Assembly: GCF_037042905.1 (NCBI RefSeq)
Contig: NC_087251.1
Span: forward strand, 22,942,001 to 23,006,000
Direction of reading: 5' to 3'
Origin: Lytechinus pictus
Lineage: Eukaryota
Length of the DNA: 64,000 nucleotides
Positions within the stretch are counted from its first letter, which is position 1. Every line of letters starts with the position of its first letter. A program made the position numbers and the translations under genes. A model generated the notes under the pieces. It made no database searches. It was not told where the DNA came from and was given only the letters and a program-made list of their open reading frames with translations. Of the stretch, positions 1-64,000 are shown one piece after another.

Positions 1-3000
1 TAAATCATGATATCTTATTTTCCTCTGAATAAACCAGGAATAAATTTGTTTTAATTTAAAACAAAACAAATAATGATATTTTGTTAGATTTAACCACACA
101 GAATGACTGATGACTGATTACTGCAAGTTGCACACCCGTAGTTACTCCAAAGTTTATTGCACACTTGTTAAAATAAATTATGTATAAAGATACAACTTCT
201 ACATTTACTGTAACCATGGAGATGATATAAGCTTTCCTTGCACATCCAAACACCTGCATATACCCTCACCCACACCACACCACACAAAAGTCTTTCAAGG
301 CACATACCCACATGACTGAACATGCTGATAAATTGAAAGCGCTCAAGAGATTTCATTCGCTCATGCACACACCCACACACACCCTCACTCACAAAGCACA
401 CACTCAGAAGATATATTTGCCTTGAATATATGGGTACATACATGGAGACCAATTGCAGGTGTATCTCATTAATCACAGTCTCGCACTAAGACACACACAC
501 ATATTTGCATCCAGGCACACATTTGCATCCATCACTCCTACCCACATAAAACTTCACATTTTTCTATCCTCTCCCACACCAAATAGCATCCCCTTTATGG
601 CTCCTTCTAGGAACCCTAACCTTTTTGAGACTGAGACCAATTGGTGACACTAATTGTAAAAGTTAAAACACCTTCACTTTCCCTACATAGTACATCCAGT
701 AGGCCTATATCCCTCACACAAACTTTACATTCATCCTAACCACATACTGTAAAACCCCCTGTAACCCCTCTCCTCTCTTGCCGTTGTCTTCTCATGAGGT
801 ACGTGGTAAACAATTCTAGGTACATAAGAGCTGTCTCACACTACACACATACACCCACACCCCACATGCACACACCAGCACATCCAACATCCTCTCCCCA
901 AATCTGATATTTACTTACAGGACCCACATTAACATTTGAATGCCCAAATACTCCACCTCCATTCACACAACCCACTGTAAGTCCCCATCGAGGTACCTAC
1001 ATGTAACTATGGATACATATTCTCAATGAATACGGAAAATCACAAACTAAAAGCACTGCCATCCATCTGCCACTATCCCCCCCCCCCACTCTACACTTCC
1101 ATAATCATCCACTCACCCATGCAAACATCTAAATGCACACACAGTGTCATGCACCCACAGTACCTTAAAACACAAAATCTCCTGTAAGACCTCTTTGAGG
1201 CACCTTTCTATAATAACGTATATTGTAAAATATATAATGTATCGTAATAATGGATGTGTCATGTGAACACCCACCAGCCCTTCCCACATTTTAATGATTG
1301 CCCTTAAACAATTCATACTATGCAGTCACCAACACTCCACAAATATCCCTGCATGTTAGGCCCATATTGAGAAATGTTCATTTCTCTATGGATACATGCT
1401 TGATTTTAAATGCATAAGAAACACACTAAATACACACCCTTGTATCCACCCCTCCCCCACACACTCATAATTATCTTCTCATGTTGACTTATTTGCACTA
1501 ACTTGGTATGAGCTGGAACCTTCTACTGCAACATCCCTTGAAAGTCTCATTTGATCAGCAAGGTGGCCTACTTCTAATTATAGAGGTACATAAATGAGTT
1601 ATAACCATGGAAACAAGCTTACAATTGCAGGTGCATGCAACAATTTATATCCTATAAATTGCACCTACCACCCCACCCACCCCCAACACACATTCACTGA
1701 TCTGCTCTCCCTCGTGTCAATATATTCTTCTTGGTGGTGGAGGTAAACACATTTACTCAACAAACACCTCATATGATCAGCACTGCTTTTCGAATGCAGG
1801 GCACGTACTTTTAGAATATGCTTTCATATATGGAGAGTTTTTTTGACAAGTGCTATTTTTTAACTACAAAGACAAGTACATATTTTCCGTATGAAAATTG
1901 CGAAAATCATCGTCCATGGATGAATCAATGTTTTCAAGGTGGAAAATTGTCGAAGTTTGAATATACGTGTATTTGTAAATTGTTTAATTTTCTTATGGAT
2001 CTCATTTTTATTTATTATTATATCTCTCTTTAAAAACCTTCGACACAGGCATATAAAGCGTTCGTTCGTATTTTGGGTCAGAAGAAGGCTGACATTCAAT
2101 TTAAATTCAATTCAGTTCTTTTAAACTATTTTACTTTCCACTTTAATTAACTTAGCATAATATAATCACATTTTGAGAACATAGGCTCAATACAACAATT
2201 ATTTAAAAAAAATCATAAATTGAAAGGGAGGGCCAACTGAAAAGCAGAGGTTGTATGATGTAGGCCCTCATGTAAAGGTAATAACATGAATTGTTTTGTA
2301 CAAAAAAAGAAAATATTAAGTTATGGAATATGTAATACAAATCATTAAAATGAAATAATGATAAACAAATATATACAAAATCACACAGTGCACAAATTAA
2401 TCAAAGTTTCCCAAATATTACAATAATTTATATTTGATTGAAGAATGAAATGATCTAAACATCTGAACATTTGGAATTCTTGTATGAAACTGATTATCTT
2501 TTGTGTTTTTTCATAATGCCCAAACATCATTTGTATTTAAAAAACTTGAATTGATGATATATTTAGTATTTTAGTTCTTCAAAATTCATCTATAAAATGA
2601 AGACTGTACTTTTCTCAATTCCATTTACATGATTTTTGGGGATATGTGAGAATTTGCTTGATTTGTGTTGATTTGCTATTACATATTAAAAACAAAACCA
2701 AAATACATTAAAAACTTGTTAGAAGTCTGATATCTCTTATTTGTATGTTTTCTTGTAATATTTTAGCATTGGTAGACTCTCTATAGACTTATTCAAGTAC
2801 CTGACCTATTCAAAGAGAATGTGTATATTTTATCATCTTTTTCAAGGCATCACCAGGAAAAGAGTTGATCCACTTTCCTTCCTGAAAAAGAAAATCAAAA
2901 CTTGTTTCTCTGTTGAATTTTCAATATTTGTGCTCAAAACCTCTTTATTTTCTGAACCCTCTATGCACCTTGAACACTCTGGAGAATGGATTTGGCACAT

Positions 3001-3018
3001 TACAGCTAACATTATTAT

Positions 3019-3612
3019 TTAAAGGACAATCCCACACCAACAAAAAGTTGATTTGAAGAAAAAGAGAAAAAGCCAACAAGCATAACACTGAAATTTCATC
3101 AAAATCAGATGTAATGTAAGAAAGTTATGACATTTTAAAGTATCACTTAATTTCACAAAACAATTATATGCAGATCCTGGTAAGTATGCAAATGAGAGAA
3201 ATGATGTCGTCATTCACTTTTTTATTTTTTACTTTGTTATATGAAATATTAAATATTATAATTTTCTCCTCATTGTCCTGTGAAACACATTTTTATTTCT
3301 CCTTAATATGTGGAACTAATATTGTTCATTACTTTATGGTACAGTCAAGTTGGTCCATATTGTCAGATCTGTAAAATTTAAATATTGTATAATTCAAACA
3401 AAAAACAAAAGAAATAGTGAGTGAGGGACATCATTGGTTCATTTGTGACTTAATTGTAATATTAACTATTTTGTGAAAAATAAGCGAAACTTTAAAATGT
3501 CATAACTTTCTCATTTTCCATTCGATTTTGATGAAATTTTGAGCATTTTGCCTGTCTGATTTTTCTCTATAGTTCAAAATCAGCATTTTTCTGAGGTGAA
3601 CTTGTCCTTTAA
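3019..3612. mobile_element. Non-autonomous TIR element, TTAA-flanked (Kolobok-like MITE family A)
   Basis: TTAA-AGGACAA...TTGTCCT-TTAA termini with long imperfect inverted arms; homologous copy at 39759-40356 and partial copy at 38385-38471. Confidence 0.85.
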
Positions 3613-4447
3613 TATTAGTATCCAATTTTGATGCAGGGTATTATTGATTTAACCTCTTAAGAGTAAACTTTCAAATTGTTTGTAGGCAACAGCTGTTCCA
3701 GACATATTAATTTGGGTATCTGTAATGAAAAAATATGCAGTGTATATACACATAACTGCATAAGTCAAATCTCTTTAAACTGCAGAAAATATGTTCTGTT
3801 TTGGAGAGATTCAACTTACATAAATTGAATGCCACCTGTCTTGCATAATCTCGTCTAAAAAATTGCTTCAACCTAATAGGCAATTATGTAACTCATAGAA
3901 GGTCGACCTACACAGATTTGACTGCATATCCTCATTCCCATTCAGTTATTCTCCTTATTGGGGTTTTAATTACTAACGATTTCTTCTTAATATGGCAATA
4001 TGGCAATTACTTTTTATCCTATTCCTGGTACTACCCTTTGGCTACCTTTCAAAGCCCGGCATGAAATACCATTTCTCTTTGTCTGTCCTTCCACCTGTAT
4101 TTGATATCATAGTCGTTGTTGATTCCCCTTTTCTCTCTCTTTCTGACCAATCCTTTACTTTCTATGTTTCTGTGCTATTTCATCATTTCTTGAAATATTT
4201 CTCAGGCATCAAACAATCTTTTAGCTATTCTGTCTACTAACTTTTCCTGTATTGTGTCTTAATTAAAAGATCTTCTTTTTACATGTCCTTTAATACTCTC
4301 TTCATGCAAAGTTAGTGTGAGAGAGTAAGGTAATTATTTAGTAATATATCCTTTGCACCCCATCACCATGTCAATGAAAGCTATAGAAAAACGGCTTTAT
4401 AAATTACCAACATGAATTCACTATATATATTTTTTTATTTCTTACAG

Positions 4448-4491
4448 GAGGAATGTTGAAGAGGTTTTAGAGAAATCAGGCATTAATCCAG
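4448..4491 (+). CDS. Gene 1 (partial, probable coiled-coil protein) internal exon: RNVEEVLEKSGINP
   Basis: Polypyrimidine tract + TTACAG acceptor, CAG|GTATGA donor; ends in phase 1, matching the exon at 5317. Confidence 0.65.
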
Positions 4492-5316
4492 GTATGAAGT
4501 ACCACTGTACCAGTGAGCTTAAGAAAATAAAAATGTGGGAGAAGACTTGTGTTTTTCTCTTTGACAAACTGCACAATTTTTTAATGTATGCCTGAGAAGA
4601 GTTGAGATATTCACATATGACTCTTACTTGCACATTGGGAGATTTTAAGTATGGTGTTGGCATTGGTGTTGGTGTTGGAAATTGGAATTTGCATTGCTTC
4701 CCCTAGCTCCAAAATCTATTCTGACTGAGTTTGTAAAACTGATCCAGATCACATTATTAACATCTAAAAAACTGGTGAGTAACTTTTCTCCATTTTATGT
4801 TTGGTGTTATACTTGTGTAAAGATTGACCTAACACCAACACCAATAGGTCAACACTGAACTTGAAATCGCCCATTCTTGTGACTCATAATGATAATAAAT
4901 TTGAGATATCTTTCATGAATTTTTAACCGATAGATCACATTTCATTATAGCAAATCATGTATTCTTTCTGATGCAAGAAGCAAACTGTGAATAAATTATT
5001 AAAACCTGAGATTGATTTTAAATCCATGGCTAATTTGCAATCTATTACAGATGTCTTGCACTTCTCCATTAGTCAAAAATATTTCCTTCAATTAAAATCA
5101 AAGCCCCTGATAGTGATATAAAATGGACATCTGCCTTCACCATTCAAAAGAAGAAAACAGAGTGTTAAGGTGTTCAAGAGAAAAATCATTGTGGAAGGTG
5201 GTTAGATGATGCCCACAAGGTTATTGGTGCCTCCAAGCCTTTTATTTGACTTTCTGATCTCATCATAAAAAGGAAGTTACCTGACTGCTGTTCTATTGTC
5301 TGTGTGTGTATCCTAG

Positions 5317-5378
5317 TGACCCTGGCTGCCTTGGAGAAAGATCAAGGGCGGAGGAGACAGGTGTTTAGTGAGGCAGCA
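5317..5378 (+). CDS. Gene 1 internal exon: VTLAALEKDQGRRRQVFSEAA
   Basis: TCCTAG acceptor, GCA|GTGAGT donor; phase 1 to phase 0, open frame. Confidence 0.65.
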
Positions 5379-6222
5379 GTGAGTCTTAAATGGGATTTAA
5401 AAAAAAACACCCATTAATATGGTGAAATCAATATAGACCCCCACGATCTAGTTATGCTTAGTGTGCACAAAATTTTGTATAGGGTAAATAAACAAGACCT
5501 AAATATTGAATTGCATTGGCCATGTTGCCTTTTTAACATTCCTTCTCTGATTTAATAGTAGCTCCCAATAATTGCTGACTGGAGCTGTCGGAAGTTCCTA
5601 CTTGGTATTCTGAAGTGAAAAGGAGATAATAAACTACATTTTAAACTATAATTTCCAAAACAATTTGTGGCACACCAATCTCATTACAGATGATTTTTAT
5701 GAGTTGATTCATGGTATAACCACATTTAAGACATGGTTGTAAACCTTTTTAAAACCAAATTTCTGTGGACTCATGGAAAATTATATGGTATTGAATGATT
5801 GCCCAGTTCCATTTTTAAGCTAAGCAAAACAAAAAAATTTCTATTTTATTTATATATACTGTATATATATATATATAATATATATGCATACATCCTACGT
5901 AAGGGCGAAGTCTATGAATGGGTTTATTCCGTTATAATACTGATTTAGACGTTAAGTCGAAGGTAGAGGGCGTTAAGGCGCATTGCGAACATTGGTAGAA
6001 GACAAAAAAATTCGCCTTAAATGCAGATGTAGAAAGATGTATATATATATATATATATATATTCATGGAAATATTTTGTCTGTATTTTTATCCTTTCATT
6101 TTGTATTTTTTATGACATTGTTCATGATGATTGTATTTTTAGTAGTATTTATATGTATACTAGTCGTACTAGTAATAATGACAGTTCACAGTAATGTATC
6201 TTGTCTCTTTCTTGCTACCAAG

Positions 6223-6297
6223 GCTCAAGCACAGATTCTTCAAGAAAAACTTGATGAGAACATGGATGTATGGCACAATAATGCTCAAGATATGAAG
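6223..6297 (+). CDS. Gene 1 internal exon: AQAQILQEKLDENMDVWHNNAQDMK
   Basis: Pyrimidine tract + CCAAG acceptor, AAG|GTTTGT donor (alternative donor GAT|GTATGG after 6267); phase 0-0; helical, charged composition. Confidence 0.6.
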
Positions 6298-7513
6298 GTT
6301 TGTGATGTTGTTTCTAAATTACCCTATTTTTTTCTCCATGTTTTTCATGTATGTGCTGAAATTCAGTTTCATGTGAATATTGAATGGAGAAGTCCACCTA
6401 TGTGTCAAGTTGACTTTTAATGACCCCCACCCCCTCCCCCTTGAAAATAAGAAAAGAAAATAAATGAGTAAGTGAAAAAAAAAAACTTGTTATTAAACAT
6501 TTGGAATTTCTGTTTTAAAGCCTTGATAAATTGAACACAAATAGAATTATTATGACAGATTTCTATCCTTCAATTTGCTTTGCATATGGAGTGTAAAAAA
6601 ATTCTATTTTCTTCATTTATGGCTAAAAAGTATGCATTTTTAATAAACAGGTGTTGTTTATAAATATCCATAGTAGATTTACATCTAGGAATACTGATAC
6701 ATGATTGATTGATAGATATAATGGAAATAATTTCTGATATATCAGGATAAGCATTTAGAAGAGGAGATTTCTTACATCAATTCACCACTGTTGTAGTATA
6801 TCTATTTGAAATGATCTCAGCTACTAAGATTGATTATTTTTCAGTTGAAGTACTGTAGGGTTTAGCCTCATTTCACCAATATGGAACTTGATAAATTAAC
6901 TTAATGAAGCAAATTAAATTTAAGGATGATTTTTTTTTTCAAATTGGGAATGCTATGAGTAATTTGCTTCGGTTCATTTCATTGATCTTGGGTTTTACAT
7001 TCATATTAATTTTGGTTGCATTTGTGATTCCTTAATGTTAAATGTGACATGATGATATATTAAAGTACTTATCATTATTGATTGATATTAAGTAACATAG
7101 TTCTGTGTATGATTATTGCCTATTAAAACAAGATACTTTCTTATCAAGCTGTGTAGGCGATGGTTATTTCAGGCAGTGTGTACCAATAATTAATCTATCC
7201 AAGACAGGAAATGCGTGGCAGTTCCATTTTCAATTGTACTCATCATATGCTGAAATGTATTGAGTAGAGATGTAGCAAGAAATGGTTCCTACTGCACGAA
7301 GTATACCTCTAGAGCATTCATTAACAGAACGATCTTAGTTTTCAATTTACTAATGGCAGTAAGTGCAAATGCAATTGAAAGTATAAACAAATCCATTTCA
7401 ACACCCTGATTCAGCTCACTGTGCCCAAGTTATTGCTTACCAGCTTTCTCTTTTCTATTTGTTTGGTGTTACCTGCATGGAGAGGCAAGACATTGGTGCT
7501 GTTGTTATTGATG

Positions 7514-8105
7514 TTAAAGGGGAATGAAACCTAAGGAACAAATAGGCTTGTGTCGAAACAGAAAAATCAAAGAATAAGAACAAAGAAAGTTTGAGAAAAA
7601 TCAGACCAATAATGAGAAAGTTATGAGCATTTGAATATTGCAATCACTAATGCTATACAGATCCTCCTATTGGCAATGCGGCAAGGATGTGTGATGTCAC
7701 ATGTGAACAACTTTCCCTTTGATGGACTCTAAAATACCCCCAAAATGTCTCTGTTTGCTTTTCTTAAGGGGATACAAACTCTTTATCCATGATGTATTTT
7801 TTTAAAATCTGTATTACATGCCCTCCTATAGAAAGAACACATGATCTACTGATACATGTGATAAAAGAGGCAATTTAATTGAAATATATACTAAAGATAT
7901 GGGGAGAGTTGTACACAAGTGACATCACTCATCTTTGTTACATTGCCAATGTGAGGATCTCCATAGCATTAGTGATCGCAATATTCAAATGCTCATAACT
8001 TTCTCATTATTTGTCCGATTTTTCTCAAACTTTCGTTGATCTGTTTCTTTGATTTTTCTGTTTTCACACAAGCTATCTTGTTCCATAGCTTTCATTCTCC
8101 TTTAA
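7514..8105. mobile_element. Non-autonomous TIR element, TTAA-flanked (Kolobok-like MITE family B)
   Basis: TTAA-AGGGGAATGAAAC...TTTCATTCTCCT-TTAA; long inverted arms; same 592-bp length as the diverged, oppositely oriented copy at 48249-48840. Confidence 0.85.
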
Positions 8106-8919
8106 GTCCCTTACAAATATTCCACCCCCCAACAAAAAAGCATAAATATTAGTAATCACTATTGTCTTAGGAATCAGTAAAAAATTATTATAACTTTTCA
8201 AACTGATTCATTTTAATGTTTTTTAATGACAGTTACCTCCAAATCTTGCTTCAAAAGCATCAGATATCATTAAAGTATATAGGCTGTTGGTCTCAAGCAT
8301 GATAGATTATGATAATAATGATAATAAATTTGATGATTAATAATAATGATAATGGTATTTCAGTGTGCATGATTTATAATAAGGAACACACACCATCCGA
8401 AACATTGTGTTTCCCAGCAACAATTTTCTTGTACATACACAAGCTAAACAGTCATAAACAAATTCTACAAATTAACCTTAATTTACAGTATCCAAATCAT
8501 CATGTAAAACTTTGCATCATTCATCAGAATTTCTAGCTACATCACAGTGGGGCCCAGTGCCCCCCCCCCCCTACTTGCTGCTCAATTCACCAACAACTTA
8601 AAAAGAACAAACCCAGTCAGCTCACTACTAGTATGAGCTCAAGCCCTAAACAAGTAGCAAATCAGATGAATAAGTGATGAAAAATTATAGGTTTACAAAA
8701 GAAAAAAAATATATATATAAATATATTATTTTTTTAATAAACGAGGACGCCTGCCCCAAACAACCAGCCAATCAGATGAATGAATGATGGAAAAACAAGA
8801 TTTAAAGGCGTACAATATGAAAAAAAAATTATTTCATTTTTTTTGGTTGCAATCTCAACATTTTTTTATAGGTTATTTATAGGTATGTAAACAAGTTGAA
8901 TGTATTGTAGTACAAAAAG

Positions 8920-9040
8920 AGACTGTGGAGTTTATTTAACCACTTAGATACAGCTTGTGAGAAGTACCTATCCCCTGATGACTGTTGGGTACAGGGGATT
9001 TGCAGTAAATTGATGCTTCCGAATCTTAAACTGCAAAATG
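8920..9040 (-). mobile_element. Degenerate L2/CR1-type LINE ORF2 3' fragment
   Basis: Minus-strand translation LRFGSINLLQIPCTQQSSGDRYFSQAVSKWLNKL resembles the LRSS..LL.VP.T....GDRAFS.AAP.LWN.LP tail of L2-clade ORF2; boundaries approximate. Confidence 0.6.
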
Positions 9041-10380
9041 GATTGTAGCCTGGATGAAGCATGAATAAACTTGCCCATTAGCAGTTCATCACATTCAGTC
9101 TAAGTGCTACAGCTTTATTGACATATATCCTGCTATAAATGCATTATGCTTCTTTCAGCGTGACCTTCCTGCATTTGTCTACAACATGAGATTTTTAAAT
9201 TAGCTAAAAGGTGTGAAAGATGAAGGGTTTGACATTGCCCTCTAGTTTTTGTGGCAATGTATGTTCATGTTCATGGATGACGTCAGCTGTCATGTTTAGG
9301 TTCAGGCAATTTTGGGGTTGGATTTTGTCCTTTTTTTCTCTGATAATGCATATTATGTCTTAATGCTCTAGTTTCTTTTGTCAAAGTTAGGGTGTGAACA
9401 ATGATGCAGGTACTAAAACTGCTTCAAAACAAATTTCATGATAAATTTCAAACACAATCACAGTATTTTGAGAGTTAAACTGTTCACTTGCAATCAAGCT
9501 AGATGTGCATTTTAAAACAGAAAATTAACTGTTTTCAGTGATTTCTTCAACCATGTACTATACACAGGCACTAAACTATCTCACCAGCCTTTCAAATAAA
9601 TACTTATGGATTTGTAGTTTGTCTGTGTTTCACTGTATTTTACATGACAGATCTTAAAATGGGGGGGGGGGGGGCTTCACCTGATTCCAATAATACTGGA
9701 GGTATTTAAAACATTCTGAATTACAATTTACCCTTTTCATACCCATCTATCACCCATCACTATAGTAATTAGTATTATAGTAATAATAAAATGTATATTA
9801 CCCTAAAAATCATAAGCTTATGTGAGCTTATTGTTTATATATCATTAATTTTGTCCATTTTAAGATAATTTAGTATATCATGCTTTTAAGTGGATGTCAA
9901 TTGAGTGATGAATTGACATTTTAGTTTAAGTGTTTACATTCTCTTAGTGTTTTTTTTTACTCTTAAGTTTATCTACATGAAAATTAATGCACCTGAAATA
10001 CATGAACATATTTGTAAAAGACATCAATTGAGATTAAAGTTGTCTTTACATTTAATGCATCAAAAGAGAGTGGGGAAAGAGGGCAGACAGTATACAAGGG
10101 TTAATCATGGAGGCAGTTGATGTGTAATTATTATAAGTTATCCTTGCTATCCAGCCTCATGAGGTATTGTATATTTGCATATGGATTTCATGGTCTTTAG
10201 CAAGATGCGAATTCCAATATAATGTCTGTGGTGCTGTATTGATATTGTCTTTACCATTCTTTGCCCCCTTGTTCCCCCTCTCTCTTTTTCTTTTCTCCCC
10301 TGTCTCCCACCTTCTTTCTCCCTCTCCCACTGGCCCTCCTCTCTCTTTCGTATTCATTTTATTTATTTTCTATCGTTTAG

Positions 10381-10443
10381 AATATGTCCGCTCAGTGTCT
10401 AGCTCTGATGGAGAGTGGAAGAAGCAATCTTCAGGAACAATGA
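10381..10443 (+). CDS. Gene 1 terminal coding exon: NMSAQCLALMESGRSNLQEQ*
   Basis: Long pyrimidine tract ending GTTTAG; phase 0 reading matches the donor at 6297; TGA at 10441-10443. Confidence 0.55.
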   Translation, partial: NMSAQCLALMESGRSNLQEQ

Positions 10444-11945
10444 ACTGATGCCAATTACAATATGTAAATATTAAGAATATCTGTAGGTCGATGACAGAGT
10501 ACAACATGTTATGATCAGTTGAAAATATCAACTTTTTTATGTTTTACCCTATGGCATTGCAGGATTTATTGGAATAATCTCCCAACCTTGAAAATATCAA
10601 ACTCAACATTAAGGCACTTATGCACAAATACAATGTAACAGCATCATTGAACCTGTATAATATAACAAAGACGACCCCTCCCTATAGAAAGTCCGAGTCA
10701 TTGAGTCATTTCAACAACTTGTTTTAACAATAGAGTTCACTATTCTTAATTAATTCAAGATACTCAACATTCTAACACATATATCATGAACTCTAAGTTT
10801 AAAAAAATTATTCTCGTAACCACCAAAACTTTTTTTCTCCAAAACTGCTTTGGTGTTGTTGATGGTAATTTTCTCTCCACAATACAGTCGTTGAAATCAA
10901 CTTTATGATGCCAAGTTCCGTTGTGAATGAATTCATTATTACTTTCAGTTGTGATCTACGTCCCATGTGAGTGGTGATAAATGCTTTTTTTATCACATCC
11001 TTGTGAAACTAAGCTGTGTAAATATCGTGTAATTTCTATACAGTTTAAATGAAGGCTAGATTAAGCTTTCATGAAATTTGGGTTTCATTTCTTATTTACA
11101 TTGCAAAAGCTGTAGAGATAATATTCACATTGTGAGAACAATGACCACCAAGCAAAATATTCTAGATCTGTGTCATTGAATATGAATATGTAATGATTTT
11201 CACCATTGGCTAGAGATGCTCCTTTGTTTGATAATATCCTCTGGCCTTGCCTGTTTAAATACCATTGCGTCTAGGTTTTACCAATTTATCGAAAGCTGTT
11301 AGGTAGAGTGGTGCTTCATTGCATTATCGGTTTACGGTACAGCTTCCATTTCAAAGCATGTTGTTACCATAGAAACTGTATGTCCTTATTTGTGTTTTTC
11401 ACCAAACTTTACAGGCAACTAATGGAGAGTTAGCATTATTATAATTATTATGCCTTTGCACTTTACCTTATGTATTGTCATTTTGTAATGGAGAAGTTGC
11501 TTCAATGCTACATATCTTGTGCTGAATTAGTATTGGTTTTTATGTGATACCAATCTTTTTTATTTTTATCTCCATGTGATGTGATACCAATCTTTCCCTT
11601 GAATTTAGTAATTCAAGTAGGATAGATTATACACTCTTATCTTATTTTATCAATTTACTCAAAAGTGATGATTGCATTGAAATTAGTGTTCTTTGTGCTT
11701 GCCTATTGAGTATGTCTGTTATGGATACATAAAACTAGATTATTTATCTCATGTACGTCAATGTTTTTCATAACTCTGTTCAGATACAAGCAGAAACTCC
11801 CATTGTTTTGAATCATGTTACGGAGTTTGCACATTTTGTATACATCCTAATTTTCCTTCTGATTAATTCTTGCAGACAAAAGGTTCTTTTGAAACCTCAA
11901 CTGTAATTACTTTTTTCACCTGTATTTGGATCTTATTGTGATTCC

Positions 11946-12195
11946 AGAGCCCCGTCTTACAAAGAGTTGCGATTGATCCGATCAACCACAACTATGGAAA
12001 GCCAGCAACGTCAACAACAAAAATGCATTTTGTTCAACTATTTTCTAGATATCATTTTCTTGACAATTCAGTGTGCCTATCTTCGTTCACAAAGTACATT
12101 GTGCAAATTTTCTGAAGAAAAAATTATGACATTGATGGATTTCCATATAGTAGACATTGATTGGATCAACTGTAACTCTTTGTATGACAGGCCCC
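11946..12195. mobile_element. Small MITE with inverted termini
   Basis: GCCCCGTCTTACAAAGAGTTGCGATTGATCC ... GGATCAACTGTAACTCTTTGTATGACAGGCCCC. Confidence 0.7.
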
Positions 12196-12375
12196 ATTTA
12201 ACTGCTTAACAGGATGTGGAGTAACATGTTATTATATTTAATCACCTGCCATTTTCCTTTTACAATTGTTTACCTTTTTTGGACCTGTTCAAATCATATC
12301 ATATTTACAATACGTGTTGCATTTGTGCCAAGTTTTAAAGCCTTTTGAAAATCAGAAGAGAAACGTGATTCATTC

Positions 12376-12502
12376 CTTTATTACTGATGTGTAATATAGA
12401 AAATTGGGGTGTATGATAAATAATAAAGGTATATTTAGCCCTTCATTACTGATGTGTAATATAGAAAACTAGGGTGTATGATAAATAATAAAGGTATATT
12501 TA
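12376..12502. repeat. 65-bp tandem duplication (2 copies)
   Basis: TTACTGATGTGTAATATAGAAAA..GGGTGTATGATAAATAATAAAGGTATATTTA starts at 12381 and 12446. Confidence 0.9.
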
Positions 12503-13289
12503 TTTTGTTCCTTCTTTACCTGCCTCTATAATGAGTCTATGATTTTTGTCTGATATGTGGGGATGTTTTTAAAATGGGAAAACACATCATTCATATACAG
12601 TGAATATTGCATAAGTCAACAATACATAAATTTACCCGAGTCAAAACTTATTTTAATGCAAAATCTGTGTTACATACTTCTTTGAAGTCTGTTTCTGTGG
12701 TCCCAAAGTATTTGACAAAGGCACTGTTCTTTGTGTGGTAAGTCACACATTGTTTATGTCCATTGATTACCCCAGTCTATAAAAAGTTGTGCAAAATGAC
12801 ATACTCATGGCTCACTTCCACTGCACATTTGGGCAAATTATGAGAGTGTACATGTGGGTAATGTCATTTGTAAACAATGCTTTACCAGCGATAACTTCAA
12901 GAAAGCATAATATAATGTTCTTGAATTAAAATGTTTACTTTTTAAAGCAGAATCTTCTTAAACACAAAACAGATACAGATCATGTCAGTAAAAACAAATA
13001 CAAATTTCTGTTTAGGTTGGTATGAATGAATCATGTACATGTATTTCATGATTTTCATCACAATGAAATTGAAGGTTGTGCAACATCCTTTATAATGTAT
13101 TGAATATGAGAGGATGCGCTTTTGTAACAATAACGTGAGATGGTCCATAGAGTCAGAATAGAGAGAGAGGGGGGGGGGGGGGGGGATAGAAGGAGACAGC
13201 GAGGGGGCATGGGCAGGGGATAGAAGAACTGGGGAAATAAGCAGGAAAAAAAACAGGGGAGAGGTGTGAACAAAATTAAATGTTAGTGT

Positions 13290-13722
13290 TTGAAGGGGAA
13301 GTTCACCCAGATAATAAGTTCTTAATAAAAGCAGAGTTGGTGAAAATCTGTCGGAGAATAAAGGAGTTGTGAAATGTTTAAGTTTTGATATTATGACTTC
13401 ACAGACCAGCAGCTCCGACACGTGTGGTACAGTATATATCCCCCCCCCCCAAGTGTAAAGGTAATTTTATATCATCGTATACCCCTTTAATAAGAAAACC
13501 ATTTGCATTCATCTTACTCTATGAAAAGAATAGATTTATGGAATCTATATTTATATGATATATGGGGAAAATGCTCACATATGATATTTCATATTTAAAA
13601 CTTAACCAAAAAACCCTTAAACTCTCTTATTTGATGGATTTTCATACCAAGCCTTCACCAATGTTCTCTAATTTTTCTGGTATTATAGAATCCAATATAT
13701 CGTTAGGTGAAATTCCCCTTGA
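13290..13722. mobile_element. Degenerate Kolobok-like MITE (family C)
   Basis: AGGGGAAGTTCACCC...GGTGAAATTCCCCTT termini; related to 31875-32327. Confidence 0.6.
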
Positions 13723-15199
13723 AGAATTTGAATGGAAGGGTGGAGCGGATAATACAGGAGAGAAACATTGGGGAAGAGAACATGGGTAAAATAATGATGT
13801 TGAAAACTGATAACCTTCGATATGGCCAATATCGAAATCTATTACAAAAAAAAAATGTTTAGGACAAATTTATATCATCATGTACACAAATGGAAAGTTC
13901 AGGGGTAACTGTTTCACAGGAAACAATAATTTTCCTAAATGATACCATAAACAGTTACTACTAACAGCAGTGTCCTCCAAGGTTATCCCTTTTTGTTTTC
14001 AACTATTTTCTCTGCATAGATATATTCAATATTAGATAGATTATGTAGGGCATGACTCCTGGTCATTACGGCAATCATGAATGTTGAGATTTACATCGTA
14101 TATTGTGAAGAGAATTGCCTGGCAATATCATTGGCGTTTTTCTTCATTTTGGATGTAAAAGCAGTTAGCATAATCAGGGAATGTTCCATGATATTTTAAT
14201 GGGAGGGGGTAGGCAAGAGGTCTTAAAGGTGATACAACATTTTCTTCATTGAATAACAGGGCAATACTGATTATCCTTTTCTACCTTTTGAAAATATTTA
14301 ATCTCTTTTTCTTATTTGCTTAACAAAAAATATATATTTGGGACGGTCGCCCCCCTGTGCCGTCATATCAGATACACATATTTTGCTTTCCATTGAACAT
14401 GATAAATCAACTCAGCAATGAACTTGATGAAATTTCGAATAATTATAGCATGTATATAAACAGTTTATTAACAACGTCCAAACCGTCTATATACTGACAA
14501 TGAGAAGAGAGATAATCTAGAAATATGTTTTAAGACCAGTGTGATTGGGTATTCTATGAGCAGATAAAGGGAACCGAAGCGGCTGATCCCTCTCTCCCCA
14601 CTTCTAGAGCAAAAAAAAAAAGGAGAAAGAAGAAACAAAAACAACAAAAAAAGAAAAGAAAAGGATAATTGAGATAGAAAGATGAGAAAGATTAACGTAT
14701 CGAATTGGCCAATAAAGAAATGCCAAGCTTAAAATGGTCTACTTTATCAGGTTGGTATGTAAAACTCAAATTTGATCTGAAATGTATATATGCGTTACAC
14801 AGTGTTGCTACTGATACGGAATTATTGATGATCTTAACACATGGTATAAAGTGATCACAAAATTACGATAGTTGCCATTTTTCTCTTTGTTCTTCGAAAG
14901 GAAACCTCGTCTTCGTGTCAAAATGCAGAAAGAACAGTCCTGATAGGTATATGTAATAATCTTGAATGTTTTAGCTTCTTTTTTATATATCGTTTGCCAA
15001 TTTTAGTTTTGAAAATAATCATCGCGAATATACATTAGATATCTTTTTTTTTCAAGGACTCACTCACTTTATATCAACACCAAACAGCTCATGAATCATT
15101 CAGCAAGCTAAATTACACACTTACAATCAATAACAATTATAACCCCAATATAATCCTGCATTGAAGGCCAGTAGACCCTAAATGTCAATGCTAGCCTGA

Positions 15200-15450
15200 A
15201 ATCACCAATTCGCTCCGATCGATTGGGTATGTCAACCAATGACGCACCGCATCTCGATTTTGTTGGCCACTGAACAATAATTCACAACTTAAGACACGAT
15301 TAATTGACTTTTTAGAACAAAACAGTATTGATGAGCCTTGTTGACTCATTGCCATGGGAACGAGATGCCAAAAGATACAAAAGATTGTGCGTGTGTGGGT
15401 AATTAGCAAGTGCAGTGCATACTGCATAGAGATATATTACTATAAAGCAG
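15200..15450 (+). promoter_or_regulatory. Candidate core promoter of gene 2
   Basis: CCAAT/ATTGG at 15205, 15222, 15236; TGACTCA at 15342; X-box-like ATTGCCATGGGAAC 15348-15361; TATAAA 15441-15446; 4.5 kb upstream of the first coding exon. Confidence 0.4.
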
Positions 15451-18400
15451 TGGTATACATAATGCGAGTGAATCCTAAAGGTTAGCCTTCAGAAAGAAAT
15501 ACGTGTACTATCATGTTCATGAAATGCAATCAAAAGTAGATTCAACTACTTTCATTCATTTTCTTTTGCTCGATGGCAAAACAAAAAGGATAGGTTGCTC
15601 GTGTACAATTACTTGGTTTACGTTTGTATCATCATTACCATTGTCATTTAGATAATAGATAGTACAAACCGGAATCATATTATCACATATCCCATCATCA
15701 AGCTAACGGTATCATTTTAATGATCATAGTCAGTGTAAAGTTACAATTAGCCCATGAATTACATACATTATTGATTACTTTATGCATGGCATCATGTACT
15801 AGATGATATCTTCCCCCTTTTTTCCACTACGACCCCACTGTTCTATGGTTATTGAATTCCACAGGACTTTTCAGCTATCGTACAATAGACAAGGTTAATT
15901 AGTTCCCATCACGTATCAACAAACGCTTTCTGATATTTCTGATTTTCCCCATTGATTCTACTTTAAGGTGAAGTTTGATTGTTTATTTATTCAGCATCAA
16001 TATCTCCTGACCAAAATTTTGTTTCAGATACTTCGTACCAGTCCACTTGACCTATTTTTTTAAAACAAAAGTTAAATATGAAAGAAACAATATCGCAATA
16101 TCTTTAACATATTTTTACTTGTACATTTAGTATGTTATTAGAGACAATATTTTATACTGAAGTTTGACATGGTTTATATTCAATATTCATGAAACATTAG
16201 ACTTATAACAGTTGATATACGGAAATAGGAACATTCGTCATATAAGTTTAGGTAACTCGATTTAAAAGCTCTGGTAATAGCAAAATTGTTGTGTATAAGA
16301 AAGGGAGGAGGTAGGAGTGGGAGTAGGCTGTGGTGGACATTTCCTGCAGAAAAAATCTCGATCGGAACATCAGTTGAAACTTTGAAAGCTGAAAACGAAA
16401 AACACGATAATTAATTAGTAATAGCATCCCATTCAGGCCACAAAGTTGTTTTAATCTGTGCTTTCATCCTTCAGAAAATACTGTTCGCCTAACAAAAATT
16501 GTTTCTTTAATTTCTAAAGGTCTTCCCATTTAAAACTGGAGTTTATCCTCTAAATCCTCTTTATCCTCTAAATAATTTTTTTGTTCCAAATTTGCCCTTT
16601 GTTACCTCTCTTTATGCAAGAGCCGATAGGGTGTAGACAGATTTGCAAAATTGAAAACTGATGTTGGCAGTGTATATATGCCCCCCCCCCCCCCCGTTTA
16701 ATGAAAAATACCCATTATTTTACAGGTTTTAAGTTTGCTGTAAAACTTTAAACTTCAGGGAATTTTATAAAAAAACTAGTTCACTTTTTATTGTTTTGAT
16801 GTCACAAACCTCCATTCACTGTCACATCAGGTATACAGTACAACGCTCTTTAACTGCAACTTAAATTTTAAGTTTAATGTCGCAGTACCCCCCCCCCCCC
16901 CATGCATGACGCCAACGGTGAAATTCGAAGAGTTAGTGATTGTCACTAAATGATAACTTTCTTTTTATCTAGTATGTCTATTCGTGTTGGACATTTTAGC
17001 CCAAATAACGGGGTAACAACAAAAATGGGAAGATGCACACTTAAGGCAGTTGTCAAAGAAATACTTTGACAACTTTTACTTCAATTCACATGGCTAAAAA
17101 TTGAGTCAAGTAATATCATGATAGTAATAACATTAGTGGTATATCTTCTGGTAATTTTGATAGAATTCTGGTAATTTTGTAAATGGTGTTTGCAATCGTT
17201 CTGTACTGGTAATCACTTTTAACTAGGTTGTTTTTAGAGTGCTTGATGACATCGGGAAGCCAAGTACCGTTATATTATCTCGAAATTAGCACGTACATCT
17301 TGCAGAAAACCACTTTGTCTAAACCTTGTTGCAGTTTTACATCGGGTGATAAACATTTTCCTTAGATTTTGCACGTTCATAAAGCTATTGAAAGATGTGA
17401 CTTAGTATACGTCAGGCCATCACCATGCCAACTTGCTAATTTACAGCAGGTAAACAAACAAATACTTTTCGAAAAATAAAATCCTAACGATGAAGATATA
17501 GAGCTCGAAACATATATTACTTGATCGGTTTGGTATGATACTTCTTAAGGATAAGACTTTAAGCAAACCTTACGTCAAAGTTGGATTAAATCAGCGTTCA
17601 TCTTTACATCATTGTCTGTAAAGGTTCGTTTTGAACTTTCTATATTCAGACCTCTTTACAGAAAAAATATTAAGAGTGTTTATTATTATCATTCTTCTTC
17701 CTTGCTTCATCTAATGGTGTACATTCTAGACTGCAAACAATAGAAAAAGGAGTTCGAGTTTTTTCTCATGATTCTTCAGTCATACTTCGTTGAATCTTTA
17801 TGGATTCTATGCTGTCTCCACCATGATTTGATAGGATTATCAGCGGTCTTCCATGAAATGGTTGTCCGTTGCTGTGATCTAAAAACTATCTTTAAACTAC
17901 GATCTTTGGTATACTGTTTGATTTTCATTGATTTATCAACGGTCTCTGCACAATATGTTCTCTCAGAGGTCTCTCCCAGTCTGTCAGTAAACTTAGGTTT
18001 AGTATCTATTCATTTTCTCAGTGATTATCTTATCAATAGACATGAAATTCTCAGTGGTCACTTAATGATTAACTACCATCTTCAAGGTCAAAAAGAGAGT
18101 TATGAAAATTTACTGACAATTAATTGTCTACAAATGGTTTGTCGATTCGCTGTACTGTCATTCAACGGAAACTATTTTTGTTCGGACTGGTACACCGTTG
18201 ACAGACCTTGTGATATATATTTTTTAATTTATATGTATTTATTTATTTATTTATTCATATCTTTTTGCTAATGATTATTATTAATTTGTTTATTTATCTA
18301 TCTACCTATTTGGTTGATCGGTTGATAATTCGATTTTATCATCATTGTTATTTGGGGAGAATTCTTTAAACAAAAATTCTTTAAATAAATCTTAAATATT

Positions 18401-19158
18401 CTTAAATATCGATTCCAAAACGCTCAAGACCAGTTGAAAGACTCTCGAAAGATCCCGAAACTTTAATAATCGATAAGATCATTCCTGACACCTGTCAGAT
18501 CCTTCAGAGATCTTCCTTGGCTCCATATAGCCTCTGTGTAGCCTGTCGAAACAGTTCAAAACAGGCTTTTTGGTCACCATTCCGCAGAACGGAAACCATT
18601 TAAAAGACCGGAAATTTGCATGACATTTCAGCAGTCTCCAAGATCAGTGAAATCTGATGTTTCTGTGGAATGGTTCCGGAAACCCCTGGAAAACCATTCT
18701 AAGACATTGAAATATTCGTAAAAAGTCGTCGGACAGCTGAAAGTTTACTCAAAGTCAAATTAAACTATTGAGAGATTACTGAAAGATCATTTGGCATACT
18801 GTCAGAGAATTTCGAGAGATCAATCAGGTTCTCTCAACTATAGTCCATCAGCTATCTTTCAATGGTTTTTCAGTCCTCTTAATATATTGGCAGGTCTTTA
18901 ACTGGTTTCTATGGACTTTCACTGTCTTTCTATCAGTGATCTCCATAAAAACATGAAAAGCTGTCGAAAGATCATAGGAATACTGATCATGCTTATAAGC
19001 TTTGAGTAATCAGGTGACAGCTGCAAATAGACTGAAGGCCACTAAAAGACTGTTATCCTGAAAGACCGCTGACAGACTGTTATGAATCGTTTAAACAAGG
19101 TTACAAACTACGGAAACCTGCACGAAGAACGTTGAAATAGTCTTTCAGCGCTCACTAG

Positions 19159-19365
19159 CTCTAAAAAACGATATTAAACTGAACAATTGAAATGTTAGAG
19201 GAGTGACAACCTTTTCTAAGTGTTGCATTACCACTTTAAATGGTTCGACCCGACATTTACATTGTTGAATTCAGATTAATGCAAGGTTGAATATAAGATT
19301 TAAAAAAGATTGTCACTCCTCCAATTTTTCAGTTGTTGATTTAACATTTCAGTTGTTAAGAGTGC
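19159..19365. mobile_element. Degenerate palindromic MITE
   Basis: Inverted arms GAGGAGTGACAACCTTTT / AAAAGATTGTCACTCCTC and CTCTAAAAA..TTAAGAGTG termini. Confidence 0.55.
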
Positions 19366-19935
19366 TGTTTCTGCTTTGTGTTTCTCTGTAGACATTGTGG
19401 AATGGAGAGTAAAACTGATCTTCCCAAGGTCTTACTAATCTCTAAATGATTTAGAAAAGATACTCAATAACCAACAAATATGTTTTTAAAATAGCACTGA
19501 GAAATCATATCGAAACTTCTACAAAACCAATTAAATTTGGTAAAGACTAGTGAAAGAATTTGTATGAAATAGCCCAAAAGGTGCGAAACTATTATCACTG
19601 AGCCATTGCACTTTTAATAAGAAGGGGAGTGATGGGGACGGATAAAGAGAGAAGAGAGAGAGAGGAACAGAAACAGGAACACACACAGAGAGAAAGAGAT
19701 ATGGATAGAATGACAGTGGAAGGAGAGAAAGATGAAATGATAATAATAATAATAAACTGGTGATAACATATCGCATAATCAATTAAACTGCTCTCTGACA
19801 TTACGAACAGCTCTCCAATATTACACTGCAAAAAAATACTTAGTGTTCTTTTTTCCCCCAAGTTTTATCTCATAAACTTTGCTGTTTAAATGACATCGTA
19901 TTTATCTCAAACAACTCAGGCATAGACATCGTCAG

Positions 19936-19990
19936 ATGGCTTACTTTTGGAAGCTGCTTGCATCCGTACATCTTTTCCTATTTCTGTCAG
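19936..19990 (+). CDS. Gene 2 coding exon 1, signal peptide MAYFWKLLASVHLFLFLS
   Basis: ATG at 19936, basic n-region then hydrophobic core, CAG|GTAAGA donor; phase 1 matches the exon at 21446. Confidence 0.85.
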
Positions 19991-20518
19991 GTAAGAAACA
20001 TGAGCAAAACTTTATCGAGATTTCTGCGTCTCTCCTACTTGACTATTGTTTCAAAATCTTTTATCATTTCTGGAAATCAAGCTGTCATTAATGTTTCTAA
20101 ATATTTACACAGACTGAATTATACAAACAATTACCTGGAATAATGAAGTGTAATTTTTAACATAAATGTATAAATGTGTGTCACTTCTGTAAATAAAACC
20201 ACAACTAACTATCTTAGGTAAGATTAAGTACGCTTTGATGAAAAACAAAGAACTAACTAAAATCGCATCGGGAGCGAGTTTAAAATGTTGTGTGTAGCAG
20301 TCAACACTGTTTTTTTTAAAATTCTATATAGGTTTTCAAATTTCTAGTAAGATTATAGTAAATAATTTTCTTTTCTTTTTTGTCTTTTTTGTCTTTCTTT
20401 CTTTCTTTCTGTTTTTTTCTTTTTAGGGGGGGGGGTGTCCCCTCTACCTGAAATTTAGGGGGGACGTGTCTCCCCTCTTCCGCCACCCATGTCTCTGACA
20501 GTTTCCATAATAATAATT

Positions 20519-20766
20519 TAGTGGCGTAATTAGACCAAAAATTTGAAGGGGTTAGATTTGGCTTATTGCGTTAAATAAGAAAAAAAGTTGCAAGCGAGCG
20601 TTTTTATTTCAAAAATCAAATTTTGTGATGATTTTTGACGTAATATTCAGAAGATAATATCATATTTCATCCTTCTCTCTTTCCTTTTTTCCGTTTCTCT
20701 TTTTGTCTTGGTCGTGAAAACTTTTGGGGGCAAGAGCCCCCAAGCCCTCCCATCTGTACGCCACTG
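20519..20766. mobile_element. hAT-like MITE
   Basis: TAGTGGCGTA...TACGCCACTG termini; flanks TAATAATT / TAACAATT (7/8 match, 8-bp TSD). Confidence 0.7.
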
Positions 20767-21445
20767 TAACAATTACGAACAGGCAGAGACCTCATCAACA
20801 TTTCTTGTCTGGCAAGTCAAGTGTCAGATTTGACTATTTTCCACGATTTTGATTGACTGAATAGTAAGTTACTATGGTAACTGTCGGATAAAACTACCGA
20901 TAAGTCCTTTCATGAATTGTTCCCCTGTCCTTCTCAGCTATCAACAATTGAAATTAGTCAGATCTGACAGTTTTCGGCGGATAAATGTTGATGAAACACG
21001 CAAGGACCGTGTAAAAAAACGAGATGTTTTATTGCTACGTCAGTAAAACATAATGAATCAGACAAATTAATAACTCAGCAAAGATACCGCTTTGTATTAT
21101 CTTCTCATCCTCATAATAAATTGTGGCCGGTGCTCCACTTTACATAAAATAATGAATCGAAAATTATTTTGAACCCAATCTGAAATTTAATCTTTGGGTA
21201 CATTTTGAAAAAAAAACCCAAATCTGTCAGAACTTGAATTAGATGCACCGATCATGATTAACCGATAAGCTGAATTCGGTTACTTTCCAGGGCTGTACTT
21301 GTCCATCCAGTTCTAGTAGACAACATTAAGACAGGGTTAAGACATTCAGTCTTCGGACAACCCCCCCCCCCCTTCCGATTTTTCCTCTGGAAAATGGTTA
21401 TAGATAATAAAATCATTTGTGACATCGTGTTGTCTTTCATTTCAG

Positions 21446-22225
21446 ATGTTATATCTTCCATGGTTGTACAGCCAACTGAAACAATGAACACCCAGACTGA
21501 TGTTACGATCATCACAGAAGTCATTACAGCTCTGGAGAGTACCGACAAGGATAAATCTATGAAGAGCTCCAGCATGGAAGCTGACACTACTGGAAAACTC
21601 ACCGAAGAAACCATGACAAGCAAACCGGCAACAAGGATAGAAACCGGTACTTCTCTTATGGATACTAACGAGTCACCCACGGCAACCAAGGAGTTATCCA
21701 TGGTAACCAATGATTCACCCACGGCAACCAATGTGTTACCCATGGCAACCAATGAGTCCCCCGTGGCAACCAATGAGTCACCCATGGCAACCAATGAGTC
21801 CCCAATGGATATAAGTTTGTCCTCTCTTGCTACCATTGTGACCCTCGATACGACTGACAAAACGTTCACCATGGAAGTAACAAAAGCTGTCCCTGAAGAT
21901 GATGATGCCGAGGTGACTACAGTGGATGTGGTAAAGGATGTTACAGCTGAAGACGGTATCGAACATGTAGTCACCACAGAACCTGTCCATGTCATCGAAG
22001 CTACCTGGGTCTATGCACCAACATCAAGAGAAACAAGAACCACTGGAGCTCCTATGTTGCTTGATACTACTCTCGTACCAGAGACAACTTCCTCCATGAT
22101 GACGACATCTGAAGTTAGCACTACTGCTGATGTTACTACTCGTGATACCACTACTCGTGAAAGCACTACCGATAACGTATACGGTGAAACTGAGACACCT
22201 GATAATTCAACTGCATTAATTGAAG
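21446..22225 (+). CDS. Gene 2 exon 2, Thr/Ser/acidic mucin-like stalk with 7-aa MATNESP repeats
   Basis: TTTCAG acceptor, 780-nt open frame rich in T/S/E/D, GAAG|GTAGAT donor; phase 1-1. Confidence 0.9.
21658..21810 (+). repeat. 21-bp coding minisatellite (about 6-7 degenerate units)
   Basis: Repeated CC(A/G)TGGCAACCAATGAGTC(A/C)C encoding (M/T/V)ATNESP. Confidence 0.85.
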
Positions 22226-22784
22226 GTAGATTCATGTTTGCTTTTGAACCTCATATGTTATCAAACTTATGTATTTGCTGACACTGAATGAACTACCGGG
22301 TTTACTTCCCCGATCAAAATTTCATCTCAAGCACCAATCGGTAAAATTTGTACTTTTTAAACATGTTCATAAACAATATAGGTGTACGTGATAATCTTTT
22401 GATAAAACAAAGTTTCCCTATTGCCATCCCTACTGGTCGGTCATGTTTCAAATTATTTTTGGGGCATGAAATGAAAAGTAAACAAATCTTGAATTGATGA
22501 AAGATAAAACAAGTTAACAAAAAATAAAAGAAATTTTGTTTTATCTACGGGGGTATCTGAATAGAAACAGAAGCCTATAATTTATAGATACATTATAATG
22601 CCATTGTTAATTGGATTGGCCTTTTCTATTATTCGGCAAACGGTAATAAAACATAAAAATTGAATGTTATTTCTTTTCAATAACTTTTAGCATACGAATT
22701 GAAATACGTACGACTTCTTAAAATTTTAATGAAGATTTTGTATGACTTCGTCTATCCTGTATCAAATTTTTATTAAAAATACAG

Positions 22785-22903
22785 ACACAACAATAGCTTC
22801 TATACGTGTGGCAATATCTATCTACGGTGAGGAATTTGATGAAGCGTTAACCGATACTTCTACAATTGAATTCATGAGAGCCGCAGTGAACTGGAAAGAA
22901 AGA
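22785..22903 (+). CDS. Gene 2 exon 3, SEA-like domain N-half: DTTIASIRVAISIYGEEFDEALTDTSTIEFMRAAVNWKER
   Basis: TACAG acceptor, AGA|GTGAGT donor, phase 1-0; the F..AL.D.S..EF pattern is typical of the SEA domain first strand/helix. Confidence 0.85.
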
Positions 22904-23596
22904 GTGAGTCGTATTTTCATTTAATCTACCTTCAATTTATCATTTTAATGAATTGAAATCCTGGTTATCGGTACCTCAAACGAACTATTTTTGAATCGGG
23001 TGTTGATGGCAGAACAATTGAAAAGAGGCATAAGAGGTTATCACTTGAATAGATTCTCCAGGTAATATATAGGTTACTACACGGAACAAAGGTGAAAGAT
23101 GTTAAGGTGAGATGGGACGGAGGCTTATATTCCAGTGGTGTTCCAAAAGCTACAAGTGGAGTTTCTTATAGCTTCATACAAGCAAAGTAGGGTTCGCAAT
23201 AATCACATTAGCTAAATTTGACATGGGTGGGGTACTGATTGTCAAATCAGAAATTATTGTTAAAGATAAAATCGTGTTAAGTATAGTTGCATGTATGAGC
23301 TAACTTTTTAGGTGCTCAAAATTCCACGTCCTTAAACGAAAAAGAAAATAGGCTTACCCTCAAGAACGTTAGTAAAAAAAAAAACAGATCTCATGAAAGG
23401 ACGATACGTGCAATTTGTTCATCGACGTAGCTGATACAAAATACGAAAAAAAACTTATTGCATTTATATTTGTGTTTCTTGTATTTAAAAAAATGTAAAA
23501 ACAAATTGTAATGCCATTCGTCTACTCTGATAAAATATCTTGAACTATGTTTTATGACTGTGTTTTATGAAATATTAATTAATTATTGAATTACAG

Positions 23597-23831
23597 ATCG
23601 AATATGCTTTCTGTAACGCTTCATCGGGTATTTGGAACGACACTTGTCCAATCACGGCGGAAGTTACAGGAATCAATCTAGACCCCTCTACCATACATAC
23701 TGTTCTTGACATTACTCATGTCAATGAAGACATCGTGAGCGCTTTGACTGAATTCATTCTTGATAATATCAACATCTCAATCTTAGACGAGATGGGAAAC
23801 GCTTACAACATAACGATCTCCAGTCTTACCC
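23597..23831 (+). CDS. Gene 2 exon 4, SEA-like domain C-half (IEYAFCNASSGIWNDTCPITAEVTGINLDPSTIHTVLDI...NITISSLT)
   Basis: TTACAG acceptor, CCC|GTGAGT donor, 235 nt open, phase 0-1; not in the ORF track. Confidence 0.85.
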
Positions 23832-24261
23832 GTGAGTACTTGAGGAAGTTTCACTTTTGTTTACTTCTAATAATAAGGATTTAATTATAGTTGATTCACG
23901 ACATCAAAGAAATGAATCGTCCCTGCCGAAAGTGGAAAAAAAAATCTTCTTTACGGGATTAGAAGTATATTCCTATCATATGATAAAATACTTAAGCATT
24001 TTAGTCGAAATGAAAAATCTTCATTTATTTTTTAAATGTGACAGTAACCCTGTATAACCCGCATCTGAGAGCACCCAGTTGGCACACTGACTAGGTTGCC
24101 CAGTCAAGCACGGTGAAAAACGTGCCTTTCACACACAAAAAAAAATATTAACGGTATGGTCGTACCATTATCGCAAATTATAGATATCTTGACCAACAAC
24201 TGATCATTTGGCTTATTAAGCTCTTAACGTTTGAAACTTCATTTTTATTGTTATTTTGCAG

Positions 24262-24302
24262 TAATAACTGAGGCTCCTGATACAGCATCCAATGGAATTC
24301 AG
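24262..24302 (+). CDS. Gene 2 exon 5, linker LITEAPDTASNGIQ
   Basis: TTTTGCAG acceptor, CAG|GTGAGT donor; phase 1-0 bridges exons 4 and 6 exactly. Confidence 0.85.
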
Positions 24303-24846
24303 GTGAGTAGAAGTGGAATTTTTATTATCTATTATCTTTTCCTTCTGTCAAATTCCTTTCATTTCTACTCTTGCCCCTTCCATTTCTTGGATTAATTCCT
24401 TCTTAGTCCGCTTCTTTTCCCTCTTATCTGCTACATAATTTGATTTAAGTTGTCGTAATTGGTGTATTATAGATGATTTCTTCATTTCGATTTTTTACAA
24501 TTTCGGTAAGTCATTGTGTGATTTGTTTTCCTGCAAAAAATTATACTTGTCGAATGAATTTCCCATGAATGTGTTTCGTTTTACTTAACTTTTTTAAAAT
24601 GTGGTTCATCATATCGTTTTTTATCGCTTATATCATTTTATGTGGTGCAATTTTCGGAAAGGAAAATTTCATTTCTATCGGTTGAATACGAACAAAGCAA
24701 GGAACTAACTGAACTCCCAGTTTTTCAATATAGCATAAAAAGAGATTTTTGCATTCTTATACTCATATATCTTTTTGAATTAATCCGTCATGTACTGCAT
24801 GAGTGATTTAATGTCAACGGCGAAATAATCATTATCCCCCCCCCCC

Positions 24847-24880
<34 letters not shown>

Positions 24881-25202
24881 ACACACAATGGACAATATGG
24901 CGAATCGTAATACTAGATATTTACATTGTCTATCTATGAACTGTTTAATTCTACGGTTTACTGAGCTTAATTGACAAAAATGGCCATTGGGCCTTTTGAA
25001 TTGTGAAATTTGTTTATTGTTTACGTAAAATATTTTCCATCTCAATTTTTCAAATTTTGTAAAATCGTACGTCAGCACAATGTATGATAAAGGTAATCAA
25101 GGTAGTAACGGTTAGTTATTGTTGTTTTGTTTCCTATTTAAAAGAAAAAGATCCTGATAATTTTTCAAAGTGCAATGATGACGTTGCTTATACCCTTTGC
25201 AG

Positions 25203-25325
25203 AATTTGACATGTCATGTATGCAGCACAGATGATAGTGATGCCGCAGATTTCTGTTATGCTGGTGGGATTCTACTGACTCTGGAGGGATCCACTGAGAT
25301 GTGTATTGTTGGAGAGAGTTGTCTG
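25203..25325 (+). CDS. Gene 2 exon 6, Ly6/uPAR (LU) domain N-half: NLTCHVCSTDDSDAADFCYAGGILLTLEGSTEMCIVGESCL
   Basis: TTTGCAG acceptor, CTG|GTACGT donor, phase 0-0; LxCxxC start motif of three-finger domains. Confidence 0.9.
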
Positions 25326-25382
25326 GTACGTATTGAATGGGATAGTTTCGGGATATACCGTTAGCGAGGAATCACTATTGTG

Positions 25383-25564
25383 AGGTGCCGTGGCCGAGTG
25401 GTCTAAGGCGCCTGACCGTACATGAACAGTCCGGGGTTCGATCCCGAGCCGCGGCAACTATGCCCGTGAGCAAGGCATTTAATCGACAATGCTCTTTTAT
25501 CCTGCATTCAAATAAATGGAAACGCTATACGCATTCTTGGTAACTAAGCGTGCGTTTGTTTGTT
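25383..25564 (+). mobile_element. tRNA-derived SINE inside the intron splitting the LU domain
   Basis: Pol III A box TGGCCGAGTGG (25391-25401), B box GGTTCGATCCC (25435-25445), non-tRNA body, GTTT tail. Confidence 0.75.
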
Positions 25565-25833
25565 AAAAACTAGCACAATATATCAATGCAATGAAAGTAT
25601 TGTTCGGTGACATATACGGTAAAGTTTAATAGAATGAGATTACAATCATGGTAGGTGGAACTAAATGAACCGGAAAATATAAGAAAGAGAACGTATCAAC
25701 CGAGTAACTTAGCTTTAAATTTCTCTATTTTAAGAATCTTTATTTTAAGATCGAGGCCTTTACTTAAAGACCCCCCGATGATTGATTGTTGACCGGGATA
25801 TCACAATCTTTATTCTATTTCCATTTATTTCAG

Positions 25834-26088
25834 ACATTAAAGACTTCGAACATAACACACACCTCCATCGTCCGCCAATGCGCCTCTACAGATATGTACT
25901 GTGACAATGCGAACATGCCATCCATGTCCTGCAAACACGCTCAACCCACAGGAGGAATACACATGAGTGAGTGCCACAGATGCTGTTCAACCGACTATTG
26001 TAATCTGGACGCTGGTTCATCAGATTGCCGACCTATTCCTTCTCTCTTATTACTTCTAGCTACTATTTTCATGACCTTGGCAATATGA
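25834..26088 (+). CDS. Gene 2 exon 7, LU domain C-half (CCSTDYCN) plus GPI-anchor signal
   Basis: TTTCAG acceptor, phase 0; CCxxDxCN LU signature followed by small residues (DAGSS) and a hydrophobic tail SLLLLLATIFMTLAI*. Confidence 0.9.
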   Translation, partial: TLKTSNITHTSIVRQCASTDMYCDNANMPSMSCKHAQPTGGIHMSECHRCCSTDYCNLDAGSSDCRPIPSLLLLLATIFMTLAI

Positions 26089-28545
26089 TCATGAAATACC
26101 CATCTAAACATCCTGGCTAAACATGGATGTTTTCATACATTTTTCCCTTTCTTGCATGGGTGTCGATCGGTATTCATGTACTGGGGAATGACTTCGTGAG
26201 GAATAGATAAAAAATGCGAACGCGAAGCGCGATCTGAAATAAGCGGATTTTTATGCCCATGTAGGCAAATAATTTTCTATGATAGGACCAAAAGCCTATT
26301 GTACTCTTTTTTATTTTTGTATGAGGGTGTTTAAAAACTATTAACAGTTTTAAGACCCTTTTTGCTGTACCTATTCAAATCCTCTATTGACAACATGACA
26401 CTTAACCAGCAGAAACTATTTTAAACATGAATAAGTTGGATTAACAGATGTAGGCATACTTTGAGAAGAATTGCAATGTCGTGATACTCATTCTTTAGAA
26501 AAAAAAGTTTGTTTTCGAAATATATATAGGGCTTTTCTTCAAATTACAGGTATATTTTTCAATTATTAGTACTTAAGAAGTGTGAATATTGTCCACTATT
26601 CTATTTAAAGACATATAATACATACTTAGATGCACAAATAGTAAAGCAGCTGGGTTATGATTTTAAAGAGCAACGATGACAAATCGCAGCCTTGAGGAAG
26701 GACCAGCTGTTGGTTAATTGGATAACATGATATAATACATATGGGGGTAACACAAAGAAGTCGGATCAAGGAATGCTCTATTCCACTACATCTTGGGGAA
26801 GGGACTGGAAAATTATTGTGACGATTTCTACGCAGAATTCTGCGCAGATCAGACAATGAGTACATGTTTTCTTTTAAATAAAGAAGTGGATAGATAAAAA
26901 TATTTATCAGAGGAATAAATATTAATATGACTACATGGTTGTAAAGGAGTTTATACGTAAACCTTAATTAGATTCAAACTAAAAAAGTCTTTTTTGATAA
27001 TGTTTTTTTTAATTCAAGTTATAAAATTTGTTATATTTTTCTAAATATATTCACATTACTGATATGCCTAAGTCTTGGTCTAATGTATATCTTTACATTT
27101 GTCCACAATTTTTTGAGAATGTAAAAACAAATACATATTTTTGGATTAGTGATTCACAATGTGTTCTTAAGACAGCTCAGTTCAAGAGCATTTGATTTCG
27201 TGACTTATATTTGATTAAGTTATTGTAGCCAAAGGTTTTCGTATTAAGAAATAAGATGGAAGAGCATTATATATATATATATATATAAAATGGTTATTAA
27301 ATGTACCAACTATTTTGTACATATCCGGACAAATGTTGAAATAAGTTATAAAGTTTATTATAAATTTCTTTTTTATCACAGTATATAAATATGATCACAA
27401 AGAATTCTCCCTTTTTCAAAATAACTTATACCGAAAAGAGTCAAGCAAATTAATTTTCAAGTGGTCAGAAATTTATTGGCTAACGTATCTTTTTTCATAA
27501 TGAAACACGCATGCGCTCTGATTTATACATTCCCGAGCTCATTAAGAGCAGTCGCGCAATTGTCTAAAAAGGCGTTGTTTTTGTGTTTTGTTTTTTTGTC
27601 ATTCCATTTGTCAAGTTATTCCTTAAATTTCCGATGATGTACACATTTCATGCTATTGATCAGAATACTCATTTAAACTATTATGCGCTCTTAAGCTGAC
27701 ACGTCCAGTGCTGGCAGAAAGAAAAACAGTGTAACTGAAACTGAAAGAATTTAGTGCCAATTTTCTGCCTTTTGTTACTGATATTACTTGTATTTCTGAA
27801 AGGTGCAATCGCTTTATATAGTGAATTTAATTTGCGTTCGGGTGCTGAGCTTGAATACCTGGCTTGTTTGGATAGCTTGTCGCTCAACCTCTCCATGTAA
27901 ACTGGCAAATGGTGTACGCACAGAATATTAATGTCCAGAGAATAGTTATCTTAGTACTTTATGAATGTATGTATGGTCTTCATCATACTACTGAATAGTT
28001 GGAAGGGATTAATATCAGACTATTATTGTATTGAGGGCTAAGCAAAACTAGATTTGGGTTTTGATATTTACGACTAAGCAGAAATAATTGGAGTTTGTTT
28101 GAAGGGACATTTTTTGTTATTTCAGCTTTTCAAAAATGTTAATTAAGTGGAATTTCTGCAGCATGAAGAAAAGTCTTCAGTGATTGTTCATAGAATCCAG
28201 TTCGTTACCACAGGTTAGACATGTTGAAATTCGGCTGAATATAGTATTTAAATATCCATTTCGAACTTATTAACCTTAAGTCTACTACCATGAAGGAAAG
28301 TGTGCTACGATATGAACTATATATGGTAGTATACGAATATAAAGCTATAAGTGCTAATTTCTGTAAAACTATGGCTCAGTCACTATACATGCTTGGACTA
28401 GTATATTTTGATCCATTTAAAATGTCATTGCCAAATAATGTGCATGTTTAGAAAGATGTTTTCTAAACTGAAAAGACTTCTTAATTTCTAGCCATTATAC
28501 ATGTATGTGTATTAACTGACTGAGTTAAAAAAAAACTTTACACCT

Positions 28546-29286
28546 AAAACTAGAAATTTGACGCGTCCAAAGGACACAGATGCCCCCGCTTGACGCGATC
28601 AGAAATTCATTCAATATGATTGAACTTAATATCGTGCAGAAACCAATATGCATGAATATTATGAACAAATTTAGACCTTTGACCTAAAGACTCACCATTT
28701 CCATAATAATCTCTGACAGAAGATATGACAGTCAGGTCATTTGATGTGACCTGACTGTATTTTGGTGTCATCTACCCAGACACCAAACATTTTTAATATC
28801 TGGTGAATATTTCCAAAGTTATCATGCGGAAACTAACTCGCGTATATAATGAGCTGTGACCTTTGACCTGCGGACTCGAAATTCGAACTTACCCTGTATA
28901 TTGGTGTCATCTACTTACACACCCAATTTTTTTTAAAATCCGTTGAATATTTCATAAGTTATCACGCGGAAACCAACTCGCATATTTAATGAGCTGTGAC
29001 CTTTGACCTGCGGACTCCGAATTCGAACTTAGCCTGTATGTATTTTGGTGTCATCTACCTACACACCCAATTTTTTTTAAATCCGTTGAATATTTCTTAA
29101 GTTATCATGCGGAAACCAACTCGCATATTTAATGAGTTGTGACCTTTGACCTGCGGACTCCGAATTCAAACTTGGCCTGTATTTTGGTGTCATCTACCTG
29201 CAAACCAAACATTATTAAAATCCGTTGAATATTTTTCGAGTTATTGCGCGGAAACTAAGTGGGGGGACGGACGGACAGGGGAATAA
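28546..29286 (-). mobile_element. HINE/DINE-like (Helentron-associated) non-autonomous element with internal ~140-bp tandem repeats
   Basis: AAAACTAGAAA end, three ~140-bp units containing TGACCTTTGACC (28851, 28991, 29134), GGAC microsatellite near the other end. Confidence 0.6.
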
Positions 29287-31874
29287 ATTTTTTTAATTTA
29301 GTGAAAGAGCTGTAGTCATAAAGACATAAATGTCATACATGTCCTTAAAGATTACCTTCTTTTAATCATGGACTAAAATTTGTGCTAAAGTAAGGTATGA
29401 CTGCACTTAATGAATCTAGATATCCATGCATCCATTATCATTCATGAATTGCAGTAAAATTTATTGCAATAGATTTTCTAATATATTAGATATGACACTT
29501 TTACGACATACATTTTAGTATCAGTTATCATGTTTAGTTGATTTACGAGATATTTTGAAATGAAATCTAAATATTGCCAACTCATTCAAAACTTCACGAC
29601 TTTGAAATAATCAAATTTTACATCATAAAGTATGAAAACTGAATCAAATTAATTTTTTGGGGAAAATATTATTTCAGGACATATATAGCAGCTATATGTT
29701 CATGACCAGAACATTGATTAAATTGGTGATATTTTTAGGAGTATTTCGAAATGTTTATTTTTTATTTTCATATTTTTATATTTTCCATTTTTTTTCCTGT
29801 TTAAGGCATGAAGTAATTATCATGAGAGTTGCCCTTGGTATCATTGTTTAAGTATAATATTGACAATACAAATATTAAGTATTTGGTGACACTCGTGACA
29901 TGAAATAAATCACAACACTGCACTTAACAACCACGTGTATAGATGTATTTTTTCCTCTTCCAGAGGTATTTTGTTCTGCATATCTCTTTCTCAGTTTACA
30001 GGTTTCTTTCGAGTCACATTGCTATAATTTGTTCTTTTAAATCTTGAAGGTCAAGTCCGTCCAAACTGGCAAATATTAAGCAGACCCAAAGTATAATCTT
30101 TGAAGCAAAGAATAAACATTTTGGCAAAATAACAACAAAATATATGAAGTGTGTATGAGAGAGCAGCAAAAAAAATAGTGGTGCTACCCATTCCAAGGAC
30201 AAATATAATCTTAAAAAATAGGCAAAACAAATAATTACGAAGTATCATTATAATGAAATTGATCTTAAATGAATATCTCATATTTCCCTCTTTTCAAGGC
30301 GCCGCTTCAGTGTCGTCTTCACATATAATCCACAGATAAACTTGCTATAAAAAATATATCACACAAAACTAAATATTACCTAGAATTCCATGGCAAATTT
30401 GCTCTTTGTCGATTAAACGGCATTTTAGTAAACTCATAACGATTACTTAATGCTAGCAATTGATAGAAAGTTTTATGAAACAGTACTCGGTCTTGTATTG
30501 CTAGTTAGAGTGAGACAGTCGGTAACTCTTGTTCATATTCACACGAAATGGAAGCTCACGTAGTCAGTGCACCAATTTCCCAGTTACCAAGATTCAGTTC
30601 AGTATGTTACACTTTGTCCCGAGGAAATTACATAAATACTAACTTATCATATGCATACACTGCAAAAACTCTGGTGTTTCGTTTTGATGTTAATGATGTT
30701 AATTAACATGTGAACACATTAATAGCCATTAGTGTCTTTAAAAAGGCACGTCTGCAAGTACAGCATCCAATAATTATAATTACGCGTTGTAAATACATAC
30801 ATTGTATATACATGAGTGAGAGCGCTGATTGGCTATTTAGGACAAATGCTGAATAATGATAATGACAAGAACGTAGGACGCATGCGTGATGATCATTAAG
30901 CTTGAATCATGATCAGGTTTGGCCCGTTGGCCTACCCGGGTTATTTAGATAGGATGGCAAAACGACCAAAATTTGAAGTAATTTTTCTATCGATTGAATA
31001 ATGAGGATATCACGACCATATATTTCAAAATATATGCTCTTCTTTTCGTCCTTGTTTTCATATTCTCCACTCCCCATTTATTTTTCACAAATTGATAAAT
31101 CTTAAGGGGTGGTCGGTACCTGCCCCCCCCCCCCAACGTGGCGCCGTCCCTGCAAATTATTTCAAAATAAATAATTAATCAATTAAACGACAACGATAAT
31201 ATTGATGAAGTTTCATCTCAATCTTGTGTTGTGGGACAGGAGGTATTCAATAAATGCACTTATATTATATACAGTCTGAACAGACGATTACTGCGTTTCT
31301 GTTTTTGGCAGCGCTGTGATACGTAACCTACCCGTAATATTGATGGGCACATTATCCGTTATTGTTGCTTGACTTTTATCATTTCATCTGGGAGTGACTC
31401 ACAATGAAGGGGCGGGGTTAAGAATAGATGCAACCCTTGGTTCCATTTCATAAACATGAGAAAGATTATAATTACCGACCCCCTTTCAATGAAATTGACA
31501 ATGATTGTTGATTGGCTGGTAACAATCCTGATGTGTGACAACTTGGTGTAAAGGACGGCATACCTCAAATTTGGTGCCCCAGGGACAATTCGCTCCCACC
31601 TATACACTCTGAAAATTCCGAGTCAGTTTGATCCCCGAAGGGACTGTTGTGGGTTTTTTTTTTTTTTTTGGGGGGGGGGAATGACACGGAAAAGTAAGAT
31701 GTGACCGTTATGCTACCATTTTGATACTGTAGATCTTATGCACCAAATTGATAACACTTGAGCTGGTATTTCTTATTTTTCTGGACTTACATGCACGGCC
31801 TTCTCATGTCAAATCGCTCTTCTTATATTCAAATTTGAAGCACACTTTGGATCCCAAGTATTAAACTTAATTCA

Positions 31875-32327
31875 TTACAGGGGAAATTCACACTGACATA
31901 AAGTTTATTGTAGAAATAGCAGAAAATAACTAAATATTGGTGGGGGTTTCAGGGAATCCATCAAAGATTTAAAAAGCTATTAAAATTTTAATTTTAACGG
32001 TGACGTCATTTCCGAGCAGTTTTCCCCACATATGGTGTAATAAAAAAAAAAAGGTGTTTATTGTACCTTAAGTATATCAACATACAAATCATTTCACATC
32101 TGCTCCTGAGAGAATTTTTTCGCAATCATGAACCACTGATTAAAAAAATGAAAAGTATATATTTTGGTGCATAAAATACGGGGCAGCTGCTAGTATATGA
32201 CGTCACAGAACAAAAACTCAAACTTCTAATAACTTTCTTAATCTTTGATGGACTTTCCGCAAACCACCAATATATATTTTCTGCTAATTTTACAGTAAAC
32301 CATTTGTCAGGGTGAATTTCCACTTAA
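31875..32327. mobile_element. Kolobok-like MITE (family C)
   Basis: AGGGGAAATTCACACTGACA...TGTCAGGGTGAATTTCCACT-TTAA. Confidence 0.65.
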
Positions 32328-32985
32328 AAATATGTCGATAGAATGGTACCTAAGAAACACCTATAAATTTAAATCCCTGATTCGCTACACATTTCAAAAT
32401 TCATGCGGTAACCGTTACCATAGAAACTAGTTTAGGAACCTGACATCCACTTGGACTAGGTGCAATGAGGTATTGCTCTGAAAAACTGAACTCTAGTTGC
32501 TATTATTATATCATTTACATTAAACTACATGCGTTTCATATCAATATCTATTCGGATCCATTATGATGTTGAAATATAAAAATTACTTTCATTACAGAGC
32601 GTTTTGTTATTTTTCGGTTATCCAAGTTATGCAAGTGGTTCAAAGAAATCCCGAACTTGTCTATTTCAGTGTGTTAATGGTAACGCACATTGGTGTTTAC
32701 ATTAAAATGTGTTGGGTATGCATGGGATGAAGTGCTGTTCTACGAACTGGCCAAAATAAATCCTTTCATCAATCACTAATTGAAATCATTTTGGCATGAA
32801 AATGTTTGAGTTTAATCATCTCAACGATAAAGTATAGACCTAAAATGATGATTAAAATATCCACATAATATCAAATCAGTTCATAATACTCATTTCGTCG
32901 AGAGGAGTCCATTCAAGTTCAATAATTATGACTGATATTAACCGAAAAGGCTCTGTCTTCCCTGTTGATGTAGCATGTCATGATC

Positions 32986-33148
32986 TTTACCTCTGCCATT
33001 TTTACCTCTGCCATATTTACCTCTGCCATTATTACCTCTGCCATTTTTACCTCTGCCATTATTACCTCTGCCATTTTTACCTCTGCCATTTTTACCTTTG
33101 CCATTTTTACCTCTGCCATTTTTACCTCTGCCATTTTTACCCGGCACC
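32986..33148. repeat. 15-bp minisatellite (about 10 units of TTTACCTCTGCCATT)
   Basis: Directly visible; ends in TTTTACCCGGCACC, possibly a transposon terminus with subterminal repeats. Confidence 0.95.
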
Positions 33149-34799
33149 CCACTACCCTACCATGCGTGCATCATTAGCTTTTGATGGGTCATACGCACCA
33201 AAAGATTAAAAAGTATACTCCATATTTTCATGTGCTGGGAAATAATAAAAAGGTGGCATCACTTATTTCTCAAGAAACCTAAAAGTCATAGTCAATACTT
33301 TCCCCTACAATATGTACAATTTATTAATCGATCTTTAATCAGAGCTACATCCGGTCTTCAGTAACCGGATGAGTATCTACGGGGGAGAGGGGGGGGGGGG
33401 ACAAATTAAGCGGCGTATCTAGGAGAAACAGTGCCCCGAACGAGTAAAATTGTACCCGTTTTACTTATGGTACCGAGGGATAGCGCTGAAATCGCGCCAG
33501 TTTAAATGATAACACTTATATTATTTGATGTTTCATCGATTTTCTCTTTCCCCTTCTCATTTCGCGTTCCCTGCAATGGGCGCCTTGGGCGTGTACAACC
33601 CTTTGCGTCATTGGCCACTGGGTGCAGAAAGAGAAAGGGTTGTATTGCATAATAACTGTTTAGCATTAATTTTGCCATACATGGAGACCTTGATTTTTGT
33701 TTTGGTGCTTAGCCCTCTTGCAATGGAAATTACCGTAATACCAAAGCTAGGCCAGAGCTGTTATGCATCAGGGCACAGGATATGTTTTATAGAATGCGCA
33801 TATACTGGAGGTGACTCGGAAAGGGCGCATAAATGATATTAAAAGGGAAAAGCGAAAAAATCACTCATTTTAAAGGGAATTCGGCATTTTAGCTACCCCT
33901 TTATTCTTAAAATAAACGCATCAAACATTTGTCAAACATAGCTTCCCTTGAATAAACAATGGCCTCAGTTAAACATATTTCAGAATCTGTTGAGGTTTGT
34001 TTTCCCTTGTTATACCATAGAACTGCAGGACTACTGGGCCATGCATGGACCACACCACTCTCCCCGCCGAATGCTTGATGTGCACATCTTGGATGGAGAG
34101 AGAAATTGGGAAGAGTGCTGGATAAGAGCAATTTCTTTCACTGAGGGAAATATATCTAATCAACTTCATTCAAAGGTAAATACATAGAAATATAATGCCA
34201 TAAATATTAAAAGAATTTAATCTGGATCGCCGTTTTGTATGAATCATTAAAAATACCCCAAATCCATTGATTCTGTTTAAATTGGAAATAAACATGTCTT
34301 TGGACACTTATCAGTCGAAACCCAATCGAATGCGACGGATATAGGTTATTGTTACGAAAAATAATGATAGTGGTTCAAGATTATGTATAAGAACAATGAT
34401 TTTCTCGAAAATATGAGAAATAATTTCAACTTAGGGTCTTATCGGCCTAAAGTACTGTTTCTCCGGACCAATATTCAGTCTGCCAATGAATACATAAAAC
34501 GAGATATTACGGCATTACATAATGATACTATAATTGTGTTTTTATACAAGATAAAGAGAATGGTTCAGTTGATTGCTAAAATATGCATATTAAGGGTCTT
34601 CATGAAGGCATTTAAGATCAATGTCGGCTTGCGCTTATATGCCAGTCGGGCGCCAGACCTCTTTGTGGCGCCCCTGCGCTTTGCATAAGATTCTCATTGA
34701 CTGTGTAGGTCCTGTTGTAAGAACCAATATTGCAGTGACCAAGGAATTATAAATTGTTGACACCTTTTGCTTCTCATTGTCTATCATTCATCTAGATAC

Positions 34800-35330
34800 T
34801 TGTGAACCATCTGCAACCTTGAACCTTTATACCACGATGAATGCATCAGGAGCCACCTCCGTACACAGGGTGAAGCAGATGATCAGAAAGTCATCCTGGG
34901 GCCAACATGTCACGCTGCTCTGAGGGCTTTTATCCTTTTCAAGACTAGACTATTGCAATATTCTCTTCAGCGTTGGTAGCCAGAGAATCGCCTTGTGAGA
35001 CTCCAACACACACCGGTAATACTTGCTTTATTCCATGGATCCTACTAGTAGGACCCATGCTTATTCTGCTCCTCTACGGACTCTCTGACTTCAACTTCAT
35101 TGACTTCTTGTATACTTCACGTATATACGAACGGGGATATCTTTAAGATACAGTATGCAGGTCCTTTCCTCAACGACAGACCTGCTCAACGATGTCTTCC
35201 GTTCGCACCTGCATTAGTGCTTAGTTCCGAAAGTACGAAACACACGCTCATCAAGCTATCCGGTATCTATCAGGCTTACTGAGAACGGAATCTTTCCAAG
35301 AAACGAAATTACCTTTTCCATCTGTTGCTC
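34800..35330 (+). mobile_element. Degenerate L2-type LINE ORF2 3' fragment
   Basis: SRLDYCNILF (about 34939-34968) matches the SRLDYCN motif of L2/CR1 ORF2; frameshifted and decayed; boundaries approximate. Confidence 0.55.
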
Positions 35331-36859
35331 TGTTAATCAGCTATGTACACTTCTCTGCAGAATTTGTATATATTGTCCAGTATGAAGAGTTATTAATATT
35401 AAAATCATATTTTTTGTTGCAGATGAAATATTTAATATCAGCTCGTACAAAGTCAGTCTCTAAGTAATACGTGGAACCGTGTGCCAAGGAAAATGTGTTA
35501 TATCAAATACATGCATACTTATTTGGTGTTTTGATGGTTGCATTCCAGTGGTGACTCATTTGACTGCTGAATACATCCCATCTAGGAATTTATAGCATTA
35601 GTTTGATTTTTTTTTATTGTCAAATAAACATTGAATTCATTAATTTATCTACTAGGCCTACAACTTTTTATCTTTGTCAAAGACTCTAGTTTAACCCTAT
35701 TTTTATTTATCCCAGCATAACAAAAAAATGGGTGTATGTATATATATATATATTTATGGCATTTAACTGAATGAAGTTCACAATTTCCAAAAATGAAGAA
35801 TTGCGAATGCGAATGTTAACATAATATACTTTAAAACATGAAAAAGATCCCCCGGTGGATCACTCGATTCAGAACCATTGACACAATGGCTCTTTACTAT
35901 TCATGTATATATATCAATAATCTATTTTTTTTTATTCATTTGAGGTATGCTTAAAGAGCTACGTACATAAAGTGCATAGATCAAGGGCGTTAGTGCCCCG
36001 CCAAGAAAAAAAAAAATCAGTTGACATTTTGTTTGATTTTTGGTATATTCCCGATGAATGAATGCTTTGTCAACGCAGAATTGAGAACCATGTGACTTGT
36101 GGAAAGCATTTTATTACAGTTATCACAGAAAAACTGTATTGTGACAATTTCACAAAGGCTTATACATTATAATAACCTTATCAGTTTCAACTACGTTGTA
36201 TTTGATTCTCAGCGCACCGAAATGATTAGTCTAGAAAAAAAGGGGGATTGAATCCTATACAGATATCCAAAGATCCCACCATGCCCACAGGAGCCAGAGT
36301 TTATCTTTAAAATTTAAATGACCAAAATCGTGCTTGCTTTAACCTTATCAATTTAGTAATCTTCCAGTGTTATCCTGTGAAATACTGAAATAATTTCCCC
36401 AAAATTTGGTATACATGTAATCTATTAGAATTGTACTACTTTTTCCATGCTGATACAAAAAAAAAACATGACATGTACTAAATGTATGTGTTGGACAATA
36501 TGGCTTTGAACCACAAATGTTTCATTATAGCGACCATCGAAAAGGTCAACAATTTCCAATATTTTTGGTTAGTCACATTTTAACTAACAATCTGATTATT
36601 TCATCCAGAGAGATTGTTTCAATTTCCTATTTTGTCCAACACTTCTTAAAGAGAACATTCTGGTAACCATCCCTTTTCCCCGGCCTTATCCATTAAAAAA
36701 TTTCAGACTTTGTACTGAAATTACTGAAACATACATTTTCTCATGATTCAACGTAATTTTTTTCATTTTGTTATAAACGTCCCTTCTGCTTGCTCTGTCT
36801 CACCCTAATGAACAAATATCCTAGCCAGAGAGAATGAAACATTGCACAGGTTGCTTTGC

Positions 36860-37090
36860 ACCCATTGGTCAGTCGGCCAATAGTTGCAGAATGCATGCCT
36901 CTTATTGGTTAGTAAATGGTTGCCAATCTCGTCGCCATGGCAAAATTAATGAAGCGGTGCTCTGGTAAGTGATATATACGTGCAGAATCATGTCTTTGCT
37001 CATAAGCACGTTTTTATATATCAGGAACTTCTAAGCGCGGATTCTATTGGAATTACATTATATACTGTACATCACCTGCATAAAGAAGGT
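36860..37090 (+). promoter_or_regulatory. Candidate promoter / first exon of gene 3
   Basis: Four CCAAT/ATTGG boxes (36864, 36877, 36904, 36923), X-box-like GTCGCCATGGCAAA 36931-36944, TATATA near 36974; donors TG|GTAAGT (36965) and AAG|GTATGG (37089); the signal exon at 46932 has an acceptor, so an upstream exon is needed. Confidence 0.45.
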
Positions 37091-37863
37091 ATGGGAAGTT
37101 CCAATTACTGATTATATTTTGCTTTTCCATCGTTTAGGAAATGAGGTCTATAAAAATATTTACGTTTTAAAGCCGTATTCACAATCTTTATAGCTATCCT
37201 TGATTTATGAAATAAAAAGATTTACTGATTAAAGGAAAGACAAATCACTTCCGATTGAAACAGAATTGGACCTAGTGGTAATTTTCCAAATACAATATCT
37301 TGTTCTGCCTAATCTTTAATGCTGCTTTAAAATCGTAAACTAATTTGAAATCAATATTATTTCAATTCAACGATTTATCTCTATTACTATTTTCCTCTCC
37401 ATACAATAATCGATTTAGGTTTTATTCTGTAATGATATAAGTTTAGCGATGAATATTTGTCATACTTCGAATTGATTTTTTTTAATCTCACTTGCATTGC
37501 AATGATATAATGGCGGTACGAACAATATAGGGATCAAATTGCGTGCTTCTCCGTTGTTTTCTAATCGGGAATCGTCCCCTAAATGTAGTCCTGTTTTGTA
37601 TTGCAAGGCGATGACACTAAAGATTCCGTTTACATTAACTCCGATTGAAATCGATGACAGTGAGATTAAAACATGATTTTGTCACCCCTACACTTAAGAC
37701 CAAAAGACACGTGAGAAGATCTGCGTTCAAAGTAATCTTAATGGAGTCGCAGATGAACAACACATATTGCGATCTGGGCAATGTTATCAATAAAATAATA
37801 ATTATTACAATAATGATGATAATAATAACAATAATATGATAATAATTACGATAATGATGATAC

Positions 37864-37925
37864 TATAGGATTTATATAGCGCACGTATAGCTCAAGGCGC
37901 TCCTTTATTACCCCGGCTAATCTAG
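37864..37925 (-). mobile_element. 3' fragment of the SINE family seen at 42770-43046
   Basis: TATAGGATTTATATAGCGCAC...GCTCAAGGCGCTCCT.TATTACCCCGGCTAA matches 42785-42855, next to an ATA-rich tail. Confidence 0.65.
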
Positions 37926-38384
37926 TCTACCAATTCCTTTTCAAATCGAGAAATACTATGTTTAAGATATGTATAAGGACATTGAATCACTGCATTATCT
38001 TACAGATGCGCTCATCCACGGGCGTAAATCGCGGGTGATGGGCGATATATCCCCCACTTTTCGGAGAGGGGGGGGGGGTGACATGTACAATCATCCCCCC
38101 ACTTTTCAAGACAGAAACTATATTTTTTATCATCAAATGATTAATAATATTGTTAATGCGTGGATTCATCTTTAACACCTTTAAATGTCGTTAAAGGGTC
38201 TTAAATTAGCAAAATTTTCAATGTTCAATAGGCAAAATTTCTTGCATGGCCGCCCTGCTTAATCTCGCGTCTGAATTTGGCAATGACAGACTGCTACATT
38301 TGGCTTTGTTGCAAACGTTTATACATACAATGCATAACGAGAGTATGGTTATAAGTCACAATCGATATGATTCCGAAGCCTTAA

Positions 38385-38471
38385 TTAAAAAGGACAAGTC
38401 CACCCCCAAAAAACTTGATTTGAGTAAAAGGAGAAAAATCCAATAAGCAAAACACTGAAAATTTTATCAAA
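38385..38471. mobile_element. Truncated copy of MITE family A
   Basis: AGGACAAGTCCACCCC..AAAA.TTGATTTGA..AAAAG.AGAAAA matches the left arm of 3019 and 39759. Confidence 0.7.
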
Positions 38472-39304
38472 TTTTTTGTTTTATTCAAAGAGTCATTAAA
38501 TAACATTTATGAACATGTAGCAATCCCTTCAGTATTTTAAATATGAACAAAATTTTGTTTAGAAATTGAATATTAGAGATTATTCGAAATCTTACCTTTC
38601 TGCAATATTTTCCATTTCCCATTTCATTTGTATCAATGAGTTATTTGATTAATTTTACGTTTGGGGAAGTTTTTAATGTGCTCTATGGGGCCTTATGATA
38701 ATTACGATCCGATTTTCCCTATTCTCATCTCAGCTCTTATCATTGAGCAAATTATATAGTTTTGAAAAAAAAATGTAGACATTTTAATCCTCATTTACAA
38801 TATTTTAATCCGTTTGTTTTCTTCTTAATCTTTATTGATAACTCTTTCCTCTCTAACACCTGTACATGATTTTAAACAACTATTTAATGCTCATTCATAG
38901 GTCATATTGCAATATGAGGAATATATTTGAAGGCGTTCATTCTATGATTTCTATCACATACTACACATCCCTTGAAAGACGTCATTGGACACCATTTCGT
39001 CTTCCAACTGCTGAAAATTCGTTCATTTGGTCGCTTCGCTCGCTCGCCTATTGATGCATGAATCAAGTAATTTAGCAGGTTGTTTCGCAACAAAACAATT
39101 AAAAGAGCCATGAAAACGATATTGAGATACGTCTTGACTATCATCACCAAACGTGATTGTAGTAACATTATGATGTACATGTTTCATGTACCCCCATAAG
39201 TCTATATATACACTTGAATTTTAAAAGCAATTTATTGCTATCACCCCTTCCTCGTGCTTGGACCGGATTTACACCACTGGAGGGGAAGGTATACAGGTAT
39301 ACCC

Positions 39305-39475
39305 GGTGGTGTTTCATAAAGCTGTTCGTAAGTTAAGAGCGACTTTAAGAACGACTGGTGATCCTTTCTTGTGGTAAACGGTATATTCATTGGCGATGGG
39401 TTGGCACATAAGAAAGGATCACCAGTCGTTCTTTAAGTCGCTCTTAACTTACGAACAGCTTTATGAAACGGCCCC
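39305..39475. mobile_element. Short palindromic MITE
   Basis: 60-bp arms 39311-39370 and 39410-39469 are reverse complements with one mismatch. Confidence 0.9.
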
Positions 39476-39758
39476 CGTTCACCTTTTGTGGTCTCGCCGA
39501 ATCAGACGTATGGCTTACGTTTGGCGTTACAACTAAACAACAGACTCGTATTAAGGCATCTGGGCAATAGCTGCAGTCTCCGCCTATAGCTTGTACGGAA
39601 TTTTATTCGCTCGGTACTCTGATGCACGGGTGCAAATTTGCATCCCGAGAAAGATGAACCTGTCCTCGGCCATAGGCTCACAATACATACATACATACAT
39701 ACATGTACGTACATACATGGCGAATAATGTAAGCAATCAACAGTTATGGGCCTAATAT

Positions 39759-40356
39759 TTAAAGGACAAATCCACACCAACACAAAGTTGATTTGAATAA
39801 GAAGAGAAAAATCCAACAAGCATAACACGGAAAATTTCATCAAAATCGGATGTAAAATAAGAAAGTTATGACAATTTAAAGTTTCGCTTAATTTCACCAA
39901 ACAGTTATACGCACATTCTGGCTGGTATGCAAATGAGGACACTATGACGTCATCCACTCACTATTTTTTTGTATCCTATTATATGAAATATGAAATATTT
40001 TAATTTTCTCCTTATTGTCAAGTGATACACCAATTAATTCATCCCTGAACATGTGGAATTAGCATTGTTTAATAATATATGGTTCAGTCAAGATGGTCCT
40101 TATTGTCAAATCTATAAAAAATGAAATATTGTATAATTCAAACAACAAAAAGCAAAAGAAATAGTGAGTGATGGACATCATCGACTGAGTCACCTAGTTG
40201 TGCATATCACTGTTTTGTGAAAAATAAGCGAAATTTTAAAATGTTATAACTTTCTTATTTTACCTCCGATTTTGATGAAATTTTCCGCACTATGCTTGTT
40301 TGATTTTTCTCTATTTATTCAAGTCAGCATTTTCCTGGGGTGGACTTGACCTTTAA
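39759..40356. mobile_element. Kolobok-like MITE family A, second copy
   Basis: TTAA-AGGACAAATCCAC...GTGGACTTGACCT-TTAA; colinear with 3019-3612. Confidence 0.85.
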
Positions 40357-40421
40357 TTACGCTGAATTAACATGCATGCTGTTTTTAATATTTATTTGAT
40401 TTATTATTCATTCATCTCGCT

Positions 40422-40737
40422 CAGGGGCGGATCCAGGATTTTCCAAGGGGAGTGGGGCACAATTTCCCAAGGAAATTTTGACAAGCAAAAAAAAAAGTTA
40501 TCACTAAAAAGTAAAGGTCATTTTGTCCAGCTGAAACTTTGAAAAGCAAGCAAAAAAAAGTCCTCAGTTATGTACGAACAACATATTCCCATAAAAATAT
40601 TTGCTGTGAATCTCCAAGGGGGGCATACTTGTGTATGAACGACACATTTACATTATAAATATTGACTTTGACTTTCAAACGGGGGGGGGGGGGCACGGGC
40701 CGGAAATGCCCCCCCCCCCCCCCTGGATCCGCCTCTG
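40422..40737. mobile_element. hAT-like MITE
   Basis: CAGGGGCGGATCCAGG...CCTGGATCCGCCTCTG termini; flanks ATCTCGCT / ATTTTGCT (6/8). Confidence 0.75.
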
Positions 40738-42769
40738 ATTTTGCTCACTGAATGCGGTTCCTTCGAAACCATACCCTTGCCCACTTTGCCTGCCGCATTC
40801 ATTTTTTTCTACTTGTTCTACCAGCAAGCGAGCGACAGAAAATAAATTAATGGGGTCATATTGTACATCTTCATTTATATTGACAGAAAAACCTTGGTGT
40901 CCGAATATATGTTAATAGAAAAGGGAAGTTTGTTGCCTGAAAATCTTTTTTGAAGACTTCGTTGCGCAAGATCGAAGTTCCATATTGAGAACTGGCTCCA
41001 ATTACCTGCTTGACAAGCTTCGAGTGAAGTGCCCTAAGTATTTTTCGTTCTCTGGAATGCATATAGGACAAAATAAGAATATGATATGGGTGAAAGACCG
41101 GGCAAATTCTTTTCTCAAGTCATCTTTGAAGATACTCACGTTCTGTGAGTTGTGAAGTAATACATTTACGATAAAATCATAAACGAAATTAAAAACACAA
41201 ACCATAATTCTTCTTTAACAATCAATTACCGATAAAATCGATATCTGGTAAGTTAAAGTGCGCGAGAGCATAGTGACCGAGCACTTTTGGGTTTTCCCTT
41301 CATTCCCATTTATTGCCAGCAACTTTTCCATCGCTATTTTGAAGAATAACGAGGGTGAAAAAAAAAACAAGATAGAAATGTAAACAAACCAATATAGTAT
41401 TTCAAATGTTAAGTAGTAGAAAAATAAATAATGGGAAAAATAGTACTGAAAAATGAGTTTCTTTTCCATATCGCCGTTTGTCACTGTTCTTTAATCATCC
41501 CTTTCCCCCTACATTTTGACTATTTGGCTGATAGTGTTAAAATTGCCAACATGGGTTATTTGGAGCAGGGTACAAAGGGTCGACGATCCACAAATTTTTG
41601 GAAAAATTAATGGGTTTTTTTCTGATATCAAGTATGACAAACAGACTTGGCCCCCTTTTATCGGCGGCCCGCAAATTCCATTGACAGGAGATGGCCCTTT
41701 TTTAGAAAGGTCGGCCGCTTCCTTTTATTTGCCAATCAAAGAGATAGCAATGTCATGAGTGCCATGCTCCTCTTCGAAACCAGCTATAATCCATCATTTG
41801 GCAATTTAAGAGTTAAAACAATTTTTTCATTTTTATTCATGAGAGTCAGGTTTTTAAAATACCAAACGAAAATCACTTATTTGTCGAATAAATCACTAGA
41901 TTTCAAACAGTTTGATAACTTTCTTTTATTTCTGATATTATTTCTTTCATTCCTTCATTTAGATCTCTCTTTCTGTCCTTGCGTTTGTTCTTTCTTTATT
42001 TTTTTTTCTTTCTTGCCTTCTTTAGTTCTTTCTTCTTTTATTTTCTTTCTTTCTTTAATTCTTTCTTTCTTTCTTTTTTTCTCTTTCTTTCTTTATTTCT
42101 TTCTATTCTTTCTTTCCTTCGTTCTTTCTTTCGTGATTTTCGTCCTTTCCTTTATTTTCTTGCCCCGAGAAAAGGGATGGCCGATTCGCCCTCGTGGATA
42201 CACCACTGATGTGAAATGTATTGAGTTGTCCTAATTCCTGTGTTTTCTGTATTATATATATAGTTGGTTTGGGTGAGTGGGGTGTGCGGTTGTGTGCGTG
42301 TGTAGAGTCACTTATGAAGTATAAAATTGCATGGAAAAGGTGTATCTTTCGAGCCCTCAAAATTACATATTTGACCCTTAACACTTAAAATTTAACTAAA
42401 TTAAAAAGATGGGCAGGAGTTCTATAGAGCATAATACCCACGCTAAAATACACAAAACATTAATATGACAAAACCAGTTTTCGGGTTGTGTTATATTGAC
42501 TTAAAATCGTCAATTTTCAACGCGATCTATCAGAGCCATCTGTAGCCCATCTGTCTGTAAATATGTAATCATAATTGAAATACTCGTCTGCGAGTTGACA
42601 AAACGAAACCAATCCCTGTACTTGTACTTTAATGCACGATGTATAGGGAAACTGAATGCCCATAGCGCAACAATTTTTCTAGCTGCGCATAACCCGATGG
42701 TTCAAATGAAATAAATTTAGTAGCAAAGATGCATAAGAGACCCTATACTAGCAGGTCATGAAAGCTTTT

Positions 42770-43046
42770 AATAATATAATAATATAGGGTATTTATATTG
42801 CGCACATATCCACCTTGTTAGGTGCTCAAGGCGCTCCTATATTACCCGGCTAAGCTAGGCGTTCATAGCGCACACAGCTTTTTAAGGAATTACTTCCTAC
42901 CGGTACCCATTTACCTCACCTGGGTTGAGTGCAGCACACTGTGGATCAGTTTCTTGCTGAAGGAAATTACGCCATGGCTGGGATTCGAACCCACGACCCT
43001 CTGTTTCAAAGTCCGAAGACTAATCCACTGGGCCACAACGCTCCAC
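42770..43046 (-). mobile_element. Full-length tRNA-derived SINE
   Basis: Minus strand GTGGAGCGTTGTGGCCCAGTGG (A box)...GGGTTCGAATCCC (B box), non-tRNA body, TATTA-type tail. Confidence 0.85.
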
Positions 43047-43237
43047 GTTTTGACGCATAAAATAGTATTCTCAAACTCTGCGCTTTAGAATCACATAGAC
43101 TTTGTGTGGCATTGGGTGTTCTAATAATTGTGGCCAACACTATATATACATGTATATCACATATGTTAACAAATGTGGAACCAAAATATTAAATATTATA
43201 TAGCAAGAAAATTATTATTTCACAATATTTTGAAAGT

Positions 43238-44355
43238 TACACACTGAATGCAAAAGAGCTATTCTGGTCCTAAACACACTCCTCTCAGAGTGAGACGAGC
43301 AACCAGTCGTTTTTGAAAGCTTTTGACGCATAAAATAGTATTCAAAATGTACTCTCAATCATCTAGAATGCATTATACAGTGCGTCCCACATAAAACGAA
43401 ACCGAGATTAATCAATGAATTATCATAACTTAATCACAAATACAATAGACAAATGACCTACCATTGTAAAGCTTAGAATCTCCTCTTTTATCTGAAATTA
43501 CTTGGGTTATTTCGCATTCACGCATGAGTGAGCAAAAACAATTTGAAGAGTGGATACCAAAAAGTCATTTGGCGGGCTGTATCTGGGTTTCAAATCGAAA
43601 ACCACATTTTAAAAAAGTTCAATATCTGCTCTTTAATTTGATACCTCAATTACAGAAAATGGTAAAGAAATAACAAAATTCTGGTTATTTGAAATAAGGC
43701 ATGAATTTCAATAATTTCATAAAATGAAGAGGTTTTACAGGCTAGCGTTCAAACTCACTCGACACTCCGTTTTGTTGACGATCAGCCATGCATTAAGTCT
43801 TTCGTTAACCATGCGATAGCTTCTGTGGGAAAACGGTGAAAACACGTTTATTTAATGAAATTATGGAAATACAAGCATTGTTTCGAGGGAACATAACTTT
43901 TTTACTTCTCGACCATTTTTTGTGATTAAGGTATCAAATAAAAGAGCAGATATTGAACTTTTTAGGCATGTGATTTTCTTTTTGAAATTCAGATACCCCT
44001 CGCCAAATGAGTTTTGGGTATCCTTTCTTCAAATTGTTTTTGCTCACTCATGCGTGAATGAGGATTAATCTAAGTAATATCAGATGAAAGAGGAGATTCT
44101 AAGCTTTACATTGATAGGTCATTTGTCTTTTGTATTTATGAATAAGTTATGATAAATCATCGCTAAATCTTGGTTTCGTTTTTTGTGGGGCGCACAGTAT
44201 AGCTCCTCCTAGAGTTAAAATGTCTAAAAATATACACTGTTCACTCCAGAAGTACCTATAGCGCACTCTCAAAATTTGTTAATCCCACTATAAAATGACT
44301 GTTCCCTCGTCTCACTCTGAGAGGAGTGTGATAGCACTTTTGCATTTAGAGTGTA
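43238..44355. mobile_element. CAC-terminal, TA-flanked MITE hosting a nested insertion
   Basis: TACACACTGAATGCAAAAG...CTTTTGCATTTAGAGTGTA termini; perfect 25-bp inverted pair 43275-43299 / 44306-44330. Confidence 0.7.
43376..44199. mobile_element. Tc1/mariner-like non-autonomous element (TA TSD)
   Basis: TA-CAGTGCGTCCCAC..AAAACGAAACCGAGAT terminus with long inverted arms; second copy 54600-56383. Confidence 0.85.
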
Positions 44356-46448
44356 CATTTTTCTTACTTTTTTATTGACGTTTGGTTATTTACATGGGAG
44401 GACTATAATGGAGATGAAAGAATAAGATTCAAGAGAGTATCTTTGCATTTTGGGCCAAAAACCGGGCTCTACAATGGGTTTGTGGAAAAAAAAAACTCTG
44501 AAAAATTAACACCATTTACATGTAAGGGAATGAAGTGTCAGGGTGGAAAAAGATACACACTTGAAGGGTAAATCTTCAAACTTCCTGGTGGAGTGTGGGT
44601 CACAAGGGTAAAGTGAATGTATCAATTGTGTTGGTACGTCTGACAATATTTGCTATAATATAATGATGGTAATTACTGGAGATGATTTTACTGTGCAGTA
44701 CTCCAGTTCTAGCTCTATAGCCAAGTGTATATCTAATCAGCTATATCTGCTGAACGGACGTGGATCCGGTTGCAAATTTCTCGCCATGTCGTGACTCGTG
44801 GCGCTGGTGACCGAAACCGGGGCCGCAACGCCCTTGCTTTTCCCTCCCAGGCAAATAAATGGAGCGGAAAGAGAAAGACGAGAAAGAATGTTAATTTTGT
44901 TAAATAGTGGCATCGCATTTTGTAATATAAGGATTTCCATCGAAATCTCTTGACTTTGTGAAAAGTTTGATATTTTCCTATGCAAAGGAAAAGACAAATG
45001 AATCTTTTTGGTTCGCTCACTGCAACATTTCTTAGCAGTACATCATATTATCAATAGATGATCGATCTCATTTTCCTCACTGCAACTCTTTGATTTAATG
45101 AATATGTTTTGATATTATCTTCAGTGAAATATTGGGCAGTGTGTACACTCCAATAAACATCAGATAATAATCACAATATCGTCTTTGCTGTTCCGCCTAT
45201 TAACAAGAATACATTGTGTCCATAGATCCTTCTTTGTATCTACCTGGAGCTCCGTGAGAAGTATTTTTTCATGTTTAAATCTGTCCCCAAGACCTATATT
45301 TTTCCGTAATGACGATTTTATGTACCAGATTTCGTTGTAAATAATCTATTTATTTTGTATTGATGTGATTAAGTATAGTTTGTATGGAATAATGCATCGG
45401 TCATAACCCACCGTGAACCTCCGTAAGATGTGATCTGCGGCGGGAAAAGCCATATAATGTAATAATTACAATTTGCGCATGAGAAGATGAAGGCCATTGG
45501 CGCTTTTCAGGATCGTGTTTTTTTAATGATTGGGATACGCAGGATAATTCATATGTTAGTTTAAAATATGTTTGTTAACCCTATTCAAAGAATAGAAACA
45601 AAGCGTTCAGCCATGTTTTGTATTTAGTAACGAGCCAAATGACAGCCAATTAGTTTAAAATCAACAATGTAGTCACAGCTTCCCGATTTAAAATAAACCT
45701 AACCTACACGCATGACAAATCGTGTAACCTGACCTATTCGGTGATTCTTTTAATAGACCTGAATATTGCAGAGCAGGCAAGTTTACTTAGCATCCTCTTT
45801 TAAAATATTAATTATAGTTGAGTACCTAGTGTAGTAGCTTTCACGGTACACCATGTATCTTCCCTGGGCAATTGTTGGTCCTGAAAAGGACCACCCAAAC
45901 TCAACGATTCGAAAAGTGTGTTTTGTCGTCTTCAGAGCTCCTGAAGACGACAAGATCACACTTGTCGAGCTACGATGGGCCTTTTTGTACACTATTCTTC
46001 TTCGTCATGGAAACCTTCATAAGTTAATTGAGTACCTATCATATTGAAATAAAAAGAAAGGTCATTTGCCAAACGTTGCTCTAGAGCTAATTACCAAATG
46101 ACTCGATTTTGGAAAATCCTTGCGACGCATGCACAGGCATTTTTGTAAATTAAGCACGAATTAGCACAAATAACACATAAGATGGCTGAGTGTTGGACAC
46201 GTGAAGTTATATTTTGACAATCGCTGGATCGTGCACATACGTTTAACTAGGTCTATATTTATTTTAATAATGCGTGATGAACATCCCGTATTCATCTATT
46301 CAGAAAAATTCGGTTTAGAAATAGTATGATAGTTTAATTTCTTAAGTAAAGAGTGATTATGCCATTGATAATAATATATTTTTGTTTCTGTTTTTCTTAA
46401 GATTCTATAACTCAGCCATTGGCTGCGAATCAATTTTCAATAAACAAT

Positions 46449-46732
46449 TACACACTATGAAATAAAGGTTCAAAATTGAACCCCGAAAGGTTGATGCAAA
46501 ATCAGCACCCTATGGGTTCAAAAATTGAACCCCTGGTTGGGGTTCATTTTTGCACCCTGCGGGTTCAAAACTGCACCCCTAGGGGTTCAATTTAAAATTT
46601 AGGGGTGCAGTTTCGAACCCGCAGGGTGCAAAAATTAACCCCAACCAGGGGTTCAATTTTTGAACCCATAGGGTGCTGATTTTGTATCAACCTTTCGGGG
46701 TTCAATTTTGAACCTTTATATCTTAGTGTGTA
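46449..46732. mobile_element. Near-perfect foldback MITE built from GGGTTCAA/TTGAACCC subrepeats
   Basis: TACACACTA...TAGTGTGTA termini; ~130-bp arms almost fully complementary. Confidence 0.9.
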
Positions 46733-46951
46733 CCATTGCCCGCAGTCTTTTGATGCGTATCAGTCTATCATGTTAAATTTTCTTAAGTACAATTAAATAA
46801 TTCAGAAGAGATGAATGAAACAGAGTGACAAAGAAAAAGGGACAAAGGGGAGAGGAGAAAGAAGAAAAGGGGAAATGGAATGGTAGGGGAGGGGGTTGGA
46901 GAAAAAATAATGTTTTTATATTTTATTTCAGGATTTCAAAGGATAACAAGT

Positions 46952-47000
46952 ATGCGGGTTTGCAACATGATTGGTGCGGTCCTAATCTTCATCATAATAG
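46952..47000 (+). CDS. Gene 3 signal-peptide exon MRVCNMIGAVLIFIII (exon starts 46932)
   Basis: TTTCAG acceptor ending 46931, ATG 46952, hydrophobic core, TAG|GTCAGT donor, phase 1. Confidence 0.8.
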
Positions 47001-47770
47001 GTCAGTGTTCAGTTTCTCGTCGGATTGTGAAATTAAAAAAGAAATCAATATCACATTCCTATCAATTGCGTTTTCAGAAACACATCATACAAGATTCACA
47101 ATGCGAGTTCTCATATATACTTATGAAAAGAAATAGGCCTCTATGTACAAAGCAGTATCGTCCATTAATAAACAATATAAAATAAATTAAACCCTAACGA
47201 TTTCTTTAAGGCATTGGCAAGTTAACAAGAATGTAATGTTTCCAGAAAGCAGAGAGTCCATATCTTTATTATTTAACAAATCATAAACCCAGAGCGAACT
47301 CAAATTTCATGGATTTAAAAAGAGGAGAATTACAAGGTAACTCACGATAATTTCCCCCTTGATGAATATCATTAGCATTGTATATTAAGAACGAGAATAG
47401 GGCTTATGTTATAAGCTCGTATCATTAATGTTTCAAGATATAAATTTATGATAGTCACAGGTGAAAGTTTGATAAAACACATTTACATCAGTTTATTGCC
47501 TCTTTTTTACACGCAAATTCCTACTGACTTTCGTCAGGCGGCAAAAAGGAATTGTTCGAAACGTTTTCTCATTTGTTTACCAAAATAGGTCAATTAGATT
47601 AAAAAGAAAACAACATCGCCAAGACACCTCATAGGGTGGACGATTTAACAATTAGGAATTATTATTTCATGCTACGTCAATATCATGCTTGATCTTAAAA
47701 GTAAATTGTTTCATATTCAATACAAGATTAAACATATTTCCTTCTCGTTTTCTTCATCTTTTGTCTGCAG

Positions 47771-47794
47771 GATTCGAAGGGATCGATGGTGCAG
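47771..47794 (+). CDS. Gene 3 24-nt microexon GFEGIDGA (signal peptide c-region)
   Basis: Long pyrimidine tract + CTGCAG acceptor, CAG|GTAATA donor, phase 1-1. Confidence 0.8.
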
Positions 47795-48248
47795 GTAATA
47801 GAACTCTCATTTATTTATGTATTTGTTTATTGTTTACTGTCTGCTTCAAGCAAATATCATGCTTGAGGGAGTATACCAGTAATGCAGAGAAGAAACACAA
47901 ACCGAAGGGGAGTCACCCTTGAGCTCGTATACACGCTTAAAGTGTTGGGCAACATGCTGTCCACTTAATGTATGTTGGTAAATATATATATATATATATA
48001 TATATTCCGGCAATCATTATCCAATTGAGCAAATTTATTACTCAATTATTAGTTTTTATTACCCAATATGGGCTGATTTTAACCAATAGTTGTGAGGACA
48101 TTAGGTTGCCCAGGGTTGGTTAATAGTTGGGCATTTCTTGCCCGACTATTTTAAAAGTTTTAAAAATAACATTTATTGTAATGGATAGATTTAGAAAAAT
48201 AGAATCAATGTTCTTTTTCCATCAGAGTATAGTATAGTATTGTCGTAC

Positions 48249-48840
48249 TTAAAGGAGAATGAAACCCTTGAAACCAGCTGAATCCATATCAAAGAGAAAA
48301 ATCAAAGAAACATATTGTTGAAAGTTTGAGGAAGATTGAATGAATAATAAGAAAGTTATGAGCATTTGAATATTGAGATCACTAATGCCATGTAGATCCT
48401 CCCTTTGGCAATGCGACCAAGATCTGTGATGTCACACACGTACAACTCCCTCATTACTTTAGTACTTATTTCACTTATATTCTCACTTTTATATAGTCTA
48501 TCACAAGGTGAGGTGTTCTCTTTATGAGAGGACAAGTACAGAGGTTTCACAACATTATATAATTGATGAATCGTTTGTCATATGGTTAGAATGAGCAAAA
48601 CGAGATGTTTTGGGGTATATTTTCAGTGTCCAAAAGGGGAGAGTTGTTCATCTGTGACATCATAGATCTTGGTCGCATTGCCAATGGGAGGATCTCCATA
48701 GCATTAGTGATCTCGACATTCAAATGCTCATAACTCTTCTATTGCTAGTCCTATTTTACTCAAACTTTTGTTGATCTCATTCTTTGATTTTTCTGCTTTC
48801 ACAAAAGCTAACTTGCTCCAAGAGTTTCATTCTCCTTTAA
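48249..48840. mobile_element. Kolobok-like MITE family B, second copy
   Basis: TTAA-AGGAGAATGAAAC...GTTTCATTCTCCT-TTAA. Confidence 0.85.
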
Positions 48841-49308
48841 GCCAAAAATGTGTAGGGTCCTAGGAACACGTATTAAAGAAGTGTCGTGGTGAACAATGTT
48901 ACAATTTTACATGACAAAGGGAGATTAAATGCGTTCTTAAAAAGTATATATTGGTGCTTAGGATGAGTACTATAACAGATGTCTAGTCGATCTCTGATTT
49001 GGAAAAAAATGCAGCCTTCCTCGTTCTGTGTCTCCAAATCCTTGAGCATGGTAAACGCATTGAAAATGCAAGTGAAATCACAAGGAAAAGCTGGGAAGTG
49101 TTTGTAGAAAATGAGTGAATTGGAACAGCAGTTCCGTCCTGCCTTTCGGAGCTGACGAAAAATCGAAATATGTTGTTTGTCCAGAGTCCAGGACGGAACT
49201 GCTGTTTCAATTCTCCAACCCGACAAAGACTTCATTGTGATAAAGGGCATTTGACAATACATTATATATGTTCCCAAACGCGTTCTGCGTCATTATCTCT
49301 CTTTGTAG

Positions 49309-49407
49309 TTAACTGTACTGCCAGTAATCCTTGTCTGAACGGAGGAACATGTATGAACGAAACGTGTTCATGCGTCGATGGATTTACTGGAGACACGTGT
49401 CAGACAG
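49309..49407 (+). CDS. Gene 3 EGF exon 1: NCTASNPCLNGGTCMNETCSCVDGFTGDTCQT
   Basis: TGTAG acceptor, CAG|GTACTA donor, 99 nt, phase 1-1, six-Cys EGF spacing. Confidence 0.9.
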
Positions 49408-50165
49408 GTACTAACTATAATATTGATTAAAATTCTGTGTAGCATAATATGTATATGGATAATCTTTCATATTGCTTAAATTTTCAAGGTTTCATTTACC
49501 CTTTTTTTTAACTTGTTACATCTGATACAACCATGTGAAAATAGCAGAACCTACCAAAATCCGTTGTTTTGTTTTGGACTACCACAACAGTCATTTTACT
49601 CCAGTGTTCTTTTTTGTGCTTATTAATCATCTATGGGCGTTAGGTCAATATCTTTGGATGTTATTTTTTCATTCAATGGTGTTGTGTTAAATCAATAGGA
49701 TGTAAGTTTAACACTTCAGAGTGTGGTCCTGTAGGGAAACTAACTGGTGCCAGTTTCAACACCAAGCTCTTACAGTGTACAGTGTAAGATTCGAATTAAG
49801 AGGATTAGGTAGAATAAACCATATCGGGCCTACCTTGCATTAAAAAGGAGATTTATATCTTGATTTATTGAAGCACATCCAGATTGAATGTATTATTTTA
49901 ATTATTATTTTAATCATTATTTTAACAACAAAAGAGAATATCGAATTTTTTTCTCAATCATAAAACATATTATTTCAGATATGAATTCATACTTCTTAGC
50001 GTTTCGTATAGTTTGTATATTTTTTCTGCTTATGTTGAGGCACAGGCGCTCTCAGCACTTTAATGATTAGGACCAATTTTCTTTTTGATGTAATACCAAC
50101 TTATACAACAAGGAAGTAGAGGAATGTTTTATTTTTATTCGTACCATCTCTATCTCTCTCTCTAG

Positions 50166-50264
50166 TTAACTGTACTGCTGGCAACCCTTGTCTGAATGAA
50201 GGTACCTGTGAGAACGACACCTGTTCATGTTTTGCGGGATTGACTGGAGATCTTTGTGAAACAA
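50166..50264 (+). CDS. Gene 3 EGF exon 2: NCTAGNPCLNEGTCENDTCSCFAGLTGDLCET
   Basis: TCTAG acceptor, A|GTATGA donor, 99 nt, phase 1-1. Confidence 0.9.
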
Positions 50265-50626
50265 GTATGAAGTTTTATTAAAATAAGTGGCTATTGGTGT
50301 TTTGTATAGACACCAATTTAACCCCTAAGGGAGTGCGATATTTTTGAGGATTGATGATGGCCTCTTCTTTATATTGCATTACCCCCTAATTTTCACATCC
50401 CTTAGCACATGAATTCATACTTGTGTCCCGTGTAAATCATAATTCGTCTTTTTCGTAATATAAAAATTGGTATGCACTCTCAATTTTGGTTAGGATCAAT
50501 TTCGTTTAGTTGTAATAACTTCGAAGGAACTATATAATTAAATTAAAGGTTAATTTATACGATCTCCCTTTCTGTCTCCTTGTTCTTTCTCTCATTCTCT
50601 CTTATTCTATCTCTTTCTCTCTCTAG

Positions 50627-50725
50627 TTAACTGTACTGCTGGCAGTCCTTGTATGAACGGAGCTACCTGTGAGAACGACACGTGTTCATGTTCTGCGGGA
50701 TTGACTGGAGATCTGTGTGAAATAA
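50627..50725 (+). CDS. Gene 3 EGF exon 3: NCTAGSPCMNGATCENDTCSCSAGLTGDLCEI
   Basis: TCTAG acceptor, A|GTATGA donor, 99 nt. Confidence 0.9.
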
Positions 50726-51199
50726 GTATGAAGTTCTTAACCTTTATATAATGAGTGGCTGTGTGTGGTTTTCCATACGTTATGGTCGTCTTTGCCAGCG
50801 AAGGACGAACATCATCATCCCTGTTTGACCCAAGTGATAAAGACTTCCTACCAAACATAGATTGTCTGCAATTTATCAAACACCTTGTTATATGTTAGGT
50901 CTTAATCATTTCAATTAACACCCAAGGAATTGTTTTTACGATGATGATGGCCTCTTTTCTTACATTGCATTTGCCCCCTCACATACACATCCACATGAAT
51001 TGCCCCACGTAACTCATAATGTGTCTTTCTTGTAATATTAAAGTCGTATGCACTCTGAAAAACAATTGGTTCGGATCAATTTCCTGAAGCCATTATGACT
51101 TAATTTTAACAATATAAGGAAATGAAAAGGTGATATCAACGATGTCTCTTGTTGTCTCCCCGTTCTTTTCTCATCCTTTCTCTTGCTATCTCTATTTAG

Positions 51200-51298
51200 T
51201 TAGCTGTACTGATGGCGACCCTTGTATGAACACAGGTACCTGTGAGAACGACACGTGTTCATGTTCTGCGGGATTCTCTGGAGATTTGTGTGAAACAA
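51200..51298 (+). CDS. Gene 3 EGF exon 4: SCTDGDPCMNTGTCENDTCSCSAGFSGDLCET
   Basis: TTTAG acceptor, A|GTATGA donor, 99 nt. Confidence 0.9.
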
Positions 51299-52189
51299 GT
51301 ATGAAGTTCCAGCACACTTTATTGAAATGAGCGGCAGCGGCTATGTGTGTTTTCCCTAGTTAATTTGTAGTGTTTAACCAGGAAGTTGTGAGGAATGAGC
51401 TGAAACTCATTTAATTCATGAAAAAAATATTCATGGGTCTTAAAGCATGATAATGAGATTCGTAACATTCCACTTAAATTTCAAAGTTCCATGCGGCTGG
51501 ACGCCCAGAACGTGTTTTTAATGTTTAAAAGTATTGATCAAATAGCAATATAAATCACAAAGCTCATGAATGGTTTAAGTTAGAAATAGGGCACCGAACT
51601 AATCTCTCAAATTTAGCACTAAACCAGTGTTGAATAAAGGGAAATTGATATTTGAGTGCGTTAATCATTTGCGCACATGTTATTCTCCTGTCATTTAACC
51701 TACGATTTACAATACTCGATATAAAATACTTTGATTGTGCGTGTTTCCACATGCATTTTACTTTAGCAGTTTAAAATAGTATGAAAATTAAATAGACTGC
51801 GATTACGAATAACACGCATTACACATTCAACTATTAATAAGGATATTGTTAACATAGTAATCAAACAGTTGCCGAGATACGATATTCTATTTTGCGAGTT
51901 TTAAACACTTGTTTATCATGCGTTGTAATAGCTAATCAGCTGGTTTACAGATGCAGATTAGCGCGAAACTTATTGGTGGTGTCAAGAATGGGATCAAAGG
52001 AAAGTAGCTCGACTCCGCTTCTTCCTTACATCTCCCTTTTTCAACCCATCAGATAAGAAAGAAACATAAATCAGAAGTATACGAAGAAATTCATTGAGCT
52101 GCAGCAAAGTTAATTCAATAGATGAATCCGTATTCTTCGATGTAATACGTCGTCTTCCAAAATTCAAATTGCTGATCCTAATGCAAAAG

Positions 52190-52630
52190 AAATTCGGCAA
52201 AAATTACCTCCAAAATTTCAATTGCACACTTCAGTCTTCTTCAGGGATATGACCCGACTGATCTTCGCCGGAAGTGACGTAGCGGCAAAGAATTGGGTCA
52301 TAAACTCTTGGAAGGTTTTATCGGCCCCCGTCACGATTCAGCGAAGGTTTGTGCGCCTTATGTAGATGGCTTCATTCACTCCTCTCTCAAACCATCTATC
52401 CTCCCTGTCTAAGATCTCCTCCTTGTCGAGGTCCAGGGTATTTCCCGGCGATTCAATACGAATGTGCTGAGAAACTTCCGACACGGAACTCGGGCGACGT
52501 TTCTCCCATGTAGGATTTTTTGCCTACACCACTGGCAGTTATTACTTGGCAAGGGATCCTATATATCACTCCAGTAAGGTTCTTCTTTTCAGTCTTGTCT
52601 CTGGGAACTACAAGGAACCGGTTCAAACCA
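52190..52630 (-). mobile_element. Penelope-like retroelement 3' fragment (GIY-YIG endonuclease end)
   Basis: Minus-strand FLVVPRDK...GVIYRIPC...SYMGET, then after frameshifts ILDREDRWFERGVNEAIYIR and KPSLNRDGGR, characteristic of the PLE GIY-YIG C-terminus. Confidence 0.85.
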
Positions 52631-52665
52631 ACTAGAACATATGAGTTCACTATCTCTCTTTGTAT

Positions 52666-52767
52666 TTAACTGTACTGCCGGAAATCCTTGTCTCAACGGA
52701 GGTACATGTGCTGCGAGTGATACGTGTACATGTATTACTGGATTTACTGGAGACACGTGTCAAACGG
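52666..52767 (+). pseudogene. Gene 3 EGF pseudo-exon 5 (102 nt): NCTAGNPCLNGGTCAASDTCTCITGFTGDTCQT
   Basis: Frame open and donor GTACCA intact, but the acceptor reads TGTAT instead of TGTAG (52664-52665). Confidence 0.8.
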
Positions 52768-52941
52768 GTACCAACTTAAATATTGATACAAAATTCTGCG
52801 ATGTATAATATGTAATATCTTACTCAAGGTTTCTTTTACGATATTTCCATTTGTTTCTTTGATACAACCACGTGAATCAAACAGTTTTCATTGGTGTACT
52901 GACGACCACAGTCATCTTACTTTTGTGTTCCCTTTTTAATG

Positions 52942-53609
52942 TTGACCCTTATAATACTAGGGGGCTGAAAGAGACCCCTCAAAACTTTTCCAATAACTCT
53001 GTAACGCGAAAATCGGGAGCCATACAGTGGATTTTCCTTCAAGTCTTGCGCAACTTTTGAGACCAAATTAGGGATCCCCGGGTACGCCGCCTGAAATTAC
53101 ACATTTCGTAAGTACATGTCAGAACCAAAATTGCTCAAAACGTGAATTTGTGTACAAATCCAATGCAATTTGTGTTTTGAAGCCAAAGATCTTATATAAA
53201 TATTTTTGCTTCACCTGTTTAAACCGTGTATGGTCAGAATAAACTCGCTAACAATTCCCATGGAAACAAAAAAGACAAAAAAATGACAAAAACAAAGAAA
53301 CACATTAGAAAAAAATTGTGATATTGAATTTTTAAAAGCACATTTGATAGGAGTCCTAAAAAGAGTCTGCGAAGAAATATATCAATGGGGGGATGCTCAT
53401 TTAGTTAATTAGATTTGATTTGATTTTACTAATAGATTAGCGTAATTAGTAAGTATTGATATTTTCGAAAAATGTGATCTTACAGTTTTCTAGATTATGC
53501 CATGGGTAACGCGCGTGCCGATTTTAGTGGTTGACGGCCGAGATATTAAGGGGGATGAGCCCAGTACCGTCTTCCTTAATTGGCGCCAAAATAGGCTTTT
53601 TAGTGTTAA
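52942..53609. mobile_element. piggyBac-like (TTAA, CCCT-terminal) MITE, degenerate
   Basis: TTGA-CCCT...AGTG-TTAA; absent from the paralogous intron after EGF exon 1 (about 49620). Confidence 0.55.
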
Positions 53610-54114
53610 GTCATCACCTATTTATGTTAGTACAATACTTTGGGCTGATATTTTTAAGGGTGTATGTTCAATCAATAGGATGTAGATTTAACACTCCAGG
53701 GTGAGGTACTACAGGGACGCTAACTGATGCCAATTTCAACGCGAAGTTTTTGCAGTGTATGATTAAAATTAATAGGATGAGATAGAATAACCCTACCTTG
53801 GATTTAAGAAAATATTACTATCTTGAAAAATTGAAGCACACTCAGATTTAATATATGTTCAATTAGTCTTTTTTAAATGCTACCATTAACAACAGAAAAG
53901 CATATCAAATATATATCATATATTTTTCTCAGTCATAAATAGATCATTTCAAATAAGAATTCATGCTGTTTCATATTAGTTGGTATATGTTTCTACTAAT
54001 GTTTAGTAATGGGCGCTTCAGGCACTTCATTGTTTAAGATAAATTTCATTTTGGTGCAATAACAATAAAGTGGAGGTAAATTTGTATTCGTATCATCTCT
54101 CTTTCTCTTGCTAG

Positions 54115-54213
54115 TTGACTGTTCTGCCGGCAACCCTTGCCTGAACGGAGGTACATGTGAGAACGACACGTGTTCATGTTCTGCGGGATTGACTGGGAAT
54201 ATGTGTGAAACAG
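54115..54213 (+). CDS. Gene 3 EGF exon 6: DCSAGNPCLNGGTCENDTCSCSAGLTGNMCET
   Basis: GCTAG acceptor, CAG|GTATGG donor, 99 nt. Confidence 0.9.
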
Positions 54214-54599
54214 GTATGGAGTTCCAACACACCTTATTGAATGATCTATGTGTGTTTTACCTATATAATTGGTAATGTAGATCAAGGGAGTTTTGAGGAA
54301 GGGGGTGGAAGTTTATGCAAAAACCATTCATGGGTCTTACCGTAACGATTGGAGTTATAACATTTCACATATTTTTAAGTTCCATGCGGCTATGCCTATG
54401 TATCTCATAATTTGTGTACCAAATTAGATCAAAGGAAAATATTATTCTCATAAAATCAATATTGAAGTACGGTGAACATCCTGATTCGCAGGCTCTATCA
54501 CGATTGACGACATCAATTTTCCTTTTTCTTTGCATTTCCTCATTTTTGACATCGTGTTTTGCCTAGTGGTCATATCTTGGTCGTAAATATGAATGTATA

Positions 54600-56381
54600 T
54601 ACAGTGCGTCCCACAAAAAACGAAACCGAGATTTATCGATGATTTATCATAACTTAATCACAAATAAAATAGACAAATGACCTACCATTGTAAAGCTTAG
54701 AATCTCCTCTTTCATCTTAAATTACTTAGACTATTTTTCATTCAAGCATGAGTGAGCAAAAACAATTTGAAGAGGGGATATCAAAAAGTCATTTGGCGGG
54801 CTGTATCTGGGTTTCAAAAAGAAAACCACAATTTAAACAAGTGGAATGCCTCTGGCCGTCTCACCTGCATCACGCGATTCAATATAGCAGCAGTGCTGAT
54901 TTTGAAAACTACTATAACTCGCACAAGATGTTCAGTGATACTTTGTGACTCTTATTTCCACGTTTTATGAACTAGACCAATACACTTATAGAGAAATGAT
55001 GGCAATTCAACAAATACCCCCAACGTGGCCAAAGTTCTTTGACCTTACATGACCTTTGACCTTGATCATGTGACCTGAAACTCGCACAGGATGTTCAGTG
55101 ATACTTGATTACTATTATGTCCAAGTTTTATGAACTAGACCAACACACTTTCAAATTTATGGCTGTAATTCAACAAATACCCCAATTTGGCCAAAGTTCA
55201 TTGACCCTAAATGACATTTGACCTTGATCATATGACCTGAAACTTGCACAGGATGTTCAGTAATACTTGATTACTATTATGTCCAAGTTTCATGAATCAG
55301 ATCCATAAACTTTCAAAGTTATGATGGTAATTCAACAGATACCCCCAATTCGGCCAAAGTTCATTGACCCTAAATGACCTTTGACCTTGGTCATGTGATG
55401 TGAAACTCATGCAGGATGTTCAGTGATACTTGATTAACCTTATGTATAAGTTTCATGAACTAGGTCCATATATTTTCTAAGTTATGATGACATTTCAAAA
55501 ACTTAACCTTAGGTTAAGATTTTGATGTTGATTCCCCCAACATGGTCTAAGTTCATTGACCCTAAATGACCTTTGACCTTGGTCATGTGACATGAAACTC
55601 AGGCAGGATGTTCAGTAATACTTGATTAACCTTATGGCCAAGTTTCATGAACTAGGTCCATATACTTTCTAAGTTATGCTGTCATTTCAAAAACTTAACC
55701 TCAGGTTAAGATTTGGTGTTGACGCCGCCGCCGCCGTCGCCGCCGCCGTCGGAAAAGCGGCGCCTATAGTCTCACTCTGCTATGCAGGTGAGACAAAAAG
55801 TTCAATATCTGCTCTTTAATTTGATACCTCAATTACGGAAAATGGTCAAGAAATAACAAAGTTATGGTTATTTGAAATGAGGCTTGAATTTCAATAATTT
55901 CATAAAATTAAGGGGTTCTACAGGCTAGCGTTCAAACTCACTTGACACTCCGTTTTGTTGACGATCAGCCATGCATTATGTCTTTTGTTAACCATGCGAT
56001 AGCTTCTGTGGGAAACCGGTGAAAACACGTTTATTTAATGAAATTATGGAAATACAAGCGTTGTTTCGAGGGAACATAACTTTTTTACTTCTTGACCATT
56101 TTTTGTGATTAAGGTATCAAATAAAAGAGCAGATATTGAACTTTTTAGGCATGTGATTTTCTTTTTGAAATTCAGATACCTCCCGCCAAATGAGTTGTTG
56201 GTATCCTTTCTTCAAATTGTTTTTGCTCACTCATGCGTGAATGGGGAATAATCTAAGTATTATCAGATGAAAGTGGAGATTCTAAGCTTTACATTGGTAG
56301 GTCACTTGTCTATTGTATTTGTGATGAAGTTATGATAAATCATCGCTTAATCTCGGTTTCGTTTTTTTCTGGGACGCACTG

Positions 56382-56383
<2 letters not shown>
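54600..56383. mobile_element. Tc1/mariner-like element, second copy, interrupted by a nested insertion
   Basis: TA-CAGTGCGTCCCA...TGGGACGCACTG-TA; colinear with 43376-44199 except for the 54836-55797 insert. Confidence 0.9.
54836..55797 (-). mobile_element. HINE/DINE-1-like (Helentron-associated) element with internal 162-192 bp tandem repeats
   Basis: Subterminal inverted repeat GTCTCACCTGCAT (54858-54870) / ATGCAGGTGAGAC (55782-55794), GCC microsatellite, TGACCTTTGACC repeats, inserted in an A/T run without a clear TSD. Confidence 0.75.
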
Positions 56384-56413
<30 letters not shown>

Positions 56414-56560
56414 TACATATATATATATATATACATACATACATAGTCTGAATCGGCATATAAGAGATATATATATTATATATATATATATATACATATA
56501 TATTGATATGCATATAAATCAGGGGCATTATGATCTAGAGGTAGGTTCACATTGCAGGCG

Positions 56561-56724
56561 GAAGGCGGCTCCAAAGCATGGGTCGGTGTGTAACATGAAG
56601 AAAGGCAGAGCGAGAAAGAAAGAGGGGGATCAAGAGAAACAAAGACTGGGATTCTGGGACTGAGATAAGACAATCTATACTATTATAGGCTACATACATA
56701 GCAAAACACACACACACACACATC

Positions 56725-56778
<54 letters not shown>

Positions 56779-56976
56779 CATACTGTTATAATAGGCTACA
56801 TACATAGCAAAACCCATATATATATGGGTTTTGCTATGTATGTAGCCTATTATAATCGTATGATTGTCTTATCTCGGTCCAAGAATCCCAGTCTTTGTTT
56901 CTCTCGATCCCCCTCTTTCTTTCTCGCTCTGCCTTTCTTCATGTTACACACCGACCCCTGCTTTGGAGCTGCCTTC
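56561..56976. repeat. Inverted duplication around a TA microsatellite, containing a perfect 70-bp palindrome
   Basis: 56561-56707 is approximately the reverse complement of 56829-56976; 56786-56855 is its own reverse complement. Confidence 0.9.
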
Positions 56977-57292
56977 ACATCGCCTATTCAAGTGACACGA
57001 GTCACCTGACTCTTCATGTAAACATTTACACCATGCGCACGGTTCGTTAGCTATAACTATTGTTAGGCCTATAGCTAGTTCAGCGGTCAGGCCGACCTGA
57101 GTCCAATTGGGGTGAAACACATTACAATTGCAGGACTGCAGCAGGCGTGACTCCGGCTTCAAACCACATCCAAAGGCGGACTCAAAAGTCGAGTCGCCTC
57201 CGACGCCGGATTGAGTCCAGCTTCGACGTATGTGTATCACCATCCTATCTCACATTCTCACACAATGGCGTTTTCACTATCTCTCTATGTAG

Positions 57293-57391
57293 TTAACTGC
57301 ACTGATGGCAACCCTTGTCTGTATGGAGGTACTTGTGAGAACGATACATGTACATGTAATACTGGATTAACTGGAGATGTGTGTCAAACAG
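57293..57391 (+). CDS. Gene 3 EGF exon 7: NCTDGNPCLYGGTCENDTCTCNTGLTGDVCQT
   Basis: TGTAG acceptor, CAG|GTACCA donor, 99 nt. Confidence 0.85.
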
Positions 57392-57872
57392 GTACCAACT
57401 TTGTTTATTAAATGTATAAAATTACCTCTGTGGCCTTTGCCCTTTGAACTAGTGAATCTCAATCTTGTCATAGTATTTAAATTTTCACCTACACACACAC
57501 ACAAAGATTGAAGATGAACCGTCCAAATTTTCTTTAGTTATCGCGAGATTAAAAACGGGAGAGGACGAACGACCAGAAAATATAAAGCCTCCGGAAATAA
57601 GCTACAGTTGGCAGATGCATAAAAGCATTCTTAAGCCACGTAAGACCAATTCATCCTACGAGGATCCTAGTAAAATTAAATGGGCATTAGTACGGTCCTT
57701 AAATTCATGTATATTTTCATTGAAGCTAAAAAACAAATCCATATATTTAATACGCTGCCATAACTCTGCCTAATTTTTGTATTACTCATTTTCATATGAA
57801 TTCATACTTGTGCCCATATCTCTTTCTGTCTCCACTTTCTTTCATTCTTTCTCTATGGCTATCACTATTTAG

Positions 57873-57971
57873 TTTCCTGTAGTGGCAACAGCCCTTGTAT
57901 GAATGGAGCTACCTGTGAGAACGACACGTGTTCATGTTCTGTGGGATTGACTGGAGATCTGTGTGAAACAA
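57873..57971 (+). CDS. Gene 3 EGF exon 8: SCSGNSPCMNGATCENDTCSCSVGLTGDLCET
   Basis: TTTAG acceptor, A|GTATGA donor, 99 nt. Confidence 0.9.
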
Positions 57972-59175
57972 GTATGAAGTTCAAACACATCTTATTAAAA
58001 TGAGTGTATGTGTGTGGTTTTCCATATTGGTACTGTTTCATCAGACGCATTTTACGTGTTAAAGCCCAAATCGCATCCCTATGTAACTATGGAGGCCGCG
58101 AAGAAAAGGAAAGTGAATTACACTAAGGCGGGGAAGAAGACCCTCCCAACACATTCACCACCCTGCCGGTCTTTTCTCTCTATGGGGGGGGGGGGGGGGG
58201 GAGAGCGGGGTACAATAAATAAAATCATGATTCGATCGGCGGGACGTCTGACCAAATTTTGACTAAGAATTAGTCAGCTTTATTATTTTCAACTAGATTA
58301 AAGTGAATTATCTATGTGAATAGTCTCCATGAACGATATATGAACTTATTAATCACAAAAAGTCATGCACACACACAAAAATACATAAAACAAAAAGCTG
58401 CCATCTTTCCTGCGAGCTATGCTAACGGCAACCAAGTGTTAGGACAACTCACAGCTGTCTTAAAGTTTTGGGAAACTTCTTAGCCATGTGTATTTATGGA
58501 ATACATATACTGACTGCAGTTTTTAAAAAAGTTACTTAGCCATACATCCTTAATTCACTCTCAAAGGCGCAAAAACTCTTAGTCAAATTCTAAGATACGC
58601 GTTTTGGCTCATTTTTTTGTTTGCCTTTGACAGAAAATAAGACAAACCGCTTAGATTTTCGACTTAATCATGCTTATATCATTTATGGAATACGGGCACT
58701 GGATCGTAAAAAGTATATATAAAGTTTCTATAGGTCAGATACAAAGTAGTATGATCAACGTGCCTTCCTTTTGTTGAAAATCAGTCAACGTAATTAGTTT
58801 TCAAAGTTGAAAAGACATAAAATGAAGACAACTTATAGCGTCTTGATCTCTTACCTAGTCGCGTTAGTATTATGAAAATAATAACCGGAACAGAGTCTCA
58901 CTTCGGCCTATGACCCTTTTCTGATGAATTTCTCCGTCAAGGAATTCAAAGAAAAAATATCACTTTTGATATGCCGCCCTTATTTCTGTTTACCTTTGAC
59001 TCCTTGTTTAACTTAAGATTTGTATTATTTTCTTCTGATATTGAGTCATGTGCGTATTCGACAATAATTGATAAGGATCAATTTTCTTATGGTTTAATAA
59101 CGACGAAATAAAAACTACTAAGTTCGTTTCTACCCTCTGTCTTTCTCGATATCAATTTCTTCTCTCTCTCTTTAG

Positions 59176-59274
59176 TTTCTTGTACTGACGGCAACCCTTG
59201 TATAAATGGAGCTACTTGTGAGAACGACATGTGTTCATGTTCTGAGGGATTGACTGGAGATCTCTGTGATACAA
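59176..59274 (+). CDS. Gene 3 EGF exon 9: SCTDGNPCINGATCENDMCSCSEGLTGDLCDT
   Basis: TTTAG acceptor, A|GTATGA donor, 99 nt. Confidence 0.9.
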
Positions 59275-59530
59275 GTATGAAGTTCTAACAATCCTTATCT
59301 AATAAGAAAAGTCGCTATTTTTCACCGTTCCTTGTTAACAAAAACTTACCCTTTATGTGTTTTAAAATAATTTGTAAATACATTTAGTGCATATAGAACA
59401 TCGAAGTGTGGCAAAATAAAATTTCCTAATTTTTTTTTCTAGAGTTGAGAATTTTTGACATCAAATTTCGAAAGCGCATGATAAAATGTCTCCAAAACCT
59501 ATATTGTGGGAATCGGTAAATTTCGGCCCA

Positions 59531-59561
<31 letters not shown>

Positions 59562-59615
59562 ATTGGCCCTATTGGAGTCAGTATATTATTTGCCTAGTAG
59601 TCATATTTTGGGTCG

Positions 59616-59655
<40 letters not shown>

Positions 59656-59671
59656 AAATATGATTATATCT

Positions 59672-59759
59672 GGCAACCCTTGTCTCAATGGAGGTACTTG
59701 TGAGGAGAACGATACATGCACATGTACTAGTGGATTTAAAGGAGATGTGTGTCAAACAG
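59672..59759 (+). pseudogene. Gene 3 EGF pseudo-exon 10 (5'-truncated): GNPCLNGGTCEENDTCTCTSGFKGDVCQT
   Basis: 88-bp deletion relative to 62273-62360 removes the branch/pyrimidine region, AG and first Cys; donor GTACCA intact. Confidence 0.85.
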
Positions 59760-60563
59760 GTACCAACTTTGTTTATTTCAATATATAAAATGACCTCTGT
59801 GACATTTGCCCTTTGACCTCGTAAAGCTAAGTTTTGTCAGATCATATGAACTCACATATGCAAACAAACGCCAAATTTAAAGTGTTCCCCTCAAAAGGAT
59901 TTATAGTAATCGCGAGAACGAAAACGGGACAGAAGGAAAAACGACCCGAAAATATAGCGGGGAGATGCATAACAGTCTTCTGCAGCCATGAAGTATCCCC
60001 CTTAAATTAAAGACCAATTCATCCTTCAAATTCATATATTTTTCCTTTAAGTTAAGCAATAAATCCATATTTGATTCATTGCCCTAATTTCTGCTTACTT
60101 TTTTAAAACCTTATTTTCATACAAATTTTACGTGTACTCCATTTAACTTATAATGGGTCTTTTTGAGCTCTTTTATAGTATTAAGTTGTGTACAGCGTCA
60201 AAAATGTTTGGTTAGAATCCATTTCTTTATGGTGTAATAGCTTAAGAACAACAATATGACATTAAAAGTTGACTGTTTCATTTTTTTTCCACCATGCTGA
60301 AATTCAGCACACATGTTTCCTGCAATATGAATTTACGAGCCTGAATATTAATAATATTCAATATCAGATAAATTAAAAAATCATGCCTTCAAAAATCTTG
60401 TAAATGTGGCATACTTCAATAAGTTTCCATTAAGATATCATCTTTATAACCTATTAATTTATTTTCATTATGAAGATATGCAATATACATGCATACATTC
60501 ACACCCAGAACTTCATTTTCTACCATTTATCTTTCTCGATATCATTTTCCTCTCTGTCTTTAG

Positions 60564-60662
60564 TTTCCTGTACTGACGGCAACCCTTGTATGAATGGAGC
60601 TACTTGTGAGAACGACACGTGTTCATGTTCTGAGGGATTGACTGGAGTTCTATGTGATACAA
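60564..60662 (+). CDS. Gene 3 EGF exon 11: SCTDGNPCMNGATCENDTCSCSEGLTGVLCDT
   Basis: TTTAG acceptor, A|GTATGT donor, 99 nt. Confidence 0.85.
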
Positions 60663-60891
60663 GTATGTAGTTCTAACAAACCTCATTACAAAGGAGTGAC
60701 TTCCTTATTAAGGAAGCTTACCTTAAAAAAATACAATTTACAGTAGACCTCGTGCATAAAGAATACCGAAATGTGACATTGATTTTCTCGTAAATTTCTT
60801 GTGGGAAACGGTCAATATATGACCCCATGAATGCATAATTTGCCCTATTGGAGTCAGTATATTATTTGCCTAGTAGTCATATTTTGGGTCG

Positions 60892-60943
<52 letters not shown>

Positions 60944-60959
60944 AAATATGATTATATCT

Positions 60960-61047
60960 GGCAACCCTTGTCTCAATGGAGGTACTTGTGAGGAGAACGA
61001 TACATGCACATGTACTAGTGGATTTAAAGGAGATGTGTGTCAAACAG
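60960..61047 (+). pseudogene. Gene 3 EGF pseudo-exon 12 (5'-truncated, identical to pseudo-exon 10)
   Basis: Same ATGATTATATCT|GGCAACCC deletion junction. Confidence 0.85.
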
Positions 61048-61854
61048 GTACCAACTTTGTTTATTTCAATATATAAAATGACCTCTGTGACATTTGCCCT
61101 TTGACCTCGTAAAGCTAAGTTTTGTCAGATCATATGAACTCTCATATGCAAACAAACGCCAAATTTAAAGTGTTCCCCTCAAAAGGATTTATAGTAATCG
61201 CGAGAACGAAAACGGGACAGAAGGAAAAACGACCCGAAAATATAGCGGGGAGATGCATAACAGTCTTCTGCAGCCATGAAGTATCCCCCTTGAATTAAAA
61301 ACCAATTCATCCTTTGAATTCATAAATTTTTTCCTTTAAGTTAAGCAATAAATCCATATTTGATTCATTGCCCTAATTTCTGCTTACTTTTTTAAAACCT
61401 TATTTTCATACAAATTTTACGTGTACTCCATTTAACTTATAATGGGTCTTTTTGAGCTCTTTTATAGTATTAAGTTGTGTACAGCGTCAAAAAATGATTG
61501 GTTAGGTTCCATTTCTTTATGGTGTAATAGCTTAAAAACAACAATATGACATTAAAAGTTGACTGTTTCATTTTTTTTTCCACCATGCTGAAATTCAGCA
61601 CACATGTTTCCTGCAATATGAATTTACGAGCCTGAATATTAATAATATTCAATATCAGATAAATTAAAAAATCATGCCTTCAAAAATCTTGTAAATGTGG
61701 CATACTTCAATAAGTTTCCATTAAGATATCATCTTTATAACCTATTAATTTATTTTCATTATGAAGATATGCAATATACATGCATACATACACACCAAGA
61801 ACTTCATTTTCTACCATCTATCTTTCTCGATATCATTTTCCTCTCTCTCTCTAG

Positions 61855-61953
61855 TTTCCTGTACTGACGGCAACCCTTGTATGAATGGAGCTACTTGTGA
61901 GAACGACACGTGTTCATGTTCTGAGGGATTGACTGGAGTTCTATGTGATACAA
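61855..61953 (+). CDS. Gene 3 EGF exon 13 (same peptide as exon 11)
   Basis: TCTAG acceptor, A|GTATGT donor, 99 nt. Confidence 0.85.
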
Positions 61954-62208
61954 GTATGTAGTTCTAACAAACCTCATTACAAAGGAGTGACTTTCTTATT
62001 AAGGAAGCTTACCTTAAAAAAATACAATTTACAGTAGATCTAGTGCATAAAGAATACCGAAATGTGACATTGATTTTCTCGTAAATTTCTTGTGGGAAAC
62101 GGTCAATATATGACCCCATGAATGCATAATTTGCCCTATTGCAGTCAGTATATTATTTGCCTAGTAGTCATATTTTGGGTCGTATATATACATATATATA
62201 TACCCCCC

Positions 62209-62241
<33 letters not shown>

Positions 62242-62346
62242 TTATATACACACATAAAATATGATTATATCTTTTTCTCAGTCGCAGGCTCTGTCTCTCT
62301 TTCCCACACCCTCACAAAATAACCTTTTCACTAACCCTCTATGTAG

Positions 62347-62448
62347 TTGACTGCACTGCTGGCAACCCTTGTCTCAATGGAGGTACTTGTGAGGAGAACG
62401 ATACATGCACATGTACTAGTGGATTTAATGGAGATGTGTGTCAAACAG
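62347..62448 (+). pseudogene. Gene 3 EGF exon 14, donor-disabled (102 nt): DCTAGNPCLNGGTCEENDTCTCTSGFNGDVCQT
   Basis: Acceptor TGTAG intact; donor reads CAG|TTACCA instead of CAG|GTACCA. Confidence 0.8.
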
Positions 62449-63252
62449 TTACCAACTTTGTTTATTTCAATATATAAAATGACCTCTGTGACATTTGCCC
62501 TTTGACCTCGTGAAGCTAAATTTTGTCAGATCATTTGAACTCACATATGCAAACAAAAGCCAAATTTAAAGTGTTCCCCTCAAAAGGATTTATAGTAAGC
62601 GCGAGAACGAAAACGGGACAGAAGGAAAAACGACCCGAAAATATAGTGGGGAGATGCATAACAGTCTTCTGCAGCCATGAAGTATCCCCCTTGAATTAAA
62701 AACCAATTCATCCTTTAAATTCATAAATTTTTTCCTTTAAGTTAAGCAATAAATCCATATTTGATTCATTGCCCTAATTTCTGCTTACTTTTTTAAAACC
62801 TTATTTTCATACAAATTTTACGTGTACTCCATTTAACTTATAATGGGTCTTTTTGAGCTCTTTTATAGTATTAAGTTGTGTACAGCGTCAAAAAATGATT
62901 GGTTAGGTTCCATTTCTTTATGGTGTAATAGCTTAAAAACAACAATATGACATTAAAAGTTGACTGTTTCATTTTTTTTTCCACCATGCTGAAATTCAGC
63001 ACACATGTTTCCTGCAATATGAATTTACGAGCCTGAATATTAATAATATTCAATATCAGATAAATTAAAATATCATGCCTTCAAAAATCTTGTAAATGTG
63101 GCATACTTCAATAAGTTTCCATTAAGATATCTTTATAACCTATTAATTTATTTTCATTATGAAGATATGCAATATACATGCATACATACACACCAAGAAC
63201 TTCATTTTCTACCGTCTATCTTTCTCGATATCATTTTCCTCTCTCTCTCTAG

Positions 63253-63351
63253 TTTCCTGTACTGACGGCAACCCTTGTATGAATGGAGCTACTTGTGAGA
63301 ACGACACGTGTTCATGTTCTGAGGGATTGACTGGAGTTCTATGTGATACAA
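63253..63351 (+). CDS. Gene 3 EGF exon 15 (same peptide as exon 11)
   Basis: TCTAG acceptor, A|GTATGT donor, 99 nt. Confidence 0.85.
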
Positions 63352-63746
63352 GTATGTAGTTCTAACAAACCTCATTACAAAGGGGTGACTTTCTTATTAA
63401 GGAAGCTTACCTTAAAAAAATACAATTTACAGTAGATCTAGTGCATAAAGAATACCGAAATGTGACATTGATTTTCTCGTAAATTTCTTGTGGGAAACGG
63501 TCAATATATGACCCCATGAATGCATAATTTGCCCTATTGGAGTCAGTATATTATTTGCCTAGTAGTCATATTTTGGGTCGTATATATACATATATATATA
63601 TACCCACACAAACACACACACACACACACATATATATATATTTATATACACACATAAAATATGATTATATCTTTTTCTCAGTCGCAGGCTCTGTCTCTCT
63701 TTCCCACACCCTCACAAAATAACCTTTTCACTAACCCTCTATGTAG

Positions 63747-63848
63747 TTGACTGCACTGCTGGCAACCCTTGTCTCAATGGAGGTACTTGTGAGGAGAACG
63801 ATACATGCACATGTACTAGTGGATTTAATGGAGATGTGTGTCAAACAG
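63747..63848 (+). pseudogene. Gene 3 EGF exon 16, donor-disabled (identical to exon 14)
   Basis: Acceptor intact; CAG|TTACCA donor lesion. Confidence 0.8.
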
Positions 63849-64000
63849 TTACCAACTTTGTTTATTTCAATATATAAAATGACCTCTGTGACATTTGCCC
63901 TTTGACCTCGTGAAGCTAAATTTTGTCAGATCATTTGAACTCACATATGCAAACAAAAGCCAAATTTAAAGTGTTCCCCTCAAAAGGATTTATAGTAAGC

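Follow-up and report, generated by a model that had tools for sequence, protein, structure and literature searches.

Does one gene in the sea urchin Lytechinus pictus encode a signal peptide, a mucin-like stalk, a SEA-like domain, a Ly6/uPAR (LU) domain and a GPI anchor, as an original prediction from 64,000 nucleotides of its genome (the whole stretch analysed, hereafter the window, in whose numbering coordinates are given) had claimed? We confirmed that the window holds, on the forward strand, a real gene whose product is a surface protein, in all likelihood lipid-anchored, with a stalk, a probable SEA domain and an LU domain. Its seven exons, with coding lengths of 55 + 780 + 119 + 235 + 41 + 123 + 255 = 1608 nt, are separated by six introns that all run GT..AG in phases 1, 1, 0, 1, 0 and 0, and the sole stop in the spliced frame is codon 536, giving a 535-aa protein. 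The consistent phase proposed for the seven exons was thus borne out, as was the remark that four are invisible in the open reading frame (ORF) track: exons 2, 4 and 7 lie inside ORFs of at least 100 aa, and exons 1, 3, 5 and 6 lie outside them. As a chance check, AG..GT-bounded stretches of the same length on both strands, the real exons counted in, were scored as open in the needed phase. Such openness occurred in 2 of 334 stretches of 780 nt (exon 2), 5 of 357 of 235 nt (exon 4), 23 of 350 of 123 nt (exon 6), 37 of 350 of 119 nt (exon 3) and 178 of 361 of 41 nt (exon 5). A 250-aa reverse-strand ORF over exon 2 was read as a shadow of that repetitive exon. Neither tblastn nor a scan for the LU motif detected another copy of the gene in the 64-kb window, and no tRNA genes were called. 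At 19183–19336, Rfam returned two weak matches to miRNA families (E 0.16 and 0.25), far below the gathering score.

Splicing was assessed with contigs from four sequencing runs (X1–X4). X1, X2 and X3 belong to one study, are about 95% alike to the window and are presumed to be RNA, no run being on record as such; the contigs were used for splice joints, tissue and expression level not being readable from contigs. All six predicted junctions were present as contig joints in each of X1, X2 and X3, which bears out, in a close relative, the claim of one spliced gene. X4 contained none of the six, and a 2485-nt contig there ran through introns uninterrupted (20439–22910). At the exon 4/5 joint, the last two exon bases were replaced by two other letters in the contigs, and two joints carried the mark "between: not known". 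Two contigs, X1 record 4 and X3 record 13, each have 165 nt between exon 4 and exon 7, the length required by the two altered letters together with exons 5 and 6. The 5′ untranslated part of exon 1 extends at least from 19804 (19804–19935; X3 record 12 covers 19804–19986 and is then joined to 21442), and the 3′ untranslated region is at least 1.7 kb long (26089–27814; X1 records 4 and 5, X3 record 13).

The coding part of exon 1 (19936–19990, aa 1–18) runs from the ATG at 19936 to a GTAAG donor, its junction was seen in three of the four runs, and it encodes a hydrophobic segment (peak 2.07) that resembles a signal peptide. Exon 2 (21446–22225, aa 19–278), which is shared with the Lytechinus variegatus protein XP_041467721.1, encodes an acidic, Thr/Ser-rich stretch (S+T 33%, P 5%, D+E 18%, net charge −32) whose composition agrees with the mucin stalk first proposed, just as the first exon agrees with the proposed signal peptide. 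The 259-aa stalk makes up about half of the mature chain, which has a net charge of −57; the whole protein contains 12 N-glycosylation sequons. Within exon 2, a 21-nt (7-aa) tandem repeat of 6.6 copies occupies 21670–21808, and the contigs break inside it at about 21703–21770. The repeat is longer in L. variegatus, where its short motif matches 17 times versus 6 here. A word-index protein search with exon 2 among proteins of 455–2000 aa found nothing, the 370-aa L. variegatus protein lying outside that range.

Exons 3 (22785–22903, aa 279–318) and 4 (23597–23831, aa 319–396) encode a domain of about 118 aa that is conserved in UPI000222A893 (P0002), a 515-aa UniParc entry (BLASTP E 1e-65): 23 of 40 and 43 of 78 residues are identical, and the cysteine pair C324 and C335 is retained. 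In a low-confidence model of the P0002 domain, the fold has ferredoxin-like topology, with the first strand and helices in exon 3 and the remainder in exon 4. The domain is extracellular and directly follows a stalk, 33% S+T, that is predicted to be O-glycosylated; we take it as likely to be SEA. We hold it improbable that it is some other small alpha/beta domain, in which case the label "SEA + LU" would be wrong and the gene still real. That alternative draws on the failure of the exons, P0002 and alignment A1 to match Pfam SEA or solved SEA structures by sequence, and on a wide structure search in which SEA came 20th, inside a tied range with many unrelated folds. It is opposed by the position right after the stalk, the size and topology, a structure alignment spanning 94 of 115 residues of a SEA chain, and a short additional helix, patterned F-x-x-x-L-x-D-x-S-x-x-x-F and placed behind strand 1, which we take to resemble SEA domains. 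SEA domains are ferredoxin-like alpha/beta sandwiches of some 105–120 aa, and divergent ones, such as that of Gpr126, are visible by structure only. The original SEA assignment is partly supported: the ferredoxin-like fold comes from the low-confidence model, and the structural match is not specific to SEA. PDB sequence searches returned nothing at E ≤ 0.1 except USP28 at E 0.1; for exon 4, HMMER gave one match among 1.84 billion representatives and the Atlas no usable match. The MUC1-type self-cleavage motif of the beta2–beta3 loop, G-S[V/I]VV, is absent from the window protein and from P0002.

After a short linker in exon 5 (24262–24302, aa 397–410), placed by the exon model and contig joints, exon 6 (25203–25325, aa 411–451), placed by the same evidence and by cysteine spacing, supplies the first five cysteines of the LU domain, and exon 7 (25834–26004, aa 452–508) the other seven, ending C-x2-CC-x4-CN. 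The 12 cysteines counted earlier up to CCxxDxCN are all there, spaced 3, 11, 16, 6, 17, 7, 10, 14, 3, 1 and 5, and a 13th lies in the C-terminal tail. According to PMC9410279 and PMC7582953, LU proteins have eight invariant cysteines in order, ending CC-x4-CN, with up to three extra disulfides; the window protein shows this order and ending. Exon 7 also returned QVR, UPAR_LY6 and Toxin_TOLIP feature clusters in the Atlas, and the proposed Ly6/uPAR domain is very likely an LU fold. Exons 6 and 7, each scanned singly, had no Pfam match, to clan CL0117 or otherwise; exon 7 had no detectable sequence match among solved structures and none in a word-index search of proteins of 148–2000 aa, and its single-sequence fold prediction was uninformative. 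That the 12 cysteines are a novelty, as had been suggested, is not supported: they follow the known six-disulfide pattern of Lypd6, Lypd6b and Lynx2, whose additional bonds lie in loops I and III (PMC7582953). By position, C417/C428 and C484/C498 correspond to Lypd6 Cys6–Cys15 and Cys61–Cys72 and would pair accordingly, which places the domain in this subtype by cysteine position with no claim of orthology.

The rest of exon 7 (26005–26088, aa 509–535 and the stop) reads as a GPI-signal-like tail: small residues at 511–514 as the putative omega site, a spacer and 14 hydrophobic residues, with no cytoplasmic part. By inspection and hydropathy, the signal-peptide-like segment and this tail are as expected of a GPI-anchored protein. 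The protein's closing hydrophobic stretch, the only one at that end, extends right up to the stop codon, as it would not in a transmembrane mucin. The predicted GPI anchor is very probably correct.

We put a rough probability of 45% on the reading that this single gene yields a GPI-anchored glycoprotein with a signal peptide, acidic Thr-rich mucin-like stalk with its length-variable repeat, uncleaved SEA domain, six-disulfide LU domain of Lypd6/Lynx2 pattern and GPI signal, and we infer how it would work. As reported for Lystar5, Lypd6 and Lynx2, the LU domain at the membrane may take as its partner an adjacent membrane protein of its own cell, be it an integrin, a receptor or a channel. A stable spacer or docking module, not a break-point, would be the part played by the SEA domain; the O-glycosylated stalk would act as a brush of negative charge, shielding the cell and damping its adhesion; and any release would come from cleavage of the lipid anchor or from a protease cutting the stalk, not through SEA self-cleavage.

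Other roles were weighed against this reading. The protein could be a structural or barrier mucin of epidermis, gut or an apical layer, or a microbe-binding decoy, with the LU domain a mere compact pedestal and microbes or lectins bound by the stalk or SEA domain; the large share of stalk, the sequons and the length-variable repeat fit this, but retention of 12 of 12 canonical LU cysteines and the protein partners reported for studied echinoderm LU proteins make it unlikely. Somewhat less likely still is gamete-surface recognition, with an LU domain like that of fish Bouncer or acrosomal ACRV1/SP-10 and a stalk and SEA domain like sea-urchin sperm surface proteins. Bouncer has been cited as a fertilisation factor that acts species-specifically, ACRV1 has its LU domain (188–263 of 265 aa) behind a lengthy N-terminal region, the annotation of one starfish LU-GPI protein reads "63 kDa sperm flagellar membrane protein-like" (PMC11595613 Tables S1–S2), and the stalk repeat varies in length between close species. 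Against this, exon 4 differs from the relative's contigs at only 6 of 233 bases, hence no sign of fast change there, and LU divergence in the contig table is pooled with the 3′ untranslated region; a literature search on the 63-kDa sperm protein found nothing. Synonymous versus non-synonymous changes, for 38 of the 40 differences listed (251 further), were 11 versus 20 in exon 2 and 4 versus 3 in exons 3, 4 and 6, too partial for use. An equally speculative extension posits a family of GPI-anchored SEA-LU mucins, so far undescribed, in echinoids and possibly in echinoderms at large. On gametes or coelomocytes it would serve as a switch for recognition or adhesion, in which a glycan brush of variable length would control access to a three-finger ligand, the mucin base thus carrying a Bouncer-like or receptor-modulating module; truncated gene models and the failure of Pfam on both domains would have kept the family hidden. 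More doubtful again is a capture platform like GPIHBP1, where an acidic disordered N-terminus would draw in a secreted enzyme or growth factor of basic charge, which would then dock on the LU domain: the charges of stalk and mature chain and the make-up of GPIHBP1 (acidic disordered tail, one LU, GPI anchor; Table S2 of PMC11595613) suggest it, but the acidic residues are dispersed over the Thr-rich stalk with no short cluster, a folded domain intervenes before the LU domain, and a sequence link to GPIHBP1 was not found. Very improbable is a shorter, anchorless main product with the full form minor, modelled on XP_041467721.1, which ends by reading into intron 3, since the X1–X3 contigs skip that intron at a depth equal to other junctions and have zero depth in two bins inside it (contigs drop rare variants), and the signal exon, too, is missing from that RefSeq model.

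The proposed uncleaved, GPI-anchored SEA-LU glycoprotein seems to combine familiar parts in an undescribed way. XP_041467721.1 (P0004, "surface protein-like", 370 aa) is an ortholog of exons 2–3, near-identical outside its longer repeat array; it begins inside exon 2 and has half a SEA-like domain, with no signal peptide, LU domain or GPI signal. UPI000222A893 has a Thr-rich stalk and the full SEA-like domain; its similarity stops at the exon 4/5 border, it lacks a signal peptide, and an unrelated 65-aa C-terminus, probably a gene-model error, replaces the LU and GPI parts. Two metagenome loci (L001, L002) were rejected as chance, since at E ≤ 1 tblastn matched neither of them to the window protein. 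Consistent with the original view that the combination is not a named family, none with SEA plus LU turned up in databases or in literature including the main text of PMC13719153; Pei and Grishin 2017 and the supplements of PMC13719153 lay outside this scope and could hold one. In that 2026 survey of 387 invertebrate genomes, the text lists echinoderm LU layouts as LU-only, receptor-kinase and 7TM only, and neither text nor Fig. 2 legend names SEA among LU partner domains. Surveys can miss such a layout because the LU end is absent from both of the long database relatives, and Pfam is empty on single exons. The gene would add one layout to the echinoderm list and, Lytechinus being a sea-urchin genus of the laboratory, is a ready candidate for a surface marker. 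The textbook view is unchanged, because echinoderms routinely shuffle extracellular modules and any function, the gamete or immune role first suggested included, is a proposal.

Among known systems, human GPIHBP1 and ACRV1 likewise have an N-terminal extension and then one C-terminal LU domain, but they are much shorter, lack a SEA-like domain and have no detectable sequence relation. A further precedent for a long extension before a single LU domain is Asterias rubens XP_033630875.1 ("mucin-5B-like", 338 aa, LU 220–307, GPI, no signal peptide; PMC11595613 Table S1), an echinoderm protein that, compared by table entry, shares the extended N-terminus, the single LU domain and the predicted GPI anchor. 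Lypd6, Lypd6b and Lynx2 (LYPD1) have the same cysteine order and terminal spacing; they and starfish homologues such as Lystar5 are GPI-anchored with a single LU domain, but at 141–183 aa they lack a mucin stalk or SEA domain, and loops I and III are longer in the window protein. MUC1-type membrane mucins, like the SEA regions of type II serine proteases and of GPR126, compare with the window protein in that a ferredoxin-like domain, predicted here by the low-confidence model, lies near the membrane after an S/T-rich stalk; relative to SEA-containing membrane mucins, the window protein is low in proline, has no transmembrane helix, cytoplasmic tail or cleavage motif, and carries an LU domain in the membrane-proximal position.

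Joining the seven coding exons on the forward strand (19936-19990, 21446-22225, 22785-22903, 23597-23831, 24262-24302, 25203-25325 and 25834-26088) gave 1608 nt encoding 535 residues with no internal stop, and every intron was bounded by GT..AG. The exon positions match the lengths in the original prediction, which had also described four exons as invisible in the ORF track; exons 1, 3, 5 and 6 were all absent from the window's ORF list (cut-off at least 100 aa). Among the AG..GT-bounded stretches of the window, the frame was open in the required phase in 2 of 334 at 780 nt, 5 of 357 at 235 nt and 178 of 361 at 41 nt; a chance open frame is scarce at the lengths of the long exons and frequent only at that of the 41-nt exon.

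Splicing was checked by comparing assembled contigs of four public sequencing runs (X1-X4) with window positions 19000-28000. X1, X2 and X3, which come from a single study, are about 95% alike to the window and are RNA by the tool's guess, showed joints at all 6 of the 6 predicted introns. X4 showed none and one of its contigs passed through the introns, so this run behaves like DNA. Two contigs (X1 record 4, 2922 nt; X3 record 13, 3526 nt) each take in the downstream half of the mucin exon, exons 3, 4 and 7 and the 3' UTR, and the gap between exons 4 and 7 is 165 nt in both, the length needed by exons 5 and 6. Contigs broke nowhere except within exon 2's 21-nt repeat, a stretch over which the genomic sequence keeps an unbroken frame. 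Because the data are assembled contigs rather than long reads, a single transcript containing all exons is strongly suggested, short of being directly read. The possibility that the mucin and LU (Ly6/uPAR three-finger) exons belong to separate transcripts was checked in the X1-X3 contigs, and the outcome favours one gene.

Two high-copy repeats lie within the introns. Each of the four runs has loose ends near 20880 and 20916 in the intron 1 repeat (20806-21106). The repeat in intron 6 (25383-25530) has a tRNA-like start, is covered very deeply by contigs of every run, returned no tRNA call and no Rfam match, and is probably a SINE. Upstream of the gene, 19183-19336 gave two weak miRNA-family matches far under the gathering score and is probably an imperfect inverted repeat. 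Downstream, long-period tandem repeats of the repetitive-element type occupy 28755-29234 and 54916-55722 (periods 143 nt, and 163/192 nt), and a 15-nt tandem repeat of 10.4 copies (32986-33141) lies in a 117-aa, probably non-coding open frame with a Cys/His/Tyr-rich pentapeptide repeat. Over 49242-63788 the forward strand carries an array of exons, mostly 99 nt long, and each of them supplies a single short EGF repeat with six Cys (for example 50166-50264, 50627-50725, 51200-51298, 54115-54213, 57873-57971 and 59176-59274). The peptides of the units at 60564, 61855 and 63253 are identical, which points to recent duplication of exon plus intron, and the gene probably continues beyond the window.

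When exon 4 was searched against 1.84 billion representatives, a single match was obtained, P0001 (53%, E 5e-19), whose cluster includes P0002 (UniParc UPI000222A893, 515 aa). P0002 is identical to the window protein at 87 of 259 stalk positions and, over the whole middle domain, at 23 of 40 and 43 of 78 with both cysteines retained; the likeness ceases at the exon 4/5 border. Since P0001, a further sequence (P0003) and the window's own ORF all continue past this border into intron-like sequence, the intron position after exon 4 looks conserved and the divergent C-terminal tail of P0002 is probably a gene-model error. Using the P0002 middle domain as query, we found the Lytechinus variegatus "surface protein-like" XP_041467721.1, nearly identical to window exons 2-3 apart from the repeat; on this likeness the window probably derives from a Lytechinus-like sea urchin. 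Its model starts within exon 2 and ends by read-through into intron 3, at a point corresponding to the start of that intron (window 22903-22924). Because this RefSeq model runs into intron 3 and lacks the signal exon, public annotation of the locus probably needs correction.

Ser and Thr make up 33% of the stalk (residues 20-278), Asp and Glu 18% and Pro 5%, and its net charge is -32; by composition it is mucin-like, yet acidic and poor in proline. It carries 6.6 copies of a 7-residue repeat, and the short repeat motif was counted 6 times in the window versus 17 in L. variegatus, a type of length variation expected in mucins. A single R-x-x-R site lies at residues 213-216; the L. variegatus protein also has R-x-x-R and P0002 lacks it. 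At the other end of the protein, exon 7 on its own gave a poor predicted fold, and its matches at 0.91-0.93 in the Atlas protein-cluster resource, to three unnamed eukaryotic clusters and then to QVR and UPAR_LY6 clusters, point to LU as a lead rather than proof. After the final CN, small residues occupy 511-514 and a brief spacer leads to a run of 14 hydrophobic residues that reaches the stop; this putative GPI signal has the standard layout, and a 13th cysteine (516) would be lost with the propeptide.

Reasoning by analogy, the most likely working model (probability roughly 0.45) is a glycocalyx protein that would be held at the surface by its lipid anchor, with the membrane-proximal LU domain binding a membrane partner on the same cell, the SEA domain acting as a spacer and the stalk as a shield. 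The starfish LU protein Lystar5 is located on coelomocytes with an integrin alpha-8-like protein suggested as binding partner (PMC11595613), and GPI-anchored LU domains remain near the bilayer in simulations (PMC9819746). Of the rivals, a purely barrier or decoy mucin is unlikely but survives best, a gamete recognition protein is somewhat less probable, and a capture platform like GPIHBP1 is doubtful to a slightly greater degree. A mainly truncated product is very improbable. Weighed separately from these mechanisms, it is unlikely that the middle domain is something other than SEA.

For known layouts, the available portions of a survey of invertebrate LU proteins in 387 genomes (PMC13719153) give LU-only, kinase and 7TM layouts for 7 echinoderm genomes and new layouts joining LU to Kunitz, C1q, fibrinogen, Ig, MAM, thioredoxin and permease domains; SEA is absent from the partner domains named in its main text. 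The survey could miss the window gene because it is based on Pfam and deposited models. Among the 48 starfish LU proteins in Table S1 of PMC11595613 are XP_033630875.1 ("mucin-5B-like", 338 aa, LU 220-307, GPI) and XP_033642409.1 ("63 kDa sperm flagellar membrane protein-like", 212 aa, GPI). The former may be a precedent or ortholog of the window gene; neither is named in the accessible text of PMC13409769. In the largely open full-text literature we found no description of a SEA + LU arrangement, the papers retrieved being judged unrelated from titles and the starts of abstracts. Among fish database entries there are proteins in which LU domains precede SEA and a membrane helix; if right, this would lower the novelty of the SEA + LU pairing, though not that of the window protein's order.

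The original prediction is confirmed as an observation and partly supported in its interpretation: the sea-urchin gene is real and spliced, seems to be mis-annotated, and combines known modules in an arrangement that we did not find described, one module being still uncertain. Its surprise at the 12 cysteines of the LU domain (residues 411-508) was unwarranted, because one to three additional disulfides are common in LU domains (PMC9410279) and six disulfides, the additional ones lying in loops I and III, are known from the GPI-anchored single-LU proteins Lypd6, Lypd6b and Lynx2 (PMC7582953). The window LU domain has the same cysteine order as these three proteins and the same terminal 3,1,5 spacing.
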